This document shows positions 1 to 63,706 of a stretch of 63,706 nucleotides of DNA, in pieces. Each line of letters starts with the position of its first letter. Positions within the stretch are counted from its first letter, which is position 1. Source of the DNA: an uncultured virus (IMG/VR IMGVR_UViG_3300046007_010127) (taxonomy: Duplodnaviria > Heunggongvirae > Uroviricota > Caudoviricetes); the IMG/VR virus record IMGVR_UViG_3300046007_010127; one strand, 5' to 3'. Under the pieces are notes generated by a model. That model made no database searches and had not been told where the DNA came from. It saw only the letters and a list, made by a program, of their open reading frames with translations. A program made the translations under genes and the position numbers.

Positions 1-2
1 CA

Positions 3-773
3 CAGTTAAAAGGCGGTGTGGAAAAAGGTAAGCAATTTCCTTTCCGCTATTGGTCAGCTTATAAAGCAATACAGGGTGCGGACGTCCATAACAAGCAAGC
101 CATTCTGGATACACTCGAAGAATGTATAGATATTTCTGTTGGTAATATGCCTAAATTAAACGGTAAAGTTGCTTGCTTGTCCGATAATTCAGGATCTTCG
201 TGGGGATCTTGTAATAGCGAATATGGGACAGTAACTGTAGCAGAGATTGCTAATCTTTCGTCCCTTATTACTGCATTACAATCAGATGAAGGAGTGGTTG
301 GAGTATTTGGTGACGAATTATCATTACAGCCAGTATCCAAAAGAAATGGTCTGCTAACCCAATTAAAAGAAACATCTGAAAGGGGTAGAAAACAAGGAGG
401 AGGAACAGAAAATGGTATTTGGATTTTCTGGGATGATGCTATAAAAAATAAAGTTCACTATGACACTGTATTCATATATTCAGATATGCAGGCAGGTCAT
501 GGAGGTCTTTATGGGCACAGACATACTGTAGGTTCATCGCCTTACGGATTCGACGGGCAAGGAGATGTACACGTTGACGTATTATCTATGGTACAGGAAT
601 ACAGAAGAACTGTAAATTCTAAAGTTAATGTCTTCTGTGTACAAGTAGCTGGATACAACAATTCAGTATTACCTGAGAATCTTTACCGAGGAGCAATCCT
701 TGCCGGATGGACTGGTAAAGAGCCTTCATTCGCAAAATCAATTATTGACATCTGGGATTCTATAGAGTCATAA
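3..773 (+). CDS. TROVE/Ro60-family RNA-binding protein, C-terminal part with vWA domain (5' truncated by window edge)
   Basis: QFPFRYWSAY TROVE motif, MIDAS-like DNSGSS and YSDMQ vWA motifs; frame is open back to the window start. Confidence 0.8.
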   Translation, partial: QLKGGVEKGKQFPFRYWSAYKAIQGADVHNKQAILDTLEECIDISVGNMPKLNGKVACLSDNSGSSWGSCNSEYGTVTVAEIANLSSLITALQSDEGVVGVFGDELSLQPVSKRNGLLTQLKETSERGRKQGGGTENGIWIFWDDAIKNKVHYDTVFIYSDMQAGHGGLYGHRHTVGSSPYGFDGQGDVHVDVLSMVQEYRRTVNSKVNVFCVQVAGYNNSVLPENLYRGAILAGWTGKEPSFAKSIIDIWDSIES

Positions 774-797
774 TCAGATATTATAGACTAATTATCT

Positions 798-826
798 AAT
801 CCTCACCTTAGGGTGAGGATTTTTTT
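798..826 (+). terminator. Intrinsic terminator after TROVE gene
   Basis: aatcctcacc-ttag-ggtgaggatt hairpin followed by a T-run. Confidence 0.8.
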
Positions 827-860
827 GTGTTTTTTTGATAGAATCAAGATAAATAGCTAT

Positions 861-1136
861 ATGAAGAATATAAAAACGTTTGAGAGCTACGGCTACGAGG
901 TTAAAGATATAAGTAGTCAATTCCCAATAAAAAAATACGGAGATGAATTTCCTCTATCAAATTTAAGCCCTGGTGATTCTGTTGTATATCTAGGTGCTAA
1001 ATTTACAGTGGATAGTGTTGATGATTATGTAATGGTTTTGAGAAGCAATGACGGATCAACTATTAAGGTTAACCAAAATATGTTTAATACTAGAGGGTTT
1101 ATTGGAAAAGATTACGTTCCCTCTAAAATGATGTAA
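861..1136 (+). CDS. Hypothetical protein (MKNIKTFESY N-terminus)
   Basis: ORF; start moved from 813 to ATG 861, just after GATAAATA (848-855). Confidence 0.65.
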   Translation: MKNIKTFESYGYEVKDISSQFPIKKYGDEFPLSNLSPGDSVVYLGAKFTVDSVDDYVMVLRSNDGSTIKVNQNMFNTRGFIGKDYVPSKMM

Positions 1137-1137
1137 T

Positions 1138-1338
1138 ATGAGAGACAACGTTAAGATATTCGAGATGCTTTCTGAAAAAACTAGAAATGATCTAAATAGT
1201 TTTTCAGATCTTCTAGAGGAATCAACTGGAAATATTGATATTAGTAAGAGATTCTCTGATCTAATACAAAGGGTAGTAGTAGAGTCATACTACGGTTCGA
1301 AAGAAAAAATAAATTTTAATCCGGATGGCAAAGGTTAA
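1138..1338 (+). CDS. Hypothetical protein
   Basis: ORF immediately after the previous gene. Confidence 0.55.
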   Translation: MRDNVKIFEMLSEKTRNDLNSFSDLLEESTGNIDISKRFSDLIQRVVVESYYGSKEKINFNPDGKG

Positions 1339-1498
1339 AAACTCAGATTCACTTAAAAATCACAAAAGATCGCACAAAAAGAAAAGACCTGGTATACATT
1401 CAAAATGTAAATCTAGCGTAAGTAAGAATGCTAAACACTACAAAAAGCCCTATAAATCTCAAGGAAGATAGGAAGGATATATAATAAAAAAGATTAAA

Positions 1499-1900
1499 AT
1501 GAGACATCTTAGAATATACGAGAGTTTTGTCAGAGAAATGGATCCTATGACTATGGACCAGGACATGGATACTATGGAAATGGATCAGGACATGGAGACT
1601 CAATACGATCCCTATGCTACTGGAGAATTCGAAGCAGAATCAACTTCGTTTACACCTATTGATGATGAAAAAGACGGCGATTATATAGTTAATTTTATAA
1701 ATGCTGACGGAGAAGAAACAACTATAACGATAGGACATGCAATAGATCCAGAGTATGTTGGCAAAACAATGGTAAGTTCAATCGATATGATCCCTGACTC
1801 TAGTTCAGACGGTAGAGAATATTCATTGGTTGGATACTATGACGAAATACCAGGATCTGCTGGAGCTTATGAGCTAAAAAAAGTTCTAATTGAAGGATAA
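1499..1900 (+). CDS. Acidic hypothetical protein (MRHLRIYESF N-terminus)
   Basis: ORF with GATATATA upstream; short MDQDM repeats. Confidence 0.7.
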   Translation: MRHLRIYESFVREMDPMTMDQDMDTMEMDQDMETQYDPYATGEFEAESTSFTPIDDEKDGDYIVNFINADGEETTITIGHAIDPEYVGKTMVSSIDMIPDSSSDGREYSLVGYYDEIPGSAGAYELKKVLIEG

Positions 1901-2190
1901 TGTCTATTAAAATCTATTCCGGATACGACGAATTTAAATACGAAGAGCCCGAACTATGCGAATATGTAGAGGATGAATCAGGATATCCGGATGAATCGGA
2001 ATCAGAAGAAGAAACTGATGATATATTTTTCTATTCTAGAGAATCCAATAGTTTTTCTGACACTTCCACTTTTTATGTAGTTTCTGATTTAGAGGATGAA
2101 GAAAATGCGGAAGACATATCTGGGTATCTAGGTAAGTTTAAAAGAATCTATATAAATGATTCTCACAAGGTTTTATTTTGCGTAAGTTAA
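1900..2190 (+). CDS. Acidic hypothetical protein
   Basis: ORF, TAATG-coupled to the upstream gene. Confidence 0.65.
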   Translation: MSIKIYSGYDEFKYEEPELCEYVEDESGYPDESESEEETDDIFFYSRESNSFSDTSTFYVVSDLEDEENAEDISGYLGKFKRIYINDSHKVLFCVS

Positions 2191-2194
2191 AAAA

Positions 2195-3121
2195 ATGAAT
2201 AATATACTATCTTTTAAAGATTTTGTTCTCTTTGAAGACAAAGAGACTAACACAACAAAAAAACTCTTCGATCTTGATAACAAGATGACTTATAAGACCA
2301 TTAAGGATTTAAGAACATCTAAAATAGGAGACAAAAGATACACTTTCTTCTGTGTTGGAAGCGGAATGGAAGCTTATGCAAATTCATTCTTAGAAAAGGA
2401 TAAAGAGAGAGGCGAGGCGCTTCAAAAAATTGCAAACAACAAAGATAAAACATTAGTCTTTAGCGAGCAGGGAATATACGTAGTATCTGAGGCGGTATTT
2501 AACGGACTAGTTTCTCTTTCAACAACTATCTTTACATACGTTCCAGATGGATCTATAACAGCAGGAATTAGTATAACAAGGGTTTTTAAGCTTATTAATG
2601 TTTACTACAATAATAAAGGAAAAGCACCATTCGATAGTATGAAGGAAGATCCGGCAGCAATAGCAAAAATAATAATATCGGATCTTTATAAATTGGCGGA
2701 TTCGTCACCTAAGGCATCAGAGGCGGTATCTGTTTTAACAGTAGCACTTTATAAATCTGCCCCTTCATCATTTAAAACAATACCTAATTTCTTAGAAGAT
2801 TGCGTCTATAATACAGCAAAGGACCTAAATCTAAAATCTGTAAAAGTTGGACAGAATATAGAAGATTTCTATAAAGTAGCACAAAATACTCTGGATAATC
2901 TTAATGTACCAATTCTTAAAAATATAGAAATGGGTCTTGATAAAATGTCTGCTATAATAGAAAAAGGAATAAGAAAGACTAATATATTTTCAACAAAGAT
3001 AGGTAAAGAAGCTGGTGAGGCTTTAAAAGCAGCTCAAGAAAGAATAGCTCCTACAGGTAAAGCTATAGCCTCTAAGAGTAAACCTATATGGGATTCTATA
3101 TTTGGAAAAAAATCGAAATAA
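2195..3121 (+). CDS. Hypothetical protein
   Basis: 308-aa ORF. Confidence 0.75.
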   Translation: MNNILSFKDFVLFEDKETNTTKKLFDLDNKMTYKTIKDLRTSKIGDKRYTFFCVGSGMEAYANSFLEKDKERGEALQKIANNKDKTLVFSEQGIYVVSEAVFNGLVSLSTTIFTYVPDGSITAGISITRVFKLINVYYNNKGKAPFDSMKEDPAAIAKIIISDLYKLADSSPKASEAVSVLTVALYKSAPSSFKTIPNFLEDCVYNTAKDLNLKSVKVGQNIEDFYKVAQNTLDNLNVPILKNIEMGLDKMSAIIEKGIRKTNIFSTKIGKEAGEALKAAQERIAPTGKAIASKSKPIWDSIFGKKSK

Positions 3122-3158
3122 TTCCTGAAATCGTTTTTTTTATTTATGTTAAACCCTC

Positions 3159-3196
3159 TATATTTGTGAAACAAAACAAAAGGAACGATATATAAC
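3159..3196 (+). promoter_or_regulatory. Stacked promoters of tRNA operon 1
   Basis: TATATTTG (3159, Bacteroidota -7 type), GAAAC (3168) with TATAAC (3191), and GATATATA (3187). Confidence 0.55.
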
Positions 3197-3202
3197 AGAT
3201 AT

Positions 3203-3277
3203 ATGAAAAATCTAAACAACATATTACCTATATCATTAAGACCGTCGATAAGACGATCTCTAAAGGTCCTGTGTTAG
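3203..3277 (+). CDS. Leader peptide 1 (MKNLNNILPISLRPSIRRSLKVLC) of the tRNA operon 1 attenuator
   Basis: 24-codon ORF rich in ATA/TTA/TCN/AGA/CCN codons; last codons contain the antiterminator taaaggtcctg (3261-3271). Confidence 0.75.
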   Translation: MKNLNNILPISLRPSIRRSLKVLC

Positions 3278-3297
3278 TTTTCAATATATACTAAACT

Positions 3298-3332
3298 AAA
3301 AAACCGGGACCTTTAAAAGTCCCGGTTTTTTT
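3298..3332 (+). terminator. Attenuator terminator 1
   Basis: ccgggac/gtcccgg stem plus T7; 3305-3315 is complementary to 3261-3271. Confidence 0.85.
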
Positions 3333-3333
3333 A

Positions 3334-3345
3334 TGTTCTTTGAAA
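3334..3345 (+). promoter_or_regulatory. boxA-like antitermination site
   Basis: TGTTCTTTGAAA, resembling rrn boxA; found at the same position in all three tRNA operons. Confidence 0.65.
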
Positions 3346-3350
3346 TAATT

Positions 3351-3439
3351 GGAGAGGTGGCAGAGTTGGTTTAATGCACCTGTCTTGAAAACAGACGTAG
3401 TGAAAGTTACCGGGGGTTCGAATCCCTCCCTCTCCGCCA
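3351..3439 (+). tRNA. tRNA-Ser(TGA)
   Basis: Cloverleaf, loop CTTGAAA, long variable arm, encoded CCA. Confidence 0.95.
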
Positions 3440-3442
3440 ATT

Positions 3443-3516
3443 GGTCCGATAGCTCAGCTGGATAGAGCAACTGCCTTCTAAGCAGTAGGTCGCAGGTTCG
3501 AATCCTGCTCGGATCA
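3443..3516 (+). tRNA. tRNA-Arg(TCT)
   Basis: Cloverleaf, anticodon arm ACTGC-CTTCTAA-GCAGT. Confidence 0.95.
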
Positions 3517-3522
3517 CTATAT

Positions 3523-3598
3523 CGGGATGTAGATCAGTTGGTAGATCGCCTGGTTTGGGACCAGGAGGCCCCAGGTTCGAGTCCTGGTATCCCGACCA
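3523..3598 (+). tRNA. tRNA-Pro(TGG)
   Basis: Cloverleaf, CCTGG-TTTGGGA-CCAGG, encoded CCA. Confidence 0.95.
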
Positions 3599-3599
3599 T

Positions 3600-3673
3600 A
3601 GAGATGTAGCTCAATTGGTTAGAGCACATGCCTTATACGCATGCGGTCACGAGTTCGACTCTCGTCGTCTCTA
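3600..3673 (+). tRNA. tRNA-Ile(TAT)
   Basis: Cloverleaf, CATGC-CTTATAC-GCATG. Confidence 0.85.
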
Positions 3674-3677
3674 CTTA

Positions 3678-3751
3678 GGTCCCTTAGCTCAGTAGGTTAG
3701 AGCAACTGACTCATAATCAGTAGGTCCACGGTTCGAGCCCGTGAGGGACCA
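3678..3751 (+). tRNA. tRNA-CAT, probably Ile2 (lysidine type)
   Basis: Cloverleaf, ACTGA-CTCATAA-TCAGT; GGTCCCT acceptor resembles bacterial Ile2 rather than Met. Confidence 0.8.
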
Positions 3752-3766
3752 CAAAATTAATAATCT

Positions 3767-3847
3767 GCCTGGGTGGTGAAATTGGTAGACACGTTCGGCT
3801 TAAGATCGAATGCGAAATGCGTGAGGGTTCGAGTCCCTCCTCGGGTA
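3767..3847 (+). tRNA. tRNA-Leu(TAA)
   Basis: Type II cloverleaf, TTCGG-CTTAAGA-TCGAA. Confidence 0.9.
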
Positions 3848-3852
3848 CATAT

Positions 3853-3955
3853 ATAAGAGTGGCGGAAGCGAGATCATTTATGATCCGATGGAGAGACGCT
3901 AGGGTGTCATGCCCGAGAACGAAAGTTCATGTTGGTTCAAGTCCAACCTCTTGTA
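3853..3955 (+). ncRNA. Atypical tRNA-like RNA (D-loop hairpin insertion, non-canonical anticodon arm)
   Basis: Acceptor ATAAGAG/CTCTTGT, T-arm GTTGG-TTCAAGT-CCAAC, variable arm GAAC-GAAA-GTTC, extra GATCA-TTTA-TGATC hairpin. Confidence 0.6.
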
Positions 3956-3974
3956 CTTTTTTAATTATAAATAA

Positions 3975-4262
3975 CTATACAGTTAATTTTTCTACCTTAG
4001 CTACTGAATATTTTTTACCCTCTCCGTAATTTCCTCCAGGTGTTTCATTTAAAGTAACTTTAAAATAGTAACCTGAAACTGAATTACTTTTAATAGAGTA
4101 AACAAGATCAGACTTTTGAGTTACTGAATCTATTGATTGCATACCCATTTTAGATGCAACAGTATCGCTAGAAATTATTGATTTTATTTTTTCTGCTGTA
4201 GAATAAAAAGGCGCAGCAGCCTCATTCATTATTTCGTTTTTAAAATCTTCGAATCTTTTCAT
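3975..4262 (-). CDS. Hypothetical protein (MKRFEDFKNE N-terminus)
   Basis: ORF in a two-gene minus-strand unit. Confidence 0.65.
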   Translation of the reverse strand: MKRFEDFKNEIMNEAAAPFYSTAEKIKSIISSDTVASKMGMQSIDSVTQKSDLVYSIKSNSVSGYYFKVTLNETPGGNYGEGKKYSVAKVEKLTV

Positions 4263-4275
4263 TTCTTATTATATT

Positions 4276-4827
4276 TTACTTAGCCTCTTTAATTCTGAAG
4301 TATCCTCGGTGATCGGTTTTACCTGGTTCTACACCATCTTCGAATTTACAATATCCAGTAGAATTAAAGAAGTTCCATTCTTCTCTTCTGCCTTTACTAA
4401 GTTTATCCTGTGGCATTAAAGATCTATTATATTCTTGATTTTCTTGGTTAATTCTCTTATACATTCCATTATAAAATGTAGATGTGCTAAGTAAATTCGT
4501 AGCTTCTTCCATTAATCTTCTATTGATATTATAGTCAAATATAGCCTCATGAATAGAAATCTCTGAAATGCCTCTTCTATAGCTAATCCATTGCGATATA
4601 ATTCCACCATAATTATATGGTGTATAAGCTAAATCCCCTACGTAAAAAAGATTAAAATATGGAGAATTCTCTTTGCTGTGATCGAACAACCTTATGTTAG
4701 TATTAAAATATGGTACAGTTCCTCCGAATTCTTTCATTCTATTATGGAATCCAGGAAGTATCTCTAATGTTATCGATGTGGGATTATTATTTGTATCAAA
4801 TCCTTCGAATAGCTTAATATGTTTCAT
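4276..4827 (-). CDS. Hypothetical protein (MKHIKLFEGF N-terminus)
   Basis: ORF with minus-strand GATATATA at 4832-4839. Confidence 0.7.
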   Translation of the reverse strand: MKHIKLFEGFDTNNNPTSITLEILPGFHNRMKEFGGTVPYFNTNIRLFDHSKENSPYFNLFYVGDLAYTPYNYGGIISQWISYRRGISEISIHEAIFDYNINRRLMEEATNLLSTSTFYNGMYKRINQENQEYNRSLMPQDKLSKGRREEWNFFNSTGYCKFEDGVEPGKTDHRGYFRIKEAK

Positions 4828-4911
4828 ATATTATATATCCATAGTATGATCCATAAATAAGAAACAAAATCTATTATAGGATGTAAAATTGTTAATACAA
4901 AACGTAAGATT

Positions 4912-5604
4912 GTGATTGAAGAATTAAAAGATTTTTATTGGGACTGGATGTCAGATGGAACGGAACAGGGAAACTATCATAAAGAAACCATGATAGGTGA
5001 GATATTTGTCCAAAGAGCCTATGAAAGATTCTTTGAAGTAGATGAGGGAGATATCGTTGTAGATATTGGAGCTAGTGTAGGTCCTTTTACAAAGTCAATT
5101 CTTCATAAAAATCCAAAACACGTATTTTGTTTAGAACCAAGCTATTCCGAATTTAAATGTCTAGTTAAAAATACCATAGGTTACCCTGTTACACAAGTAA
5201 ATAAAGGAATATGGGAAACAAACGGAACGGCTAATAGCGATCAACTATTCGGTGGTGAATCTGTAATGGAAGCTCTAACATTCCAAACGTTTATAGATCT
5301 TTTCTCGATAGAAAAAATAGACTTTCTTAAAACTGATTGTGAAGGGGGTGAGTACGAGATATTCAAAACCGAAAATATAGAATACCTAAAAAATAATGTT
5401 AGTAAAATAACTGGAGAATGGCACTTAAGAAGCCCTGAGAATAAATTAAGATTTAGAAATTTTAGAGATAATATACTTTCACAATTTCAAAAATATGAAG
5501 TTTATTCTGTCGATGGTGTCGACATTAAATGGGATTTATGGAATGAGCATTTTATAGAATATTATGAGGAGATAATATTGTATATAGATAACAGAACCAA
5601 TTAA
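4912..5604 (+). CDS. FkbM-family SAM-dependent methyltransferase
   Basis: VVDIGASVG and IDFLKTDCEGGE motifs. Confidence 0.85.
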   Translation: MIEELKDFYWDWMSDGTEQGNYHKETMIGEIFVQRAYERFFEVDEGDIVVDIGASVGPFTKSILHKNPKHVFCLEPSYSEFKCLVKNTIGYPVTQVNKGIWETNGTANSDQLFGGESVMEALTFQTFIDLFSIEKIDFLKTDCEGGEYEIFKTENIEYLKNNVSKITGEWHLRSPENKLRFRNFRDNILSQFQKYEVYSVDGVDIKWDLWNEHFIEYYEEIILYIDNRTN

Positions 5605-5626
5605 GACTGTGGTTATGAGATATATA

Positions 5627-6067
5627 TTATTTGTTTTCGATAAGAAGCTCTCCAAGAACTTCTATCTTGCCGACAAGCTCCTGGAATTCCACTTGAGTGA
5701 TATTCATAGAGTTTCTAGTTGCTTCATAAAGATCAGTTAATAGATCATCATACTCTCCTTTAAGATTATCCATATCTAATTCCCCGTCTACACTCTTTTG
5801 ATAGTATGGAAGTTTAACATGAAAATGGTGATATGTTAATAAAGCATCTCCACCTTTTTCTTTTGCAGCCTTGGATATTTTTGTTGCGCCAGCTAATCTA
5901 TTCTCTGAAAATTCTTGTAGTGTCTCTTTTTCTTCGTTTACATCGGAATTTTCTTTTACACAGTTAGGTACAGGTCTACCGTCTTTATCCTTGGTTCCAA
6001 TTTGCTTGTAACCAGCCCAGCAAGGTCCTTTTTTTTCGAGTATAAATTTGTCGTAATCTAGTATCAT
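5627..6067 (-). CDS. Hypothetical protein with PCWxGY...VPNCV motif seen in large-phage proteins
   Basis: ORF; minus-strand GATATATA at 6072-6079. Confidence 0.7.
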   Translation of the reverse strand: MILDYDKFILEKKGPCWAGYKQIGTKDKDGRPVPNCVKENSDVNEEKETLQEFSENRLAGATKISKAAKEKGGDALLTYHHFHVKLPYYQKSVDGELDMDNLKGEYDDLLTDLYEATRNSMNITQVEFQELVGKIEVLGELLIENK

Positions 6068-6104
6068 ATCCTATATATCACGAAAGATATATACATTACC
6101 TAAT

Positions 6105-6470
6105 ATGAAAAATATTTATACCTATAACGACTTCATTAATGAAGGCAAAGATCCAAAGAAAGGTTCAGGTAAAAAACCTAAAGGATCCGGTAGAAGACTT
6201 TACACGGATGAAAATCCGGACGATACTGTACCGATAAAATTCAGAACTAAGGAAGATGTACAGGAAACTGTTAACAGCAGTGCTTTTAAATCTAAAACAC
6301 ACCAAAGACAATCTCAGATTTTAAATCTAATAGAACAAAGGCTTCGTGTTGCAGTAAGAGAAGCAAAAGATCCATCCACTAAGAGAAGACTAAAGAGAGC
6401 ACACGAATATGCTTTACTAAAATGTGAATCTTCTAAAAGAAAAACCCAGAGGGTTAAAGATAACAGGTGA
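6105..6470 (+). CDS. Basic hypothetical protein (GKKPKGSGRRLYTDENP motif)
   Basis: ORF; GATATATA at 6086. Confidence 0.7.
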   Translation: MKNIYTYNDFINEGKDPKKGSGKKPKGSGRRLYTDENPDDTVPIKFRTKEDVQETVNSSAFKSKTHQRQSQILNLIEQRLRVAVREAKDPSTKRRLKRAHEYALLKCESSKRKTQRVKDNR

Positions 6471-6492
6471 CTCTATTAATAATAAGAATTCG

Positions 6493-6861
6493 ATGAATAA
6501 TCATATAAAGATAACCGGACTAGGAATAGAAATATACAATAAAGATTTTGTATCTATGAAATGGGGCAAGGCATTCGATATGGCTTTAAGATTAGGAGAT
6601 GGATGGAGACTTCCTACCATAGAAGAAATGAGAATAGTAAGATCCATAAGAGATGTAGGAGGAATTGGAAATTTTCCTCGATATAAAGAATTTGACGATT
6701 ATTATTACTGGACATCTAGAGAGGGGGAAACATTAAACTCAAGAACAACTTTAGCAGACGGATCTGTTGCTTACGCATATTTTTTTGATATAGGTGATGG
6801 GGAATTTTCACACAATAAAAAATCATACGAACTTAGGGTTAGGTTTGTCAGAGATATATAG
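6493..6861 (+). CDS. DUF1566/Lcl-like domain protein
   Basis: DGWRLPTIEEM, YYWTS and terminal VRFVR motifs; start moved to ATG 6493. Confidence 0.6.
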   Translation: MNNHIKITGLGIEIYNKDFVSMKWGKAFDMALRLGDGWRLPTIEEMRIVRSIRDVGGIGNFPRYKEFDDYYYWTSREGETLNSRTTLADGSVAYAYFFDIGDGEFSHNKKSYELRVRFVRDI

Positions 6862-6864
6862 AAT

Positions 6865-7716
6865 ATGCCAACATCAAGACCTTTCGCATATAATCCAACA
6901 CAAGCAACAATTTCTGGAACTACAAATGTAGGTACATTATGCGTAGGTGTATCTGCTTTAAACTATGGTGCAAATCCAGGAGGACTAACTTGGTGGATGG
7001 GTCCGGACGAGGATAATTCTTATATAATAGCTAAAGATGTACCATCCGGCGATTTTCCAACACCAGTAGGTAGTATAGGTACTGTACAATTCTGGGGATG
7101 CTCTAATACAGATGAAGCTTTTAGAAGTACAGTACAAATAATAAGCGGTATTACACAAGCATCTGCTTCAGCTGCTAATGCTTGGTTAACAGCAAATAAC
7201 TATTGGACTAATCGGGATCCGTATCTTGCAGGCTTATACAAAACAACTTACAGTGGTTATTTTAATGATAATGTTAGTTTCTTTGCAACAGCAACTCCTG
7301 CATCTGTAGGCGGAAATCCTGCTACATCAGTACAAACTACTTCTATATTTGAACCTTCTCAGAATGATGGAGAAAATTTCAGTTGTCAGTGGTTAGGATA
7401 TTTCAAACCAACCACTACAGAAACATATACTTTTTTCACATCATCTGATGATGCGTCATATGTGTGGATAGGTTCAAATGCACAGACAGGTTTTACCACA
7501 GGAAACTCTACAGTTAATAATGGAGGACTTCACGGAACTTTAGAGAAATCAGGCTCAATTGCATTAACTGCTGGTACATATTATCAAATAAGAATACAAT
7601 TTGGAGAACTAAGTGGAGGCGATGTTATGACATTTAATTTCTCAACCCCTACTATCTCGAAAACAACCAATGTAACAGGACTAGTATTTTATAATCCGTC
7701 CACTAATGGATTCTAA
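6865..7716 (+). CDS. PA14-domain protein (putative carbohydrate-binding virion protein)
   Basis: FSCQWLGYF...YTFFTSSDDASYVWIG...NNGGLHG...LTAGTYYQIRIQFGE. Confidence 0.8.
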   Translation: MPTSRPFAYNPTQATISGTTNVGTLCVGVSALNYGANPGGLTWWMGPDEDNSYIIAKDVPSGDFPTPVGSIGTVQFWGCSNTDEAFRSTVQIISGITQASASAANAWLTANNYWTNRDPYLAGLYKTTYSGYFNDNVSFFATATPASVGGNPATSVQTTSIFEPSQNDGENFSCQWLGYFKPTTTETYTFFTSSDDASYVWIGSNAQTGFTTGNSTVNNGGLHGTLEKSGSIALTAGTYYQIRIQFGELSGGDVMTFNFSTPTISKTTNVTGLVFYNPSTNGF

Positions 7717-7752
7717 TTCAATAATTAGATATATAGACTATAAAAAAAAGAA

Positions 7753-8031
7753 ATGAAATACCTAAAAAAATATCAAGACAATAATCGCAATATTAACGAA
7801 GGGTTTTGGGATTCCATTTTTGGAAAACCCACTGTTGATGACGCTGCTCACGATTCTCTTAGAGGCCAAGGATTTAGTCACAGAGGTAAAGACGAAGAAA
7901 ACTACATCATGTTCCAGGGACAAAAATTTTATCCTGAGCAGATTCAGTATGATGACGTTTACTCGACTAAGCCTATCCCAAGAGTAGAGAATGGGATGCT
8001 TATAGTTGCTAATCCTGCTTGGAATCTATAA
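7753..8031 (+). CDS. Hypothetical protein
   Basis: ORF; GATATATA at 7728. Confidence 0.65.
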   Translation: MKYLKKYQDNNRNINEGFWDSIFGKPTVDDAAHDSLRGQGFSHRGKDEENYIMFQGQKFYPEQIQYDDVYSTKPIPRVENGMLIVANPAWNL

Positions 8032-8059
8032 AAAAAATAAAAAATCATTTTTTTATACT

Positions 8060-8090
8060 GAAACTTTTATCTACTTTTGTAGTATATAAA
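8060..8090 (+). promoter_or_regulatory. Stacked promoters of tRNA operon 2
   Basis: GAAAC (8060), TACTTTTG (8072), AGTATATAAA (8081). Confidence 0.5.
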
Positions 8091-8110
8091 CAAAACAACA
8101 AAAAAATTCA

Positions 8111-8188
8111 ATGCAACAATTTCTAAATATCGGAATAGATGCTCAGCTCGATCTTCTTGAGGATATTGGAAAGTGTCAGAGGAAATAA
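8111..8188 (+). CDS. Leader peptide 2 (MQQFLNIGIDAQLDLLEDIGKCQRK) of the tRNA operon 2 attenuator
   Basis: 25-codon ORF with a GAT/CTN/GAG block; antiterminator tgtcagagg (8174-8182) in the last codons. Confidence 0.72.
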   Translation: MQQFLNIGIDAQLDLLEDIGKCQRK

Positions 8189-8209
8189 ATTTATATAAAG
8201 ATACAATTT

Positions 8210-8238
8210 AAACCTCTGATAACCTCAGAGGTTTTTTT
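8210..8238 (+). terminator. Attenuator terminator 2
   Basis: aaacctctga-taacc-tcagaggttt plus T-run; 8213-8221 is complementary to 8174-8182. Confidence 0.85.
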
Positions 8239-8247
8239 GTTTTTATA

Positions 8248-8259
8248 TGTTCTTTGAAA
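8248..8259 (+). promoter_or_regulatory. boxA-like antitermination site
   Basis: TGTTCTTTGAAA, identical to 3334-3345. Confidence 0.65.
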
Positions 8260-8263
8260 TTAT

Positions 8264-8335
8264 GGTCGGTTCATCTAGGGGTCAGGATACAAGGTTTTCA
8301 TCCTTGTCACACGGGTTCGAATCCCGTACCGACTA
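8264..8335 (+). tRNA. tRNA-Glu(TTC)
   Basis: Cloverleaf, CAAGG-TTTTCAT-CCTTG. Confidence 0.92.
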
Positions 8336-8336
8336 C

Positions 8337-8404
8337 AAAGGGGGAAAATAGTTAGAAGGGCCTTTCCTGAAAGATGGCACGCTAGGCCCGTATTTGAACC
8401 CTTT
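8337..8404 (+). ncRNA. Candidate small structured RNA between tRNA-Glu and tRNA-Asp
   Basis: Nested stems aaaggg/cccttt, aaata/tattt and gggcct/aggccc. Confidence 0.35.
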
Positions 8405-8410
8405 AATTTA

Positions 8411-8484
8411 GGTCCGTTAGTAGAGTTGGTCACAACGCCGCCCTGTCACGGCGGAGGTCATGGGTTCGAATCCCATACGGACCG
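8411..8484 (+). tRNA. tRNA-Asp(GTC)
   Basis: Cloverleaf, CCGCC-CTGTCAC-GGCGG. Confidence 0.95.
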
Positions 8485-8491
8485 CAAACAT

Positions 8492-8564
<73 letters not shown>

Positions 8565-8568
8565 CTAA

Positions 8569-8649
8569 GCCCAGGTGGTGAAATGGTATACACGCTAGTC
8601 TTAGGAACTAGTGACGTAAGTCGTGAGGGTTCGAGTCCCTCCCTGGGTA
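8569..8649 (+). tRNA. tRNA-Leu(TAG)
   Basis: Type II cloverleaf, CTAGT-CTTAGGA-ACTAG. Confidence 0.93.
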
Positions 8650-8651
8650 CT

Positions 8652-9221
8652 ATGAAGATCATATTTTTAGATCATGATGGAGTAATTTGTCTTTCACAAC
8701 AATTTGGGGGACGCTACAAAAAGCAGGCTAAGGCTAGAACAAAGCTTTCTCAAAGTGTGATGGATTTTCCGGTTGGAGCTAGATTTGATAACTTCGATAA
8801 GAAAGCTATTAAAGTTCTAAACTTAATCTTAGAAGAGACTGGAGCTGAAATAGTTGTTTCTTCAGATTGGAAGAACTGGGCAAATGTTGAAGAGATGGGA
8901 GAATACTACGAACAACAGGGTATAATTAAAAAACCTATCGACTTCACTCCTAGAGAATACACAATGCCCGAAAAACAAGAATGGCATCCAGACTGGGATT
9001 TAGAAGCATCAAGAACTTTAGAAATCCAAGAATGGCTAAAAGATCATCCAGATGTTACTCATTGGGTAGCAATAGATGATTTAGACATGAGCTTTAAAGA
9101 AGTATCAAATAATAGAAGTGGTACTGGATGGGGATTAACAAATTTTGTACATACCCCGAGTGTCACTGAGGGGATTAAAAAATCAGGAATTAAGCATAAA
9201 ATCGTTAAATTTTTACTCTAA
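8652..9221 (+). CDS. HAD-superfamily phosphatase (Swiss-Army-knife RNA-repair type)
   Basis: IIFLDHDGV, IVVSSDW and WVAIDD motifs; true start is ATG 8652, after tRNA-Leu. Confidence 0.8.
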   Translation: MKIIFLDHDGVICLSQQFGGRYKKQAKARTKLSQSVMDFPVGARFDNFDKKAIKVLNLILEETGAEIVVSSDWKNWANVEEMGEYYEQQGIIKKPIDFTPREYTMPEKQEWHPDWDLEASRTLEIQEWLKDHPDVTHWVAIDDLDMSFKEVSNNRSGTGWGLTNFVHTPSVTEGIKKSGIKHKIVKFLL

Positions 9222-9290
9222 TAGTTAAAATCTTTTTTTTAGCCCGTTATATTTCATTAATTCTGTGATATAATTAATAAAGTTATTATT

Positions 9291-9668
9291 ATGGAAAATG
9301 AAAAATTAAAAAGAGTTACTATGAGGGTATCTCACGAAAATCCTGATGCACAGGTAAATTTCACAGCTATTGGTATCGGAAAGAATCAAAAAGAAGCAGC
9401 TATTTTTGCTTTGGGATCTTTCCTAAATGTTATGAATGGTGTAAGTGATGAAGGGGTATCAGATTACAATGAAGCTTTGGAAATGGTTAACGACCAATAT
9501 TCGGAGGAGGAAGTGAGTTTTTTTATCGAGAAAAAATTAGAAGCAAATGCTGATGCTTTCTTCAATGCTTACGAATCAACTAAAGTGGATTATGTTTGGG
9601 ACGAGGTAGAAGGAGAAGAATCAATAGGATTAATCCAAGAAATGGAAGTAGTAGAGGAAAAATATTAA
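9291..9668 (+). CDS. Acidic hypothetical protein
   Basis: ORF. Confidence 0.7.
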   Translation: MENEKLKRVTMRVSHENPDAQVNFTAIGIGKNQKEAAIFALGSFLNVMNGVSDEGVSDYNEALEMVNDQYSEEEVSFFIEKKLEANADAFFNAYESTKVDYVWDEVEGEESIGLIQEMEVVEEKY

Positions 9669-9708
9669 AAAATATCGGAAATCATTTTTTTATTTAAAAA
9701 AGATATTG

Positions 9709-9746
9709 TACTTTTACGAAACTATTCTGGAAACAGGATATATAAT
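9709..9746 (+). promoter_or_regulatory. Stacked promoters of tRNA operon 3
   Basis: TACTTTTA (9709), GAAAC (9718) with TATAAT (9741), and GATATATA (9737). Confidence 0.5.
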
Positions 9747-9754
9747 TAAGAAAA

Positions 9755-9862
9755 ATGAAAAACTGTAGTAAACATAACATCATTCGCATGAACAGTCAGA
9801 TTAATGGCTGCTATCAAACGGTGGCGTTTTGGGCTAAGGGGAAAGAACCCGATCGAAGCTAA
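9755..9862 (+). CDS. Leader peptide 3 (MKNCSKHNIIRMNSQINGCYQTVAFWAKGKEPDRS) of the tRNA operon 3 attenuator
   Basis: 35-codon ORF with codons for all ten downstream anticodons; antiterminator gatcgaagct (9851-9860). Confidence 0.75.
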   Translation: MKNCSKHNIIRMNSQINGCYQTVAFWAKGKEPDRS

Positions 9863-9890
9863 TACAGAAAATCATATTTAGATATTTTGG

Positions 9891-9922
9891 AAAAGGCTTT
9901 GATTAACTTCAAAGCCTTTTTT
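9891..9922 (+). terminator. Attenuator terminator 3
   Basis: aaaaggctttga-ttaact-tcaaagcctttt; 9895-9904 can pair with 9851-9860. Confidence 0.85.
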
Positions 9923-9925
9923 ATT

Positions 9926-9937
9926 TGTTCTTTGACA
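9926..9937 (+). promoter_or_regulatory. boxA-like antitermination site
   Basis: TGTTCTTTGACA. Confidence 0.65.
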
Positions 9938-9950
9938 TACTGGAAAAAAT

Positions 9951-10023
9951 GGTACCGTAGCTCAGTTGGTAGAGCACTAGACTGAAAATCTAGGTGTCGC
10001 CGGTTCGATTCCGGCCGGTACCA
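9951..10023 (+). tRNA. tRNA-Phe(GAA)
   Basis: Cloverleaf, CTAGA-CTGAAAA-TCTAG. Confidence 0.95.
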
Positions 10024-10094
10024 CAATACTAAACAAGAAATTGTCACACTAAACTAATCATGTTTAGTATTACAAAAACAAGTTTAGTAAAAAT

Positions 10095-10168
10095 GATCTC
10101 GTAGCTCAGTTGGCTAGAGCACCTCACTTTTAATGAGGGAGTCGAGGGTTCGAGCCCCTCCGGGATCA
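10095..10168 (+). tRNA. tRNA-Lys(TTT)
   Basis: Cloverleaf, CCTCA-CTTTTAA-TGAGG. Confidence 0.95.
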
Positions 10169-10169
10169 C

Positions 10170-10306
10170 AAAGGTTGATTGGGGAAAGATGATGCCCATA
10201 ACATGAGAGTGTATATCGGTTGGTGTCATTGGAGTTGGGAGATATACACCTAAGTAAAGCCAATCGTAAAAGAGAATGTCCACGCAACCATCTTTCTCTT
10301 TCCTTT
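10170..10306 (+). ncRNA. Candidate ~137-nt structured RNA between tRNA-Lys and tRNA-Trp
   Basis: Stems aaagg/ccttt, ggggaaagatg/catctttctct and gtgtatatc/gatatacac. Confidence 0.5.
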
Positions 10307-10310
10307 AAAT

Positions 10311-10383
10311 GCGTCCTTAGCTCAATTGGTAGAGTGTTGGTCTCCAAAACCAAAGGTTGTAGGTTCGATCCCTACAGGGCGTG
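10311..10383 (+). tRNA. tRNA-Trp(CCA)
   Basis: Cloverleaf, TTGGT-CTCCAAA-ACCAA. Confidence 0.93.
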
Positions 10384-10390
10384 CTAAAAA

Positions 10391-10463
10391 GGTCCCGTAG
10401 TTCAATGGATTAGAATGGAACACTACGGATGTTCTGATCCTGGTTCGAGTCCAGGCGGGATCT
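10391..10463 (+). tRNA. tRNA-Arg(ACG)
   Basis: Cloverleaf, GAACA-CTACGGA-TGTTC. Confidence 0.93.
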
Positions 10464-10474
10464 CAAACAAATAA

Positions 10475-10545
10475 GGTCGTGTGGTCGAGTGGTTAGGCGC
10501 TAGTCTGCAAAACTAGTTATACTGGTTCGATTCCAGTCACGACCT
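10475..10545 (+). tRNA. tRNA-Cys(GCA)
   Basis: Cloverleaf, CTAGT-CTGCAAA-ACTAG. Confidence 0.93.
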
Positions 10546-10565
10546 CTAAAAAATAAAAAGTGCAT

Positions 10566-10697
10566 ATGGATAAAAGAGTTATAGTAAAAGGAAGTTTTGA
10601 TTCAAGTAGAGAAAATTTAAGAAGAGAGGGAATTAGCTTTACAATTAGTAAAGCCTTTCTCAAAAAAATTAAAAGAATACTTAAAAGAGGAAAGTAA
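10566..10697 (+). CDS. Possible small basic protein (43 aa) inside the tRNA array
   Basis: ATG after an A-rich stretch; MDKRVIVKGSFDSSRENLRREG...KRGK; stop overlaps the tRNA-Ser 5' end. Confidence 0.35.
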   Translation: MDKRVIVKGSFDSSRENLRREGISFTISKAFLKKIKRILKRGK

Positions 10698-10774
10698 TCC
10701 TGGATGGTGATGGGGCTCGCCTGCTAAGCGAAGTGTACCTTAATTGGTATCTGGTTCGATTCCAGTTCTTTCCG
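10689..10774 (+). tRNA. tRNA-Ser(GCT), atypical D arm
   Basis: CTCGC-CTGCTAA-GCGAA, variable arm TACC/GGTA, T-loop TTCGATT, acceptor GGAAAG/CTTTCC. Confidence 0.75.
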
Positions 10775-10780
10775 CAACAT

Positions 10781-10857
10781 TGACATGTAGCTCAGTTGGT
10801 TAGAGCGTTGATCTGATACGTCAAAGGCCGAAGGTTCGAATCCTTCTATGTCAACCA
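10781..10857 (+). tRNA. tRNA-Ile(GAT)
   Basis: Cloverleaf, TTGAT-CTGATAC-GTCAA, encoded CCA. Confidence 0.9.
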
Positions 10858-10863
10858 TTATTT

Positions 10864-10939
10864 AGTCTCTTAGCTCAGCTGGTAGAGCGTCTGCCTTACA
10901 TGCAGAATGCCGGGGGTTCGATTCCCCTCTGTCACCCCA
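10864..10939 (+). pseudogene. Chimeric tRNA-Val(TAC) with an unpaired acceptor stem (His-like 3' end)
   Basis: D, anticodon and T arms intact; 5' AGTCTCT cannot pair with 3' CTGTCAC-C-CCA. Confidence 0.7.
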
Positions 10940-10949
10940 TTTTATATAA

Positions 10950-11029
10950 GCCGATGTGGCTCAGTGGCGACAGCACCGCTTTTGTACAGCGGTATACAAA
11001 CATCGGGGGTTCGAGTCCCTCCATCGGCT
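10950..11029 (+). tRNA. tRNA-Thr(TGT), enlarged variable region
   Basis: Acceptor GCCGATG/CATCGGC, CCGCT-TTTGTAC-AGCGG, 12-nt variable segment. Confidence 0.85.
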
Positions 11030-11035
11030 CTATAT

Positions 11036-11108
11036 TGTCCTGTAGTGTAATTGGCAACACGTCTGATTTTGGTTCAGAAGACTCCAGGTTCGAGCCCTGG
11101 CGGGACAA
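11036..11108 (+). tRNA. tRNA-Gln(TTG)
   Basis: Cloverleaf, TCTGA-TTTTGGT-TCAGA. Confidence 0.92.
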
Positions 11109-11161
11109 CTTATTTTATGAAATAAAAAAAAAGATCTACAATATAAATAATAAAACATAAT

Positions 11162-12289
11162 ATGAAGAATGATATATGCTTGGTAATGATCGTAAAGGAT
11201 GAGGAAGAAGTTATTACCAGATGTTTAAATTCGGTTTGTTCTATTATAGATTATTGGGTAATAGTTGATACTGGGTCTGAAGATAATACTAAAGAAGTTA
11301 TTAGGGATTTTATGGAGGAGAAAAATATCCCCGGAGAATTATATGATAGAAAATGGGTAGATTTTTCTTATAATAGAAACGAAAGTTTAGAATTAGCAAA
11401 TGGTAAATGTAATTACATGCTAATAATGGATGCGGACGATCTATTGGAAATATCTGATTATTCTAAATTCAACAATTTATCTCTTCATTCTTATAATATA
11501 CCTATTTTATTGGACGGGTTAGAATATAAAAGATTGCAGATATTAAAATCCGGGTACGAATGGAAATATGAAGGGGTATTACACGAATACATAAAAATAC
11601 CCGATATAGAAAATTATACGGAGGGTATTATAGAGGGATCATGTATAATAGCAAATGCTAGCTATCCTGAAGGGCATCCAAAATACCTAGGAGATGGCGA
11701 ACTTTTAATGAGATTCATAGATGATCCAGAAATATCGGAGGATCTTAAAAGAAGGTATACTTTCTATTGTGGATTAAGTTTTATGTGGGGAAGAGATTTT
11801 AATAAAGCAATAGAGATCTTTAAGAAAAGATCAGAAATTGGTGGATGGCCGGAAGAAATATACGTTTCTCTGTGGTATCTAGCAAAATTAAAAGAAAAAA
11901 TGGGAGATGATGAAGATTCTATAATTAACTCGTATTTAAAAGCATGGGAATCTAGACCAGGGAGACACGAAGCAGCATACGATCTTCTTAAATTTATTTA
12001 TCCAAAAAAAAGATGGTATCTAGGATTTATTATAGCTAGATCATGTATATCTTCTAGCGGATTAAACGATTCACTATTCGTTGATAAAAATATAAGAGAT
12101 TGGGGGATTTATAATATTTATTCTCAATATGCTTACAATTGCGGATTTATAACTGAAGCTATAGGTGCGACCGAGAGATTAATAAATTCTAGTTCTTTTA
12201 ATATTATCCCGGATGATGAACAGAAAAAAATAATAAATAACTTAGAAGTATATGAAATTAGTTTAATACAAAGCTATACTCATATATAA
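11162..12289 (+). CDS. GT2 glycosyltransferase with TPR-like C-terminus
   Basis: CLVMIVKDEE, IVDTGSED, DFSYNRN, MDADD and GVLHE motifs. Confidence 0.88.
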   Translation: MKNDICLVMIVKDEEEVITRCLNSVCSIIDYWVIVDTGSEDNTKEVIRDFMEEKNIPGELYDRKWVDFSYNRNESLELANGKCNYMLIMDADDLLEISDYSKFNNLSLHSYNIPILLDGLEYKRLQILKSGYEWKYEGVLHEYIKIPDIENYTEGIIEGSCIIANASYPEGHPKYLGDGELLMRFIDDPEISEDLKRRYTFYCGLSFMWGRDFNKAIEIFKKRSEIGGWPEEIYVSLWYLAKLKEKMGDDEDSIINSYLKAWESRPGRHEAAYDLLKFIYPKKRWYLGFIIARSCISSSGLNDSLFVDKNIRDWGIYNIYSQYAYNCGFITEAIGATERLINSSSFNIIPDDEQKKIINNLEVYEISLIQSYTHI

Positions 12290-12336
12290 AAAAACCTAGG
12301 TTGAATAATTAAACCAGTATGTAAAAATTTAATATT

Positions 12337-12825
12337 ATGAAAGTTCTAGTGTTAAATAACGACTTTACACCTGTGAGTGTTACCGACATGGCTCGGGGAT
12401 TCAAGCTTGTATATAAAGGAAAAGCTGAAGTACTAGAACATGACGAATCTAATCCTATTGTTACGGACCAGAAAATTTACAAAAGACCCTCCGTTATAAG
12501 GCTTTTGAAATATGTTGTTCTACCTTTTAAGAAATTAAAACCAACCAGAGAAAATATATTTAAGAGAGACGAACTAAAATGCCTATATTGCGACTCATCT
12601 AAAAATCTTACCATAGATCACGTTAGACCAAAATCAAGAGGCGGAATAAACACATGGGAAAACCTTGCTACTTGTTGTTCAAAGTGTAACAGTATAAAGG
12701 GAGATAGAACACCAGAAGAAGCTGGAATGAAAATGAGACACAGACCTTTTAAACCAGGATATGGATATTTTATTAGAAATTTTTCCAAAGGAATGGACGT
12801 CTGGACCGCATATTTACCAGAATAA
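12337..12825 (+). CDS. HNH endonuclease (McrA-like)
   Basis: VLVLN; RDELKCLYC...TIDHVRPKSRGG...WENLATCCSKCNSIKG. Confidence 0.9.
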   Translation: MKVLVLNNDFTPVSVTDMARGFKLVYKGKAEVLEHDESNPIVTDQKIYKRPSVIRLLKYVVLPFKKLKPTRENIFKRDELKCLYCDSSKNLTIDHVRPKSRGGINTWENLATCCSKCNSIKGDRTPEEAGMKMRHRPFKPGYGYFIRNFSKGMDVWTAYLPE

Positions 12826-12828
12826 TAT

Positions 12829-12857
12829 AAAAATCCCAGAATATTCTGGGATTTTTT
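12829..12857 (+). terminator. Intrinsic terminator
   Basis: aaaatcccaga-atat-tctgggatttt. Confidence 0.75.
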
Positions 12858-12897
12858 GTGCGCTGTTGGTCTATAATATCTACACAAAAATACTAAT

Positions 12898-13965
12898 ATG
12901 CTATTTGATTTCGACGATATCCTAATTGAACCAGAGGTCCACACGAGTATAAGATCAAGAAAAAATGTCGATGTTTTAGACGAAGGCAAGATGCTGCCTC
13001 TTTTTACTGCACCAATGGACACTGTAATAGACAACAATAATTCCAAGGTTTTTAATAATCATAAAATCTATGGAATAATTCCTAGACTTGCTATAGAATA
13101 CCCACTAGATTATTTTTCAACAGATTATAAGGTTTGGTATTCTTATGGATTAGACGATTTTAAAAGAGTATTTATTGATAATAGAATATCCCTAAAAGGA
13201 AGAGAAGCAGCTTATGCACTTATAGATGTTGCAAACGGGCATATGGATATAGTTAAAGAGCTAGTTGAAGATTCTAAAAAAATCTATGGACAATCTCTTA
13301 TACTTATGGTCGGTAACTGTGCAAACCCATATACATTCTTATCACTATCTAGTGCAGGTGCAGATTATGTTAGAATGGGAATAGGAAATGGTGCAGGATG
13401 TCTAACAACAGTACAAACAGGTATAGGATTCCCAATGGCATCACTAATACACGAAACTGCCAAGATTCAGACCGAAAGAAACATAAAAACAAAGATCGTT
13501 GCTGATGGGGGATTCAAAAAGTATTCAGATGTAATAAAAGCATTGGCCCTTGGAGCTGATTACGTAATGCTTGGAAGTATCTTTAATAAAGCTTTAGAAA
13601 GTTGTGGTGAAACCTATGAAGAAAATAAAGACTTCGGATCTTGGAAAGAACCAGGGGATAAAGTTGATCAATATTCTATAGATGTTCTTTTACAATTTGA
13701 GGCAGGAAGAAAATTTTTTAAGAAATTTAGAGGAATGTCTACTAAAGAGGCACAGAAAAGCTTAGGACGAAAAGAAATAAAAACATCTGAGGGAATATCT
13801 AAAATGCAACAGGTAGAATATACTTTAAGCGGATGGTGTGAGAATTTTCAAGATTATCTTAAATCTGCAATGAGTTATACTGACTGTCTGACCCTTGGTG
13901 AATTTATTGGCAAAGTCCGGTTCAATAAAATATCTAAAAATTCTTTTGATAGGTTTCATAAATAG
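12898..13965 (+). CDS. GMP reductase / IMP dehydrogenase family (no CBS domain)
   Basis: FDDILI, APMDTV, IDVANGH, GIGNGAGCLT, VADGG, GADYVMLG and FRGMS motifs. Confidence 0.88.
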   Translation: MLFDFDDILIEPEVHTSIRSRKNVDVLDEGKMLPLFTAPMDTVIDNNNSKVFNNHKIYGIIPRLAIEYPLDYFSTDYKVWYSYGLDDFKRVFIDNRISLKGREAAYALIDVANGHMDIVKELVEDSKKIYGQSLILMVGNCANPYTFLSLSSAGADYVRMGIGNGAGCLTTVQTGIGFPMASLIHETAKIQTERNIKTKIVADGGFKKYSDVIKALALGADYVMLGSIFNKALESCGETYEENKDFGSWKEPGDKVDQYSIDVLLQFEAGRKFFKKFRGMSTKEAQKSLGRKEIKTSEGISKMQQVEYTLSGWCENFQDYLKSAMSYTDCLTLGEFIGKVRFNKISKNSFDRFHK

Positions 13966-14009
13966 GAAACCTTTAAAAAAACTACCATATAATAAAGAAA
14001 TTGGCTTAA

Positions 14010-14813
14010 ATGAAAAAGTTTGGAAGGTTTAATGATGTGATCAGATGGACAGCTGAGCAGATGTACGATTACTCATATGTTGTTCACACAGAGAAGTGGC
14101 AAGGAAAGGAAATCAAACATGATCCTAGATATGCTATGATCGAAACATTAAATCTTTCTTTTTCGTGTCAAATGGATCCGGACATTAAAGTTATCGGAGA
14201 CCAAATTAAGCCCAATTTTGAATGGGCAGACGAGCACTTTGAGGAAAGAGTTAGCGGATATCCTCTTAATCCGCCTCCATCTCATGTTCGCTGGCCATAT
14301 GCTCAGAAGAATAATTCAGAATTCGGTGGAGATGAAAAATTCTCCCACACATACCCTGAAAGGATCTGGGGAAAATATGGAGAGACTGAATCTCCAACCC
14401 GCACTACTGGATGTACATTAAAAGGAATCAGATACAATTATGGCGATTTTGCCGATGTTGTTAATCTTATGGTTAGAGAACCTTTTACTAGACAGGCATT
14501 TTTACCTATTTGGTATCCAGAGGACACCGGATCAGTTCACGGAGAAAGAGTACCTTGTACTATTGGATATCATTTTATCAGAAGAGGTAATTGGGTACAT
14601 GTTGTTTACTATATAAGATCCTGCGATTTTTTCAGACATTTTAGAGACGACATTTATCTTTGTGCTAGAAAGGTATTTTGGCTTATTGAGCAGTGCAATA
14701 AAAAAGATCCTGAAAACTGGGAGGATGTTAAACCGGGTATGCTTACTATGCACATTACTTCTTTACATGCTTGGGCATCTGAAAAGCCTATGCTTAAGAA
14801 TTTGATTCGATGA
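14010..14813 (+). CDS. Divergent thymidylate-synthase-family enzyme (possible pyrimidine-modifying enzyme)
   Basis: TRQA, catalytic VPC, RSCD and HITSLH motifs. Confidence 0.8.
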   Translation: MKKFGRFNDVIRWTAEQMYDYSYVVHTEKWQGKEIKHDPRYAMIETLNLSFSCQMDPDIKVIGDQIKPNFEWADEHFEERVSGYPLNPPPSHVRWPYAQKNNSEFGGDEKFSHTYPERIWGKYGETESPTRTTGCTLKGIRYNYGDFADVVNLMVREPFTRQAFLPIWYPEDTGSVHGERVPCTIGYHFIRRGNWVHVVYYIRSCDFFRHFRDDIYLCARKVFWLIEQCNKKDPENWEDVKPGMLTMHITSLHAWASEKPMLKNLIR

Positions 14814-14823
14814 TATATACTAG

Positions 14824-15666
14824 ATGTTGGTACATCTAAAAGACTTTAAAAGTTTCTCTTTATTCGAAAATATAAGGATCGAAAAAATGGATCCCTCATC
14901 TTACAAGAGAGAAACTGTTACAGAATTACCCTATATGGATATTATAGGAGAAAATCGTAACAATTTTCTTAAAAAGCTAATTAAAATATCTGAGAGTCTT
15001 AATATAGATCCTAAGTGGCTTTTACACACTATATTTCACGAAAGTAGATTCGATACAAAATACCAAGACAGCATGTCAAAAGCTGTAGGACTTTTAGGCT
15101 TTATGCCATCAGTCCTTAAGAATTTTGTAAATCCAGAAACAGGAAAAAGCTATACTCCGAATGATGTCTTACAGATGTCTAATATAGATCAATTAGATTT
15201 AGTTAACGCTTTTTATAAAGCATGGTTTTCTGAAATGAATCTAAAGGGTGAGATTTCTCCCGGCGATTTCGCATCTTTAACATTTTATCCAGAGACTATA
15301 AGAAAAGATTGGAAGTGGGAATTTCCTGCTTATGTTGTAGATAAAAATATCGAGACTTTTAAAAAATTCCCTTCCGGTGGGGGAAAAACGAAGAAGGATT
15401 ATTATGAATATATCGATCAGATCTTCAATAGCGGCGAAGAACAGGACGATAACAATAATTACATATTAGGTAATTTCACCGGAGCATTTGCAGATCCTAA
15501 ATCCTATAGAGCTAAAAAGCCATTGGAATATTACAGAGGTATACTCGATGCAATAGAGGATCCATATTTAAATCAAGAAATACAGATGCAAGATATGGAG
15601 AACACCGAGAAGAATAAACAGGTTAACGCTAACACCGTTCCTTTAGGAGTAAATGCAGTAAAATGA
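14824..15666 (+). CDS. Lytic transglycosylase (SLT)-like protein
   Basis: IDPKWLLHTIFHESRF...AVGLLGFMP. Confidence 0.65.
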   Translation: MLVHLKDFKSFSLFENIRIEKMDPSSYKRETVTELPYMDIIGENRNNFLKKLIKISESLNIDPKWLLHTIFHESRFDTKYQDSMSKAVGLLGFMPSVLKNFVNPETGKSYTPNDVLQMSNIDQLDLVNAFYKAWFSEMNLKGEISPGDFASLTFYPETIRKDWKWEFPAYVVDKNIETFKKFPSGGGKTKKDYYEYIDQIFNSGEEQDDNNNYILGNFTGAFADPKSYRAKKPLEYYRGILDAIEDPYLNQEIQMQDMENTEKNKQVNANTVPLGVNAVK

Positions 15667-15944
15667 TGTTAAAAAGAATAAAAGACTTCGGAATAAAAGA
15701 ATCACTAGAATACAGTGGGGAGGACGTAACTAGAATGCCTGTTATAGGAAAAGTTATTACTCATGCAATTGGACCATTTGACGAGGGAGAATATGAAGTG
15801 GTTGAAATAATAGAAGATCCTGAAGGGAAAGACATCTATGTATGTAATAAGTGGTATAAAGAATATAAAAGAATACCTCAAATAATTCACCAAAATTTGG
15901 TTAAAGAATATATTCCCGTTGAAAAATTTGGGAACTTTTATTAA
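15663..15944 (+). CDS. Hypothetical protein
   Basis: ORF, ATGA-coupled to the upstream gene. Confidence 0.65.
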   Translation: MMLKRIKDFGIKESLEYSGEDVTRMPVIGKVITHAIGPFDEGEYEVVEIIEDPEGKDIYVCNKWYKEYKRIPQIIHQNLVKEYIPVEKFGNFY

Positions 15945-16052
15945 TAAGGTTATATAATAATAGAACTAGAGGTTTCTAGTCACTTCCGGGTCAACAAACC
16001 GTAGAGCTTTCAGAAATGGACGCGAAGGAAGGGGCCAAATAAAATAATCTTT

Positions 16053-16901
16053 ATGTATTATTCAACGCCAAGCGTGACGTCGCAGTGTACTGCTAACATC
16101 ACAAGAAACAGAAACAGAGCCAAAATTTATGGCGATTCCGTCTATCTAAAAGACGGAGAGAATTTCGAGATTGAGCTATTCAATCCAACCACAGCAAGGG
16201 TACTTGCAAAAATCACAATCAACGGTAAGGCAATTTCAGATTCGGGGATTGTATTAAAACCAGGAGAAAGAGTTTATCTTGAGAGATTTATTGATTCTAA
16301 CAATAAATTTGTCTTTGAAACCTACGAGGTTGAAAAATCTAACGAGGCTTTAAATGCTATTGTAGATAATGGATTAATCAAGGTTGAGTTTTTTAACGAG
16401 ATCACATTAAATTCGGGTTTTACCCTACAAGGATCAACAGGTTTTGGATCAACAATATCTACACTCGGTAATAATTATCAGTATACTACACAAGGTCCTA
16501 TTGGTATTGTTGGAGCTAGTGGTACAATAGGATTAAATAGTATAACTAACGATTCTTATTTCAATAATTCAACACTTACTGCATCTTTTGGAGGAACAAC
16601 AACGAATAATCTTTTCGTTACCACATCGATGATAAATGAATCTATCAAGGGATCTAACGCAAGTAATTCCCAAGGTATTGAAACAGGAAGGATTGAAAAG
16701 GGGGAATCTAGTAATCAATCGTTCTCAACTACTAACGGAAATTTTAGTTACTTTCCAGCAACAACAATTTCTTATAGACTACTGCCAACATCACAAAAAC
16801 CAATAGAGACCTCCGAAATTAGGAACTATTGCACTGGATGTGGCTCTAGAATAAAGAAAGCGGGATGGAAATTCTGTCCTTCTTGTGGTGAAAAAATCTA
16901 A
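16053..16901 (+). CDS. Hypothetical protein with C-terminal zinc ribbon
   Basis: CTGCG...FCPSCG. Confidence 0.75.
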   Translation: MYYSTPSVTSQCTANITRNRNRAKIYGDSVYLKDGENFEIELFNPTTARVLAKITINGKAISDSGIVLKPGERVYLERFIDSNNKFVFETYEVEKSNEALNAIVDNGLIKVEFFNEITLNSGFTLQGSTGFGSTISTLGNNYQYTTQGPIGIVGASGTIGLNSITNDSYFNNSTLTASFGGTTTNNLFVTTSMINESIKGSNASNSQGIETGRIEKGESSNQSFSTTNGNFSYFPATTISYRLLPTSQKPIETSEIRNYCTGCGSRIKKAGWKFCPSCGEKI

Positions 16902-16914
16902 ATCCTACTACACA

Positions 16915-16941
16915 AAAAACCCAGGAGAGATCCTGGGTTTG
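16915..16941. terminator. Probable bidirectional terminator between convergent genes
   Basis: aaacccagga-gaga-tcctgggttt. Confidence 0.7.
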
Positions 16942-16947
16942 TAGTTT

Positions 16948-17748
16948 TTATAGATATCTTTCCCAGTCTTGTGCTGTTTCAGCCTGAGCTATTTCTGTAT
17001 CTGTATAAGGTCTAATATTACTTAGAGGAGTTCCTTGGTAAGCCATATAAGCATCTTTAGGAACTGGAATTTGGTATTGGGGAGAAACGTTTGCAGTTCC
17101 TGTATTTCCAGTAGTTGCTGGTGTAGTTGCTATTACAGGTTTGTTCTGTGGCCCAAACATCCAATCATACGATTTTTTTGCAAATTTAACCTCTTGGGTG
17201 ATTCCTCTTAAAGATTTTATCTTAGCAGGATCTGCAGCCATTTTAGTTAATTTAGCACCATTCTTAAAAACAAAGTTCTTAAGTGAAGTAATAATCTTAC
17301 CAACAAAAGGACCTATGCCAGCGAATTTAGATAAAAATTTAGAGCTTTTTAGAAATCCTACAATTTTTGGGAAAAACTTAGCCACAGCATTTACTAATGG
17401 CTTTAAAATACTAGATCCTAGTGCTTTACCTTTCCCTAGAGCTTTTACCAATAAACTACCTCCTGCTCCGATATACTGCCCAAATATAGGAATTAATCCT
17501 ATTGCACAAAGACCTGCTAATAAATATTCACCTTGCTTAGCATAAGAGACAAGGTTTATACCCTCTGCAACCGATCCTACACCTGGTATAAGAGCAGCAA
17601 AATCTAAAACTGTATTATACCATGCTTCCATTAAAGCTGGATCTTCTGAAGAAAGATATCTTAGTGATTCGTCTATTTGGTCTTGAGTAAAAAACATAGG
17701 TGAGCTACTTTCGAATAAGTAGTCTTCCATAGAAAGGATATTATCCAT
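16948..17748 (-). CDS. Hypothetical protein with a pre-toxin-like hydrophobic helical motif
   Basis: VLDFAALIPGVGSVAEGIN...GLIPIFG; minus-strand GATATATA at 17762-17769. Confidence 0.7.
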   Translation of the reverse strand: MDNILSMEDYLFESSSPMFFTQDQIDESLRYLSSEDPALMEAWYNTVLDFAALIPGVGSVAEGINLVSYAKQGEYLLAGLCAIGLIPIFGQYIGAGGSLLVKALGKGKALGSSILKPLVNAVAKFFPKIVGFLKSSKFLSKFAGIGPFVGKIITSLKNFVFKNGAKLTKMAADPAKIKSLRGITQEVKFAKKSYDWMFGPQNKPVIATTPATTGNTGTANVSPQYQIPVPKDAYMAYQGTPLSNIRPYTDTEIAQAETAQDWERYL

Positions 17749-17813
17749 ATTTTTTTTATTTTATATATCCAATTAAGGATGAAATCTTTTATATCAGTAA
17801 TTATATAATTGTT

Positions 17814-18158
17814 ATGCTTTACAGATCTAGTAAGATTTATGTAGAAGATTCTACAGTACATGGGAGAGGGGTATTTGCTTCTGATTCTATAAAGAAAGGA
17901 GAAATACTAGAAGAATGCCATTTTTTATTGGTACCGAAAGATGATCCTTATCCGCAGGTGCTCTATGAATATTTTTTTAGCTGGCCTAAAGGCGGAGACG
18001 AATTAGCTGTTTGTTTAGGATATGGAAGTATTTTTAACCATTCAGAAATTTATTTTAACGCAGATTGGGAAACAGATACCACTAAGAAGAAGATTATTTT
18101 TTTCGCAGTAAGAGATATAAATTCGGGAGAGGAAATATTTACAAATTATCAAAGATAA
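17814..18158 (+). CDS. SET-domain protein (lysine methyltransferase-like)
   Basis: HGRGVFA, IFNHS and AVRDINSGEEIFTNY motifs. Confidence 0.88.
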   Translation: MLYRSSKIYVEDSTVHGRGVFASDSIKKGEILEECHFLLVPKDDPYPQVLYEYFFSWPKGGDELAVCLGYGSIFNHSEIYFNADWETDTTKKKIIFFAVRDINSGEEIFTNYQR

Positions 18159-18224
18159 TTTTAATAAATCCTTTTTTATAATTCGGACATTTCTCTACAT
18201 TTGGATTATACAAAACAAAACAAT

Positions 18225-18509
18225 ATGGACCCAGAAGAAATAGAAAGATTACAAAACTTTGAAAAAGAAATAGATCAGATGTACGATTCACAAACTAGAA
18301 AATTATACAACTATATGGCTATCGAGGGAGCGGAAGCTTTCAAGCCAGGAAAACCTCTAAACAAATTTTTAAGTAGCGATCTTTTTGAAAGAATGATTTC
18401 ACATTTCGAGTCTACTGAGGAATATGAAAAGTGTGCATATGTTCTAGATCTTTCAGTAAAAGTTAAAAGAGAATATATCCAAGAATCTCTGAAGGAATTT
18501 AACGTCTAA
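18225..18509 (+). CDS. Hypothetical protein (UVR-like EEYEKCA tail)
   Basis: ORF; start moved to ATG 18225, downstream of TACATTTG. Confidence 0.6.
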   Translation: MDPEEIERLQNFEKEIDQMYDSQTRKLYNYMAIEGAEAFKPGKPLNKFLSSDLFERMISHFESTEEYEKCAYVLDLSVKVKREYIQESLKEFNV

Positions 18510-18547
18510 AAAAGAAACTTCCCAGAAATTCCCAGTATAAATAATAT

Positions 18548-18802
18548 ATGGGAAAAGGAAAGAGATATATTAAAAAATCTGCTAATGGCAGATTTTTTTT
18601 GTTTGTCGAGGAACAAGAGTATATCATTGACCATAGTAAAAAAACAAAGCTATGGCTTTCATCTCCATATCTTGTTCAAGAATCATTAAAGGATAATCCA
18701 GAAAAAACATCCCAGATAATAGAAGATCTCATAAAATGGAATGAGAGAAATCAGGATTTTGAATCCTGTTCTAAGCTTTTAGAGCTTAAAAGAAGTCTAT
18801 AA
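18548..18802 (+). CDS. Hypothetical protein
   Basis: ORF. Confidence 0.6.
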   Translation: MGKGKRYIKKSANGRFFLFVEEQEYIIDHSKKTKLWLSSPYLVQESLKDNPEKTSQIIEDLIKWNERNQDFESCSKLLELKRSL

Positions 18803-18879
18803 AATCCTATATAATCAGTTTTTTACGAATCAAAACTGTATTTCGTGTCTATAATAATAGATTATAAAATTGTAGACAA

Positions 18880-19185
18880 ATGAGAGAAATTTTTATTAAT
18901 GAAGGGTTAATTGAGGGAAGAATGGTATGTGGATCTAAATCTCTTTATAGAGATATGTTTCCGGATAACGAGGTTTATTTTAATGCTAATATTTTTGTTT
19001 TAGGTGAAGGAAAAATATGGTATGGTGATATAGATGTTACAAATGATATCGATGCTTTACAGAGCGTTGCTGATCAAATTGGAAAGGATCTATACATTCT
19101 TAGAGAGATGGACGGAAGATTCGGAAACGAAAATTTAAGCGATCCCGAAATCATTACAAGATCAGTGTGTAAAATAATTAAATAA
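18880..19185 (+). CDS. Hypothetical protein
   Basis: ORF. Confidence 0.65.
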   Translation: MREIFINEGLIEGRMVCGSKSLYRDMFPDNEVYFNANIFVLGEGKIWYGDIDVTNDIDALQSVADQIGKDLYILREMDGRFGNENLSDPEIITRSVCKIIK

Positions 19186-19197
19186 TTTAAAATTAAT

Positions 19198-20376
19198 ATG
19201 GCTAAGAAAGAATTTTCATTTTCAGAACTTGACAAACAACTATCTAAAATAGATGGATTTGAAACCGGATCAATATTAGAAAACAACGAATTTTCGGAAG
19301 TTTCTGAATGGATCCCTACTGGTAACTACCTCTTAAATGCTCAACTATCAGGAACATTGTTCGGTGGTATAGCTAACAATAGATCTATGGGTATTGCCGG
19401 AGATCCTCAAACAGGAAAATCTTTCCTGTGTATGAATATCGTAAGAGAGGCACAGAGAAAAGATTACAACGTGATATATTGTGATACTGAAGGAGCTATC
19501 GATAAATCAGGAGCAAAAAAATTCGGTATCGATACAAATAAAGTTAGGTACCAACCTATTAAAACTATCTCCGATTTTAAAGTATTTGTTGCTAATCTAG
19601 TTGACAAAGTTAAAGCTTACAGAAAAGACGGTGCAGAGCCTAAGATTGCTCTTATTCTGGATTCATTAGGGATGCTATCTACAGATAAAGAAACTGGAGA
19701 TGCTTTAAAGGGTAAGAGTGCAATGGATATGGGTATTAGATCTAAGGAGCTAAGATCTCTATTTAGGGTTATCACATTAGATCTTACTGCTGTTAAGATT
19801 CCTTTGGTCTGTACAAACCACACTACTACAGGTAACATTGGTGGATTTATGCCAACGAAAGAAGCTGCTGGTGGTGACGGACCTATATTCTCGATGAGTA
19901 ATGTTATTATGCTTTCTAAAGCTCAATTAAAAGAAGGGAGTGATAATACAAGAACAGGTATTGTTGTAACATCTACTCCAAAGAAAGCAAGATTCACTAG
20001 ACCATATCCAGTTAAATTCCATATCTCGTTCATGAACGGTATGAATGCTTATGTTGGTTTACAGGATTTTGTATCTTGGGAAACGTGTGGGATACAAAGA
20101 GGTAAACTCGAAGTAGATAAGAAAACTGGAGAGATGGAATTTATTCCGAATGAATCATCTCCTAGATGGGCAGTTAGACATTTAGGAAAAACTGTACCAT
20201 CTACACAGATATTTACCCCAGAGGTATTTACTGATGAGGTTTTAAAAATGCTTGACGAGAAGGTTATTCAGCCACATTTTAAACTCCCTGATCTTTTTGA
20301 CGAAAAAGAATTTGAAGATCTAGTTGACGGAGGACAAGAAGAAAATGTAGTTGAAGATGGAGAAGAACAAGCTTAA
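19198..20376 (+). CDS. uvsX: RecA/UvsX-like recombinase
   Basis: IPTGNYLLN, Walker A GDPQTGKS, YCDTEGA, ILDSLGML, TNH. Confidence 0.92.
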   Translation: MAKKEFSFSELDKQLSKIDGFETGSILENNEFSEVSEWIPTGNYLLNAQLSGTLFGGIANNRSMGIAGDPQTGKSFLCMNIVREAQRKDYNVIYCDTEGAIDKSGAKKFGIDTNKVRYQPIKTISDFKVFVANLVDKVKAYRKDGAEPKIALILDSLGMLSTDKETGDALKGKSAMDMGIRSKELRSLFRVITLDLTAVKIPLVCTNHTTTGNIGGFMPTKEAAGGDGPIFSMSNVIMLSKAQLKEGSDNTRTGIVVTSTPKKARFTRPYPVKFHISFMNGMNAYVGLQDFVSWETCGIQRGKLEVDKKTGEMEFIPNESSPRWAVRHLGKTVPSTQIFTPEVFTDEVLKMLDEKVIQPHFKLPDLFDEKEFEDLVDGGQEENVVEDGEEQA

Positions 20377-20650
20377 ACTAAAATACCTTATGGGTGTTTG
20401 GAAAGATCTTCCCGAATATCCCACAAAAGAAGATGTCATTTACGAGCTTAATTCTTATCTAATAAAAGATGGAAGACCTGATGGAGAATTCTCCGATCAG
20501 ACATTTAATTCTTTTTTAGAATCGGGATGGAAGAAAACTTCCCATGGAAAAATAATAAAAGAACTGATAGACACTGGAGTTTTTGAAAAGACAGAAAGAA
20601 GTATAGGAAATAAAAATTGGTATAAAATAAAGGACAACCCACATTATTAA
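20357..20650 (+). CDS. Hypothetical protein (possible winged helix)
   Basis: ORF between recombinase and helicase. Confidence 0.6.
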   Translation: MEKNKLKLKYLMGVWKDLPEYPTKEDVIYELNSYLIKDGRPDGEFSDQTFNSFLESGWKKTSHGKIIKELIDTGVFEKTERSIGNKNWYKIKDNPHY

Positions 20651-20653
20651 AAA

Positions 20654-21955
20654 ATGCAGAATCAACACTTAGAAAATATTTGGTTTAGAGCGGTAATCGA
20701 AAACCCCGCTTATATAGATGCTACTGATATTAGTTTTTTTAAGAATACTAACTATCAGGAGGTGTTTAAAGTTGTTAAATCGTTTTGGAAAAAATACCAG
20801 CAGATCCCAAGTAAAATACAAGTGAGAGAGTCTGCAAAGCTTTTAAAAATAGAGGACAAGATAACTGACACTTTGCTAGATTCTATGTGGTCCATTAATC
20901 TTGATGATTATGATCAGGACTGGTTACAACAGAATGTAGAATCTTGGGTTGAATGGAAGACTTTAGAAAAAAGCGCGGTTGATTCTATAAACTATATTAG
21001 AAGTACTGAGGTTACCCCTGATAATATCAAAGACGTTATAAACACTTATAAATCTATAGTTGTTGATAGAAATAAGGTTGACTTCTCTTTCGATATGGGT
21101 CTTAACTTTAGAGATCCTGATTCGCATAAACAGCCTAGTAATCTCACATTCTCCAGTGGATACGATTATATAGATTTCTGTTTAGGTGGTGGATTTTCTG
21201 CTAAGGGACTTTATGTTTTTCTGGGTCAGCCTAAGGTTGGTAAAACATTATGGCTCGGTAACATAGCAACGCAAGCTATTAGAGCATCAAATAATGTTGC
21301 TATAATCACTCTGGAATTAAATGACAGGAAATATATGAAGAGACTAGGATCGAATCTTCTAGGTATAAGAATGTCAGAGTATAAAGATAGCGCAGAAAAT
21401 GATGCACTAATAAAAAAGAAAGTAACTAACCTAGCTTTTGAAAATCTAAGAACTCCTGGTGAATTGGTTGTAAAAGAATTCCCAACTTCACAAGCTTCTG
21501 CTATTGACGTGGAAAATTGGCTAACTAAGGTAGAGCAAATCATGGGGATGAAATTTAAAATAGTCATCATTGATTATATCAACATTATGAAGAACTGGAG
21601 AAATCCAAACTCCGAAAATACATATATGAAGATTAAGCAGATAGCTGAAGATCTTAGAGCTGCAGCACAAAGAAACCAATGGGCTATAGTTACTGCTACT
21701 CAGACAAAACAAAGCGAATTTGACGCTACAGATTTAAGTATGAACTCAGCATCGGAATCATCTGGTTTAGTCGCTACTGTCGATGGTATGTTTGGCATCA
21801 TACAAGATCCTATGATGTATACAAATAATGAATATAAGCTAAAATTATTAGCAAATAGGGACGAGGGATATAAAAATTCCTACAAGAAATTTATAGTTGA
21901 TTACAACTACATGAGAATATCTGAAGACCCTAATTCCCAAATAATGAATGATTAA
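20654..21955 (+). CDS. gp41: DnaB-family replicative helicase (T4 gp41-like)
   Basis: GQPKVGKT, ITLEL, KEFPT, IIDYINIM, TATQ and SES motifs. Confidence 0.92.
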   Translation: MQNQHLENIWFRAVIENPAYIDATDISFFKNTNYQEVFKVVKSFWKKYQQIPSKIQVRESAKLLKIEDKITDTLLDSMWSINLDDYDQDWLQQNVESWVEWKTLEKSAVDSINYIRSTEVTPDNIKDVINTYKSIVVDRNKVDFSFDMGLNFRDPDSHKQPSNLTFSSGYDYIDFCLGGGFSAKGLYVFLGQPKVGKTLWLGNIATQAIRASNNVAIITLELNDRKYMKRLGSNLLGIRMSEYKDSAENDALIKKKVTNLAFENLRTPGELVVKEFPTSQASAIDVENWLTKVEQIMGMKFKIVIIDYINIMKNWRNPNSENTYMKIKQIAEDLRAAAQRNQWAIVTATQTKQSEFDATDLSMNSASESSGLVATVDGMFGIIQDPMMYTNNEYKLKLLANRDEGYKNSYKKFIVDYNYMRISEDPNSQIMND

Positions 21956-22431
21956 TGAAAAAACAAAAGAAACTAATCGAAGATGAGAAGGACGACTTAA
22001 ACATAGATGCGGAGTTAGAGGCAGAAGATCCAAATAATAAAGAAGCCGACGAGGAGTTTGAAATCGACCCCAGTTTAGATTATAGAAGTATACAATCAAT
22101 AGTTACTTATGAGGATGAGGACTACATATATGCTTGCAACTTAAACGATCGAATAAATGAGATATTCCAAGCTTCTAGATGGACTATTATAAATCCAAGT
22201 AAAAAAATTCCGAAAGATCTAATACCATTAATCTTCCAAGATATACTAAAAGATCTGGAAGGAACTGAATTTTCTATGGTTGAAAAATTTGTTGCTATTT
22301 GTGACTATACAGCGATAAATTACCAGAAGGCTTATGAATCTATTCATATGAAATATAAAGAGCTTATAGTTCAAGAAATGGATGAAAAATATGGTATTTT
22401 AGGAAGGAAAGGAATCAAAAAAATATTCTAA
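21955..22431 (+). CDS. Hypothetical protein
   Basis: Coupled ORF. Confidence 0.7.
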   Translation: MKKQKKLIEDEKDDLNIDAELEAEDPNNKEADEEFEIDPSLDYRSIQSIVTYEDEDYIYACNLNDRINEIFQASRWTIINPSKKIPKDLIPLIFQDILKDLEGTEFSMVEKFVAICDYTAINYQKAYESIHMKYKELIVQEMDEKYGILGRKGIKKIF

Positions 22432-23543
22432 TGGAGAGATTCTCAAAAATAAAAAGAATAATATTCATTACTGATACACATTTAGGGGTTAGAAACAATT
22501 CAAATGATTGGATAGAGATACACGAAAACTATTTTAGGAATTGGTTTATTCCTCTATGTAAAAAGATATACAGACCTGGCGATTGTCTAGTTCACCTGGG
22601 CGATGTGTATGATAGCAGACAGTCATTAAATCTTAGAGTCCTTAATCTTGGTATAGAGATATTTGAGGATCTTTCTGATATTTTTAAAGATGGTATATTC
22701 ATAATATGTGGTAATCACGACATATACGGGAAGAATTCAAACGATGTTAATTCACTTAAGTCCTTAAAATGGATTCCTGGAATAAAAATATACGAGGAGC
22801 CCGAGAGTATAATCATGGGAGACAAGAAGATATTTTTAATGCCTTGGAGAAGAGATCATGATGCTGAAAGAGAAACATTAAGTAGTGTCAAAGAACAACA
22901 CGATTATATGTTCTGTCATACGGATCTTAAGGGATTAATGTTTAATAAGTTCGTTAGGATAGATGCAGGACTTGAGTATTCAGATATAGACAAGTTTGAC
23001 CGAGTTTACTCCGGACACATTCACTACTCACAAACTTTTGGTAAGATGAGAATGCTAGGATCGCCTTATCAATTAACTAGATCTGATACAGATAACCCTA
23101 AAGGAATAACCGTACTAGATCTTGAAACTGGATACGAGGACTATTACGATAACGATTATTCGCCAAGATTTGTTAGAATGACATTTGAAAAAGTTCTAAA
23201 TTCAACTCCAGATGAGCTTAATTTGGTGTTTAATAACAATTTTATAGATATCCTAGTTGATCCAGAATTAGCGGTTAAAGCACCTCTTGGGCTTTTAACT
23301 GAGTATGTTAATCCTCCGCTTAAAATATCATTCACACCCATTACCAATAACGAAGAAGAGCTAGTTGACGAAGGGTTCCACGATTTAGAGGGTAAGAGTT
23401 TTTCTATACTAGATCTTACAAAATTATACCTCGACAAGTGTAATTATGAGGACGACAAAAAAACTAAAATATACAAAGCAATAGAGAAATTACTTCACAA
23501 GGTTTCCGTACAAGTTAAAGAAGATGAAGATCAAGAAGATTGA
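22431..23543 (+). CDS. gp47: Mre11/SbcD-like nuclease (T4 gp47-like)
   Basis: TDTHLG, HLGDVYD, GNHD and SGHIH metallophosphoesterase motifs. Confidence 0.92.
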   Translation: MERFSKIKRIIFITDTHLGVRNNSNDWIEIHENYFRNWFIPLCKKIYRPGDCLVHLGDVYDSRQSLNLRVLNLGIEIFEDLSDIFKDGIFIICGNHDIYGKNSNDVNSLKSLKWIPGIKIYEEPESIIMGDKKIFLMPWRRDHDAERETLSSVKEQHDYMFCHTDLKGLMFNKFVRIDAGLEYSDIDKFDRVYSGHIHYSQTFGKMRMLGSPYQLTRSDTDNPKGITVLDLETGYEDYYDNDYSPRFVRMTFEKVLNSTPDELNLVFNNNFIDILVDPELAVKAPLGLLTEYVNPPLKISFTPITNNEEELVDEGFHDLEGKSFSILDLTKLYLDKCNYEDDKKTKIYKAIEKLLHKVSVQVKEDEDQED

Positions 23544-25191
23544 ATGGAGAAACGTTGCTTCATACGGTAACAAAATCCAAAAATTAGAACTCCCAGAAAA
23601 AGCCGGATTGATTCAGGTATTTGGTGAGAATGGGGTAGGAAAGTCAACTATATCCGATGTTATAACATTTGGACTTTATGGTAAGTTAGAAGGGAAAAAG
23701 CTAAAAGATATTCCCAACAGATCTAATAAATCTGCTTGGATGAAGATAGAATTTGAACAGGACGGAAAGGTTTACGAGGTCGAGAGAGGATTAGAGCCTG
23801 CAGTTTTTCAGCTATCTATAAATGGAGAGGTGTATGATCAAGCAGGAAAGAGTAATGTACAGGATTATTTGAGCGATGATATCTTAAAAATCCCATATTA
23901 TGTTTTTAACAATACTATATCTCTCTCAATAAACGATTTTAAAAGTTTCTTGCGAATGAGTACCGCTGATAAGAAACTTATAATTGATAAGATCTTTGGG
24001 TTCTATATCTTAAACGAGATGAGAGATATCCTGAAGGAGGAAAGTAAGAGCATAAAGTCATCGATTGACAGATTGTCTGGTGAAATATTTGCCACGGGTA
24101 GATCTATAGCAGCTTCTCAAAAAGAGCTGGAGGATTTACAAAAAAGAATAATCGAAAATTCAGGAACTGAAATAGGAAAAACCGAGGATCAATTAGAAAA
24201 TTACAAAGCATTACTAGAGATACACACTGATAAAATAAAAGAGTTTAGAACTAAAGAAAACGAAATAAATCGAGCAGTAACAGATTCGTATGAAAAATAC
24301 AGTGATCTCGGAGCTAAGATAAAGACATTAGATTCTAAAATAAATCTATATAATGATGATAAATGTCCAACGTGCTCTTCAGACCTTTCAACAGATTTTC
24401 ATAAATCAATTTTTGATGATCTATGTAAGCTTAAAGAAAAATACGGGGAAGATCTTAAGGAGCTAAAGAAAAATTATGAATCTGCTAAGAAAGTCCAAAA
24501 TAAAATAGCAGAAACTAAGAACGATCTTTTCTCTAAAGGCAGTAAAATTGAAAATGGTATAAAAACTCTAAAAGAGAAATTAAAGAGCCTTAAAACAGCT
24601 AAAAACAATGATGAGGCTAATTCTATAAGGAAGCTTCTAAGTCAAGCAAACGATGATCTATCTGAATTTAACCAAGAGAAAGCAATATTTGAAGAAAAAC
24701 AGGGTTGGATAAAAACTCTAGATGAAGTTCTTAGTGAGAAAGGAGTTAAACAACTTGCAATTAAATCCATACTTCCCTCATTAAACAACGAGATTCTTAA
24801 TACACTCCTGTCTTTACACTTACCATATAAGGTTGTTTTCAATGAAGAATTTAACGCTCAGATATTCCATCTAGGAGAGGAAATATCTCCACAGACTCTT
24901 TCTACTGGAGAAATGAAAAAAGTAGATTTTGCAGTCTTAGTTGCAGTTATAAAGTTAATGAAGATAAGATTCTCATCTGTTAACATTCTTTTCTTAGATG
25001 AGATATTTAGCTCGGTAGATCCAGATGGTGTGCATAGCATATTAACAACTCTTAGAAAACTCTCGGATGATCTAAGTATGAATATCTTTGTAATAAACCA
25101 TGCTCCTATGCCAACTGAAATATTTGATTACAAGATCGAGATATCGAAGAAGAACAACTTTTCAGATATTAGCTTTGATAAACTATCGTAG
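23524..25191 (+). CDS. gp46: Rad50/SbcC-like ATPase (T4 gp46-like)
   Basis: GENGVGKS, CPTC zinc hook, LSTGE signature, LFLDE. Confidence 0.93.
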   Translation: MKIKKIEWRNVASYGNKIQKLELPEKAGLIQVFGENGVGKSTISDVITFGLYGKLEGKKLKDIPNRSNKSAWMKIEFEQDGKVYEVERGLEPAVFQLSINGEVYDQAGKSNVQDYLSDDILKIPYYVFNNTISLSINDFKSFLRMSTADKKLIIDKIFGFYILNEMRDILKEESKSIKSSIDRLSGEIFATGRSIAASQKELEDLQKRIIENSGTEIGKTEDQLENYKALLEIHTDKIKEFRTKENEINRAVTDSYEKYSDLGAKIKTLDSKINLYNDDKCPTCSSDLSTDFHKSIFDDLCKLKEKYGEDLKELKKNYESAKKVQNKIAETKNDLFSKGSKIENGIKTLKEKLKSLKTAKNNDEANSIRKLLSQANDDLSEFNQEKAIFEEKQGWIKTLDEVLSEKGVKQLAIKSILPSLNNEILNTLLSLHLPYKVVFNEEFNAQIFHLGEEISPQTLSTGEMKKVDFAVLVAVIKLMKIRFSSVNILFLDEIFSSVDPDGVHSILTTLRKLSDDLSMNIFVINHAPMPTEIFDYKIEISKKNNFSDISFDKLS

Positions 25192-25203
25192 GATATATAG
25201 ATC

Positions 25204-25632
25204 ATGGCAGAAATATATCCAGCTGGAACAGAATCTATAAGAAATCTTACTCCCACGTTTATCTATTTTTTAGTAGTTAAAGGCGATCCACTATCTGTTG
25301 GTATACCGCAAAAAGAATATTTTGTTTACAGATACAAAGTTCCGGTTTCCAAGAGTGATGGCATAGCACAATTAAGAAGCTATTTTTCATCTCTAGGAGA
25401 TTCTACTATAATAGAATGCAGAGAGATTGAAGATATAGAATATGCAAATGGCCTTTTTACCCATCCTGAATATTCGGGGATTAATAGACAGCCATTAAAA
25501 TTTAAAATGAGAGATATACCAATATATCTACAATCACAAATAAGGGTAATTGATCTAGAAAAGGATCCTTATCAATACGGAAGCAAACCTATAATAAGAG
25601 ACAATACCGCAGTTATAATAGATAATCAATAA
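25204..25632 (+). CDS. Hypothetical protein (late)
   Basis: ORF; GATATATA at 25192. Confidence 0.7.
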   Translation: MAEIYPAGTESIRNLTPTFIYFLVVKGDPLSVGIPQKEYFVYRYKVPVSKSDGIAQLRSYFSSLGDSTIIECREIEDIEYANGLFTHPEYSGINRQPLKFKMRDIPIYLQSQIRVIDLEKDPYQYGSKPIIRDNTAVIIDNQ

Positions 25633-25634
25633 AT

Positions 25635-26471
25635 ATGAATTTTCTAGAGAAATATAATACAGATGATGTCTTTTTTAGAGGGATTATAATAGGACTTTTA
25701 AGTAAGTTAAACGAAACTGTTACATACGAGCAAGTAGACAGCAATCAAGAGACCACTAAGATCTATATACCATTTTTCTATTCTATGGTAGGCGATGAGC
25801 CATTCCTCCAAGATTTTTATTTGTCATACGAAGACTGTGACGGTAACCCAGCTTTTGCTGAAGGCAATTATGATGTAGTACCGAGAGGAATACTAGAATT
25901 GGGTGCAACTAGAATAGACACAGGATCTGCTACAACTAAATTCGTTAGAGGATCTTATACAAAAGAAATTGAAAAAGCAAGTGGTAGTGAGATGGTAACA
26001 TATTCAGCTTACCTCTATCCAATCCCTCTAGGAATTTCAGTAAATGCTAAAATAAAAGCGGATACAACATTAGATGCTTTTAAAATACAGCAGAGTGTCC
26101 TTGAGATTCTATATAAGAGATTTGTTTATTACTTTTATTATAAAGGATTTAGAGTACCAGTTCAGGTTAGCTTGGGTGACGCTCCGCCAGATAAACAGCC
26201 AAATAATTTCCAAATGTCCTATGGATCACAGAGGGGTGAAGCAATAACTCTTAGCTTTACTATGGAATTAGAGACATATCTTCCTGATCCTGACTTAACT
26301 ACTGAGAGATTTAGAGGAAATCTTATGCAGGGTGGTATAAAATTAAACGTTGAGCTAGGAACAGCACCAGAAGATAATAGCAGTATAATAAGCGGTCTTG
26401 GTATCTATGACATCAAGAAAGATATTACAGGAGCTACTGGAGCTACTGGTGAAGCACCTTCTAACCCTTAA
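25635..26471 (+). CDS. Putative tail completion/sheath stabilizer (T4 gp15-like)
   Basis: Size, context next to neck and terminase genes, VPR and PIP...QQSVLEI pattern; weak recognition. Confidence 0.5.
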   Translation: MNFLEKYNTDDVFFRGIIIGLLSKLNETVTYEQVDSNQETTKIYIPFFYSMVGDEPFLQDFYLSYEDCDGNPAFAEGNYDVVPRGILELGATRIDTGSATTKFVRGSYTKEIEKASGSEMVTYSAYLYPIPLGISVNAKIKADTTLDAFKIQQSVLEILYKRFVYYFYYKGFRVPVQVSLGDAPPDKQPNNFQMSYGSQRGEAITLSFTMELETYLPDPDLTTERFRGNLMQGGIKLNVELGTAPEDNSSIISGLGIYDIKKDITGATGATGEAPSNP

Positions 26472-26773
26472 GAATTTAAAGGAATATCCTTATCTTCATT
26501 TTTTTTCTCGTCATCTAAATTTTCTATACCAGAATCTTTAGATTTTCTGTATCCTAATAGCGTAGCTCCTATAGAAACGAATATGATAGACTGAGTAAGT
26601 ATATCTATACTCTCGTCTAGAAACATTTTATCAATACACCCAAGAAAAAAACATATCCCCCCTATAAAAACAATATACAATCCAGCAGTACCACTTCCTG
26701 AGGTTTTACCGTCTGAATTTGAAGTAAGTTGGCCGAAACTAAACTTCTCCATTTGAGCTCTAAATTTTTTCAT
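26468..26773 (-). CDS. Small two-TM membrane protein (holin-like?)
   Basis: GKTSGSG motif, two hydrophobic helices, charged C-terminus; start moved to ATG 26773. Confidence 0.55.
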   Translation of the reverse strand: MKKFRAQMEKFSFGQLTSNSDGKTSGSGTAGLYIVFIGGICFFLGCIDKMFLDESIDILTQSIIFVSIGATLLGYRKSKDSGIENLDDEKKNEDKDIPLNS

Positions 26774-26811
26774 AGTGTTTTTTCTGATATATATTAAAAA
26801 CATTAGCCAAA

Positions 26812-29001
26812 ATGGCAGAAAGCCCAATAGATTTTTCGGCTATAGGAAACTATAGAATCGTATCCTGGTCAGAGCCCTTTAAAAATGTAGAATCATTTGA
26901 TGGGTGGATTATAGACACAAGCGGAGAAGATCCTCCTCATATATATTTATATCTTGAATATAGGTGGAGTATCAATGGCTCAAACTGGTCCTTATGGACT
27001 GAACTTACTCAAGCTTCTATATCCGCAATTCAGGTATCACCGGAAAATCCTTTCTGGGTAGAGATAAGATTGACTGCAGTTTCTGATGAAAACTCAAGTC
27101 CATATTATCCGCCAGGAACTCCGTTAAGTCCACCTATAGTTTTACTCGACTTTGAATTGGATTTAAAATATCTTACTGTAGACCCAAGGAGCTTAATGAC
27201 TAATCCTCCCGCTCCTCTTTGTAGTAAGGAGCTCACTAACTATCCTATAGTATTTTCTGATTGTAACTTTACGTTCAGACCTTATGACATCAACAGGTCT
27301 ATAAATATGTACCAAGATTTAAGCAAAATAGTAAACAACGTATTCGGTCACGAGGTGGTTTATTATTCTGTTCAGCCACAAGGAAGAGGAAAAGACGTTG
27401 TTTTAAAGGAATACAATTTATTTGATGTAGTAGATGAGAAATGTGTTAAGGTTATGGTTCCAAACAACCAGTTTCCAGATGCTTCTTTAACTTTCGATTC
27501 ATGGGGATTAAATTTTAACCAGCCTTTTGAAATACACATTGATAGAAAATACTTCGAAGGAATTTTTGGTAAGGGCTCACAACCAAGAAAAAGAGATATT
27601 ATATACTTCCCAATAACTAATAGAATTTATCAGATAGATTCTATGTACGTCTTCAGGGATATAAATAACTATCCTGTTTATTTTAAAATCCAATTAACTA
27701 AATATGAGGTTAAGAAAAACACAACTTTTCTTAACCCAGAAGCTGAAACAGCTCTCCTAGATTACACAGTTAACACTAAGGATCTGTTCGGAGAAGAGGT
27801 AAAAAATGAGGAAATCGAATTAACTAAACCACAGCAATATGCGGTAACTTCACAGAGAAGATTAGAGGATCCGATAAGATCCTATATAAATAAGGATCTA
27901 CCTATAATAGAATACGATTTAAACAATAACTGGACCATAGTATTTAACAATTATTATGATCTGGATAAGATATTTACAGATGCTCAAGGACAGGTAGATC
28001 CGGTCTCTCCTGCACTTCTAGTAATTGAAAGAGATGCGGTGAGATGGAAAGCAGACCCGGTCTTAACAGCTAACGAGGAGAGATCTTTTATGTGCTGGTT
28101 TAGAGTTAGAAACTATCTCGACAGAAGCAAACTTGTCCCTAAACCCGCTCCAAAAGTACCTATAACTATAGACAACATAGGAACGGGTGAAATAACATAC
28201 AGCACTTATCCCATAGTTCATAAACTATCTATGGGAGAGAATCCGAATGGATTTGTTTCTATCCTAGCAGATGGATCTAGATCTGGAGGATTTGAACTAT
28301 TGGAAGTTGTTGATGCTTACAGATTTAAGATAAAAGACGAGGGAGCACCAGCTCCAGCAAGTACTGCCGGATGGAAAATGCAAAAAGCACAGGCAAGAAT
28401 ACTATTTGATGGATATTACAACGGATCTGGTTTGTTGATAGATTTTATATGGAGCGGATCTAATCAGGTTACTAGTCCTACAGATAACAACTATTTACAA
28501 ACAGGAAGTTTCAGATTCAGGATAAATAACTTAGAAGTATCATCGCCATTTGGAGCAGGGATAACTAGCACCTTGGGCGAATTTATTCCTACTTCTGACG
28601 ATTGGTATGGATTTGTATTTAATTTTTCTAACATATTCAGACAATATTCAATGAAGATCTGGAGACTAACATACGATCCTGATAATCCAACAACACAAAC
28701 ATCAGATCTAAGCTTAGTTCACTCATTAGACGGGGTAACGACACAGGCTTATACATTTGATATACCCCCAGTAATAGAAGAGGATTACGATAGTCCTTTC
28801 TACGGAACAAATAATTATTCATATAAAACAAGATCTTGTCCACTATGGGCTACTAACTATAGATTTTTTAAACAAATGGTAGAGGAAGAAAAGCAATCAA
28901 CTATGTTAAATCAAAACATAGTAGGAGATGCTCAGCTGGGTATTATTATAGATAATGCTAAGCCAGTATTGAAACTTCCTAAAGTTGCCAGAAACAGATA
29001 A
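26812..29001 (+). CDS. Neck/head-closure protein (T4 gp14-like) with additional domains
   Basis: FGHEVVYY...PRKRDIIYFPITNRIYQI matches the gp14 pattern. Confidence 0.65.
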   Translation: MAESPIDFSAIGNYRIVSWSEPFKNVESFDGWIIDTSGEDPPHIYLYLEYRWSINGSNWSLWTELTQASISAIQVSPENPFWVEIRLTAVSDENSSPYYPPGTPLSPPIVLLDFELDLKYLTVDPRSLMTNPPAPLCSKELTNYPIVFSDCNFTFRPYDINRSINMYQDLSKIVNNVFGHEVVYYSVQPQGRGKDVVLKEYNLFDVVDEKCVKVMVPNNQFPDASLTFDSWGLNFNQPFEIHIDRKYFEGIFGKGSQPRKRDIIYFPITNRIYQIDSMYVFRDINNYPVYFKIQLTKYEVKKNTTFLNPEAETALLDYTVNTKDLFGEEVKNEEIELTKPQQYAVTSQRRLEDPIRSYINKDLPIIEYDLNNNWTIVFNNYYDLDKIFTDAQGQVDPVSPALLVIERDAVRWKADPVLTANEERSFMCWFRVRNYLDRSKLVPKPAPKVPITIDNIGTGEITYSTYPIVHKLSMGENPNGFVSILADGSRSGGFELLEVVDAYRFKIKDEGAPAPASTAGWKMQKAQARILFDGYYNGSGLLIDFIWSGSNQVTSPTDNNYLQTGSFRFRINNLEVSSPFGAGITSTLGEFIPTSDDWYGFVFNFSNIFRQYSMKIWRLTYDPDNPTTQTSDLSLVHSLDGVTTQAYTFDIPPVIEEDYDSPFYGTNNYSYKTRSCPLWATNYRFFKQMVEEEKQSTMLNQNIVGDAQLGIIIDNAKPVLKLPKVARNR

Positions 29002-29004
29002 TTT

Positions 29005-29778
29005 ATGCCAAGAAGAAAACCAAAAACCCCTAATTTATCCAAGGAGCAAGAACTTAATCTCAAGGATAAACTTGATAGTATAATTTTAGCAGATGAAATG
29101 TTGTCTGGGTTAAACACCCCAGATATACCGCCTATAAAGCCACACAGAGAACTTAAAGTTGACGTTGTTAAAAGCGAAGTGGAAATGGAAGCTAGAGCTA
29201 TACTTGATTCATTATCAAGGTTTTATAACGATGTTGAAAATATTTCAGAGGATTCATACATTAAACATAAACAAAAAATAGATGCCATGAGTATCTCTAC
29301 TATGGCATTTCAAATAAGAACAGCACAGCACGCCATAGCTAAGCTTATTGAGGAAATAGATTCAGGAAGGGTAGAACCTAGACTTTTTGAAGTTTTAGCT
29401 CAATTACAGAATCAGGTAATGCAAATGCCTAAAAATTTCTCCTCTTATATGACTCAGATGGAGAAAAATTATAAGCAGCTCAAGAGTGAATCCGAAGAAA
29501 TAAAGAATGGATCTGATATACAGTTTGATGAAAATGGAAATATAATACAGTCAAAAGAAAACGAGGATCTATTAAAAGCAAGAGGAACAAGGAGCTTAAT
29601 GGAGAACCTACAGAATGCTATGAAAGGAGGAAGTTTAGTTAAGGATGCTGAAATAGTAAAAAACGATCCACCAGACGATAATCTAATAAACCCGAGAACA
29701 AAATTCGGGGGAACATCAGATCTTCTTGGCGGAGAAGATGATATAGATTTTGAAATAGAGGACGACATATTTGAATAA
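29005..29778 (+). CDS. Putative terminase small subunit (gp16-like)
   Basis: Immediately upstream of terL; PRLFEVLAQL motif. Confidence 0.65.
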   Translation: MPRRKPKTPNLSKEQELNLKDKLDSIILADEMLSGLNTPDIPPIKPHRELKVDVVKSEVEMEARAILDSLSRFYNDVENISEDSYIKHKQKIDAMSISTMAFQIRTAQHAIAKLIEEIDSGRVEPRLFEVLAQLQNQVMQMPKNFSSYMTQMEKNYKQLKSESEEIKNGSDIQFDENGNIIQSKENEDLLKARGTRSLMENLQNAMKGGSLVKDAEIVKNDPPDDNLINPRTKFGGTSDLLGGEDDIDFEIEDDIFE

Positions 29779-29780
29779 TT

Positions 29781-31586
29781 ATGAGTGTCAAAGAAGAAAG
29801 ATCCAGTAATTTCTGGTCTACGGCTAAGGTCGACAAGTTAATATACGATGCGGAAGAAAATGGAATAGATTACAAGGATGTAGATAATCCATTCCATGAA
29901 AACGACCCAGAACTTAGAAAGGGAAATATACTTTTCGAATACACGGAATGGGAATTAGAGGAAATAAAGAAATGTGCAGAGGACGTTGTTTATTTCGCCA
30001 ATACTTATTGTCATGTTATGACCGATGAGGGCATTAGACAGATATTACTTCGTGACTATCAAATACAAATTCTGAACCAGTACCAACACCATCGAAAAAA
30101 TGTGTTCGTATCACCTAGGCAATCCGGTAAAACCATTACCTCATCAATATTTCTTCTCTGGTATCTTCTTTTTAATTTTGAAAAAAATGCCATGATTATG
30201 GCGAATATCGGGGATACAGCTGCGGAGTTGATGGATAAGATAAAGGTTATTATGAAAGGATTACCTTTCTTTTTAAAGCCAGGATTGGTTGTTTATAACG
30301 TTATGACCATGAAATACGACAATGGTTGTAGGATAATGGCAAAAACAACAACTAAAACATCTTCTATCGGTTATACGATTCACATGTTATACATGGATGA
30401 GTTTGCTCATATTAACCCTAACTTTATAAATCAATTCTTTAAATCAGTATATCCTACCATATCATCATCACAAATAGCCCGTGTTATTATCACATCCACT
30501 CCTAACGGAATGAACAAATTTTGGGAAATATACAAGGGTGCGATCGAGGGAGAAAACGAATTTAACCCAATTAGAGTTGAATGGTGGCAGGTACCAGGAA
30601 GAGACGAGGAATGGAAGAGAAAAGAAATAGCAGCACTAGGATCGGAGGAAGACTTTAATCAAGAATACGGATGTCAGTTCCTATCTTCTTCCCGATTACT
30701 ACTAGATTCAAACACATTAAAGAGATTAAAAAGTACGGAACAACAATTCGTTTTTCACGAATTATGGCCATTTGAGAATAGTCCAATAGATTATTCAGGA
30801 CTTTTATGGCATCCTAAGTTTGATCCGGCATCCATATTCGAAAAAGATGGTCAGAAGTTCTATATCTCTATAGATACTGCGAGTGGTGGAGGTGGAGACT
30901 ATTCAGTTGCAAACATTTTTAAGGTTGCTCCTATGCCATCTAATGTTATAAAAAATAAAAGATTTTTTGAAGACGAAAGCGATTTCTTCTGTTTATTACA
31001 AATTGGTATATTTAGATCTAATGTTATCGAAATAGATGAATTTAAAGCTTTCTTAGAGATACTAATAACTGGTGTTCTTGGAGTAGATAATACTAGGATA
31101 GTGTTAGAGCTTGATCATAAAGGAGAAATGCTTATGGACAAGCTTTTGGATTGTGACGATTTCTTTGATGAGATGTTTGTTTATACTAAACATTCAGAGG
31201 CAACAACTAAATTAAAACCAGGGGTTAAACTCACGGTTAAAAACAAGGAAAAATTTTGCTACGATCTAAAAATAAATGCGAGAGGGTACAAAATTATACC
31301 ATCAAATAAAAACGGTATTCATGAATTAGCTAACTTCGGTATAAATCCGAATGGAAGTTTCTCTAGTCAAATAGGTAAAGACGACGAAGCAATGACTTTA
31401 GTTAATTTAAATTGTGTTTTTGACAATGGAGATTTCCAAGAGACAGTAATGGATCTCTATGATATAATACCAGAAAAGTTCAGAAAACTGATAGAAGAAA
31501 GGCTTTTAGAAAATGCAGAAGCTGCACAAAATAAAACTAGTGATCTATCAAACTATACTTTCTTAAACGGACTCCTTGATTCTTGA
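29781..31586 (+). CDS. gp17: Terminase large subunit (T4 gp17-like)
   Basis: LRDYQ, PRQSGKT, YMDEFAH, ITSTPNG, FNQEYGCQF; nuclease DTASGGGGDYS and KDD. Confidence 0.96.
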   Translation: MSVKEERSSNFWSTAKVDKLIYDAEENGIDYKDVDNPFHENDPELRKGNILFEYTEWELEEIKKCAEDVVYFANTYCHVMTDEGIRQILLRDYQIQILNQYQHHRKNVFVSPRQSGKTITSSIFLLWYLLFNFEKNAMIMANIGDTAAELMDKIKVIMKGLPFFLKPGLVVYNVMTMKYDNGCRIMAKTTTKTSSIGYTIHMLYMDEFAHINPNFINQFFKSVYPTISSSQIARVIITSTPNGMNKFWEIYKGAIEGENEFNPIRVEWWQVPGRDEEWKRKEIAALGSEEDFNQEYGCQFLSSSRLLLDSNTLKRLKSTEQQFVFHELWPFENSPIDYSGLLWHPKFDPASIFEKDGQKFYISIDTASGGGGDYSVANIFKVAPMPSNVIKNKRFFEDESDFFCLLQIGIFRSNVIEIDEFKAFLEILITGVLGVDNTRIVLELDHKGEMLMDKLLDCDDFFDEMFVYTKHSEATTKLKPGVKLTVKNKEKFCYDLKINARGYKIIPSNKNGIHELANFGINPNGSFSSQIGKDDEAMTLVNLNCVFDNGDFQETVMDLYDIIPEKFRKLIEERLLENAEAAQNKTSDLSNYTFLNGLLDS

Positions 31587-31655
31587 AGGAAGAATGATAT
31601 ATAGATAGAAAAAGAAGTAAGAGGTTAACTTCTTAAATATAAATAAAAATTAAAA

Positions 31656-34600
31656 ATGGCAAAACAAGTCAAACTTGATTTATCCCAATTTAAAGCATCT
31701 GGTGTTTATACTCTAGAATTTGATGCTAGTGAGAATATCATTATAAACCCATCAACGATTAGATTAGTTGTTGGTTATTCCACTATCGGACCTTTCAATA
31801 CGCCAGTTTATTGTCCGGATATAACGACTTTCCAATCAGTATTTGGAGATATAGACAAATCTATGGAGAAAAAAGGATCTTTCTTCCACAGATCTTCACT
31901 AGTTTGTTTACAAAGCGGACCTATATTTGCACTTAATTTAAGACTTTTAAATAATTCAGTAGACGAGAACGGTGATCCTGACTATGCGGCAGGTGCAGAC
32001 GTTGCTAGATATAGAGCATTCTCTATGGATACTGAAGAGCAAAATGGTGCAAATGCAACAGGAGCTTACTCTGATCCTCTTACTAAACAAGATAAATTAT
32101 TATCCTCTTACTACAACAAAGAGAAGTTCTGGTTCCCAGATACTACATATTTACTAGCTACAGAGGACACATCTGGGTCACAACCTGACTCTAGAAAATT
32201 ATTTAGTATAGTTAACCTAGGACAAAATCCGGTCAGTATTATAGTTAGAAAATCTCTTGACTCAAGATTCCCATTAAAAGGATTCGACATCACAGCAAGA
32301 GAATATTTCGGAGCTGATAACGTTCCTTCTTATATGAACCAGTATGATTATCTTTCTGATTGGTTTATAGACGTTATAGTTATAAGCGGAAATTGGACAG
32401 ACTACCAAGCACTAGCAAACGATCCTATCTATAGTGCATACTTTACTTCCAAAGGATTTATCAAATCACAAATAGATAATTTCTTAGCATTGGATGGTAT
32501 TAATTTAGTACTTACAACTACTGGTACTGTAATCCCTAACTTCGTTGATCAAAATGGTACTCTAAGATACATTCAAACTTTAATTAACAACCAGACACCT
32601 ACTACAGGTATCTTCTGTGCAGTTAATGAAGAAGCTTTAGATGATTTAGTAGATAACTCATCAGTATTTGACTTAGTTGGACATCACTTAGTAGATGAAA
32701 TAGGACCAGATGCAGATATAACAGCTGTACCAAAAAATCTTAATTTCTTATCTTATAGTCAAAATTTATTTGCTGACTACACATACTACAGAAACGTAGA
32801 CGGAGCAACAGGTGGTACTGAAATACAAGACGACCTTTCTCCATCTAACCCAGGAATGGATATACTTCCAGAAACTGGTACTCTTCTTTTAGATACGTTG
32901 TATAATGCAACTGGAGATGCTGGTATCCCTACAAGTTTATGGGATTCTTACAATTCTACAGCTAGAGACGGAGGAGCTATTTATATCGATACTTTATTTA
33001 CATCATCAACTCTTCACGACGATCAAATAACTACGTTGGATGAATTCGTATCTGTTTCTAATGATGCACCTGCGGATAGATGGGTATTAGGAAAAGTAAC
33101 TTCCAACTTACCAACTCCTGGTTATCTAGGATTCTACGAGGGTGATTTAGTTAAATTAAGAATCGTTGAAGCTAAATTTATTACTAATTCAACTTTACCA
33201 ACTGGTGTTAGACAACAGGTCAGACTAAGATTAAAACATCCTCTTGTTGGTTCTACAGCAGCTACAACATATGTTGAACCATACGATTTAACAAATAAGA
33301 GTAGCGCAGCAGCTTATCAAATTGGTACTCCGGATTATTTTGATAACGATGACGTTTACTTCTCTCCTGATATCCCAGTAGGAACAGATTCTTACTTAGC
33401 ATACGAAAACTCTTCTATGTATAGAGACTGGGTTACCGGTAATATCGGTGATGGCGATACGGATTGGAAAGACGATTCAGGATCTTTATTACAGTATCTA
33501 AAATTTGAGGTTAATGTAGACCGAGATGGATACAACATCCTAGTTTGTAGAGCTTATGGAGATGACACATTCACAACTCCTGAAGCTATAGCAACGTGGG
33601 ATACAACTTACGTAAGCTCACTTCCGGTTGGAACTAATCTAACAACAGGAGAAAGCTTCAATATAGTATCTACTAAAGGTAATATAAGCGATTATGTTGA
33701 TATTATAACTCAGTTACAGCCTAACATTATAGAAATAACAACTGCGGTTGCTAATTCTTCAGCAATAAAGGTTGGAGATCTACTAGTATCTACAGACACA
33801 CAGATCTATGATAATCCATTAACTGAAAATCTTCAGTCAAGATTAACTAGAGTACTGGAAGTTAAAACTGTAGCTTCTGCGACATCTCCTGGGGTTTACA
33901 CGGTACAGGTTAAAACTGAAAGACCGATTCAACTATACCCTGGAGTAACTACTAGAGTTTGGAAATTTAAAAATATCCAAGAGTTTGTTACTACGTTTAA
34001 TTTCACTTATTTACCTGGTGCAGACATTAAGGCAGCTTCTATGCCTAATGGAACTGACACAAGAATGAATGCTATCTTAAACGTACTTACTAACACAAAC
34101 CTTGCTAGAACATTAGCGGACACAGACGTAATTACTTTCAGATACATTATCGATACATTCGATGGAGGTATACAGCCTAACTGTAAATATCAGCTTACTA
34201 GACTTGCTAAAAACAGACAAAAATGTTTAGCAATATGTAACCTCCCTTCAATGAAGAAATTCTCAGAGTCAGTAGATCCTAGATTTACTTCGGCTCCTAC
34301 TGCAACTGATCCAGCACCACTTTTACAAGCTAGATACATTGCAGACGGAGGTAACCTAAGTTTAAATCCTTCATTTACTTTCTCATTACCTGATGAGGAT
34401 CTTGGAGCTAAATTCTCTGGTTTCTTTGCGCCTTTCTTAACTATTAGAGAGAACAACAAGAACTTGAACGTTCCTCCAGCACCATACGTTTCGAATAACT
34501 TTATCCGTAAGTTTATTACAGGAGAACCTTATTCAATAGTGGCAGGTCTTAAGAGAGGTATTATATCAGCTGGTAACTTAGTAGGACTAGAGTATGATTT

Positions 34601-35057
34601 CGATCTACAAGACAGAGAATACTTAGAGCCATTTGGTATTAACCCAATCATCAGAAAAAGAGGGGTTGGTATTGTTATCTACGGTAACCAAACTAGCTAC
34701 CAAAGAACAAACTCAGCATTCAACAACTTACACGTTAGAGACCTTCTAATTACTGTTGAAACTGCAATAGAGGATATCCTTTCTAACTACGTTTTCGATT
34801 TCAACGAAGATAACGTTAGACTTGAGATCAAGACTTTGGTAGACAACTACTTATCTGGAGTAAGATCTGTTGGAGGAGTTTACAACTACCTTACTATTAT
34901 GGACTCTTCAAACAATACACCTGCAATCATCGATCAAAACATCGGTATAATCGACGTTATTATCGAGCCTGCAAGAGGTATTCACAAGTTCATCAATAGA
35001 ATGACAGTTACTAGAACAGGAGGTATATCTTCTGGAGGATTTATACAATTCAGCTAA
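31656..35057 (+). CDS. gp18: Contractile tail sheath protein (gp18-like, 1133 aa)
   Basis: SGVYTLEFD N-terminus, GPFNTP, GINPI, IYGNQT, NNLHVRDLL and NNTPAIID motifs. Confidence 0.92.
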   Translation: MAKQVKLDLSQFKASGVYTLEFDASENIIINPSTIRLVVGYSTIGPFNTPVYCPDITTFQSVFGDIDKSMEKKGSFFHRSSLVCLQSGPIFALNLRLLNNSVDENGDPDYAAGADVARYRAFSMDTEEQNGANATGAYSDPLTKQDKLLSSYYNKEKFWFPDTTYLLATEDTSGSQPDSRKLFSIVNLGQNPVSIIVRKSLDSRFPLKGFDITAREYFGADNVPSYMNQYDYLSDWFIDVIVISGNWTDYQALANDPIYSAYFTSKGFIKSQIDNFLALDGINLVLTTTGTVIPNFVDQNGTLRYIQTLINNQTPTTGIFCAVNEEALDDLVDNSSVFDLVGHHLVDEIGPDADITAVPKNLNFLSYSQNLFADYTYYRNVDGATGGTEIQDDLSPSNPGMDILPETGTLLLDTLYNATGDAGIPTSLWDSYNSTARDGGAIYIDTLFTSSTLHDDQITTLDEFVSVSNDAPADRWVLGKVTSNLPTPGYLGFYEGDLVKLRIVEAKFITNSTLPTGVRQQVRLRLKHPLVGSTAATTYVEPYDLTNKSSAAAYQIGTPDYFDNDDVYFSPDIPVGTDSYLAYENSSMYRDWVTGNIGDGDTDWKDDSGSLLQYLKFEVNVDRDGYNILVCRAYGDDTFTTPEAIATWDTTYVSSLPVGTNLTTGESFNIVSTKGNISDYVDIITQLQPNIIEITTAVANSSAIKVGDLLVSTDTQIYDNPLTENLQSRLTRVLEVKTVASATSPGVYTVQVKTERPIQLYPGVTTRVWKFKNIQEFVTTFNFTYLPGADIKAASMPNGTDTRMNAILNVLTNTNLARTLADTDVITFRYIIDTFDGGIQPNCKYQLTRLAKNRQKCLAICNLPSMKKFSESVDPRFTSAPTATDPAPLLQARYIADGGNLSLNPSFTFSLPDEDLGAKFSGFFAPFLTIRENNKNLNVPPAPYVSNNFIRKFITGEPYSIVAGLKRGIISAGNLVGLEYDFDLQDREYLEPFGINPIIRKRGVGIVIYGNQTSYQRTNSAFNNLHVRDLLITVETAIEDILSNYVFDFNEDNVRLEIKTLVDNYLSGVRSVGGVYNYLTIMDSSNNTPAIIDQNIGIIDVIIEPARGIHKFINRMTVTRTGGISSGGFIQFS

Positions 35058-35102
35058 TGATTTTGAGTATAATTCTCTAATGTAAATATATAAAATAAAA
35101 AC

Positions 35103-35675
35103 ATGGCAGGATTACCACATTATACGAGTTCTAAGGCTTCGGTTAACAAATTCGAACCGATTTTCCTCAACCAGTTTGAGGTTACCATTACTCCGCCAAC
35201 GGCTATTCCAGTACAAGCTGGAAACCCTGGCGCAGCTAATATATTATTGGAACAAGTTACTAGAGTATCAGGTCTTCAAGTAGATCAAAATGCTGGAGAG
35301 ATCACACAGCAATACAAATTTGCTAAAAGATACTACTCTGGTGCTGCTCCTCAAAGAACTGGTTTAGATGTTGACATAGAATTTGAAATTAACCTTAACG
35401 AGAATAATTCGATGTATGTTTTTAAAACATTACGTCAATGGTCTGATTTAATTTACAATCCTCTTACTGGGGCAATGGGACTTAAGAAAGACTATACAGG
35501 TAATATACTCGTTAACGTTTTCAACAAACAAGGAGATATCTTTAGAAAAATAAACCTAAGAGATTGTTTCCCAATGACTCCAATACCAGAAATGGCATTA
35601 AACTACACACAAACTTCAATCTACAAATTGAATTTAACTTGGGCAGTTGACTATTTCGACGACGTATTTATATAA
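35103..35675 (+). CDS. Tail tube protein (gp19-like), copy 1
   Basis: Follows sheath; EPIFLNQF, LRQWSDLIYNPLTG and CFP motifs. Confidence 0.8.
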   Translation: MAGLPHYTSSKASVNKFEPIFLNQFEVTITPPTAIPVQAGNPGAANILLEQVTRVSGLQVDQNAGEITQQYKFAKRYYSGAAPQRTGLDVDIEFEINLNENNSMYVFKTLRQWSDLIYNPLTGAMGLKKDYTGNILVNVFNKQGDIFRKINLRDCFPMTPIPEMALNYTQTSIYKLNLTWAVDYFDDVFI

Positions 35676-35686
35676 AAAAATAAAAA

Positions 35687-36265
35687 ATGGCAGGATTACC
35701 ACATTTTACAGCATCAAAAGCAGCAGTACAATTATACGAACCGGTATATCTTAACCAGTTTGAGGTTATAATACAGCCTCCAGTTGGTGTTGCTTTAGAA
35801 CAAGGGAACGGAGGAAGAACTCTTTTAGTAGAAAACGTGCTTTCAGTTTCTGGATTAGCAGTTGATAAAAACCCAGGTATAGCGGAGCAAAGATATAAAT
35901 TCGCTAGAAGAAGATACGCTGCAGGTGCAGTTGATGATACTGGTGTTAAGGTTAGGATTGAATTTGAAACAAACCTTAACGACAACAATAGCAACTATGT
36001 ATTTAAGGCATTAAGACAGTGGTCAGATTTAATATACAACCCTCTAACAGGAGCAACTGGTATTAAATCAACTTACGCAGGAGGAACTTATATACTAATT
36101 TCTATATTCAATAAACAAGGAGACGTTTTCAGAAGAATTAAATTAGTAAACTGCTTCCCCGTAGATCAGATTAAATCACTGGATTTGGATTATACTAACG
36201 GTACAACACCTTATAAGATCCCACTATCTTTTAGAGCGGATTATTTCGAAGACGTTTTTAATTAA
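35687..36265 (+). CDS. Tail tube protein (gp19-like), copy 2
   Basis: Clear paralog of 35103..35675. Confidence 0.8.
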   Translation: MAGLPHFTASKAAVQLYEPVYLNQFEVIIQPPVGVALEQGNGGRTLLVENVLSVSGLAVDKNPGIAEQRYKFARRRYAAGAVDDTGVKVRIEFETNLNDNNSNYVFKALRQWSDLIYNPLTGATGIKSTYAGGTYILISIFNKQGDVFRRIKLVNCFPVDQIKSLDLDYTNGTTPYKIPLSFRADYFEDVFN

Positions 36266-36285
36266 TTTTATCTTTACCAATATAT

Positions 36286-36316
36286 AAATGGAGGCTCAAC
36301 AAAGTCTCCATTTTTT
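36286..36316 (+). terminator. Intrinsic terminator after tail tube genes
   Basis: aaatggaggct/agtctccattt plus T-run. Confidence 0.75.
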
Positions 36317-36367
36317 GTTTTTGGTTAAAACTTAAAATGTTAAATTAAAATAACATGGACGACGATC

Positions 36368-36580
36368 GTGAACCAGAAAAGAAGAATAAGAATGGCTTCA
36401 GTGTGTTTAGTCTTAGCAACTTTCTTCAATCCCTTCGGATTCGATATCCTTTTTGCAGCAATAATGAGATGGACGAATTCCTACTGGCATACAGTAGCAA
36501 TTTTTTACTTCCTTTCGGGTGTTTTCTTTGGGCTTTATTTCTTTTTGTCATCAAATAAGAAACTAAAATCAAAAGATTAG
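36368..36580 (+). CDS. Small membrane protein
   Basis: Two hydrophobic segments, FFNPFGFD motif. Confidence 0.55.
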   Translation: MNQKRRIRMASVCLVLATFFNPFGFDILFAAIMRWTNSYWHTVAIFYFLSGVFFGLYFFLSSNKKLKSKD

Positions 36581-36603
36581 TAAAATGAGATATAAGAAAA
36601 CCT

Positions 36604-37647
36604 ATGACAGATAATATAAATGACGAATTACTAGGTCAGCTTAGCCAAAGAGAAGCTGCTTCTAGATTTGAGTATGATCAAGATCCTGATGTTGCTGGAT
36701 ACGAAATACCAAATTGGATTCAGAATGAAACAATGCCAAAAAATCCAGCTACTCCTAACCAGACTCAACCACAGTCTAATAACTTAGGTAAGGCTAATGT
36801 TTCTAGAACACCTCTAGGCATGGAATCAGAATGGAAGAATATACCCGCAGAAAATCTTCCTTCCAAAGGATTTGGATATCCGCCAGGATTCGAAATTGCC
36901 ATAAAAGCTGCAGAGGTTAGAGAAATAAGACAATTCTCAACAGTTGATGAAAATGATAGGATAGATCTTGACGACAAATTAAATTCTATACTTGCTAAGT
37001 GTATGAAGATAAGATGGAACGGCGGATTTCTAGAGTCTTTTGATCTTTGGTACGAGGATAGATTTTACATAATAATGTCAATCCGAGACGTCACTTTTAT
37101 CAGAGGCGAGAATAAAATATTATTACCAGTAACAAAAAATTGTAAGAGAGAAGACTGCGATGTTCCAGATATGATAGAGCTAAGATCTAATTTATTAGAT
37201 AGCTTTGTTGTTGACCAAGAAATACTTAAAAGATATAGTACGGAATCTTACTCTTTTAAATTTATACCGAAAGACGGAACACCAGAACTGAACCTTTATA
37301 TTCCTACAGTTGGAGTAACGACTATCTGTAGAAAAATCATAGCAGAAAAAAGAAGGAGAGGAAAAAAATTCGACGAGAGTTTTGCTAAGGTTGCTACATT
37401 TATAATTCCAGATTGGAGAGGATTGGACGAGTCTTTATATGACCAATACGAGAGAGCATCACTTGATTGGACTCCAATACAATTTTCAATAGCAGATCAA
37501 ATAACGGAGAAGATCAACTTCGCAACAAAATCTAGGATCTATAGTAAATGTGAAAGCTGTGAGGGGGAGGTCACAGCTGATATATCATTTCCCGGAGGGT
37601 ACAGATCTCTTTTCGTTATTTCAGATATCTTTAGCCAATTACTTTAA
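36604..37647 (+). CDS. Baseplate hub/tail assembly protein (gp26-like)
   Basis: LPSKG.GYP and DRFYII...IR motifs, CxxC pairs, position after the tail tubes. Confidence 0.6.
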   Translation: MTDNINDELLGQLSQREAASRFEYDQDPDVAGYEIPNWIQNETMPKNPATPNQTQPQSNNLGKANVSRTPLGMESEWKNIPAENLPSKGFGYPPGFEIAIKAAEVREIRQFSTVDENDRIDLDDKLNSILAKCMKIRWNGGFLESFDLWYEDRFYIIMSIRDVTFIRGENKILLPVTKNCKREDCDVPDMIELRSNLLDSFVVDQEILKRYSTESYSFKFIPKDGTPELNLYIPTVGVTTICRKIIAEKRRRGKKFDESFAKVATFIIPDWRGLDESLYDQYERASLDWTPIQFSIADQITEKINFATKSRIYSKCESCEGEVTADISFPGGYRSLFVISDIFSQLL

Positions 37648-37825
37648 TATAAAGTTCAGGCTATGGGAGGAGTTCAAATTATCTATAGATCTTTTAGAAT
37701 CAATGCCCTTTTATGAGTATCAGATATTTATAGACAAGTTAAACGAAAAAATAGAAAAAGAAAATAAGAGAATAGAACAAGGAAACTTAGTAGAAGCATT
37801 CTCGTTTAAAAACCCAAAAAGATAA
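37550..37825 (+). CDS. Small baseplate/tail assembly chaperone-like ORF (start uncertain, possibly frameshift-fused)
   Basis: SLANYFNIKFRL...LESMPFYEYQIF pattern; no suitable ATG. Confidence 0.5.
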   Translation: MKAVRGRSQLIYHFPEGTDLFSLFQISLANYFNIKFRLWEEFKLSIDLLESMPFYEYQIFIDKLNEKIEKENKRIEQGNLVEAFSFKNPKR

Positions 37826-37840
37826 CATTTTTGGGTTTTT
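37808..37840 (+). terminator. Possible terminator
   Basis: aaaaacccaaaaa/tttttgggttttt inverted repeat. Confidence 0.5.
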
Positions 37841-37862
37841 AGGTATATAAATAAAAAATATT

Positions 37863-39599
37863 TTGGCAGGAGAAACAGGAACACAAGGAGCAGCAGGATC
37901 GGAATTTCCGGTTTTCAAATCATCCGAAGGAGCTTTCGATAGAGCAAAGTACGAGGAGCAAGATAAGGCAAGGATAGTATCAGATGGAATAACTGCGCGT
38001 TCTACTGGAAAAGAAATAGACGAGGATCTAGTAAAGAAAAAAAAATCAGCGGATCAAGTTATAAAAGAAGCTAATAAATTTTACGACGATTCATTTCAAA
38101 AAAACGTAAAAGGATTAGATCCTGCTTATGATCCAAGCCTTATCTATTATTCAGAAGCTTATTCAGATGGAGGATTAAATAAAAACAAAATACGAAGGAA
38201 ATTAGAAAAAGGAGAAACTATAGACGGCAAGGAGATTTTTGAAATGTCTAAGCAAGCTGCCGAAAATAAAATAAGTAATGCCAAGGTTCTTAAAGATGGT
38301 AGAGTTACTGATATAGTAGAAAATTTAGGCTTAAAAGATGTAAAGCAATTAGATCTATACGAGGATGTAAAAAGTGATTTTGATAGTAAGATAAAGGACG
38401 AAAAAATTAAATTTGAGCCACTTCTTGATAATTTTGCTAAGGTGCTACACTATTTTAGTGTTAAGGATTCATTTATGGCTAGTCAATATGCTCCTATTTT
38501 ATATACTCCTGAAAATATGGCTATAATTTCTGCTTTAGGAAAAGTTCTAGAAGCTGAAGGATTTACCAATGAGAGTGTTACTAAAATGGCAAAAGCATAT
38601 GATGATAACATAAAAAAGCTAATAGAAAAAAAAGAAGGAAAAAAAGCTGAGGATATAATAAAAGAAGCTGGAGAAGAGGCAAAGAAAGAAGGAGAAGCTA
38701 AAGTAGAAGAGCAAAAATTAGATGAGAAAAGCACACCAGCTCCTACCGGTCCTACCGGAGAAGGTGCTAAGCCATTAGAGGGAACACAAGAGACTCAAAC
38801 GGGGGTAACAGGAGCATCTACAACAGCATCCACTACTACTACAACAGAAACATTAACAACTGTAACATCAACTACCGGTCCTACCGGTCCTACCGGGTCA
38901 CAAGAGCCATCAAAAGTTGAAGGAGCAAAAACATCAACAACTGGTACAACTGGATCTAAACCGGTAACATCATCAGACGTTACAAAAAGACAAGAGGACC
39001 TATTATCATCTCTATTTGGTATAAAGTTCGCAGAATCTGGTACTGGTGCAACAGGACCAACAGGGGGTACCGAAACTACACCGAAAAAAAAGAAAGAGGA
39101 AACTACTCTAGAAAAAAAGGTAGAGGAGAAAAAAACCGAAACGGCTCAAAACACGACAACCACACCGACTACATCGACCACAGAGACCAAGCTGGAGGAG
39201 AAAATTTCATCAAATAATCAAACAGAAAATGAAACTTCCTCAGTAAATACTCCTATAAAAGAAACAGAACAACAAAACTTATCTAGTGTAATATCTCCAG
39301 AAAAAGAGAGCACTGATATGGATAAAAATAATACAGAGGGAAATAAGGGAACAACAACTACAACAACAGAGACAAAAACAACAGAGACAAAAACTGAGGG
39401 AGGAGAAGGGGGTACATCATCCGCATCTAGTTTAGAAACAAATAAAACATCAGAGGATAAAGCAGCAACGGAGGAAAAACAAAAGGCTGATAAGGAAATG
39501 GCAGACGACATAAAATCTATGGTAAATCTGCTTACTCAATTAAACAGCACTTTACAAAATCCTCTTATGGTTATTCCAAACGGAAAAAAATTCAACTAG
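37863..39599 (+). CDS. Hypothetical protein with a long T/E/K/G-rich low-complexity region
   Basis: 578-aa ORF, TTG start after an A-rich leader. Confidence 0.7.
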   Translation: MAGETGTQGAAGSEFPVFKSSEGAFDRAKYEEQDKARIVSDGITARSTGKEIDEDLVKKKKSADQVIKEANKFYDDSFQKNVKGLDPAYDPSLIYYSEAYSDGGLNKNKIRRKLEKGETIDGKEIFEMSKQAAENKISNAKVLKDGRVTDIVENLGLKDVKQLDLYEDVKSDFDSKIKDEKIKFEPLLDNFAKVLHYFSVKDSFMASQYAPILYTPENMAIISALGKVLEAEGFTNESVTKMAKAYDDNIKKLIEKKEGKKAEDIIKEAGEEAKKEGEAKVEEQKLDEKSTPAPTGPTGEGAKPLEGTQETQTGVTGASTTASTTTTTETLTTVTSTTGPTGPTGSQEPSKVEGAKTSTTGTTGSKPVTSSDVTKRQEDLLSSLFGIKFAESGTGATGPTGGTETTPKKKKEETTLEKKVEEKKTETAQNTTTTPTTSTTETKLEEKISSNNQTENETSSVNTPIKETEQQNLSSVISPEKESTDMDKNNTEGNKGTTTTTTETKTTETKTEGGEGGTSSASSLETNKTSEDKAATEEKQKADKEMADDIKSMVNLLTQLNSTLQNPLMVIPNGKKFN

Positions 39600-39661
39600 G
39601 GGGATTTACTTTTTAAAACCAATTTTATATATTTGTAATAAATAAACCTAAATAATAAATT

Positions 39662-39937
39662 ATGAGTAAAAACTATGAAATTACCAAGGAACTGAGAGAG
39701 ACTTTAGTCAAGTTCATTAGTATGTATGGAGGCTACAAAGAATGTTTGGATCTTTTAGAAAATCAGGAAAAATCGGAATTTAACGAAGAAGAAGTAAACA
39801 AAATACTAAATCTCCTAGGAGTGTTTAGACTTATGGATACATTCCATATTGTAGAGCGCTTTAAAATCGAAGTCACACCACTAAAAAGCGCTGAATCTGA
39901 TGAGCAATCAGAACCTACCGAAGAAAAAGCAGGATAA
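39662..39937 (+). CDS. Hypothetical protein
   Basis: ORF downstream of TATATTTG (39628). Confidence 0.65.
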   Translation: MSKNYEITKELRETLVKFISMYGGYKECLDLLENQEKSEFNEEEVNKILNLLGVFRLMDTFHIVERFKIEVTPLKSAESDEQSEPTEEKAG

Positions 39938-40337
39938 GATAGATTCCCTATATTTGAGAATGGCCAAAGTTTGGTCGGAGAATTCACACTGCAATAGAAA
40001 TAAGGTAGGTTGTTTAATAGTAAAAGATCGCCAAATAATATCTGACGGTTATAACGGAACCCCCTCTGGATTTTCCAATGAATGTGAGGACTGCGACAAT
40101 AATACTTTTCCTATAGTATTACACGCAGAAGCTAATGCCATAACAAAAATAGCTAAGAGCACTAATAGTGCCGAAGGATCTACACTTTACGTGACACTAT
40201 CCCCTTGTTTTGATTGTGCTAAATTAATCATACAAGCGGGAATAAAGAGAATTGTTTATTCTGAAACTTACAGAAATACCGATTCTTTTAAACTTTTCGA
40301 AGAGGCAGGAATAGAAATAAGAAAATTGGAAATTTAA
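39900..40337 (+). CDS. dCMP deaminase
   Basis: GYNGTPSG, HAEANAI and SPCFDC motifs. Confidence 0.93.
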   Translation: MSNQNLPKKKQDKIDSLYLRMAKVWSENSHCNRNKVGCLIVKDRQIISDGYNGTPSGFSNECEDCDNNTFPIVLHAEANAITKIAKSTNSAEGSTLYVTLSPCFDCAKLIIQAGIKRIVYSETYRNTDSFKLFEEAGIEIRKLEI

Positions 40338-40350
40338 AAAAGATATTAAA

Positions 40351-40974
40351 ATGGCAGTAAAAAACATACAAGAATTGGCAGAGAGTTTTATGAGGACATC
40401 ATCGGAGAAAGACTTCGTTGAATTATATAAAAGAATTAAACCCGGACTATTAAATCACTGTAAGTCCATACTAATAGAGCAAGAAGCTGCAGAGGATGCT
40501 GTTTCCAATACTATGGCTAAGATATGGACTAAGATATCACAGTATGATCCAACAAGAGGGAATTTCTCTACTTGGGTTTATAACATAGCAAGAAATGAAT
40601 CCCTTGGTATAAAGAAAAACGAGGACCGGTATTTACCAATGATACATGAAGTGGTAAGGAATAACGACGAAAATGATGATAGCTCTTATCCAACTATAAC
40701 ATCGTCTCCAGTTACTCTAGAAGCAGAGTTTGACTACGTTAATGTTGATAATGACGAGATGGAGGACCTATACGATAACGTTGTAGAAAAAATGAAGGAT
40801 CTTCCTGAGATCTACAAAGACATCCTTTTCGATCGTGAAATACTAGGAATGAGATATCAGGAAATAGCTGATAAGTATGGTATGAAGAAAAGAGCTATTG
40901 CTACCAGAATTAGAAGAGCTAGACTAAAAGTTAGAGAGATGTTTCCTGGTGTTAATTTAACTTTTAACGATTGA
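40351..40974 (+). CDS. RNA polymerase sigma factor (ECF/sigma-70 family)
   Basis: AEDAVS and FSTWVYNIARN (region 2); YQEIADKYGM...TRIRRAR (region 4). Confidence 0.9.
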   Translation: MAVKNIQELAESFMRTSSEKDFVELYKRIKPGLLNHCKSILIEQEAAEDAVSNTMAKIWTKISQYDPTRGNFSTWVYNIARNESLGIKKNEDRYLPMIHEVVRNNDENDDSSYPTITSSPVTLEAEFDYVNVDNDEMEDLYDNVVEKMKDLPEIYKDILFDREILGMRYQEIADKYGMKKRAIATRIRRARLKVREMFPGVNLTFND

Positions 40975-41008
40975 TGTAACTTTTTTCAATAGGTAAAATA
41001 TAATTGAT

Positions 41009-41470
41009 ATGAATTATCCTTTTAAAAGAGTTATAAACGATATTAGGAACTATTTCTTTATAAGGAAAACAATAAAGAAAAATATTTCTAGCATAGATTG
41101 GGAGAAAAATAAGCTCCGCGTAGATTGGATTGGGAGAATATACACCGTTGTTAATCTCCCACCAGAAGTTATCTATTCACCAGATTCACCTGAGGAAATC
41201 AGACCAGCGTATGTTCTGGAGGAATCTAGACCGATAAATGAATATCTAACCAGTCTTAATCTACAAGAGGTAATAATGCCGGAGATAAGTCCGATACCAA
41301 ATTCCATCTCTTATCTTATTATATACAGGCCTTATTTCCAAAGGCTATCAGTTAGGTGGTTAATCTATAGGATAATACTTATTCTTCTACTAATTTGGCT
41401 TCAATACAAATTCGGATTTATAAGCTGGATTTTTAGTGGTATTAAATACATGATTGATGTTATCTTCTGA
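41009..41470 (+). CDS. Hypothetical protein with C-terminal TM segment
   Basis: LRVDWIGRIYTVVNLP motif; hydrophobic tail. Confidence 0.7.
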   Translation: MNYPFKRVINDIRNYFFIRKTIKKNISSIDWEKNKLRVDWIGRIYTVVNLPPEVIYSPDSPEEIRPAYVLEESRPINEYLTSLNLQEVIMPEISPIPNSISYLIIYRPYFQRLSVRWLIYRIILILLLIWLQYKFGFISWIFSGIKYMIDVIF

Positions 41471-42212
41471 TATACAAATAAATCGACAAGCATTCCCTTG
41501 GGGAAGAGCTTATGTGGTAGAAGGAGCTGGTGAAGCTCCTTTAATTTTACCCTCAGTCACTACTATATTAAAATTAGTAAAGAACGAGAAGTACGAAAAA
41601 TTAAAGGAGCAATTTGGAGAGGATCGATGGAATAAAATACTCTATGATGCAGCAGAAAGGGGAACAGTAATGCACAGAATGTTAGAACTGTTTCTTCTTG
41701 AGTGGGCTAAGGAAAAAGACGTAGATAGATCCTTAAAAAAAGCACAAATATTTGCTATAGAAGAATCTAGAAGAGACGACGGAAAGTATGCTAAATACGT
41801 AAACAAAGGAAGAGATCTATTCTGGAATTTTTACCATACTAATTTTTGGGAAAGTATAGAGGAAGTTGTAGACAACGAAGCTTTCTTATATACAACTTTC
41901 AAGGGAGGTTGGGCAGGAGCTTGTGATTTTGTTTATAGGGATAAGGCATACAACTTGATAGTTGATGATTTTAAATCTTCAACATCTCTAAAAGATGAGG
42001 AAGACATATTAAGCTATAAATTACAAATCTCAGCATATATGTTTATGTGTGCTGAAAAATACGGTGAAGTCCCTAAGCAAGGAAGAATTAGGATAGCAAA
42101 TGAACAAACATCAGATATACAAACATTTATTGTTCACGATTACGAACTGAAAGAATATCTTGGTCAGTTTATAGAACTTGCTAAAAAATTCAGAGAAATT
42201 TACGGAATATAG
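41454..42212 (+). CDS. PD-(D/E)XK exonuclease (Cas4/RecB-like)
   Basis: PSVTTIL, RGTVMH, AGACD, DDFKSS and QISAY motifs. Confidence 0.85.
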   Translation: MMLSSDIQINRQAFPWGRAYVVEGAGEAPLILPSVTTILKLVKNEKYEKLKEQFGEDRWNKILYDAAERGTVMHRMLELFLLEWAKEKDVDRSLKKAQIFAIEESRRDDGKYAKYVNKGRDLFWNFYHTNFWESIEEVVDNEAFLYTTFKGGWAGACDFVYRDKAYNLIVDDFKSSTSLKDEEDILSYKLQISAYMFMCAEKYGEVPKQGRIRIANEQTSDIQTFIVHDYELKEYLGQFIELAKKFREIYGI

Positions 42213-42251
42213 GAAACTTAATTGATTCTATCTGTATAAAAAATAAAAAAA

Positions 42252-42476
42252 ATGAGTTCGCTAGGAATTAATTATAAAAAAGCTTTAATAAAAAAATACG
42301 AATTTCAGATGGAAGAAGCGAAAGCAAATCTTTCCCTTTATTTTTCTAGCACCAACTTAGCTGCTATAGGTGAACATTCGGATCTTTTAGCTGAGCATGA
42401 CAGATGGGTAGAACAATATGCTAATGCTAAAGATAAGCTTGAAGCATTATTGGACTTATACGAAAACGAAAACTAA
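42252..42476 (+). CDS. Hypothetical protein (IGEHSD motif)
   Basis: ORF. Confidence 0.7.
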   Translation: MSSLGINYKKALIKKYEFQMEEAKANLSLYFSSTNLAAIGEHSDLLAEHDRWVEQYANAKDKLEALLDLYENEN

Positions 42477-42492
42477 ATAAAAACAAATAAAA

Positions 42493-42990
42493 ATGGCAAA
42501 CAAAAAACCAAAAGAATTAAACGAAGATCAAAACGAAGCGGTTCTTGAAAAATTTATCAGCAACGTAGATCAAGAAAAAGTTGAGAGCATAAGAAAAGAT
42601 CTAGAAGGTTACAAAAATAGTCTTAAAGACAAAGAATACGCCGTTTCTATGGATAAAGATCTATTAAGAAGATTTGAGCAATTCATGAGAGAAGATGTTG
42701 AATGGAGATCTAAAGAGGCATTAGGAGTAATGGAGATCTTAAAAAGAATCGACTCAATAAAAAAAGAAGGCATTAAAGACGGAGTAGCTTATCTAACAAA
42801 TCTAGAAGTTGAAGCTTCGCACTACTTCCTAATGAAATGGGCAGGAAAAGGGGAGTCGGAAATTAGTAATTTCATCTCACTTTGGAAAACATTCGAAGAA
42901 ACCCTTACTCTTATTCAACAGGACAATATTGTTTTGAAAGATCTAGAGAAACAACTTGCAGCAGCAGAACAGGGAATTGAATTAGAATAA
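42493..42990 (+). CDS. Hypothetical protein
   Basis: ORF. Confidence 0.7.
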   Translation: MANKKPKELNEDQNEAVLEKFISNVDQEKVESIRKDLEGYKNSLKDKEYAVSMDKDLLRRFEQFMREDVEWRSKEALGVMEILKRIDSIKKEGIKDGVAYLTNLEVEASHYFLMKWAGKGESEISNFISLWKTFEETLTLIQQDNIVLKDLEKQLAAAEQGIELE

Positions 42991-43010
42991 TATTTCCATA
43001 AATATATAAT

Positions 43011-43042
43011 AAAAGACTGGCGCTAATGTGTCAGTCTTTTTT
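43011..43042 (+). terminator. Intrinsic terminator
   Basis: aaaagactggcgc-taat-gtgtcagtctttt. Confidence 0.7.
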
Positions 43043-43062
43043 GTGGAGATATATAGCTAGAT

Positions 43063-44283
43063 ATGAAAAAGAAATTATTACCCTGGATAATCGCTTTATC
43101 TGCACTTACAGTTTCTGGATCTGCAGCTTTTTATTCTGTATCTGGACTAGGAAAAATGTTTGCCGGTGCAGCATTACAAGTAATGATATTAGCAGGAAGC
43201 CTAGAATTTGCTAAATTAGTAACAGCTTCTTTACTCTACCAATATTGGAAAAAGCTTAATTTGGGATTAAAGCTTTATCTTTCAATAGCAACCTTAATAC
43301 TGATAGTAATAACATCTGCAGGGATTTATGGATTTTTATCCTCAGCTTACCAAGAAACATCGTTCAAGGTGCAAAACCAGGATAAGAATATCGAGATTCT
43401 AGATAAAAATATATCCATAATACAAGGAGAGATAAAGAATTTTGAATCTCAGGTAAAACAAAAGAACGATAGGATAATACAGCTAACTTCTATAAGAACA
43501 AATCTTCAATCAACACAAGATGTATTGATAGAAAAATCAAAGTCTACTAATGCAGTTAGACAACAGATAAAGGATGTCGATTCGGAGATAAAAAGAATGG
43601 ATTCGGAGGTTTCTGTATTAAATGATTCCATATCTTCAAAAAACACAAGAATATCTTCCATAGAGAAACAAAAACTAGATGTTTCCTCAGATTCAGATCT
43701 AGCTAGGGAAGTTGGCCCTTTAAAATATATTGCTGAGCTAACAGGAAAAGATATAGACTCCGTGGTTAACTGGTACATAATCGTGCTGATGCTAGTTTTT
43801 GACCCTTTAGCCATTGCATTAGTAATAGCAGCAAATTTTGCTTTTGAAATAAATGAGCCAAAAAAAGAAGAAGAAATGGAAGAAAAAGAAAATAAAAAGC
43901 CTGGTAAAATTAAATCACTATGGAATAGAATAACTTTGTTTAATAAAAAAAAAGAAACATTAAACAAAACAGAAGGAACATCCGTGTCACCTAACCAGGA
44001 AGTATCTATTTTGTTTAAGGAAAATCCAGAAACATTAAACAAAGAGGAAATACCAGCTGAATACGATCAATTGGTACAGGAAGAACCTAATAATAATATC
44101 GAAGAAAAAGAATCAAATCCAGAATCGAATAACAATAAAAAAGAGGATACATATAGTAAAGATACACCAACAAAATTTGATAAATCACAAAGGGAAAGAT
44201 TTAGAGGAAATCCTGATTCAATGGAATCTCGAAAAAGCTTTAGAAATAACCCAGGAGATGAGAATCCAATTAATTTAAGATGA
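43063..44283 (+). CDS. Membrane-anchored coiled-coil protein
   Basis: N-terminal TM helices, ITSAGIYGFLS, coiled coil, EVGPLKYIA and VFDPLAIAL motifs. Confidence 0.8.
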   Translation: MKKKLLPWIIALSALTVSGSAAFYSVSGLGKMFAGAALQVMILAGSLEFAKLVTASLLYQYWKKLNLGLKLYLSIATLILIVITSAGIYGFLSSAYQETSFKVQNQDKNIEILDKNISIIQGEIKNFESQVKQKNDRIIQLTSIRTNLQSTQDVLIEKSKSTNAVRQQIKDVDSEIKRMDSEVSVLNDSISSKNTRISSIEKQKLDVSSDSDLAREVGPLKYIAELTGKDIDSVVNWYIIVLMLVFDPLAIALVIAANFAFEINEPKKEEEMEEKENKKPGKIKSLWNRITLFNKKKETLNKTEGTSVSPNQEVSILFKENPETLNKEEIPAEYDQLVQEEPNNNIEEKESNPESNNNKKEDTYSKDTPTKFDKSQRERFRGNPDSMESRKSFRNNPGDENPINLR

Positions 44284-44864
44284 TTAAACCAGTTTACACT
44301 ACCAATCAGAAGTACATAGAGCATTTGGATTGTAATCCTGGCGTTTATCGTATGGTATATTTTCAGAGCTGTAACCTAGATATCAAGGAGGGATCCAATA
44401 TACTAGCAAGTGTTTCTTTGTGTGACTTTAAGCTTGAATCTCTTGGAAATTCCGAACTAGGCGGATGCGGTGGGTCACTTAAAAGAAACATAACGTTATC
44501 CCCGTCTGCAACATACACTCTTACTGCACCAGAAGTGGGACAGGCACAAGGTGAGGTTCAGATGATAGTAGTTAAAGTTGTTTACGAAAAAGATTACCCA
44601 GAGGAGGAAAGATATCTTAATTGGGAGTATAAGGGAAATGTTTACCCAATACACACTCTTATGATATTAACAGGAAGAACCGAGCCAGATATACCTTGGC
44701 AGGGATGGGATCTTAACTATTATTCAAATAACCCGCCAACTCCTGAATTTAGCCCACAGCCTTATCCAGTAATTGCATCACCTAATTTATCATTTGGAGG
44801 TATATTGTTCAGCAATCCTAGTGATACATATAGTGCTGAACTAGAAATATTTGTTTTTAACTAA
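44280..44864 (+). CDS. Hypothetical (structural?) protein
   Basis: ORF; paralog of the next gene (ISLCD, ILTG, GWDL, GG...NP). Confidence 0.7.
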   Translation: MIKPVYTTNQKYIEHLDCNPGVYRMVYFQSCNLDIKEGSNILASVSLCDFKLESLGNSELGGCGGSLKRNITLSPSATYTLTAPEVGQAQGEVQMIVVKVVYEKDYPEEERYLNWEYKGNVYPIHTLMILTGRTEPDIPWQGWDLNYYSNNPPTPEFSPQPYPVIASPNLSFGGILFSNPSDTYSAELEIFVFN

Positions 44865-45352
44865 TGGCTACACCACCTCTAGTATGTAATACTATACAAT
44901 TTGAAGGAGCAATATTCCAAAGATGTAATCTTCAAGTAATAAGCGGGACTACAGTTCTAAGAGAAATAAGTCTGTGCGACACTAATATAGTATTAAATAA
45001 TTACTCAAGCTTTAGCGGATGTGTCTATGGTAATTCAAGTCTTATACTAAATTCTGAAGGATTAGGTGAATTATGTTTTATAATGATCAAAGCAACCTAT
45101 CCCTCCGTTTTACCCGTTTCTAGTCGATTTATAAATATACTATACAACGGTGCATATATGCCAATGGCAAACCTAACTATTTTAACAGGTAATCCATCAG
45201 ATATATCACCATATATGGATAATCGGGGATGGGATTTAGATCCTAATGGTAGCGATATAGAATCTCCTTTCTTTTCTCAAGGAGGGATGTTATTATACAA
45301 TCCTCACTCAGTTAGAGTAAACATCGATGTTATTTTAGGAGGTAACATCTAA
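44864..45352 (+). CDS. Hypothetical (structural?) protein
   Basis: ORF; paralog of the previous gene. Confidence 0.7.
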   Translation: MATPPLVCNTIQFEGAIFQRCNLQVISGTTVLREISLCDTNIVLNNYSSFSGCVYGNSSLILNSEGLGELCFIMIKATYPSVLPVSSRFINILYNGAYMPMANLTILTGNPSDISPYMDNRGWDLDPNGSDIESPFFSQGGMLLYNPHSVRVNIDVILGGNI

Positions 45353-45405
45353 CACGTATAAAAACTTTAAGAAAGTAAGATATATACTAAAAAAGCGAAT
45401 AACAA

Positions 45406-47721
45406 ATGGAAAAAAATATTAATCCAGAGATCAACAGATTAAATATGGAGACTTCTAAGAATGCCGCAGACTCCTTAAGAGAATGGGCTGGACTAGGATC
45501 AGAAAAGAAACCTGTTGCTTCTTCTTTCCTAAACGGTTCTACCGCTCAAATGTTAAAAGAGTCACAAATGCCAGATTTATCTACTGGTGCAAAAAATGGT
45601 GTTTCTTTTAGTTTTGGACTTGTTAATACAGTATCTGCATTAAAAAATAGCTCAGTAGGAGAACTTCCTGCTGGTAGAATCCTATTAGATAAATACGAGC
45701 ATTTATTACTAGGAAAAGGTATTTCTGAAGCATTTGTTCTTGAATCTTTTATAAACGACCTTAGACCATTTTCTTGGGAAAATTCAGTAGTGCCCGTTTT
45801 AGAGACATTAAATAGAACTTTAGAAAACAGAAGAAGAGAGGTAGAAGTTCTTAAGGCTTACGAGACTATGAAGAACGCTCCAGGAAAAGAGCTTTTTTCT
45901 GATGCTACAGAACAAATGAAAAATTGGTTAGTATCTGAAACAAAATCATCAGATACATTAATTCACGGTCTTAAAAGATTCGGATTTAACCCAATGGTAA
46001 GAAATTTAGTTAGCTTCCTTTCGATGTACGAAAACGAGAACAGTGGGAAATTCAATGTAGGTTTCGATAATAACGTATGTAAAATAGAGAATGTATATTC
46101 ACCTATTTACGTTAACGAAAACGAGACTATGTTCTATTCATCCGGTAAATTCTTAAAGTTAAATCAGGATAACGGAATTATTCAAGAATGCAACATGGAC
46201 GAAGTCCCTGCAGAACTACAAGATCAAGCTGCTATAGTTAGTGATAGAGACGTAAAAATCGATAATAATAAAATATCATTAAACATCGGTAATAATAAGG
46301 TAGAGATCGTATTTACTAATGAATCTAAGGAGGTTTATATCGATGGTAAAAGAATAAACGAAAGTGATTTACCAGTTGCTGTTAGTGTTACTACTAATAA
46401 CCTTCTAGAAGGTTCTAATAATAGAGTAGCTAAAGCAGTTTTTGTTGCTAAGAACGCTGAAGAAATAGTAGATATCGATTTCGGTAAGAAAATAAGATCT
46501 AAAGTATACGAAAACGTAGAGGTTAACATCTTTAAAACTGATAATGCTATTTATGTACAAACAGTTAATCCAGCAATGAGATTAAATAAGATGTATGAAG
46601 CAAATGCAACCCAAGCTATTTCGATAATTAAAGATTTTATTAAATACGATATTTCTGAGTCATTAACAGAATTCTTAGAAGGAGAACAAGCTTTCCTAAG
46701 TGTTATGAAAAATGACAAGAACGAGATCGTTAAAAACATCGAAATTCTAGAAGGAGAATTAAGAAAACTAGACGTTGTTAAAGAAAGCAATCCTTTATTA
46801 GCTAATTCCCAAGAACTTATTGCTTTAGAGGAGAGCATCGAAAATGAAATCGATAATCTTAAAGATAGATGGAACGAGATAAACGTTGAGATTTCAAGAT
46901 TCGAAAATAGAGTTAAAGAAGTTCCTTCAGTAAATGAGGATCTAGGATATCCTATCGATACTGAAGTAAGAATCAAAAGAAACGGAAACAAGGGAAGAGT
47001 AATAGGAGTTGATGGAAATTCTAAAACTTACACTATCCTTTTTAAAGAAGGTAAAACTGGTGAATACTTTTTCTCTGACGTAGAAGATATCGATGATGAA
47101 GTTGACAGATACGACATTAAAGCTCCGGATCTTGATATAGAATACACAAACGAATCTAATCAGAACTTTGCAAATGCTCCTGGAAATAGAGGTGGTTCAC
47201 ATAGAGATCCTAGAATCGAAAGTTTATCTAAAAAACACATGGCACAAGCTCCTGATAAAAAAACAGGATCATCTGCTAAGTTTATAAACAACGAAAAAGG
47301 AACTATGGCAGGAACACCTAAGAGCGGTAAATCTGCACCTTTAACAGGAAGAGGAGTTAATGCTAAATCTGCTAATATGGCTGATCTTCATAGTAAAGGA
47401 AAAGGAGGATCTGGGAAAAAGTTTATTGACGGCTTAGATAATCTTGATTTAGCTAAAGCACCTAGTGCATCTATTAAAGGATCAGGCAAATTCATACAAG
47501 ATCTTAAAAATATGAATCTGTCCCTGAAAGAGAGTCAAAAAAATTCTCACGTAGAAAAAGCACCTAAAGGAAAAACAGAAAAGCCTAAAAAATTTATCGA
47601 GGACGAAGACGATTTTAATCTAGCTGATGCTCACGGAAACAGCAAGAAAAACGGAAAAAGATTTGCAGAAAGCGACAAAGTAGCAAATCTATCTTCTGCT
47701 CCCAAGACAAAAAAAAAGTAA
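45406..47721 (+). CDS. Large late protein, coiled-coil with basic tail (possible prohead core/scaffold)
   Basis: 771-aa ORF with GATATATA at 45379; function inferred from context only. Confidence 0.7.
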   Translation: MEKNINPEINRLNMETSKNAADSLREWAGLGSEKKPVASSFLNGSTAQMLKESQMPDLSTGAKNGVSFSFGLVNTVSALKNSSVGELPAGRILLDKYEHLLLGKGISEAFVLESFINDLRPFSWENSVVPVLETLNRTLENRRREVEVLKAYETMKNAPGKELFSDATEQMKNWLVSETKSSDTLIHGLKRFGFNPMVRNLVSFLSMYENENSGKFNVGFDNNVCKIENVYSPIYVNENETMFYSSGKFLKLNQDNGIIQECNMDEVPAELQDQAAIVSDRDVKIDNNKISLNIGNNKVEIVFTNESKEVYIDGKRINESDLPVAVSVTTNNLLEGSNNRVAKAVFVAKNAEEIVDIDFGKKIRSKVYENVEVNIFKTDNAIYVQTVNPAMRLNKMYEANATQAISIIKDFIKYDISESLTEFLEGEQAFLSVMKNDKNEIVKNIEILEGELRKLDVVKESNPLLANSQELIALEESIENEIDNLKDRWNEINVEISRFENRVKEVPSVNEDLGYPIDTEVRIKRNGNKGRVIGVDGNSKTYTILFKEGKTGEYFFSDVEDIDDEVDRYDIKAPDLDIEYTNESNQNFANAPGNRGGSHRDPRIESLSKKHMAQAPDKKTGSSAKFINNEKGTMAGTPKSGKSAPLTGRGVNAKSANMADLHSKGKGGSGKKFIDGLDNLDLAKAPSASIKGSGKFIQDLKNMNLSLKESQKNSHVEKAPKGKTEKPKKFIEDEDDFNLADAHGNSKKNGKRFAESDKVANLSSAPKTKKK

Positions 47722-47969
47722 ATACTACATCATTAATTGAGTCTATCGCCAAAGACCCAGACGAGGGAATTGGCAATAGACTCAATTTTGTTTTAGACGA
47801 TTTAAAAAATTGTTTAGAAAAAGTAAAAGAATTAGAAACTTCTAGCGTGGAAAACGGTAGAATAGGTATAGACATAATTAAGAATTCGAGGAAAAATTTG
47901 GAAGAATTAAGGGTAGATTTAGAAAAACAGATAGAGAAACTACAAAATAATATTCCAGACCAAGAATGA
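47718..47969 (+). CDS. -1 frame extension (83 aa) of 45406..47721, probably reached by frameshift
   Basis: Open frame without ATG after A-AAA-AAG; its TGA overlaps the next ATG (ATGA). Confidence 0.6.
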   Translation, partial: VNTTSLIESIAKDPDEGIGNRLNFVLDDLKNCLEKVKELETSSVENGRIGIDIIKNSRKNLEELRVDLEKQIEKLQNNIPDQE

Positions 47970-48322
47970 TATATGTAAAAAACAAAGAGTTAAAAAGAGC
48001 TCTTCTCGAAAGCAAAGAAAAAGGACAACTTACAGACGAGACCGTAAAAATGTTTACTCTAATAGTAAACGGTATGTCCAAAACACACTCCTATAGAGAT
48101 AACGAAGATAGAGAAGATTGCATATCTTCCGGATTAGAAGATCTTGTAAAGTATTGGAACAGATATGATCCAGAAAAATCCGACAATCCGTTTGCATTCA
48201 TATCTCAAATAGCACACAATGGGATGAAAAAGGGGTGGAAAAAAATACACCCACCTAAGTCACCTAAAACTATACCTTTCTCCAGAATAGTAAAAGAAGA
48301 GAATTCCAATTATAATGTATAG
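47966..48322 (+). CDS. gp55: Late-transcription sigma factor (T4 gp55-like)
   Basis: YVKNKEL, REDCIS and YDPEKSDNPFAFISQI motifs. Confidence 0.8.
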   Translation: MIYVKNKELKRALLESKEKGQLTDETVKMFTLIVNGMSKTHSYRDNEDREDCISSGLEDLVKYWNRYDPEKSDNPFAFISQIAHNGMKKGWKKIHPPKSPKTIPFSRIVKEENSNYNV

Positions 48323-48324
48323 TT

Positions 48325-48810
48325 GTGGATATAAAAAAGTTAAAGCCTAACGGTAACTGGAAGTCTGGTAAATATATGCCAGTTAACCCCGAGAAATATA
48401 TCGGTGACATACACAATATAATATACAGAAGCTCTTGGGAAAGAAAATTCTGTCAGTATTGTGATATTAATCCTAATATAACTAAATGGAGTTCAGAACC
48501 TACAGGAATACCTTATTGGTCACCAATAGATAAAAAAGAACACAAATATTTCGTAGATTACTATATACAGGTACAAAAAGCCGATGTCGTTGAAAACTGG
48601 TTAATTGAAATAAAACCAGAGGATCAATATGCTTTACACAAGAGACCAAAAGAACCAGTAGGTAACTTAACTGAAAAGAAGATAAGAACCTATAACGAAA
48701 AACTTAAAACGTGGATCACCAACAGAGCTAAATTTGAAGCAGCAACTAGATTTGCTGAATCCAGAGGATATAAATTTGGTGCTATTAATGAAAGCTTTAT
48801 ATTGAGATGA
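48325..48810 (+). CDS. gp4: Head completion nuclease (T4 gp4-like, TnsA-type)
   Basis: NPEKYIGD, YRSSWERKF, WSSE, YFVD, IEIKP and NRAKFEAA motifs. Confidence 0.88.
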   Translation: MDIKKLKPNGNWKSGKYMPVNPEKYIGDIHNIIYRSSWERKFCQYCDINPNITKWSSEPTGIPYWSPIDKKEHKYFVDYYIQVQKADVVENWLIEIKPEDQYALHKRPKEPVGNLTEKKIRTYNEKLKTWITNRAKFEAATRFAESRGYKFGAINESFILR

Positions 48811-49403
48811 TAGATCCATTTAAAAAAAGATTTGAAGAATATAAACTTTCTATATCCGGACTTTCCTCACCACAGGAAGAATCTTTCATGTTTTGGTTTA
48901 ATAAATTCGTAAATAAAAACTCCCAATTCAATCCTCTAGATTTTTTATCAGGGAAAGTTTATTCGTTTGAATACAACGATAAACTAGAAGGAGGTAAGAA
49001 ATTTATAAATAAAAGACCTGTCGTGTTTTTTACAGGATACGACAACTATGAGAGAAAAAATATATTTAGCGGATTAGATCTAATACTAATACCACCTATT
49101 TTCAGAATGTATTTTTTTGAAAGAGTACAAAGCGTTTTCCAAGATCAGATTGAAAGAAATATAAGAAAAGATGAAAATGGGGAGGGAAGAGATCAATCTC
49201 CTTTAAAAACTGATTATCAAATAATGGAGTCCATATTAAAAGGAATCCCATATAAGCACTCATATAGATCTTGGGATTTAAAAAAAGTTAGGGGCGTTGT
49301 GGAAATTCCTTTTGAAGATTGGACTAGAATAGTATATCTTGATACTAGGTCAATTGAAGGGACCCAGCTTATTGAGATATATAATAAAAATTCACAAGTC
49401 TAA
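48807..49403 (+). CDS. DNA end protector (T4 gp2-like)
   Basis: GKVYSFEY, PVVF, GLDLILIPPIFR; next to gp4. Confidence 0.55.
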   Translation: MIDPFKKRFEEYKLSISGLSSPQEESFMFWFNKFVNKNSQFNPLDFLSGKVYSFEYNDKLEGGKKFINKRPVVFFTGYDNYERKNIFSGLDLILIPPIFRMYFFERVQSVFQDQIERNIRKDENGEGRDQSPLKTDYQIMESILKGIPYKHSYRSWDLKKVRGVVEIPFEDWTRIVYLDTRSIEGTQLIEIYNKNSQV

Positions 49404-51022
49404 TGGCTGGATTGACCGACGAAAAAAAATCTTTTTTTAGCTCTATTATAGAGAACATAAAGAAAGTGGGCAGTTTTGGAATGGCATACGAAGATCTTGT
49501 CGTGAAAAACTCCCAGGCAGTTGGTATTACTGAAGCACAATTTCTACAAAAAGGAGGCATAAAAGACGAAGCTTTCTTATTTGGATTAAGGAGAGCAGAT
49601 ACAACAACCAAGCAATACATAGCTTATTTTGATAAGGACTATAAAAACAAAAGACATTATCTTCAAGGATTTGCACAAAATCCCGAAATAGAGTTTATCT
49701 TAGATACTATATGTGACGAAACAATAGTTTACGACGAAAAGAATTTCTGGGCTTATTTCTCATTCATGCAACACGATGATGTAGATGAGGCGGCATATGA
49801 GAAAGTACAGAAAAGATACAAAGAGGTCTATAACCTGTTCGGATTTAATCAGGATATATCAGCATGGCATTTATTCAGAAAATTCCTAGTTGATGGTAAT
49901 ATAGCTTTTGAAATTGTATTTGATAAGAAGGGTAAAAATATAGTAGGATTTAAGGAATTAGATCCTTGGTCTTTAATTCCAACGGTAGAAGCACAACCAG
50001 ATGGGTCATTTGCAGATATCTGGATACAGTATCCGGATAATCCTGCACTTACTAGAAAGCTTTACGATTCTCAGATTATCTATATAAGTTACGCTAAAGG
50101 AGGCGGTACTGCAGCTAGAGTTAGCTATTGCGAAAGAATGATAAGATCATTTAACCTTCTTAGGATTATGGAGCACACTCGTATTATATGGAACGTTATG
50201 AACTCCTCATACAGGATGGCAATGACAGTTCCAATAGGTACTAGATCCCCGCAAAAAGCAAAACAAACGCTGGGTGAACTTATGTCAATATACAAAGAAG
50301 ATATAAGATTAGATACAGATAGTGGAGAATTAAGTGTAGACGGAAGACCTAAGATACAATTCTTTAAAAACTATCTAATGCCATCATCCCCTAATGGTAC
50401 ACCAGATATACAACCTTTACCTGGTGGTGGTGATGCTACAGCATTCTCCGACACAACAGTACTTAAGTATTTTGCTAATAAACTTAGAATGGACTCTAAG
50501 ATACCTGCTACCAGATTCGGAAGAGAAGAATCCGGATCTGAGGGTACAATTACATTTACTGCGGAGGGTCTAGACCAAGAGGAAATAAGATTTGCTAAAT
50601 TTATAAACAGATTAAGATCAATATACCAGGAGATATTAATGAAGCCTCTTTGGGTTCAGTTCTGTTTAGATTTTCCACACCTTAAAAAAGATTATATTAT
50701 TAAATCTGAATTTGGTCTCGATTATGTTAAGGAAAATATATTTAGAGAGGCTAAAGAGATGGAGGTAATGACTGCGAGAAAGGATCAGGTGATTAAAATA
50801 TCTGCTCTTATGAATTCGGCAGGCAAAAAATACTTCAGTATGGATTTCTTAGTTGATAGATTCCTAGGCATGAAAGGACAGGATCTAGTAGCTAATAAGA
50901 AAGCAAAAGAAAAAGCTGCAGAAGAGAAGAAGAAAGCAGAAGAGGCTGCTGGAGCTACAGGAGAAGCAGGAGCTACAGGGGAAGAAGGCGGAGCAGCTGG
51001 TGGAGACATGGGAGAAATTTAA
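49403..51022 (+). CDS. gp20: Portal protein (gp20-like), copy 1
   Basis: PEIEFILDTICDE, FLVDG, ELDP, NLLRIME, KIPATRF and EEIRFAKFINRLR motifs. Confidence 0.85.
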   Translation: MAGLTDEKKSFFSSIIENIKKVGSFGMAYEDLVVKNSQAVGITEAQFLQKGGIKDEAFLFGLRRADTTTKQYIAYFDKDYKNKRHYLQGFAQNPEIEFILDTICDETIVYDEKNFWAYFSFMQHDDVDEAAYEKVQKRYKEVYNLFGFNQDISAWHLFRKFLVDGNIAFEIVFDKKGKNIVGFKELDPWSLIPTVEAQPDGSFADIWIQYPDNPALTRKLYDSQIIYISYAKGGGTAARVSYCERMIRSFNLLRIMEHTRIIWNVMNSSYRMAMTVPIGTRSPQKAKQTLGELMSIYKEDIRLDTDSGELSVDGRPKIQFFKNYLMPSSPNGTPDIQPLPGGGDATAFSDTTVLKYFANKLRMDSKIPATRFGREESGSEGTITFTAEGLDQEEIRFAKFINRLRSIYQEILMKPLWVQFCLDFPHLKKDYIIKSEFGLDYVKENIFREAKEMEVMTARKDQVIKISALMNSAGKKYFSMDFLVDRFLGMKGQDLVANKKAKEKAAEEKKKAEEAAGATGEAGATGEEGGAAGGDMGEI

Positions 51023-51028
51023 TAGATA

Positions 51029-52681
51029 ATGGCAGGATTTTTAGATAACTTAGGAAAAATTAACCCAAATATCTCCAGGATATTAAAGACCATTAGTGGT
51101 CTAGGGTCATTTGGTATGGAATACAAAGATATGGTCATAGAAGATTCCATGGCTATAGGTGTTTCAGAAGCTAACATGAGAGAAAGATTCGGATTTACTG
51201 AATCTGATGAAGATTTTATCTATAGCATAGCCGCTCAGGATACTTCCAATAGAAAGTACATAGCTTATTTTGATAAGGATTACCCGTTTAAAAGAGATTT
51301 TCTTAGAACATTTGCTTTAAACTCCGAGATAGAGTATATTTTAGATACTATATGCGACGAGGCAGTAGTTTATGACGAGAAGAATTTCTTTTGTCATCCA
51401 GCTCTAATGAGCATGGATCTAAAGGACGATGTTGTAAAGTCAATGAGATCCAATTTTAGAAAATTATATGTTCTACACAACTTTGCAAACGGTCTTACTG
51501 CTTGGCAATATTTTAGACAATTAATTGTCGAAGGATTTTTAGCTTTCGAGATAATATACTCGAACGACGGTAAAGAGATCGTTGGATTCAAAGAACTTGA
51601 TGCGGTAAGTTTAACTCCCGCAGTAGAGAGAAAGCCAGACGGTACAAGAGAAACTATATGGTGGCAATATTACGGAGAAACAACCAGACAAAGAAAACTT
51701 TTAGATGCACAGGTTATTTATATCTCTTACGCTAAAGCTAATGTTGTTTCAAGGGTTTCTTATACAGAAAGATTAATAAGATCATACAACTTATTAAAGA
51801 TAATGGAGCATTCGAGAATAATATGGAATGTCATGAATGCCCAATATAGAATAAAAATGACAGTTCCTATCGGAAGTAAAGCTCCACAAAAAGCCAAAGA
51901 GACTTTAGGAGAGCTAATGTCAGTATATAAGGAGGATATAAAATTAGATACCACATCAGGTGAGCTTTCTATAAACGGTAGACCCGATATACAATTTTAT
52001 AAGAATTATCTTTTTCCTCAACAAGGAGGAGAATCAGTAAAGATAGAAACATTAAATGCTCAAGGTCCTAACCTTAATATAATGGATTCTGTTGTTTATT
52101 TCTATAATAAACTAAGACAGGATTCAAAGATACCTTACAATAGATTCTCATCTCGATTTGGTGTTGGATCTAATAACGTTTTTAAAACTGCTGCTGATGG
52201 AGCAGAAAGAGACGAAGTTAGATTTGCTAAGTTTATAACACGACTTAGATCTATATTCCAGGAAATAATAGTTAAGCCACTATGGATTCAGATGTGTCTA
52301 GAATTTCCCGAACTTAAAAATGACGCTGAATTTAGAAGCCAAATAGGAGTTAAATTCGAAAGTGATAATATGTTCGGTGAATCTAGAGAGATCGAACAGT
52401 TAATAAAGAAAATAGATTTCATAACAGCAATGGGAGAAATAAAAGAAACTGTAAAGGAGGAAGAGGTTCAATATTTCGATCAGGACTTTATGATAGAAAG
52501 ATGGCTGGATTTAAATTATGAAGATATTCAGCTTAACAAATCCTATATTAGAAAAGCCGAGGAGGAAGGTAAATCCGGAGCAACAGGAGCAACAGGAGCA
52601 ACAGGAGCAGAGGCCGGAGGAGCTGAAGCTGGAGCAGCAACAGGAGCTGAAGGCGAAGGAGCAACAGGAGCGGCAGTTTAG
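51029..52681 (+). CDS. gp20: Portal protein (gp20-like), copy 2
   Basis: Full-length paralog; RDEVRFAKFITRLR motif. Confidence 0.85.
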   Translation: MAGFLDNLGKINPNISRILKTISGLGSFGMEYKDMVIEDSMAIGVSEANMRERFGFTESDEDFIYSIAAQDTSNRKYIAYFDKDYPFKRDFLRTFALNSEIEYILDTICDEAVVYDEKNFFCHPALMSMDLKDDVVKSMRSNFRKLYVLHNFANGLTAWQYFRQLIVEGFLAFEIIYSNDGKEIVGFKELDAVSLTPAVERKPDGTRETIWWQYYGETTRQRKLLDAQVIYISYAKANVVSRVSYTERLIRSYNLLKIMEHSRIIWNVMNAQYRIKMTVPIGSKAPQKAKETLGELMSVYKEDIKLDTTSGELSINGRPDIQFYKNYLFPQQGGESVKIETLNAQGPNLNIMDSVVYFYNKLRQDSKIPYNRFSSRFGVGSNNVFKTAADGAERDEVRFAKFITRLRSIFQEIIVKPLWIQMCLEFPELKNDAEFRSQIGVKFESDNMFGESREIEQLIKKIDFITAMGEIKETVKEEEVQYFDQDFMIERWLDLNYEDIQLNKSYIRKAEEEGKSGATGATGATGAEAGGAEAGAATGAEGEGATGAAV

Positions 52682-52778
52682 GAAGAAATTTCGAAAACTT
52701 ATTATTTTTAGACGATATAACAATTAAATCCTTTTTGTTATTTAAAACGGATTTCTATATTAGCTAAAAATATTTTTC

Positions 52779-54101
52779 ATGAAAAAAGAGCTGGGAATTC
52801 TCCTACAGATAGAAAATGCTACAGGAAACGGATCTCAAAAGATCAAACAAGATTTAATAAAAGATAATTATTCCAGAGAATTAGAATATCTTCTTAAAGT
52901 AGCACTAGATCCCTTTCTGACAACCAAGCTTCACAAACTACCAGTATTAGAAGAATCTCCCTATGAATTAGATACTGATCTTTTTGAAAGATTCCAGGAT
53001 CTAACAAAAAGATTGTTTGATGCACCAGCAGCAAATGATAAGCTTAGAGAGGAAGCTTTTGAAATAGTTAATTGCTACGCTATATCTTTCGAAGAAAGAA
53101 AGATGCTTGGCAAGGTGTTAACAAAGAGACTAAATATAGGCATCGGAGCTAAGCTAATAAACAAAGCTTTTAACAAAGAGGTTATTCCAGACCCTAGTCT
53201 TATGTTAGCTCAGGACGACGAGGATGAGATTAAAAAATGGGAAACAATAGTCTGTGAAGAAAAGTACGATGGCGTTAGAGTTATTGCATACACGTCGGGT
53301 GAGGAGGTTAGATTTTATACCAGAGCATTCAACGAAATTCCTAATCATTACTTAGAGAAAATAGCGGAAGAGTGTATAATACTAATTAAAAACTCCGGGC
53401 TTAAAGGTGATTGGTTCTTCGATGGCGAGTTGACAGATCTAAATCGAAAAAGTGTATCTGGTAAAGTAACGCAGATGTTAAAGGGAAAACCTATGAATTC
53501 CATAGGTGATGATCTTATTTATAATGTATTTGATCTTGAAGATGGGGAAACTCTAAAGAATGGTAAAGGGGTAATCCCTTTTGATGTTAGAAGAAGTACC
53601 TTAGAGGGTGTTTTTATGACGTATAACACATCTTCTCTCACTCTAGCAGATTCTTTCTTAACTTCAGAAAAAGAAGACATCTACGCTTATTATAATAAGA
53701 TAGTTGCTAGAGGTGGCGAGGGTGTTATTCTTAAAAACCCGGATCACGTTTACGAATGTAAAAGATCCAAAAATTGGATAAAACTAAAAGAAGTAAACGA
53801 TTGCGATCTAATTATAACTGGGTGGTATCCAGGAGAAGGAAAAAGAGAAGGGTTAATTGGGGGCTTTTATTGCGAGGATTCAAGCGGTAAAGTAAAAGTA
53901 AAGGTTGGAGCGGGGTTTACTGATAACGATCTTAAAGAACTTAGCCAAAATCTAGATTCTCAGATAGGAAAAGTTTGTGCTATCCAATACAATGTTATTA
54001 TAAACGACAAAAATGATAATTGGTCGTTGTTTTTACCAAGATTTATAGAGATAAGAAACGATAAAGATACAGCAGATGATATGAGTCAATTTTGTAATTA
54101 A
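52779..54101 (+). CDS. ATP-dependent DNA ligase
   Basis: EEKYDGVR, FDGEL, EGVILK, WIKLK and LFLPRF motifs. Confidence 0.95.
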   Translation: MKKELGILLQIENATGNGSQKIKQDLIKDNYSRELEYLLKVALDPFLTTKLHKLPVLEESPYELDTDLFERFQDLTKRLFDAPAANDKLREEAFEIVNCYAISFEERKMLGKVLTKRLNIGIGAKLINKAFNKEVIPDPSLMLAQDDEDEIKKWETIVCEEKYDGVRVIAYTSGEEVRFYTRAFNEIPNHYLEKIAEECIILIKNSGLKGDWFFDGELTDLNRKSVSGKVTQMLKGKPMNSIGDDLIYNVFDLEDGETLKNGKGVIPFDVRRSTLEGVFMTYNTSSLTLADSFLTSEKEDIYAYYNKIVARGGEGVILKNPDHVYECKRSKNWIKLKEVNDCDLIITGWYPGEGKREGLIGGFYCEDSSGKVKVKVGAGFTDNDLKELSQNLDSQIGKVCAIQYNVIINDKNDNWSLFLPRFIEIRNDKDTADDMSQFCN

Positions 54102-54110
54102 TTAGAATTT

Positions 54111-54698
54111 ATGGAGAGAGAAAATACAAAGTTTGTAAAGTGGGAATGCAAGGAACACGGATTTACCGATTTCTATACGTACCGTAACGGAAAGAGATAC
54201 AAGTGTGTCACTTGTGCAAGAAAACAGAGCAAAAAATGGAAGGGAGAAAACCCCGAGAGGGTGATCTATACATTAAATATATGGAACAAAAATAATCAAG
54301 AAGCACTAGAAGAATATCGAAAAAAACATTTAGAGGAGTGTAGAAAAAAATCGAAAGAAAGGAGAGATAAGTTTTACGGAAGATTCGGATCCTTTATAGA
54401 TGATGTTAAATCGAAAATTGGATTAAAAAAAATATCCAGGAACATCATGGTTATTAAAGATCCCGACGAAGAAAAAATATTTAATTTTCTGATAGATCTT
54501 AAGAGAGCGGAGCTCAGAATGTATCACACATATAGAATATCATCATATGTTAAATGGGAACATCTTAAAGCTTTAAATCTTAAATCTGCAACAGAGGAGC
54601 AGAAAAAAATAATAAGGGAAGAATATAAAGCAAAAGCAAAAGAATTTGTTGACTTGGAGATCGATAAAATAATAAAAAATTATAAGCAAAATAAATGA
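54111..54698 (+). CDS. Hypothetical basic protein with N-terminal zinc-finger-like motif
   Basis: CKEHG...YKCVTC. Confidence 0.65.
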   Translation: MERENTKFVKWECKEHGFTDFYTYRNGKRYKCVTCARKQSKKWKGENPERVIYTLNIWNKNNQEALEEYRKKHLEECRKKSKERRDKFYGRFGSFIDDVKSKIGLKKISRNIMVIKDPDEEKIFNFLIDLKRAELRMYHTYRISSYVKWEHLKALNLKSATEEQKKIIREEYKAKAKEFVDLEIDKIIKNYKQNK

Positions 54699-55642
54699 TA
54701 AAGGAATTACTAACAGAAAAATTAAGACCTAGAGAATTAAAACATATGATCCTTCCACAAAGGATCAAAGCATCTTTTAATGAGGGTCTTCAGCAGAACG
54801 TTTTATTATCGGGATCTCCAGGATCTGGTAAAACTAGTATGGCAAAAATCCTAATCAAGGATCATCCCCATATTTTTATAAACGTGTCTGACGAAAGTTC
54901 TGTTGAAACTATAAGAACTAAAATACACGATTTCTGCTCAACGGTTTCTATTTTAGACGGAGAGAACAAAATAAAAATAGTGGTTCTCGATGAGTTTGAT
55001 GGAGCTTCGGATCAATTCTATAAAGCATTAAGAGGAACAATAGAGAAATACGCAAAGACAACTAGATTTATAGCTACGTGTAATTATTTAAATAAGATTC
55101 CAGATGCAATTAGATCAAGATTCCAAGTATATGACTTTGACCCAGTAGATAAAGCAGAGGAGTTAGAGATAAAATCACAATGGAATGAAAGGGTAGGAAA
55201 GATCCTAGATCTTATGGGTATAAATTACGATAGTCAGGTTTTGGAAAGTTTTACTAAAAAATACTTCCCAGACATGAGATCTGTATTAAATACCATACAG
55301 AGATGGAATGTTGATGGTGTAACTGATCTAACAGAGAAAAAAATAAACGAGATAGTTTGGAATAACGAGGAGATCTTTAATCTTATATTTACTTCCAAAG
55401 ATCCTGTTGAAAATTACAAACTAATCGTTGGACAATATTCATCCAGAGTTGATGAGGTACTCTCATCACTAGACTCCGAATTTATAAACTGGATTTCAGA
55501 AAAACACCCAGCTAGATTGGGATTAATCCCTCCTATTATAATTACTGTTGCTAAATACCAAGCTGAAAGAAATCTAGTTATAGATCCGGTTGTTAGTTTA
55601 TTAGCTTGTATATTTTCTTTACAGCAGATAGTTAATAAATGA
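54695..55642 (+). CDS. gp44: Clamp loader AAA+ subunit (T4 gp44/RFC-like)
   Basis: EKLRP, GSPGSGKTS, VLDEFD, SRF and FPDMR motifs. Confidence 0.92.
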   Translation: MIKELLTEKLRPRELKHMILPQRIKASFNEGLQQNVLLSGSPGSGKTSMAKILIKDHPHIFINVSDESSVETIRTKIHDFCSTVSILDGENKIKIVVLDEFDGASDQFYKALRGTIEKYAKTTRFIATCNYLNKIPDAIRSRFQVYDFDPVDKAEELEIKSQWNERVGKILDLMGINYDSQVLESFTKKYFPDMRSVLNTIQRWNVDGVTDLTEKKINEIVWNNEEIFNLIFTSKDPVENYKLIVGQYSSRVDEVLSSLDSEFINWISEKHPARLGLIPPIIITVAKYQAERNLVIDPVVSLLACIFSLQQIVNK

Positions 55643-55710
55643 TCAGTATACTAGGCATTATTAGAGGAAATGGATAATAATGAGTAGTATACTATACAAA
55701 AAATAAAATA

Positions 55711-56178
55711 ATGAGTAAAATAATAATAGTAGGACCTGGAGGGTCAGGGAAAGATTTTTTAAGAAAAAAAATGGTATCAAGAGGTCTTTCCTATGGTGTA
55801 TCATTTACTAGCAGACCGCCGAGAGTTGGAGAAATAGAGGGCACGGATTATTATTTTAGAGATCCAGATTTTTTTGAAGCTAATTCTGATCTTTTTCTAG
55901 AACTCCAGGAATTTAACGAATGGAAGTACGGGATATCAAAAGAAGAATTTAGAGAAAAAGATCTTTTTATACTTAGTCCCGCTGGTTTAAGAAGCTTACC
56001 AGAGCATTTGAGAAAAAATTCTTTCGTTATATACCTTAACCCAGATGAATCAACTAGAATAAAAAGATTAGAGGAGAGAAACGATGCGGATAGTGTTGGT
56101 AGAAGATTAATTGCGGATCGTAGGGATTTTTCTGGTTTTTTTGACTATGATATAATGATAACTAACGAAGATTTTTAA
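55711..56178 (+). CDS. Guanylate kinase-like protein
   Basis: GPGGSGK, TSRPPRVGEIEGTDYYF and WKYG motifs. Confidence 0.85.
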   Translation: MSKIIIVGPGGSGKDFLRKKMVSRGLSYGVSFTSRPPRVGEIEGTDYYFRDPDFFEANSDLFLELQEFNEWKYGISKEEFREKDLFILSPAGLRSLPEHLRKNSFVIYLNPDESTRIKRLEERNDADSVGRRLIADRRDFSGFFDYDIMITNEDF

Positions 56179-57308
56179 TGACAACAGTTTGTATAGACGG
56201 AAACTATATCTTCCATAAGACGTTCGGAATATTCTCCGGGTTTGGCTCAAAAAGCCCGGGAGATGTTTTATCATCGGAGGCGGAAAGAAATATGTTTATA
56301 AGAAAAGTAATAACGGATCTCTGTTATTCCTTAAAGCAGATACCTGATATTAAACAGGTTATATTTTGTAAAGATTCAAGATCGTGGAGAAAAGACTATA
56401 AAATAACACGAAGTGTTTACAAGGAGAGTAGAATTAAAGGGGAAGGTGTAGACTGGGGATCGTTTTTTAAATTAATGGATGAATTCTCTGAATATCTTGA
56501 AGAGAATGGATTTATTTATAGCTCGTATCAAGGAGCGGAAGGTGATGACCTTATATGGGCATGGTGTGAGCATTTATCGAACAAAGGCGAATCTGTTATT
56601 GTAATAAGTGGCGATAAGGATATGCACCAGCTTGTTAGATATGATGATCAATCGTGGGTTGGTATATGGAATAGCAATTCGAAAAATAATAAGCTAATAG
56701 TTTCTGAAAATTGGAGAGAAGAGACCGAGACTGAAACTACTATATTTGATGTTAATCCTATTTCCGGATCTAATTCATCAAAGATGGAAAAACTACTTTC
56801 CGCTTGCTCTTTAGAGAGAATTGATACTAAGGAATATATTTTCAAAAAAATCCTAATGGGTGACAAAAAGGATGATGTTCCTGGCGTTTTTCCATACCAA
56901 ACCAAGAATGGTAAAAATTCTAATATAGCGGAGGGAAAGGCGAATAAAATATGGGAGCTATATCTAGAATCCGAATGGAAATCTTTCGATATGGAATATC
57001 TTTGGGATAACGATGATTTCTTAGGATGGATCGCTGGACTTTCACTAAGACTAGTGTCACAAACAGATAACAACGAAAACAGGGAGAGATTTAAAAAATT
57101 CTATGAAGAAAATGCTAGATTGGTTTGGCTAAATTCAAGAACTCTTCCTAGAAATATGGTTGAGGGATTAAGAAACCATATAGACGAAGTCTCGTTAAAA
57201 GAAAGAGTACCTCTAACAATAGAAAAGAAAGAAATAATAGAAAGATCACCTTGGGCTAAAGATACTACTCCTCCTAAAGGATTTGATCCATTTGAACTTT
57301 TTAATTGA
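56178..57308 (+). CDS. rnh: 5'-3' exonuclease / RNase H (T4 Rnh, FEN-like)
   Basis: IDGN, SWRK, YKESR, EGDD, SGDKDMHQL and GDKKDDVP motifs. Confidence 0.88.
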   Translation: MTTVCIDGNYIFHKTFGIFSGFGSKSPGDVLSSEAERNMFIRKVITDLCYSLKQIPDIKQVIFCKDSRSWRKDYKITRSVYKESRIKGEGVDWGSFFKLMDEFSEYLEENGFIYSSYQGAEGDDLIWAWCEHLSNKGESVIVISGDKDMHQLVRYDDQSWVGIWNSNSKNNKLIVSENWREETETETTIFDVNPISGSNSSKMEKLLSACSLERIDTKEYIFKKILMGDKKDDVPGVFPYQTKNGKNSNIAEGKANKIWELYLESEWKSFDMEYLWDNDDFLGWIAGLSLRLVSQTDNNENRERFKKFYEENARLVWLNSRTLPRNMVEGLRNHIDEVSLKERVPLTIEKKEIIERSPWAKDTTPPKGFDPFELFN

Positions 57309-57709
57309 TGAATAATCCGTTTGATATAATAAAATCCTTTCACACTAAAGACTGGAATAAAGTATCTGAGAGGGATAAGGCTAGAAATCTTTTTATGATT
57401 AATAGGATATGTTCTATAGCTTATCCGCTTCAAGCTAATTCTTTTAACCACATAAAAATAAATCCAGAGAATGTGGTTAATTTTTGGAAGATATTAGTTA
57501 CACACCAACATAAAAAAACTCCATCATGGATATTTACAAAAACACTCAAAGGTGATAAGATAAAGGAGAAAAAAGAATATAAAGAAGAGGTTATATCCTT
57601 TATCAAAGAAAAGTATCAGATATCCAATAGAGAAATACGGGAACTCCAAGAATTTTATCCCTCCAAATTCAATACCTTTTACAAAGAGATCGAAACACTG
57701 ATTAGTTAG
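57305..57709 (+). CDS. Hypothetical protein, possibly clamp loader small subunit (gp62-like)
   Basis: FMINR motif, size and replication context. Confidence 0.45.
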   Translation: MMNNPFDIIKSFHTKDWNKVSERDKARNLFMINRICSIAYPLQANSFNHIKINPENVVNFWKILVTHQHKKTPSWIFTKTLKGDKIKEKKEYKEEVISFIKEKYQISNREIRELQEFYPSKFNTFYKEIETLIS

Positions 57710-57756
57710 ATTGATATTTAAGTTCCGGATATATATTGTAAACATAATATTCCGGG

Positions 57757-60750
<2,994 letters not shown>

Positions 60751-60808
60751 TATTAGAGATAAGGAAATTTTTAAGGGATAAATACTAATAAAAAAAGAAC
60801 AAAATTAG

Positions 60809-63706
60809 ATGCCACAGATATCAGGATTACCAGTAACTATGATCGCCAGCGTTCAGCCCGGATCGGTTACTGTTAATAGCTATTATAATAACCCCTCTAG
60901 TGTTTGGAACGGATTCCCATCTAGCTTTAATTGTACACTTAATTTAATAGCTACTCCAACATCGCAGGAACCGAATTTTACCTTCGATGCTAACGATCTT
61001 GCGGATGGTATGTGGCTGTTACAGCCAAATGGAAATGCCTTCTTAATAACTAATATTACAGTTATTAATAATCTGGAGGTTGATGTGACTCTAAGAGACA
61101 TAGAGCTCTATAATTTAGTAAGTGACTATACAGTATCAGGTAACAATTATCCAACCGAGGGGATCAACGGAATAACCTTCGAAGTATCTGAAGATGGAGC
61201 GCCAGTAACTGCATTAATAGCTACTGCTTTAGCACCGAATCTGGACGAGAATGGCTACTGGATCGATGATGCTTTAGCTAGATTCCAATACCGTAACATA
61301 GTTAAAGCTAGCTATACGAACGTTTTTTCTCCTAACCCAACATATACCGCATTTAGTGTAGGACAAGTCGTTTATTTGGACACTTATGGCGTATTTGATA
61401 TAGTAGACACGACATCAATAGCTGAAGTAGAAAAAGCATTTGGTGTTGTAACTTCTATAAATGAACCAGAAGACGGAAATATTAATGTAAGACCCTTTGG
61501 TAGAATAGTAACTACACCTTTCTCTTTACCTGGAAGTATTGGAGAGGTCCTATATTTCGATAGCTCAGCAAGTCCCTCTTTTGTCACAAATGTTAAACCT
61601 ACAGTAAATCCTATACCGGTTTACATTAAAATAAATAATAATACAGCATCCTACTTATATCCAGCACAAGGAGGGGGAAGCTCTACTTCTGGTATAAGCG
61701 GAAGCTCTGGTACTAGTGGTACTAGCGGTACTTCTGGTTCTTCGGGGATTAGCGGAACTAGTGGATCTTCGGGAACAAGTGGAACATCAGGAACTGATGG
61801 AACTAGTGGATCTTCAGGAACAAGCGGAACTGATGGAACCAGTGGATCTTCAGGAACAAGTGGAACTGACGGAACAAGCGGATCTTCAGGATCTTCAGGA
61901 ACATCAGGATCTTCTGGAACTAGCGGAAATGACGGAACTAGCGGATCCTCAGGAACATCAGGATCTTCAGGAACATCAGGATCTTCAGGAACTAGTGGAT
62001 CTTCAGGAACTAGTGGAACCGACGGAACTAGTGGATCTTCAGGAACTAGCGGAACCGATGGAACTAGTGGAACCGACGGAACTAGTGGATCTTCAGGAAC
62101 TAGCGGAACCGATGGAACTAGTGGATCTTCAGGAACTAGTGGATCTTCAGGAACAAGCGGAACTAGTGGATCTTCAGGAACTAGTGGATCTTCAGGAACA
62201 TCAGGAACATCAGGATCTTCAGGAACTAGTGGAACTGATGGAACTAGTGGATCTTCAGGATCTAGTGGATCTAGTGGATCTTCAGGAACATCAGGATCTT
62301 CAGGAACTAGCGGAAATGACGGAACTAGTGGATCTTCAGGATCTTCAGGAACTAGTGGATCTTCAGGAACTAGTGGATCTTCAGGAACATCAGGAACATC
62401 AGGATCTTCAGGAACTAGTGGAACTGATGGAACTAGTGGATCTTCAGGATCTAGTGGATCTAGTGGATCTTCAGGAACATCAGGATCTTCAGGAACTAGC
62501 GGAAATGACGGAACTAGTGGATCTTCAGGATCTTCAGGAACTAGTGGATCTTCAGGAACTAGTGGATCTTCAGGAGCAAGTGGATCTTCAGGAACATCAG
62601 GAACATCAGGATCTTCAGGAACATCAGGATCTTCAGGAACTAGCGGAACTGATGGAACTAGTGGATCTTCAGGAACTAGTGGAACTGATGGAACTAGTGG
62701 ATCTTCAGGAACATCAGGAACTAGCGGATCTTCAGGAACAAGCGGATCTTCAGGGACATCAGGAACAAGTGGATCTTCAGGATCTTCAGGATCTTCAGGA
62801 ACATCAGGAACAAGCGGATCTTCAGGATCTTCAGGAACAAGCGGATCTTCAGGAACAAGCGGATCTTCAGGAACATCAGGAACAAGCGGATCTTCAGGAA
62901 CATCAGGAACAAGTGGATCCTCAGGAACGTCAGGAACAAGCGGATCTTCAGGAACAAGCGGATCTTCAGGGACATCAGGAACAAGCGGATCTTCAGGATC
63001 TTCAGGATCTTCAGGAACTGACGGAACAAGCGGATCTTCAGGGACATCAGGAACAAGCGGATCTTCAGGATCTTCAGGATCCTCAGGAACAAGCGGATCT
63101 TCAGGATCTTCAGGAACAAGCGGGACTGACGGAACAAGCGGATCTTCAGGAACATCAGGAACAAGCGGATCTTCAGGAACATCAGGAACTGACGGAACAA
63201 GTGGATCTTCAGGATCTTCAGGAACTAGTGGATCTTCAGGAACATCAGGATCTTCAGGAACATCAGGAACATCAGGATCTTCAGGAACATCAGGATCTTC
63301 AGGAACATCAGGAACAAGCGGATCTTCAGGATCTTCAGGAACAAGCGGAACTGACGGAACAAGCGGATCTTCAGGAACATCAGGATCTTCAGGAACAAGT
63401 GGATCTTCAGGAACAAGCGGATCTTCAGGAACAAGTGGAACATCAGGTTCTTCAGGAACAAGTGGATCTTCAGGAACAAGTGGAACATCAGGATCTTCAG
63501 GAGCAAGTGGATCTTCAGGATCAAGTGGAACTTCAGGATCAAGTGGATCTTCAGGATCTTCAGGATCAAGTGGAACATCAGGTTCTTCAGGAGCTAGTGG
63601 ATCTTCAGGATCTTCAGGAACAAGTGGATCTTCAGGAACAAGTGGAACATCAGGATCTTCAGGAACAAGTGGATCCTCAGGAACAAGCGGAACATCAGGA
63701 TCTTCA
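60809..63706 (+). CDS. Large fibre-like protein with very long (Gly-X-Ser)n repeat (3' truncated, absent from ORF track)
   Basis: ATG 60809 after GATAAATA (60777); MPQISGLPVT...; frame stays open to the window end. Confidence 0.85.
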   Translation, partial: MPQISGLPVTMIASVQPGSVTVNSYYNNPSSVWNGFPSSFNCTLNLIATPTSQEPNFTFDANDLADGMWLLQPNGNAFLITNITVINNLEVDVTLRDIELYNLVSDYTVSGNNYPTEGINGITFEVSEDGAPVTALIATALAPNLDENGYWIDDALARFQYRNIVKASYTNVFSPNPTYTAFSVGQVVYLDTYGVFDIVDTTSIAEVEKAFGVVTSINEPEDGNINVRPFGRIVTTPFSLPGSIGEVLYFDSSASPSFVTNVKPTVNPIPVYIKINNNTASYLYPAQGGGSSTSGISGSSGTSGTSGTSGSSGISGTSGSSGTSGTSGTDGTSGSSGTSGTDGTSGSSGTSGTDGTSGSSGSSGTSGSSGTSGNDGTSGSSGTSGSSGTSGSSGTSGSSGTSGTDGTSGSSGTSGTDGTSGTDGTSGSSGTSGTDGTSGSSGTSGSSGTSGTSGSSGTSGSSGTSGTSGSSGTSGTDGTSGSSGSSGSSGSSGTSGSSGTSGNDGTSGSSGSSGTSGSSGTSGSSGTSGTSGSSGTSGTDGTSGSSGSSGSSGSSGTSGSSGTSGNDGTSGSSGSSGTSGSSGTSGSSGASGSSGTSGTSGSSGTSGSSGTSGTDGTSGSSGTSGTDGTSGSSGTSGTSGSSGTSGSSGTSGTSGSSGSSGSSGTSGTSGSSGSSGTSGSSGTSGSSGTSGTSGSSGTSGTSGSSGTSGTSGSSGTSGSSGTSGTSGSSGSSGSSGTDGTSGSSGTSGTSGSSGSSGSSGTSGSSGSSGTSGTDGTSGSSGTSGTSGSSGTSGTDGTSGSSGSSGTSGSSGTSGSSGTSGTSGSSGTSGSSGTSGTSGSSGSSGTSGTDGTSGSSGTSGSSGTSGSSGTSGSSGTSGTSGSSGTSGSSGTSGTSGSSGASGSSGSSGTSGSSGSSGSSGSSGTSGSSGASGSSGSSGTSGSSGTSGTSGSSGTSGSSGTSGTSGSS
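61688..63706 (+). repeat. Coding 9-bp tandem repeat (ggatcttca / ggaacatca / ggaactagt / ggaacaagc)
   Basis: About 2 kb of GSS/GTS/GTD triplets. Confidence 0.95.

Follow-up and report, generated by a model that had tools for sequence, protein, structure and literature searches.

Probable codon-matched attenuators upstream of the three tRNA arrays of a lake-water phage

Under what conditions does a phage transcribe the tRNA genes that it carries? The question is raised by a 63,706-nucleotide stretch of DNA (hereafter, the window) from IMG/VR record IMGVR_UViG_3300046007_010127, in which every tRNA detected sits behind one of three leaders that each contain a short ORF and an intrinsic terminator. 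The bearer of these leaders appears to be a large T4-like freshwater myovirus, a lake-water phage that may deserve the label 'jumbo' and may infect a Bacteroidota host, as the first-pass annotation suggested. We consider it likely that each tRNA array is preceded by a ribosome-mediated (leader-peptide) transcription attenuator, three in all. The same annotation placed all three phage tRNA operons under such control; this stands within the window, to which we limit the claim.

Architecture of the three leaders

Three different leaders had been described as sharing one layout of ORF, antiterminator strand, terminator, boxA and tRNAs, and we confirm this layout on the + strand, with ORFs at 3203-3277, 8111-8188 and 9755-9862. 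The first leader is preceded by a promoter −7 box of the Bacteroidota type TAnnTTTG, TATATTTG (3159..3166), with the ATG located 37 nt downstream. Its ORF, MKNLNNILPISLRPSIRRSLKVLC (3203..3277), comprises 24 amino acids, and the last codons form an antiterminator strand (3261..3271) that is complementary over 11 bp to positions 3305-3315 of terminator 1 (3298..3331), which has a 13-bp stem and a U-tract. An exact match to the boxA-like motif TGTTCTTTGA follows (3334..3343), and then array 1 (3351..3848), which carries Ser-TGA, Arg-TCT, Pro-TGG, Ile-TAT, Met/Ile2-CAT and Leu-TAA.

The second leader repeats this arrangement, with a −7 box, TACTTTTG (8072..8079), that lies 32 nt before the ATG of a 25-amino-acid ORF, MQQFLNIGIDAQLDLLEDIGKCQRK (8111..8188). 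Its antiterminator strand (8174..8182) pairs over 9 bp with 8213-8221 in terminator 2 (8210..8234; 10-bp stem and U-tract), and an exact boxA-like copy (8248..8257) precedes Glu-TTC, Asp-GTC, Met-CAT and Leu-TAG in array 2 (8264..8650). For the third leader, a promoter-like −7 box, TACTTTTA (9709..9716), is proposed by analogy with the other leaders; it fits the type at 7 of 8 positions, and the ATG is 39 nt downstream. The 35-amino-acid ORF, MKNCSKHNIIRMNSQINGCYQTVAFWAKGKEPDRS (9755..9862), ends in an antiterminator strand (9851..9860) made of the last codons and the first base of the stop codon, whose 10-bp partner (9895-9904) belongs to terminator 3 (9888..9923; 14-bp stem and U-tract). Following another exact boxA-like copy (9926..9935), array 3 (9951..11109) begins with Phe-GAA, Lys-TTT, Trp-CCA, Arg-ACG, Cys-GCA and Ser-GCT (10689-10775), and continues with Ile-GAT, a partial Val-like tRNA (10871-10928), Thr-TGT and Gln-TTG. 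ARAGORN reported 18 tRNAs, to which Ser-GCT was added at a relaxed threshold (Rfam 40.3 bits), while the partial Val-like tRNA comes from an Rfam scan.

The pairings of 11, 9 and 10 bp agree with the earlier claim that 9-11 nt of the last leader codons are complementary to the 5' arm of the terminator, and antiterminator pairings were seen in all three leaders when these were folded with the 3' arm of the terminator withheld. The distance from ORF to terminator requires correction, as the gap between stop codon and terminator stem measures 20, 21 and 25 nt for leaders 1, 2 and 3 rather than 22-30 nt. These terminators are the only ones that our own detector found on the + strand of 2900-11400. 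The minimum free energy fold of leader 1 also includes, further upstream, a trp-like 1:2 hairpin. A fourth exact boxA-like copy lies on the − strand at 22888, within an SbcD-like gene. By itself, the TAnnTTTG motif is no commoner in the window than expected (72 occurrences, 72.5 expected).

Recurrence in other phages

Scans of IMG/VR yielded 107 distinct sites where a terminator leads into tRNA genes. Among the 103 with enough upstream DNA, 95 have a leader ORF (an ATG ORF of 18-45 codons that ends 10-45 nt before the terminator), compared with 12.0 expected from dinucleotide shuffles. Where cellular genomes show this terminator-boxA-tRNA layout, any such ORF is present at only 3 of 29 sites. 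Clustering at 50% peptide identity, which leaves clusters that are evolutionarily not fully independent, gave a test set of 59 leaders (mean terminator hairpin energy −15.8 kcal/mol), of which 44 have untruncated arrays. Of 58 leaders, 36 have a TAnnTTTG box whose end falls in the 70 nt preceding the ATG, in most cases 18-49 nt away from it; the motif is about 12-fold denser in this upstream zone than within the ORFs.

A further promoter-like TAnnTTTG box stands between terminator and tRNA in 7 of the 59 leaders, and some arrays therefore also have an unregulated route. Such boxes would suit a simpler reading, wherein the hairpins are ordinary terminators that shield the tRNA genes from transcription arriving from upstream, transcription of the tRNAs starts at promoters of their own, and the small ORFs amount to separate mini-genes or chance frames. 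This reading can also point to Flavobacteriales genomes in which terminator and boxA precede a tRNA operon without a leader ORF, and where a promoter box abuts the hairpin. We nevertheless regard it as very unlikely, given the abundance of ORFs at these sites and the mere 20-30 nt, filled by boxA, that separate terminator from tRNA in the window. It would also leave unexplained the codon match, its cut-off at codon −8, and the complementarity of each leader to its own terminator, all of which are described below.

Leader codons follow the downstream tRNAs

In the window, the match was scored over codons 2 to −8, with binomial p values calculated against the codon usage of the phage itself. Leader 1 matches its own array at 11 of 16 codons and each of the other arrays at 1 of 16 (p 1.4e-4), and every one of its codons 7-17 is cognate to array 1. 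For leader 2, the own array accounts for 8 of 17 codons and the others for 1 and 5 (p 0.012), and for leader 3 the counts are 17 of 27 against 1 and 1 (p 0.0033). The fit is imperfect: leader 1 includes three non-cognate CTN Leu codons and one CGA, and leader 3 has Asn, Tyr, Gly, Ala, Met and His codons though its array lacks those tRNAs.

The synonymous choices listed in the first-pass annotation were all recovered. Ser is TCN in leader 1 and AGY in leader 3 (3/3 each), Ile is likewise ATA in leader 1 and ATY in leader 3 (3/3 each), TTA is confined to leader 1, and Leu in leader 2 is CTN (4/4). Arg is mostly AGA in leader 1 (2/3) and exclusively CGN in leader 3 (2/2), whereas CGN makes up 66 of the 686 Arg codons in the genes of this phage.

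Four predictions of the attenuator reading were then borne out in independent leaders from other phages. The first is that the match between codons and tRNAs should be specific to the frame of the ORF. At the amino-acid level, the leaders match their own arrays at 0.627 and permuted arrays at 0.433 (z 11.5, 0/20000 permutations), while frames +1 and +2 reach 0.453 and 0.397. Individually, 17 of the 20 amino acids are significant at p<0.01; in the non-redundant leader set, Met and Arg show no enrichment at this level. Frame specificity, extending over 10-27 codons of an ATG-to-stop ORF, bears on whether the leader RNA might sense tRNA directly without a ribosome, in the style of a T-box riboswitch. 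The overall logic would be alike, with tRNA status selecting terminator or antiterminator. Given the frame-specific signal and the lack of any T-box family match among the 36 Rfam matches with E up to 1 in 2900-11400, we find direct sensing scarcely credible.

Second, synonymous codons should track the isoacceptor that is present. At the codon level, the sensing zones of the 44 non-redundant leaders match their own arrays at 0.661 and permuted arrays at 0.373 (z 13.0, 0/20000), and z is 12.1 once any leader sharing 40% identity or more with one of the window's three is excluded. Ten leaders that lack the search motif behave in the same manner (0.615 vs 0.365, p 0.0098). In split codon families, the isoacceptor is followed for Leu (p 1.5e-5), Arg (p 0.0067) and Ile (p 0.007), and the pooled families give 82:22 vs 19:47 (odds ratio 9.2, p 1.3e-10). 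The Ser family alone is not significant (16:6 vs 7:6, p 0.29).

Individual leaders illustrate the range of this behaviour. One (L293) reads MKNLMNINPQQHPQTLEWGFYA and is followed by Pro, Pro, His, Pro, His, Gln, Gln and Gln tRNAs, and another (L128) reads MTIITNIERREERETYSHRI and is followed by Glu-TTC and Arg-TCT. A third phage (L282) has three leaders that divide its arrays among them, and a fourth leader (L222) covers all 20 amino acids. Leaders that sample nearly all amino acids, such as the last, would be expected if these elements were a general gate for translation capacity that responds to ribosome availability and speed, with codon content incidental. Any stall, or absent translation, would free the antiterminator, and the trp-like 1:2 hairpin that would enforce default termination is weakly supported across the 59 leaders (−7.8 vs −6.9 kcal/mol, z −3.3). 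We judge such a gate unlikely, however, as leaders match their own arrays and not others, the isoacceptor present governs synonymous choice, and leaders within one phage, both in the window and in L282, partition the codon sets.

Third, the match should end where the antiterminator strand begins. By position, it is 0.68-0.86 at codons −8 to −16, where about 0.42 is expected, and the last 7 codons show no codon match (0.30-0.55 vs 0.42-0.48 expected). Fourth, complementarity should be particular to each leader's own terminator. The duplex between a leader and its own terminator 5' arm has an energy of −13.8 kcal/mol, compared with −8.6 kcal/mol for cross-paired partners (z −17.5, 0/20000), and the pairing leader strand has median limits of −19 and −5 relative to the stop codon.

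These constraints also inform the suggestion that the peptides themselves are the functional products, perhaps small regulatory or membrane peptides, with the tRNA match a by-product. A conserved M-K-N/T N-terminus (28 of 44 leaders have K as their second residue) is what might be expected of such products. Beyond the N-terminus the peptides vary widely in sequence, the choice among synonymous codons changes together with the tRNAs, and the C-terminal 7 codons are constrained at the RNA level by pairing with the terminator of their own leader, and thus we consider a peptide product highly improbable.

In 10 disjoint pairs of homologous leaders, we asked whether the leader whose array has an additional tRNA also has additional codons for that amino acid. 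It has more in 8 comparisons, fewer in 2 and an equal number in 11 (p 0.055), and the leaders do not follow tRNAs gained or lost recently. From the one RNA run with any part of the stretch, tRNA contigs that cross-map and three pieces of low depth were all that was recovered.

Proposed mechanism

In the attenuator model, a host-type promoter would produce a transcript that opens with a test ORF of 24-35 codons, which we predict to be translated. The middle of this ORF (approximately codon 4 to codon −8) is spelled in the codons of the downstream tRNAs, and the last 7 or so codons would serve as an antiterminator strand that competes for the terminator 5' arm 20-25 nt further on. A ribosome that reaches the stop codon should mask this strand, so that the terminator folds and transcription stops before the tRNAs. 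A ribosome stalled on any sensing codon, whose tRNA may be scarce, uncharged or cut, should permit the antiterminator to form and the polymerase to read through. It is from the antiterminator/terminator geometry that we infer this direction of control. Readthrough polymerase would then encounter an rRNA-type boxA and transcribe the array. The outcome would be negative feedback on decoding capacity, exerted separately for three codon sets.

A codon-matched test ORF and a switchable stop before the arrays most likely mean that a tRNA set is made only when its codons are read slowly. If this is true, slow decoding leads to readthrough, and hence to more of the matching tRNAs. The first-pass annotation proposed that the purpose is to counter anticodon nucleases or starvation, which we regard as a putative physiological trigger.

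Comparison with known systems

Leader-peptide attenuators are well known from the enterobacterial thr and ilvGMEDA operons, which are multivalent, and also from trp, his, leu, pheA and pheST. The phage leaders resemble them in having a promoter, a short ORF rich in regulatory codons, and mutually exclusive antiterminator and terminator hairpins, with ribosome position presumably setting readthrough, and they resemble the multivalent examples in sensing several amino acids together. A paper on pheL (PMC3082878) belongs to this literature. Where a classical attenuator (trp/his/thr/ilv) precedes genes for amino-acid biosynthesis or aminoacyl-tRNA synthetases, tRNA genes follow directly after each terminator here, and the best Rfam hit, Thr_leader, scores 32.3 bits when the gathering score is 55. 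Unlike the classical systems, the phage leaders would control the tRNAs that read the sensing codons instead of enzymes or synthetases; they sample as many as about 16 amino acids, each with one or a few codons and not in runs, and match down to the isoacceptor level. Their anti-antiterminator hairpin appears weak or absent, and they are carried by phages, where the several copies in a genome divide the code among themselves and a boxA usually comes next. This type of control is known for amino-acid genes, whereas we found no published description of codon-matched attenuators before tRNA genes in the literature searched.

T-box riboswitches, too, respond to the status of tRNA by switching an intrinsic terminator that precedes translation-related genes. 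However, each binds a single uncharged tRNA directly, by means of a specifier codon, and needs no ribosome, whereas the phage sensor would be an ORF. The E. coli topAI uORF, a bacterial sensor of translation stress (PMC12121999), is also a short upstream ORF, reported to relay ribosome stalling to downstream expression. Sensors of that type respond to antibiotics or peptide-mediated arrest and control protein genes, while the phage leaders would respond to codon and tRNA supply with tRNA output.

The phage boxA-like motif finds its counterpart in rRNA operons. The same 10-nt motif after a T-tract occurs in 6 cellular loci within the 16S-23S spacer, between the 3' end of 16S and the Ile and Ala tRNAs that follow, and in 22 cellular loci, mostly of Flavobacteriales, before a Thr-Tyr-Gly-Thr tRNA operon. 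By sequence it is an rRNA-type boxA, and by analogy it may recruit Nus factors (NusB/S10) and render the polymerase resistant to termination. The exact motif is missing from 10 of the 44 leaders, several of which have no boxA at all. Unlike its rRNA-operon counterpart, the phage motif is placed after the regulated terminator, and therefore it would be carried by readthrough transcripts only.

Architecture of the tRNA units

Three units that carry the same parts in the same order, in sequences unrelated to one another, occupy positions 3159-11109 of the plus strand. The first-pass annotation had described this repeated layout as a promoter, a short ORF whose last codons are complementary to a downstream terminator, the terminator itself, a boxA element and a tRNA array, and the description was borne out at all three units. 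Each begins, within an A/T-rich stretch, with a Bacteroidota-type -7 promoter box (TATATTTG at 3159-3166, TACTTTTG at 8072-8079, and TACTTTTA at 9709-9716, the last matching at 7/8 positions) located 32-39 nt before the ATG of a leader ORF. These ORFs encode 24 (3203-3277), 25 (8111-8188) and 35 (9755-9862) amino acids, and are followed 20, 21 and 25 nt past their stop codons by terminators consisting of a G+C-rich hairpin and a U-tract (3298-3331, 8210-8234 and 9888-9923, respectively). The terminators were recovered by a consensus scan and are the sole plus-strand calls of our own detector in 8.5 kb. One exact copy of the boxA-like 10-nt motif TGTTCTTTGA is present after each terminator (plus strand, at 3334, 8248 and 9926), 6-15 nt before the first tRNA. 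A fourth exact copy, at 22888 on the minus strand, lies within a gene of the other strand and was therefore treated as a chance occurrence.

Array 1 comprises Ser-TGA, Arg-TCT, Pro-TGG, Ile-TAT, Met-CAT and Leu-TAA, and array 2 comprises Glu-TTC, Asp-GTC, Met-CAT and Leu-TAG. Array 3 carries Phe, Lys, Trp, Arg-ACG, Cys, Ser-GCT, Ile-GAT, a partial Val-like tRNA, Thr-TGT and Gln-TTG, all arrays being on the plus strand. The Ser-GCT gene (10689-10775) was called by ARAGORN at a relaxed threshold only, and scores 40.3 bits with Rfam. A cloverleaf-like RNA with a good T-arm is located after tRNA-Leu of array 1 (3849-3960), and is possibly a non-canonical tRNA; neither Rfam nor default ARAGORN calls it, and at a very relaxed threshold it is read as Pro-AGG with an intron. 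Array 3 also includes a long hairpin fold in the Phe-Lys spacer (10025-10094; -15.3 kcal/mol, z -4.8) and a basic 45-codon ORF in the interval between tRNA-Cys and tRNA-Ser (10560-10697).

When whole leaders are folded, the terminator forms in each of the three. If the 3' arm of the terminator is withheld, nucleotides 3261-3271 pair with 3305-3315 in leader 1 (11 bp), 8174-8182 with 8213-8221 in leader 2 (9 bp) and 9851-9860 with 9895-9904 in leader 3 (10 bp). Both the terminator and the competing antiterminator that had been proposed from the sequence are seen in the folds of every window leader. Matches of the leaders to the Rfam families Thr_leader, L20_leader and Termite-leu fell far below gathering scores, and membership was rejected.

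Codon content of the window leaders

The first-pass annotation had stated that serine, isoleucine, arginine and leucine codons in each leader track the isoacceptors of its own array, and on recount all of its codon statements were correct. We scored codons 2 to -8 (the ‘sensing zone’) under ordinary wobble rules. In leader 1, 11/16 codons fit its own array, with an unbroken match at codons 7-17, compared with 1/16 for each of the other two arrays. The corresponding values are 8/17 for leader 2 (1/17 and 5/17 for the other arrays) and 17/27 for leader 3 (1/27 for each). The genetic code appears to be split among the leaders: Ile-ATA, Leu-TTA, Pro, Ser-TCN and Arg-AGA are assigned to leader 1, Asp, Glu and Leu-CTN to leader 2, and the remaining set, with AGY, ATY and CGN, to leader 3. 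Binomial p values for leaders 1-3, relative to the codon usage of 58 long window ORFs, are 1.4e-4, 0.012 and 0.0033; these values are post hoc, and a genuine test thus required other genomes.

The unmatched codons of leader 3 can be viewed in the light of two related loci, L272 and L292, to which the window aligns with 84-86% identity up to position 10926, within a Val tRNA. The alignment with L272 picks up again at 11008, within a Thr tRNA. Between these points, the window lacks approximately 0.7 kb of L272/L292 that encodes tRNAs for Asn, Tyr, Gly, Ala, Met and His; what remains at 10866-11030 is part of a Val-like tRNA and a ‘Thr’ of 81 nt. Leader 3 retains codons for the six absent tRNAs, the leader 3 peptide of L292 is identical, and against the fuller array of these relatives 27/27 sensing-zone codons are cognate. 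Either the window phage recently lost those tRNAs or the sequence is mis-assembled at that point.

Recurrence in other phages and in cells

IMG/VR was scanned with three patterns, namely a T-tract plus the motif, the motif plus a tRNA T-loop, and both combined, which yielded at least 117, 120 and 123 loci, respectively. The first scan returned mostly noise, with a tRNA past the motif in 6/117 of the matches listed. A blind pipeline then considered each hairpin plus U-tract with a same-strand tRNA within 140 nt, and selected, for each, the longest ORF with an ATG start and a stop close to the hairpin. Among the IMG/VR matches listed, it found at least 152 terminator-tRNA sites, at least 107 of them distinct, with ascertainment through one boxA variant. 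Of the 103 listed sites with at least 200 nt of upstream DNA, 95 have an 18- to 45-codon ORF whose end lies 10-45 nt before the hairpin, whereas dinucleotide shuffles predict 12.0. Leader-terminator-tRNA units are widespread among uncultured large phages.

Some of these leaders are conspicuous in composition. For example, MTIITNIERREERETYSHRI precedes Glu-TTC and Arg-TCT (L128), MKNLMNINPQQHPQTLEWGFYA precedes Pro, Pro, His, Pro, His, Gln, Gln and Gln (L293), and four Leu tRNAs are located behind a Leu-rich leader (L330). One phage locus (L282) has three leaders: MFVTTIKTEEEKI, followed by Thr, Glu, Glu, Ile, Lys and Lys; MKNFLYTLVDCVAHFDSWL, followed by Asp, Leu, His, Cys, Tyr, Phe and Val; and MKRLSSRLWQQSGSNPSRPGEL, followed by Pro, Ser, Gly, Trp, Ser, Arg, Arg, Asn, Leu, Leu, Gln and Gln. 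All 20 amino acids are represented in the leader MQLHGCTYWILSNVEKNFPQADSITHIPGRS of L222 (minus strand, ~100-300), after which come a terminator, a second promoter box, boxA and tRNAs. Such units are also found in LR756500.1, a public 462-kb uncultured huge phage, in which tRNAs for His, Glu, Val and Trp follow MKAISVHIIHIWEHLLEEVNINIM, a leader rich in the same four residues (L502; ~118.8 kb, minus strand), and Asn-GTT is located behind an Asn-rich leader (L501; ~87.3 kb, minus strand).

Among 185,579 species genomes, the terminator-motif-tRNA layout is found chiefly in front of the Flavobacteriales Thr-Tyr-Gly-Thr(-Trp) operon, and any ORF is present at just 3/29 cellular sites. A G+C-rich cellular contig (L475, 180-460) carries MIMNEMHALLSLSYSESSSRGASA, a terminator, the same boxA and then Glu-TTC, Ser-CGA, Leu-TAG and Tyr-GTA tRNAs, and so the layout is not confined to AT-rich Bacteroidota phages.

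No near relative was identified among GenBank phages, where megablast of 3100-11200 gave tRNA matches only and blastn of leaders 1 and 3 gave no match. Separately, the nearest record, a 38.6-kb fragment (G001), lacks the motif. Of the nearest cultured relatives by large terminase, Tenacibaculum phage PTm1 and Flavobacterium phage MaF61 gave no tRNA matches, and Sphingomonas phage PAU was rejected as a model because its seven tRNAs have just 90 nt upstream, which leaves no space for a leader. We therefore found no cultured model among them.

Statistical association of leaders with their arrays

The ORF rule was passed by 96 of the 107 distinct sites among the matches listed, forming 59 clusters at 50% peptide identity. 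Our test set comprises the 44 representatives whose array is uncut by the locus end and holds at least two tRNAs (15 others were dropped); clusters at this identity are not phylogenetically independent. The tRNAs were called by ARAGORN, which missed some, and each array was ended by rule where another leader, a gap of 2 kb or the end of the locus was reached.

The amino-acid match, scored as the fraction of leader codons for whose amino acid the own array carries a tRNA, is 0.627, compared with 0.433 (sd 0.017) for permuted arrays (z 11.5, 0/20000), and in arrays serving eight or fewer amino acids (n=25) it is 0.526 versus 0.296 (z 9.7). Frames +1 and +2 of the same leader DNA give 0.453 and 0.397. 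Taken singly, 17/20 amino acids show enrichment at p<0.01, p is ~0.04 for Ile and Lys, and Met and Arg exhibit no amino-acid-level enrichment in the 44 leaders. At the codon level, the comparison of codons with anticodons against permuted arrays that had been suggested at first pass gives a sensing-zone match of 0.661 for own arrays versus 0.373 (z 13.0). When the four representatives that share 40% or more identity with a window leader are left out, z is 12.1, and thus the match does not depend on the family that prompted the idea. Representatives lacking the exact search motif (n=10), which were not selected via it, give 0.615 versus 0.365 (p 0.0098).

Arrays holding only one of two isoacceptor classes permit a synonymous comparison. 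According to the class present, the leaders use CTN:TTR for Leu at 24:7 versus 5:22 (p 1.5e-5), CGN:AGR for Arg at 13:5 versus 4:14 (p 0.0067) and ATY:ATA for Ile at 29:4 versus 3:5 (p 0.007); TCN:AGY for Ser falls short of significance (16:6 versus 7:6, p 0.29). Pooled, the split families give 82:22 versus 19:47 (odds ratio 9.2, p 1.3e-10). A function of the encoded peptide could not account for this synonymous pattern.

The match is also positioned. It reaches 0.68-0.86 at codons -8 to -16 and exceeds expectation farther upstream, is at expectation in the last seven codons (0.30-0.55 versus 0.42-0.48), and is absent at codons 2-3. Leaders start with M-K-N or M-K-T in many IMG/VR phages, with Lys at position 2 in 28/44, which may reflect a signal for initiation efficiency or common descent. 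The best duplex between a leader and the 5' arm of its own terminator averages -13.8 kcal/mol, compared with -8.6 kcal/mol when arms are swapped (z -17.5, 0/20000), and the median position of the antiterminator strand is -19 to -5 nt relative to the stop codon. A hairpin farther upstream that could sequester the strand gives a weak signal (z -3.3), although the fold of window leader 1 contains one.

Within families, we compared 10 disjoint homologous pairs whose arrays differ. In the leader of the array that carries an extra tRNA, the corresponding amino acid is more frequent eight times, less frequent twice and equally frequent 11 times. This within-family sign test falls short of significance (p 0.055), and 8/8 positive cases come from pairs at most 68% identical.

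Promoters and the boxA-like motif

In 36/58 leaders, a TAnnTTTG box ends no more than 70 nt before the ATG, mostly at 18-49 nt; the box occurs 37 times in 4060 nt of pre-ATG sequence, four times in 5286 nt of ORF and once in 1922 nt between stop codon and terminator. Over the whole window it is not enriched (72 versus 72.5 expected), and so it is informative only through its position relative to leader ATGs across phages; a scan for the sigma-70 consensus was likewise at chance (34 versus 29.3). Seven leaders have an additional box past the terminator, suggesting that some arrays are also under an unregulated promoter. The three window units, with just 20-30 nt in this interval, have no such box.

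In cells, a T-tract plus the motif is located just past the 16S 3' end and before Ile and Ala tRNAs at six loci, and before the Thr-Tyr-Gly-Thr operon at 22. On the basis of these rrn-spacer and tRNA-operon positions, we assign the motif as a predicted rRNA-type boxA that is used on Bacteroidota stable-RNA operons too. It is not obligatory, being absent from several leaders. The same boxA, often lengthened to TGTTCTTTGACATATTGG, is also found directly after promoter boxes without a leader, and between tRNAs within the arrays of many IMG/VR phages (L135, L175, L215 and others). In the Flavobacteriales Thr-Tyr-Gly-Thr operon (L379, 2960-3035; L413, 3060-3130, minus strand), a conserved -7 box, CTACATTTGC, abuts a hairpin and U-tract followed by boxA. 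Transcription from this promoter may begin within the hairpin arm and thereby evade the terminator.

Proposed mechanism

The geometry corresponds to a simple three-element attenuator. With its A site at codon -8 or farther upstream, a ribosome would leave the last codons bare to pair with the emerging 5' arm of the terminator, resulting in readthrough, whereas a ribosome at the stop codon would cover them and allow the terminator to form. The array would be on when decoding capacity is short and off when supply is sufficient, and this loop would be self-limiting because the downstream tRNAs decode the sensing codons. BoxA would be present on readthrough transcripts only, and may shield the long untranslated array from termination. 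The attenuator interpretation given at first pass is supported by the own-array codon match (z 13.0), the synonymous preference (odds ratio 9.2) and own-terminator pairing (z -17.5), and we consider ribosome-mediated attenuation of tRNA arrays to be the reading that these comparative and computational data support.

A more ambitious proposal, which we regard as rather unlikely, is that the leaders are a codon-resolved inducible counter-defence and takeover device that reads limiting host tRNAs per codon set and switches on exact replacements within one round of leader translation. If so, tRNAs could become limiting through host anticodon nucleases, phage-induced host shut-off, or a host tRNA supply poorly suited to AT-rich phage codon usage.

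The phage, its host and its habitat

PHROG matches include a UvsX-like recombinase, DnaB-like helicase, SbcCD, large terminase, tail sheath, late sigma factor and clamp loader, a gene content that indicates a predicted T4-like myovirus. Large-terminase identity to the nearest cultured relatives, among them Tenacibaculum and Flavobacterium phages, does not exceed 33%, and the host probably belongs to the Bacteroidota. Adjacent paralogues are found for the portal protein (49403-51019 and 51029-52678, both phrog_213) and for a tail-tube-like protein (35103-35672 and 35687-36262, both phrog_32623). At least half of the window's words occur in each of 19 DNA runs from lake or freshwater metagenomes. 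A single RNA run (share 0.05) contains cross-mapping tRNA contigs and three low-depth 151-nt pieces.

Significance and comparison with known systems

Genes for tRNAs are usually regarded as constitutive or growth-rate controlled. Here, tRNA transcription is apparently tied by direct feedback to ribosome speed on the codons served. This would give the classic attenuation mechanism both a novel target and a novel logic, and would account for how phages with large tRNA sets avoid making tRNAs when these are unneeded. The association provides a predictive rule, in that array content can be anticipated from leader composition and vice versa. The leaders could serve as ready-made codon-specific sensors for synthetic biology, and offer a lead into phage responses to tRNA-targeting defences; if the counter-defence proposal were true, a leader peptide could reveal the tRNA threats met by a phage lineage.

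In the full text of open-access papers and bioRxiv, we found no report of attenuation or leader peptides controlling tRNA genes in phage or cell. Bacteroid-trp is named in PMC2864571 as a list entry. T-box identity of the window leaders was rejected on the basis of an Rfam scan of 2900-11400, which gave no T-box match at E up to 1. The nearest known counterparts are the multivalent leader-peptide attenuators that control amino-acid operons. Those of their defining features that we tested are present in the phage leaders, with two exceptions: the regulated genes would be tRNAs, and the signal for a 1:2 hairpin is weak.

Follow-up and report, generated by a model that had tools for sequence, protein, structure and literature searches.

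Probable leader-peptide transcription attenuator upstream of tRNA genes in an uncultured T4-like phage

The window analysed here, i.e., the whole stretch of 63,706 nucleotides of an uncultured virus (IMG/VR record IMGVR_UViG_3300046007_010127), contains upstream of a cluster of six tRNA genes a short region that is probably a ribosome-mediated (leader-peptide) transcription attenuator, with the phage's own tRNAs as the regulated genes. A short ORF precedes an intrinsic terminator there, a second pairing excludes this terminator, and the codons of the ORF and the antiterminator covary in 13 leader/cluster families. An attenuator before the Ser, Arg, Pro, Ile, Ile and Leu tRNAs had been proposed in a first-pass annotation of this site, and the covariation of the leader codons and of the stop-codon region among the 13 families now supports it computationally. 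The phage probably makes the tRNAs of this cluster (cluster A) only when ribosomes decode the leader codons slowly.

The window is a fragment of the genome of a T4-like myovirus with a G+C content of ~34%, and its ORFs encode a UvsX-like recombinase, a DnaB-type helicase, a large terminase, a tail sheath and a portal protein. The nearest cultured relatives are Sphingomonas phage PAU and Tenacibaculum phages PTm1 and PTm5, whose terminases are 32.0-32.8% identical to that of the window; the terminase of Flavobacterium phage MaF61 is 29.1% identical. Two neighbouring ORFs of 539 and 550 aa at 49403-52681 (plus strand) each match portal family phrog_213, which looks like a tandem duplication. A megablast search of positions 1-12500 against GenBank phages returned matches to tRNA genes only, and a distant blastn search of modules A and C (described below) against GenBank phages returned no match. 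In PTm1 and MaF61, an Rfam tRNA search found no tRNA, and the seven tRNAs of PAU sit after a protein gene at a gap of only ~90 nt, which leaves no leader. At least half of the sampled words of 2900-4000 are present in 18 lake-water metagenome runs. When four metatranscriptome runs were placed on 2900-4000, coverage was found at conserved parts of tRNAs only, with many mismatches and foreign flanks; the depth in 3270-3343 was at most 2.6, all of it from X19, and nothing was found before 3270. The promoter motif and the missing Shine-Dalgarno sequence discussed below, together with the distant relatives infecting flavobacteria, suggest a host of the Bacteroidota type.

ARAGORN finds 18 tRNA genes in the window, arranged in three clusters on the plus strand: A (3351-3848), B (8264-8650) and C (9951-11109). 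Cluster A, which was confirmed by Rfam, consists of Ser-tga, Arg-tct, Pro-tgg, Ile-tat, Met/Ile-cat and Leu-taa; cluster B contains Glu, Asp, Met and Leu-tag, and cluster C includes Ile-gat and Arg-acg. A low-scoring Ser(gct) gene with an acceptor-stem mismatch (10689-10775, plus strand) is also located in cluster C and is called by ARAGORN only at a relaxed threshold, while a Ser-gct of this type is a default ARAGORN call in a relative. At the gathering threshold, an Rfam scan of the whole window returned tRNA only, with no T-box or other family. A partial match at 10871-10928 (plus strand, cluster C) scores 48.2 bits as an Rfam tRNA and was missed by default ARAGORN. Directly after the tRNA-Leu of cluster A lies a tRNA-like element of ~103 nt (3853-3955, plus strand) with good acceptor and T arms and an enlarged D/anticodon region. 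It reaches 21.3 bits with the Rfam tRNA model, for which the cut-off is 29, and relaxed ARAGORN reads it as an odd Pro(agg) that carries an insert of 14 nt; this element may be a tRNA that is degenerate or unusual.

The leader ORF of module A (protein P0001) extends on the plus strand from the ATG at 3203 to the TAG at 3275-3277 and has 24 codons; its frame is kept in seven distinct orthologues. No Shine-Dalgarno sequence is found near the ATG at 3203, as would be expected if the host, itself deduced indirectly, belongs to the Bacteroidota. Codons 7-19 were listed in the first-pass annotation as an uninterrupted series of Ile, Leu, Pro, Ser and Arg codons. The sequence agrees with this list, and codon 20 (CTA) lengthens the run to 14 consecutive codons (3221-3262). 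The accompanying count of 10 codons out of 13 read directly by the downstream anticodons holds if U34 reads A and G (ATA three times, TTA twice, TCA, AGA twice, CCG and TCG); CCT and TCT require a U:U wobble, and CGA (codon 18) is unreadable by cluster A yet kept in all seven orthologues. The five amino acids account for 0.312 of the residues of the window's long ORFs, and at this frequency 13 of them in a row at a fixed place have a probability of ~2.6e-7. In the six-frame translation of the AT-rich window, their fraction is 0.39, with 11 runs of at least 10 and three runs of at least 14, so the codon run alone is not beyond chance, and it is its position and the comparison with relatives that carry weight. 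Among the seven orthologues of family A, codons 8-12 change only among Ile, Leu, Ser and Pro, and all Ile codons within codons 7-19 are ATA. As a separate observation, one viral locus (L074, record G013, reverse strand, box at 2614) carries a decayed module A: an ATG is lacking where the homologous leader would start, the box is not followed by tRNA-Ser, the first tRNA is located 127 nt downstream, and the terminator and the box are kept.

In the window's long ORFs, ATA makes up 0.55 of Ile codons, AGA 0.79 of Arg codons and TTA 0.38 of Leu codons. Since these codons are common in the phage genes, the codon match of leader A partly mirrors general usage; the same numbers show that cluster A would serve the codons most used by the phage.

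The intrinsic terminator of module A (3298-3331, plus strand), found by a terminator scan, has a stem of 13 pairs with the 5' arm at 3298-3310, a loop of 8 nt and a T run, and it ends 20 nt before tRNA-Ser. An A run on its 5' side mirrors the T run on its 3' side, so that the terminator is symmetric, and the scan scores the minus strand, too. The 5' strand of the antiterminator, hereafter segment 2 (3261-3280), overlaps the last four sense codons and the TAG of the leader and pairs with its own terminator arm at -16.6 kcal/mol. The pairing of 3261-3271 with 3305-3315, described earlier as 11 bp with one G-U, is present as stated, and so is its conflict with the terminator: the 3305-3315 strand lies partly inside the terminator 5' arm, and the antiterminator takes six of the seven bases of the arm portion 3304-3310. 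The calculated folding energies are similar in size: -19.1 kcal/mol for the antiterminator (3258-3316, folded by itself), -18.6 for the terminator and -16.0 for a leader-internal 1:2 structure that sequesters segment 2. As a whole, 3120-3350 folds better than all of 200 shuffled sequences (z = -4.47). The folds also contain a small hairpin in the leader (3240-3258, stem 3243-3246/3252-3255), the sequence of which is the same in six of the seven orthologues and carries in the remaining one (L075) a single synonymous change outside the stem; this may be a pause hairpin or part of the 1:2 structure.

From this arrangement we infer the following course of events. Transcription would start near 3170 at a promoter of the Bacteroidota type and run into the leader ORF, in which codons 7-20 would represent a census of what the six downstream tRNAs can decode. 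When the leader is translated and decoding is fast, the ribosome would reach the stop codon at 3275-3277 and cover segment 2; the terminator would then form and the transcript would stop short of tRNA-Ser. When the matching charged tRNAs are scarce, the ribosome would stall in the codon run and leave segment 2 free to pair with 3305-3315, the terminator would be blocked and the RNA polymerase would continue. The read-through RNA contains a boxA-like site (3334-3346) and would probably load host Nus factors for processive transcription of the untranslated tRNA array, and the newly made tRNAs would end the stall, closing a negative feedback loop. With no ribosome on the leader, segment 2 could pair within the leader, as in the trp model. 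Judging by the size of the ribosome footprint, stalling on the last three or four codons would put the ribosome on top of segment 2; the well-placed positions are thus likely limited to the first nine codons or so.

The layout of module A is repeated in front of clusters B and C, the leaders of the three modules starting at 3203, 8111 and 9755. Each module contains, in this order, an upstream T-rich motif, a -7 box, a short ORF, a terminator, a 13-nt box and the first tRNA, which begins 5-13 nt past the box (16-25 nt when counted from where the 9-nt core of the box begins), and the three leader ORFs begin with the same few codons. Module B (8111-8260, plus strand) consists of the leader ORF at 8111-8188, the terminator at 8210-8234 and the box at 8248-8260, followed by cluster B; module C (9755-9938, plus strand) consists of the leader ORF at 9755-9862, the terminator at 9888-9923 and the box at 9926-9938, followed by cluster C. 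Another ORF, 9804-9881, was considered as leader C and rejected in favour of 9755-9862, whose start and first codons are those of the other leaders and which all relatives have retained.

Leaders A and C make different choices among synonymous codons. The Ile codons are ATA (three times) in leader A and ATC, ATT and ATT in leader C, the Arg codons are AGA (twice) and CGA in A and CGC and CGA in C, and the Ser codons are TCA, TCG and TCT in A and AGT, AGT and AGC in C. The choices of leader A match Ile-tat, Arg-tct and Ser-tga, and those of leader C match Ile-gat, Arg-acg and Ser-gct. In the window's long ORFs, CGN codons represent only 0.09 of Arg codons and AGY codons 0.24 of Ser codons, which makes the codon choices of leader C atypical of the phage.

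A scan of IMG/VR with a pattern composed of the T run and the box returned 28 viral loci. In 19 of them a tRNA is found within 115 nt after the box; two end at a contig edge after the box and have a C-type leader, one has an insertion before the tRNAs, and six have no module. At 31 of 32 box-plus-tRNA sites, an ORF that begins with ATG and has 14 or more codons terminates 30-90 nt upstream of the box, the homologous frame at one of these 31 (L077, box at 889) starting with GTG. From the window and the tRNA regions of 15 of the IMG/VR records, 13 non-redundant leader/cluster families were defined, of which the window contributed three and contigs of uncultured viruses the other ten. The families and ORFs were picked by hand, by position and homology of the start codon, after the sequences had been seen, though not by their match to the tRNAs. 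The families carry very different tRNA sets: one has two Glu tRNAs and another four Leu tRNAs, others have Ser-Thr-Cys-Arg-Leu or Glu-Ala-Asp-Arg-Thr, and the large ones comprise 15 and 19 tRNAs.

Each leader was scored by the fraction of its codons that a tRNA set can decode under standard wobble rules. Summed over the 13 leaders and their own sets, this fraction is 5.52, compared to 3.35 +/- 0.37 for permuted sets, and none of 200,000 permutations reaches it; at the level of amino acids the sum is 6.39, compared to 4.20 +/- 0.38, again with none of 200,000. Eleven of the tRNA sets are matched best by their cognate leader and the other two by another leader, and every one of the 19 amino acids tested is commoner in leaders whose cluster holds its tRNA. 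In the small sets of families D, K and M, only ~0.2 of the leader codons are matched. The result is stable when the clusters are delimited by gap rules of 150, 300, 700 or 1500 nt, and it also holds with the smaller cluster C of the window itself (0 of 100,000 permutations each). The signal is specific to the reading frame: in frames +1 and +2 of the same DNA, 14,356 and 43,932 of 50,000 permutations, respectively, are as good as the true pairing.

This frame specificity, and the presence of the ORF at 31 of the 32 sites, is difficult to reconcile with an RNA element that works without translation, for instance a switch bound by a protein or a tRNA or a signal for processing, that gates or matures the tRNA transcript and of which the frame is a by-product. 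The decayed locus L074 is what such an element could look like, having lost the ATG and retained the rest of the module. On the other side, Rfam recognizes no T-box or other non-tRNA family in the window, and in two orthologues of family A the stop codon has been shifted by a one-base deletion and lies at the beginning of segment 2, still inside this segment, while the RNA sequence behind the shifted stop is kept in both. We consider such an element highly improbable, the least probable of the explanations weighed here.

A different question is what the leaders sense. The same structure could respond to general translation capacity or amino-acid supply, as affected by host shut-off or starvation, instead of the level of these particular tRNAs; the gate would then open whenever ribosomes slow down for whatever reason. 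An attenuator is unable to distinguish a missing tRNA from a missing amino acid, and the leaders of the large clusters of families C and J (15 and 19 tRNAs) sample almost all amino acids. The leaders of small clusters are, in contrast, specific: Glu codons precede two Glu tRNAs, Leu codons precede four Leu tRNAs, and in one family codons for Thr, Ala, Asp, Glu and Arg precede exactly those tRNAs. In addition, the isoacceptor-level codons differ between leaders A and C within one phage. A general signal is thus unlikely, although it is the strongest competitor of the sensing of the downstream tRNAs that we favour.

The terminator stems of the 13 families are unrelated in sequence (a MAFFT alignment of the terminator and box regions did not align the hairpins), while hairpins of 9-17 pairs are formed in all 13. 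The first-pass annotation had named homologs lacking the complementarity as evidence against attenuation; the complementarity was looked at and is present in all 13 families. For this, the 42 nt around the leader stop codon (-33 to +9) were paired with the terminator 5' arms of all 13 families. The stop-codon region pairs with its own arm at -12.1 to -20.1 kcal/mol, and in the 13 x 13 comparison the cognate pair is the strongest in all 13 rows and in 11 of the 13 columns. Added up over the families, the pairing energy is -203, compared to -106.7 +/- 11.1 for permuted pairs, and not one of 200,000 permutations gives so low a sum. In every family, 18-28 nt separate the stop codon from the arm that follows it. 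Within family A, one orthologue (L075) lacks one base of segment 2 together with the opposite base of segment 3, and the pairing is consequently still perfect.

The same data bear on the possibility that the ORF is a small-protein gene in its own right, equipped with a terminator, or that the hairpin only ends transcription coming from upstream, the tRNAs being expressed constitutively by read-through or from another promoter and the codon match being incidental. The first 6-8 leader codons are conserved between families, as would be those of a functional peptide, and a symmetric terminator could work on both strands. Such a gene would leave unexplained both why the composition of the leader tracks the tRNA set and why the stop-codon region mimics the 3' arm of its own terminator; moreover, the short distance between the terminator and the first tRNA leaves no room for a separate promoter. 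We regard this possibility as very unlikely and retain attenuation by leader translation as the preferred reading.

The putative promoter of module A is represented by a -7 box at 3159-3166 (plus strand), 44 nt before the leader ATG, which fits TAnnTTTG, a motif that we take to be the Bacteroidota -7 promoter consensus. A motif of this type is found 12-70 nt upstream of the leader ATG in 10 of the 13 families and is absent in the remaining three; a generic sigma-70 promoter scan performed no better than on shuffled sequences. At the other end of the module lies the conserved 13-nt box (3334-3346, plus strand), which has exact matches in the window only at 3334, 8248 and 9926. At position 3 it has the U that is presumably also found in rrn boxA of the Bacillus type. 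The 12-mer of Aquifex rrn BoxA is printed in PMC3177189, where E. coli is said to differ from it at positions 1, 6 and 9; positions 1-9 of the phage box agree with the E. coli sequence thus derived at seven of nine places. Position 9 is the Aquifex base, and position 3 is the reference base in the modules of four relatives. In bacteria, the exact box pattern occurs 59 nt before the 16S gene in one MAG (L113) and, with one mismatch, ~90 nt before the 16S gene of one Bacteroidota genome (L121); these are the only two genomes in which we observed the box in a 16S leader. A scan of genome contigs with the T-run and box pattern gave 39 loci, 37 of which have no adjacent Rfam RNA gene and were taken as chance matches. 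We read the box as a putative boxA-like site for Nus factors; a processing signal is a possible alternative role. A promoter inside the box was rejected because the first tRNA begins 5-25 nt later.

Box-like sequences were also noticed in other settings. On the reverse strand of a 194-kb viral record (L064, record G008), boxes at 4748, 5405 and 6447 lie between tRNA or tRNA-like genes and have no terminator. A box-like match in another record (L070, record G009, ~3590-3680) is surrounded by sequence that resembles a tmRNA 5' end. A complete look-alike module, with a short ORF, a terminator, a box and a tRNA 14 nt further on, is present on the reverse strand (1048-1320) of a 3.3-kb contig binned with a gut Bacteroidota MAG (L110, Muribaculaceae MAG contig); this contig may belong to a phage.

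Leader-peptide attenuators are known from the trp, his, leu, thr, ilv and pheA operons of enterobacteria, and the thr and ilv leaders are multivalent, i.e., respond to several amino acids. Module A shares with them a short leader ORF bearing regulatory codons, an intrinsic terminator, and an antiterminator strand that would be masked by a terminating ribosome and freed by a stalled one. It differs in that the genes regulated would be tRNAs and not enzymes, so that the product would act directly on the sensor. The phage leaders also represent a census of 1 to ~17 amino acids and track isoacceptor codons, and the module is present in one copy per tRNA cluster, has no Shine-Dalgarno sequence and is followed by a boxA-like site. 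The pheST attenuator of E. coli, in which a leader peptide controls an aminoacyl-tRNA synthetase operon, is similar in that a component of decoding is controlled by a leader peptide, but it is cellular, concerns a protein enzyme and responds to a single amino acid. T-box riboswitches likewise convert the status of tRNA into terminator read-through through an antiterminator; unlike the phage signal, which is specific to the reading frame, they bind uncharged tRNA directly without translation, and they regulate protein genes. Nus antitermination with BoxA is known from rrn operons and lambda nut sites (PMC3177189, PMC2800207 and PMC4807359); the phage box is similar to rrn BoxA and likewise heads a long untranslated RNA operon, but it comes after a terminator that would be regulated and heads arrays of phage tRNAs only, with putative binding of NusB/NusE. 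The general principle of leader-peptide attenuation is set out in PMC1183508. No account of leader-peptide attenuation of tRNA genes was found by full-text searches of the literature outside subscription-only papers or in the available part of a genome-wide attenuator survey (PMC2965389). The proposed mechanism is thus a classical one; what appears to be new is that it would act on tRNA genes and in a phage, with leaders of the census type and with a boxA-like site coupled to it.

The reasons for and the timing of the use of tRNA genes by phages have long been debated (PMC10264068). If the proposed attenuation is real, phage tRNAs are made on demand, under the control of their own decoding products, and the leaders are a direct read-out of the codons that are limiting for the phage. 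Somewhat speculatively, each cluster may form an autonomous supply-and-demand circuit, composed of a census peptide gauging the pool of just its own tRNAs, an attenuator turning this measurement into transcription and a boxA preparing the polymerase for the untranslated array, that is at the same time an inducible counter-measure replacing missing tRNAs. The trigger being the loss of decoding capacity, the circuit would serve in both ways: were the host tRNA pool depleted, be it through a shut-off that the phage induces or through anticodon nucleases of the host, the phage would supply precisely the missing tRNAs. The leaders could be used as small natural sensors that report how available specific tRNAs are, and since the module (promoter, census ORF, switch and boxA) is easily recognised, it could help to annotate the tRNA operons of uncultured phages. 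The finding would extend leader-peptide attenuation from enzymes of amino-acid metabolism to RNA genes, to phages and to expression signals of the Bacteroidota type.

Follow-up and report, generated by a model that had tools for sequence, protein, structure and literature searches.

Leader-peptide attenuators of amino-acid operons include those of trp and his and the multivalent ones of thr and ilvGMEDA. The pheST (pheM) attenuator acts on phenylalanyl-tRNA synthetase and provides feedback on part of the decoding apparatus. T-box riboswitches bind uncharged tRNA directly by way of one specifier codon, and no open reading frame (ORF) is needed. According to the accessible part of the source (PMC3082878), pheL-pheA combines a short ORF, cognate codons, 1:2, 2:3 and 3:4 helices, a terminator and a switch set by ribosome position, all of which have observed or predicted counterparts at the locus described here.

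A long spare tRNA operon that is turned on under translation stress is known from the Anabaena trn array (PMC8421152, PMC10272220; both available in part), which our locus would resemble in this respect. There, however, a protein repressor, TrcR, is in control and regulation is not codon-specific (PMC8421152); in the available portion of that main text none of the strings 'attenuat', 'leader' and 'terminator' appears. Phage tRNAs have been described as a counter to host tRNA depletion, and whether they serve codon compensation or oppose host tRNA destruction is described as a long-open question in the available text of PMC10264068. The main texts of PMC10264068 and PMC7162821, as far as available, contain neither 'attenuat' nor 'leader' and no inducible codon-gated control. 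The full-text literature, as a corpus that mostly excludes subscription papers, yielded no account of tRNA genes controlled by attenuation.

From sequence and folding models, the control of a phage tRNA operon, here called operon 3, appears to work like a leader-peptide attenuator lying outside the described amino-acid leader families. An Rfam scan gave no leader-family match at the gathering threshold or at E ≤ 1, and no T-box match at E ≤ 1 in 9650-11200. Compared with the attenuators of amino-acid operons, the phage-borne system has tRNA genes rather than enzymes as its output, names 16 codon classes mostly by single codons where those leaders repeat the codons for one or two amino acids, resolves the isoacceptor box, and divides the code among three switches. 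It likewise differs from pheST (pheM), where one amino acid and its synthetase are concerned, in acting on tRNA molecules of many specificities. With T-boxes it would share terminator/antiterminator control tied to tRNA supply through a codon.

The window, by which we mean the whole stretch of 63,706 nucleotides that was analysed, comes from the genome of a huge T4-like phage, with genes for a terminase, a tail sheath, a clamp loader, a UvsX-like recombinase and two portal proteins. Among 50,697 phage records, its best terminase matches are uncultured phages of 462-642 kb (33-37% identity), and near-identical DNA is present in lake and freshwater runs. The nearest record (G001, 38.6 kb) lacks the tRNA region and gave no tRNA match. 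The two portal paralogues lie in tandem (49403-52681), and an RNA-binding protein gene (phrog_850, 18-773), whose product we take to be Ro/TROVE-like, is found upstream of the tRNA region. From TAnnTTTG-like boxes and scarce Shine-Dalgarno-like words, the latter ahead of only 2 of the 55 window ORFs, we infer that the host belongs to the Bacteroidota. In this phylum, according to the accessible part of PMC9723704, the sigma-A −7 consensus is TAnnTTTG and Shine-Dalgarno sequences are lacking; the same source calls leader-peptide attenuation likely in Flavobacterium.

The region ahead of operon 3 contains the following elements:

9709-9716, plus strand: element resembling the sigma-A −7 box of Bacteroidota, the presumed host phylum, with one mismatch to TAnnTTTG, 46 nt upstream of the leader ATG
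9737-9744, plus strand: GATATATA motif ahead of leader 3, candidate phage late promoter
9755-9862, plus strand: leader ORF of 35 codons; the 11 relatives in the alignment share its start codon, reading frame and stop codon
9758-9838, plus strand: predicted sensing zone, codons 2-28, with limits taken from ribosome-footprint folding
9826-9859, plus strand: early 1:2 hairpin, with a predicted probability of 0.5-0.9 before the terminator arm emerges
9851-9860, plus strand: antiterminator arm, pairing with 9895-9904 over 10 bp, 3 of them G-U
9865-9889, plus strand: bridging hairpin predicted by folding, bringing the antiterminator arms together
9895-9922, plus strand: intrinsic terminator before the first tRNA gene, with an 8-bp core (9895-9916) and a U tract (9917-9922)
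9927-9935, plus strand: 9-mer downstream of terminator 3 that we take to be boxA-like

TAnnTTTG-like boxes lie 39-46 nt upstream of all three leaders in the window, and an exact TAnnTTTG was present within 75 nt of the leader in 7 of 12 relatives examined. The GATATATA motif has 18 copies in the window (for example at 3187, 9737, 49376 and 57728), 16 of which have an ATG ORF within 60 nt, at a distance of 12-29 nt to the ATG; the genes concerned include portal and tail-fibre genes as well as leaders 1 and 3, where the motif stands in tandem with the host-type −7 box. We consider it a candidate late promoter. A sigma-70 scan was uninformative (32 sites versus 29 expected). The 9-mer recurs identically after all three window terminators and after most of those in close relatives.

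The leader ORF is conserved between the promoter-like elements and the first tRNA gene. In the alignment of 11 relatives, indels inside the ORF measure 3 nt and those after the stop codon 1-2 nt, and mean column identity over leader 3 is 89%. An overlapping ORF in the +1 frame (9804-9881) was rejected as the leader, being absent from L004, L009 and L022. The leader 3 pattern was not found in 185,579 GTDB genomes, a result that bears on this pattern and not on unrelated cellular leaders. In one RNA run (X15, from a single study), a 176-nt contig of a relative spans the leader and the terminator loop at a depth of 6.5; such a contig carries no information on ends, strand or level.

Pairing of the terminator core is kept in 88 of 88 cells across the 11 aligned sequences, with one compensatory pair (U-A in five, C-G in six). 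The antiterminator pairing, which formed part of the original observation and was recovered here, is kept in 109 of 110 cells; its changes are one-sided only and include no compensatory pair. The leader-terminator region folds at z −3.25, and 2 of 200 shuffles were equally stable. Both arms of the 1:2 hairpin are near-invariant in alignment A1, and a hairpin equivalent to 9865-9889 is predicted in L009, L022, L004 and L012. When folding was followed by transcript length, the 1:2 hairpin appeared first; a role as polymerase pause or protector is possible. With RNA exposed up to 9904, the predicted probability of the antiterminator is ∼1.0 with a ribosome at codon 28 or earlier, 0.5 with a ribosome at codon 30 and 0 from codon 33 onward; with no ribosome it is also ∼1.0 before the 3′ arm of the terminator emerges. 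With RNA exposed up to 9916, it is 0.7-0.9 for a ribosome at codons 22-28 and 0.1-0.5 for one at codons 5-19 or for none. The antiterminator is thus lost from codons 30-33, which places the Glu, Pro and Asp codons at 31-33 outside the sensing zone; that these three occur only at the leader end had been stated originally and is correct. On full-length RNA at equilibrium the terminator always wins, so that the switch must be kinetic. Folding strongly supports read-through for stalls at codons 22-28; sensing at early codons would need a kinetically trapped antiterminator, and the purity of these codons suggests that such sensing occurs. In silico, the antiterminator is mutually exclusive with the terminator and lies beneath the ribosome footprint.

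Codon content was assessed in 24 classes, that is, amino acids with Ser, Arg, Leu and Ile split by codon box. All 27 codons of the zone fall within the 16 classes decoded by the full operon 3, against a background share of 0.61, and all 16 classes are present. None of the 27 belongs to the classes of operons 1 and 2, which make up 39% of background codons. Under strict wobble 25 of 27 codons match (background 0.49, p 1.9e-6); the other two, GGC and GCT, can be read by Gly(UCC) and Ala(UGC) only through extended wobble. The isoacceptor match originally proposed therefore stands at the level of codon boxes and not for these two as strict anticodon matches. All eight Ser, Arg and Ile codons of leader 3 come from the operon's own box (AGY, CGN and ATY), which account for 24%, 10% and 45% of phage usage within these amino acids, respectively. 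When 34 codons were drawn at random at window usage, 161 of 200,000 trials covered the ten array classes and 5 of 200,000 covered every one of the 16 full-operon classes. As proposed, the leader holds codons for the ten array anticodons and none for Leu, but only nine of the array tRNAs are intact. The original caveat that only the isoacceptor match is discriminating was too modest, for the purity of the zone and the permutation across families given below discriminate as well.

The same composition, complete for the 16 classes and with no foreign codon before the last six, was found in all 13 relatives tested and in 37 of 38 loci carrying the leader pattern (one cut). This trim of six codons was picked post hoc and was replaced by the structure-defined zone; untrimmed values are also reported. 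In L009 and L022, Thr, Met and Val codons have shifted and two codons are deleted in frame, with all 16 classes retained, indicating that composition is conserved rather than the peptide.

Downstream of terminator 3, the array is composed as follows:

9951-10024, plus strand: tRNA-Phe(GAA)
10095-10169, plus strand: tRNA-Lys(UUU)
10311-10384, plus strand: tRNA-Trp(CCA)
10391-10464, plus strand: tRNA-Arg(ACG)
10475-10546, plus strand: tRNA-Cys(GCA)
10689-10775, plus strand: atypical tRNA-Ser(GCU), found by ARAGORN at a relaxed threshold only; long-arm tRNA match with E 3.6e-06; present in relatives
10781-10857, plus strand: tRNA-Ile(GAU)
10864-10939, plus strand: chimeric pseudo-tRNA, 5′ part of Val(UAC) and 3′ end of His, acceptor stem unpaired
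10911-10921, plus strand: 11-nt repeat at the deletion joint, from alignment to L002
10950-11030, plus strand: tRNA-Thr(UGU)
11036-11109, plus strand: tRNA-Gln(UUG)

Nine of the ten array genes are intact, eight of them detected by ARAGORN at default settings, and Rfam matches the chimeric 'Val' over model positions 8-63 only. Between tRNA-Cys and tRNA-Ser (about 10566-10697) lies an ORF for a basic protein of 43 amino acids with conserved motifs, present in 8 of 10 loci checked, the window included. The spacers 10024-10095 and 10180-10310 are hairpin-forming and are present or absent among relatives. A weak Y-RNA-like Rfam match within the array (10725-10840, E 0.39) is probably due to chance.

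Compared with L002, which shares the leader and whose identity to the window is 97.6% on one side and 99.1% on the other, the window has undergone a deletion of 565 nt between 11-nt repeats, one in the T-arm of the Val tRNA gene and one in that of the His tRNA gene. This deletion removed the tRNAs for Asn, Tyr, Gly, Ala and His together with an elongator-type CAT tRNA, and broke that for Val. The joint (3950 to 4516 in long-form numbering) is present in runs X3, at a depth of 46.7 (local depth 42-46), and X5, at a depth of 85 (local depth 78-86), two lake studies that perhaps belong to one campaign and perhaps include the window's own. In the contigs that span the joint, the shorter flank measures 115 and 42 letters, the shared repeat being only 11 letters long. 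Since the joint occurs in public contigs at the local depth of the phage, the deletion is real DNA, and the deleted form is dominant in the X3 and X5 samples. The joint pattern had 0 matches in IMG/VR, a set from which the window's own genome may have been withheld, and contigs of run X1, a possible source of L002, tile the undeleted long form. The nine intact tRNAs of the window's operon 3 serve only 16 of the 27 zone codons; 10 of the 27, and Val in addition, now require tRNAs missing from the operon's output. As the leader is identical to that of L002, the fact that it was kept is explained by the deletion being recent and provides no evidence of selection.

A search with the neighbouring dehydrogenase retrieved 66 loci, of which the 24 closest were examined. 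Thirteen carry this leader, and 11 of these hold the Asn, Tyr, Gly, Ala, His and CAT tRNAs between Val and Thr. A search by leader start gave 38 loci (15 viral, 23 from metagenomes), 12 of them cut by a contig or locus end; relatives found via the leader pattern are close kin and are not independent. Among the 26 loci readable to tRNA-Gln, several of which represent the same contig or strain, 20 have all six tRNAs, one lacks Gly only and five have none. The original prediction, that operon 3 of relatives would carry tRNAs for Asn, His, elongator Met, Gly, Tyr and Ala, was thus borne out for six of six and in the expected place, and the contrary case, relatives that share the leader and never carry these tRNAs, is contradicted by the 20 loci. 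A separate operon for the six, which would have counted against the prediction, was found neither in G041 (207 kb, 81% complete), with 11 tRNA matches that all lie in the operon 1/2 region, nor in G002, whose 26 tRNA matches are all accounted for by its three operons. The window was also correctly said to lack an elongator Met tRNA, as its CAT tRNAs are Ile2-like (3678-3752) and initiator-like (8492-8565). The deleted CAT tRNA of operon 3 is presumably of the elongator type, by exclusion and from its features; a search against E. coli tRNAs did not resolve its class. The leader is intact in the strains that lost many tRNAs (5 of 26 loci), so there is no fast co-evolution.

In assembled contigs, erosion of operon 3 with the leader kept appears to recur in L120, L121, L140, L141, L147 and L153. 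The tRNA-to-tRNA joints are Ile/His, Val/Thr, Ile/Thr, Phe/Trp and Gly/Ala and mostly remove the Asn-His block, which in contigs of L121/L140, L147/L153 and L120 is absent with other joints.

Two sister units precede operon 3 in the window:

3203-3848, plus strand: sister unit 1, with leader 3203-3277, terminator 3298-3331 and tRNAs Ser(UGA), Arg(UCU), Pro(UGG), Ile(UAU), Ile2-like(CAU) and Leu(UAA)
8111-8650, plus strand: sister unit 2, with leader 8111-8188, terminator 8210-8234 and tRNAs Glu, Asp, initiator-type Met and Leu(UAG)

The zone of leader 1 covers 5 of its 5 own classes, with 5 of 15 codons foreign and an antiterminator duplex of −19.1 kcal/mol; that of leader 2 covers 3 of 3, with 9 of 16 codons foreign and a duplex of −14.1 kcal/mol. 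Between them, the three operons in their full form account for each of the 24 classes just once (5 + 3 + 16). The CAT tRNA of unit 1 is nearest to E. coli tRNA-Ile (81%), and that of unit 2 we take to be an initiator from its features.

Several further observations concern these units. In L017/L019 (2345-3499), operon 1 is without tRNA-Pro and tRNA-Ser, and its leader has no Pro codon and keeps its Ser codons; in L006 the operon 1 leader has lost its ATG. The Glu, Asp and initiator tRNA alleles differ between the window (8264-8565) and L002 (1303-1605), strains otherwise 98% identical, pointing to tRNA allele exchange. A degenerate tRNA-like element, detected at a relaxed threshold only, follows operon 1 (3853-3960).

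The match between leaders and operons was next evaluated across the collected loci, which contain 165 tRNA units. Eighty-eight are headed by a terminator, and 82 of these have a leader as called by a fixed rule that takes no account of the tRNAs present, compared with 18% when the upstream DNA was shuffled. The 77 units without a terminator by the rule used, some of them cut or split, the six terminator units without a leader and duplicates (reducing 82 leaders to 57) were left out of the family tests. The 57 distinct leaders fall into 22 families, which differ in how the code is partitioned; coarser clusterings over-merged them (16 and 9 groups), and tests with 9 and with 22 families are both reported. 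As these phages are related, the families are not fully independent. Over the 22 families, the share of own-operon codons is 0.49 versus 0.27 ± 0.02 after permutation (0/20,000). The leaders contain 100 of the 104 amino acids of their own operons (null mean 65, maximum 84), and the isoacceptor box matches in 66 of 84 cases, against 44.6 expected. Sixteen of the 22 families are significant alone and six are not; some units fit poorly, such as the Leu/Pro unit of L009 and L087. The own-operon match also holds with the 9 coarser families. Pairing is favoured between the end of a leader and the terminator arm of its own unit (−12.6 versus −7.0 kcal/mol, 0/20,000), and cognate codons make up 212 of 340 before the footprint limit and 73 of 210 within or after it.

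The closest terminase matches of the window are huge-phage records, a group known for its tRNA sets (PMC7162821, as far as available); three of these records carry leader-terminator units and a fourth does so in one unit. Units of LR745206, LR756502, LR756504 and LR756500 are among the 22 leader families. Named huge-phage records (L068, L069, L096-L105, L115) have many narrow leader-terminator-tRNA units, for Gln only, Pro/Asp, Glu/Tyr, Arg/Ser or His/Phe/Trp/Lys, some with repeated tRNA genes, and the leaders of narrow operons (the Gln-only, Arg/Ser and Glu/Tyr units) are narrow. Among cultured phages, the tRNA array of PAU has no terminator-leader unit, and PTm1 and MaF61 gave no tRNA match, and blastn against INPHARED returned single-tRNA matches only.

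Taken together, the comparative and folding evidence supports the attenuator reading with which the analysis began, and we consider it highly probable that a ribosome-mediated transcription attenuator gates operon 3 as a negative feedback on tRNA supply. Translation of the leader, the direction and size of the regulation and its trigger are what we infer. A host ribosome would translate the 35 codons behind the polymerase and, at codons 2-28, sample the 16 classes decoded by the full operon 3 and nothing else. If all codons are read fast, the ribosome would cover the antiterminator arm from codon 30 onward, the terminator would form and transcription would stop at 9917-9922. A shortage of any of those tRNAs, through cleavage, degradation or lack of charging, would make the ribosome lag, so that 9851-9860 would pair with 9895-9904 and the tRNA genes would be transcribed. 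Control of initiation may act as an additional layer. The two sister switches would act likewise for the other 8 codon classes. Possible triggers are host tRNA loss during infection, amino-acid starvation or a general slow-down; countering host tRNA depletion is the likely purpose of the control. In the window strain, six tRNA genes appear to have been lost and a seventh broken by a recent deletion at an 11-nt microhomology, and the leader, being unchanged, would still sense codons that operon 3 no longer serves. For the clade as a whole, we lean slightly towards a homeostat in which three operons split the code, each leader polls its own classes with single-codon sensitivity and only the depleted block is refilled; leaders would be rewritten upon repartition, would record lost tRNAs and would list the tRNAs threatened by host defence.

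Leader 3 uses 19 amino acids, as might be expected of a broad amino-acid probe that reports translation rate in general, for instance under host shut-off, antibiotics or starvation, and that is not tuned to the tRNAs of its operon. Any slow-down, or no translation at all, should favour the antiterminator, given its predicted probability of ∼1.0 with no ribosome before the 3′ arm emerges, and general translation stress induces the Anabaena array (available parts of PMC8421152 and PMC10272220). Such a probe is nevertheless unlikely in view of the complete absence of operon 1 and 2 codons from the zone, the matching isoacceptor boxes and the narrow leaders of narrow operons. The switch may respond to general stress as well, and to this extent a general sensor and tRNA-tuned attenuation overlap.

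The column identity of the leader would equally suit a conserved RNA or a functional small peptide; whether the ORF encodes such a peptide or is untranslated, the terminator would then be relieved at a set point in infection by a protein or by antitermination of the boxA type, as the 9-mer after each terminator might suggest. Lying downstream of the terminator, however, the 9-mer is unable to prevent that termination; Thr, Met and Val codons move with composition held, other operons are preceded in this position by unrelated peptides that match the tRNAs of the respective operon, and the end of each ORF pairs with the terminator arm of its unit, which makes this explanation very unlikely. That tRNA arrays are repetitive and that no IMG/VR contig holds the joint could point to an assembly artefact behind the six-tRNA gap, yet the joint appears in two studies at the local phage depth and X1 tiles the long form. 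A codon match by chance is likewise opposed by the permutation over 22 families and the five complete covers in 200,000 draws, and either of these two accounts is extremely improbable.

Tuned attenuation of operon 3 would bring tRNA genes, in addition to enzymes, under this mode of control and would widen its input from one or two amino acids to as many as 16 codon classes. A blind, falsifiable prediction came true at this locus, in that the six tRNAs read off the leader were then shown to be deleted from that very operon, and the deleted and full strains provide a natural pair for asking what these six tRNAs do. If the reading is true, each leader would be a ready reporter of the tRNAs that become limiting during infection, and tRNA blocks that stay off unless decoding of their own codons slows would argue that these phages supply tRNAs on demand.
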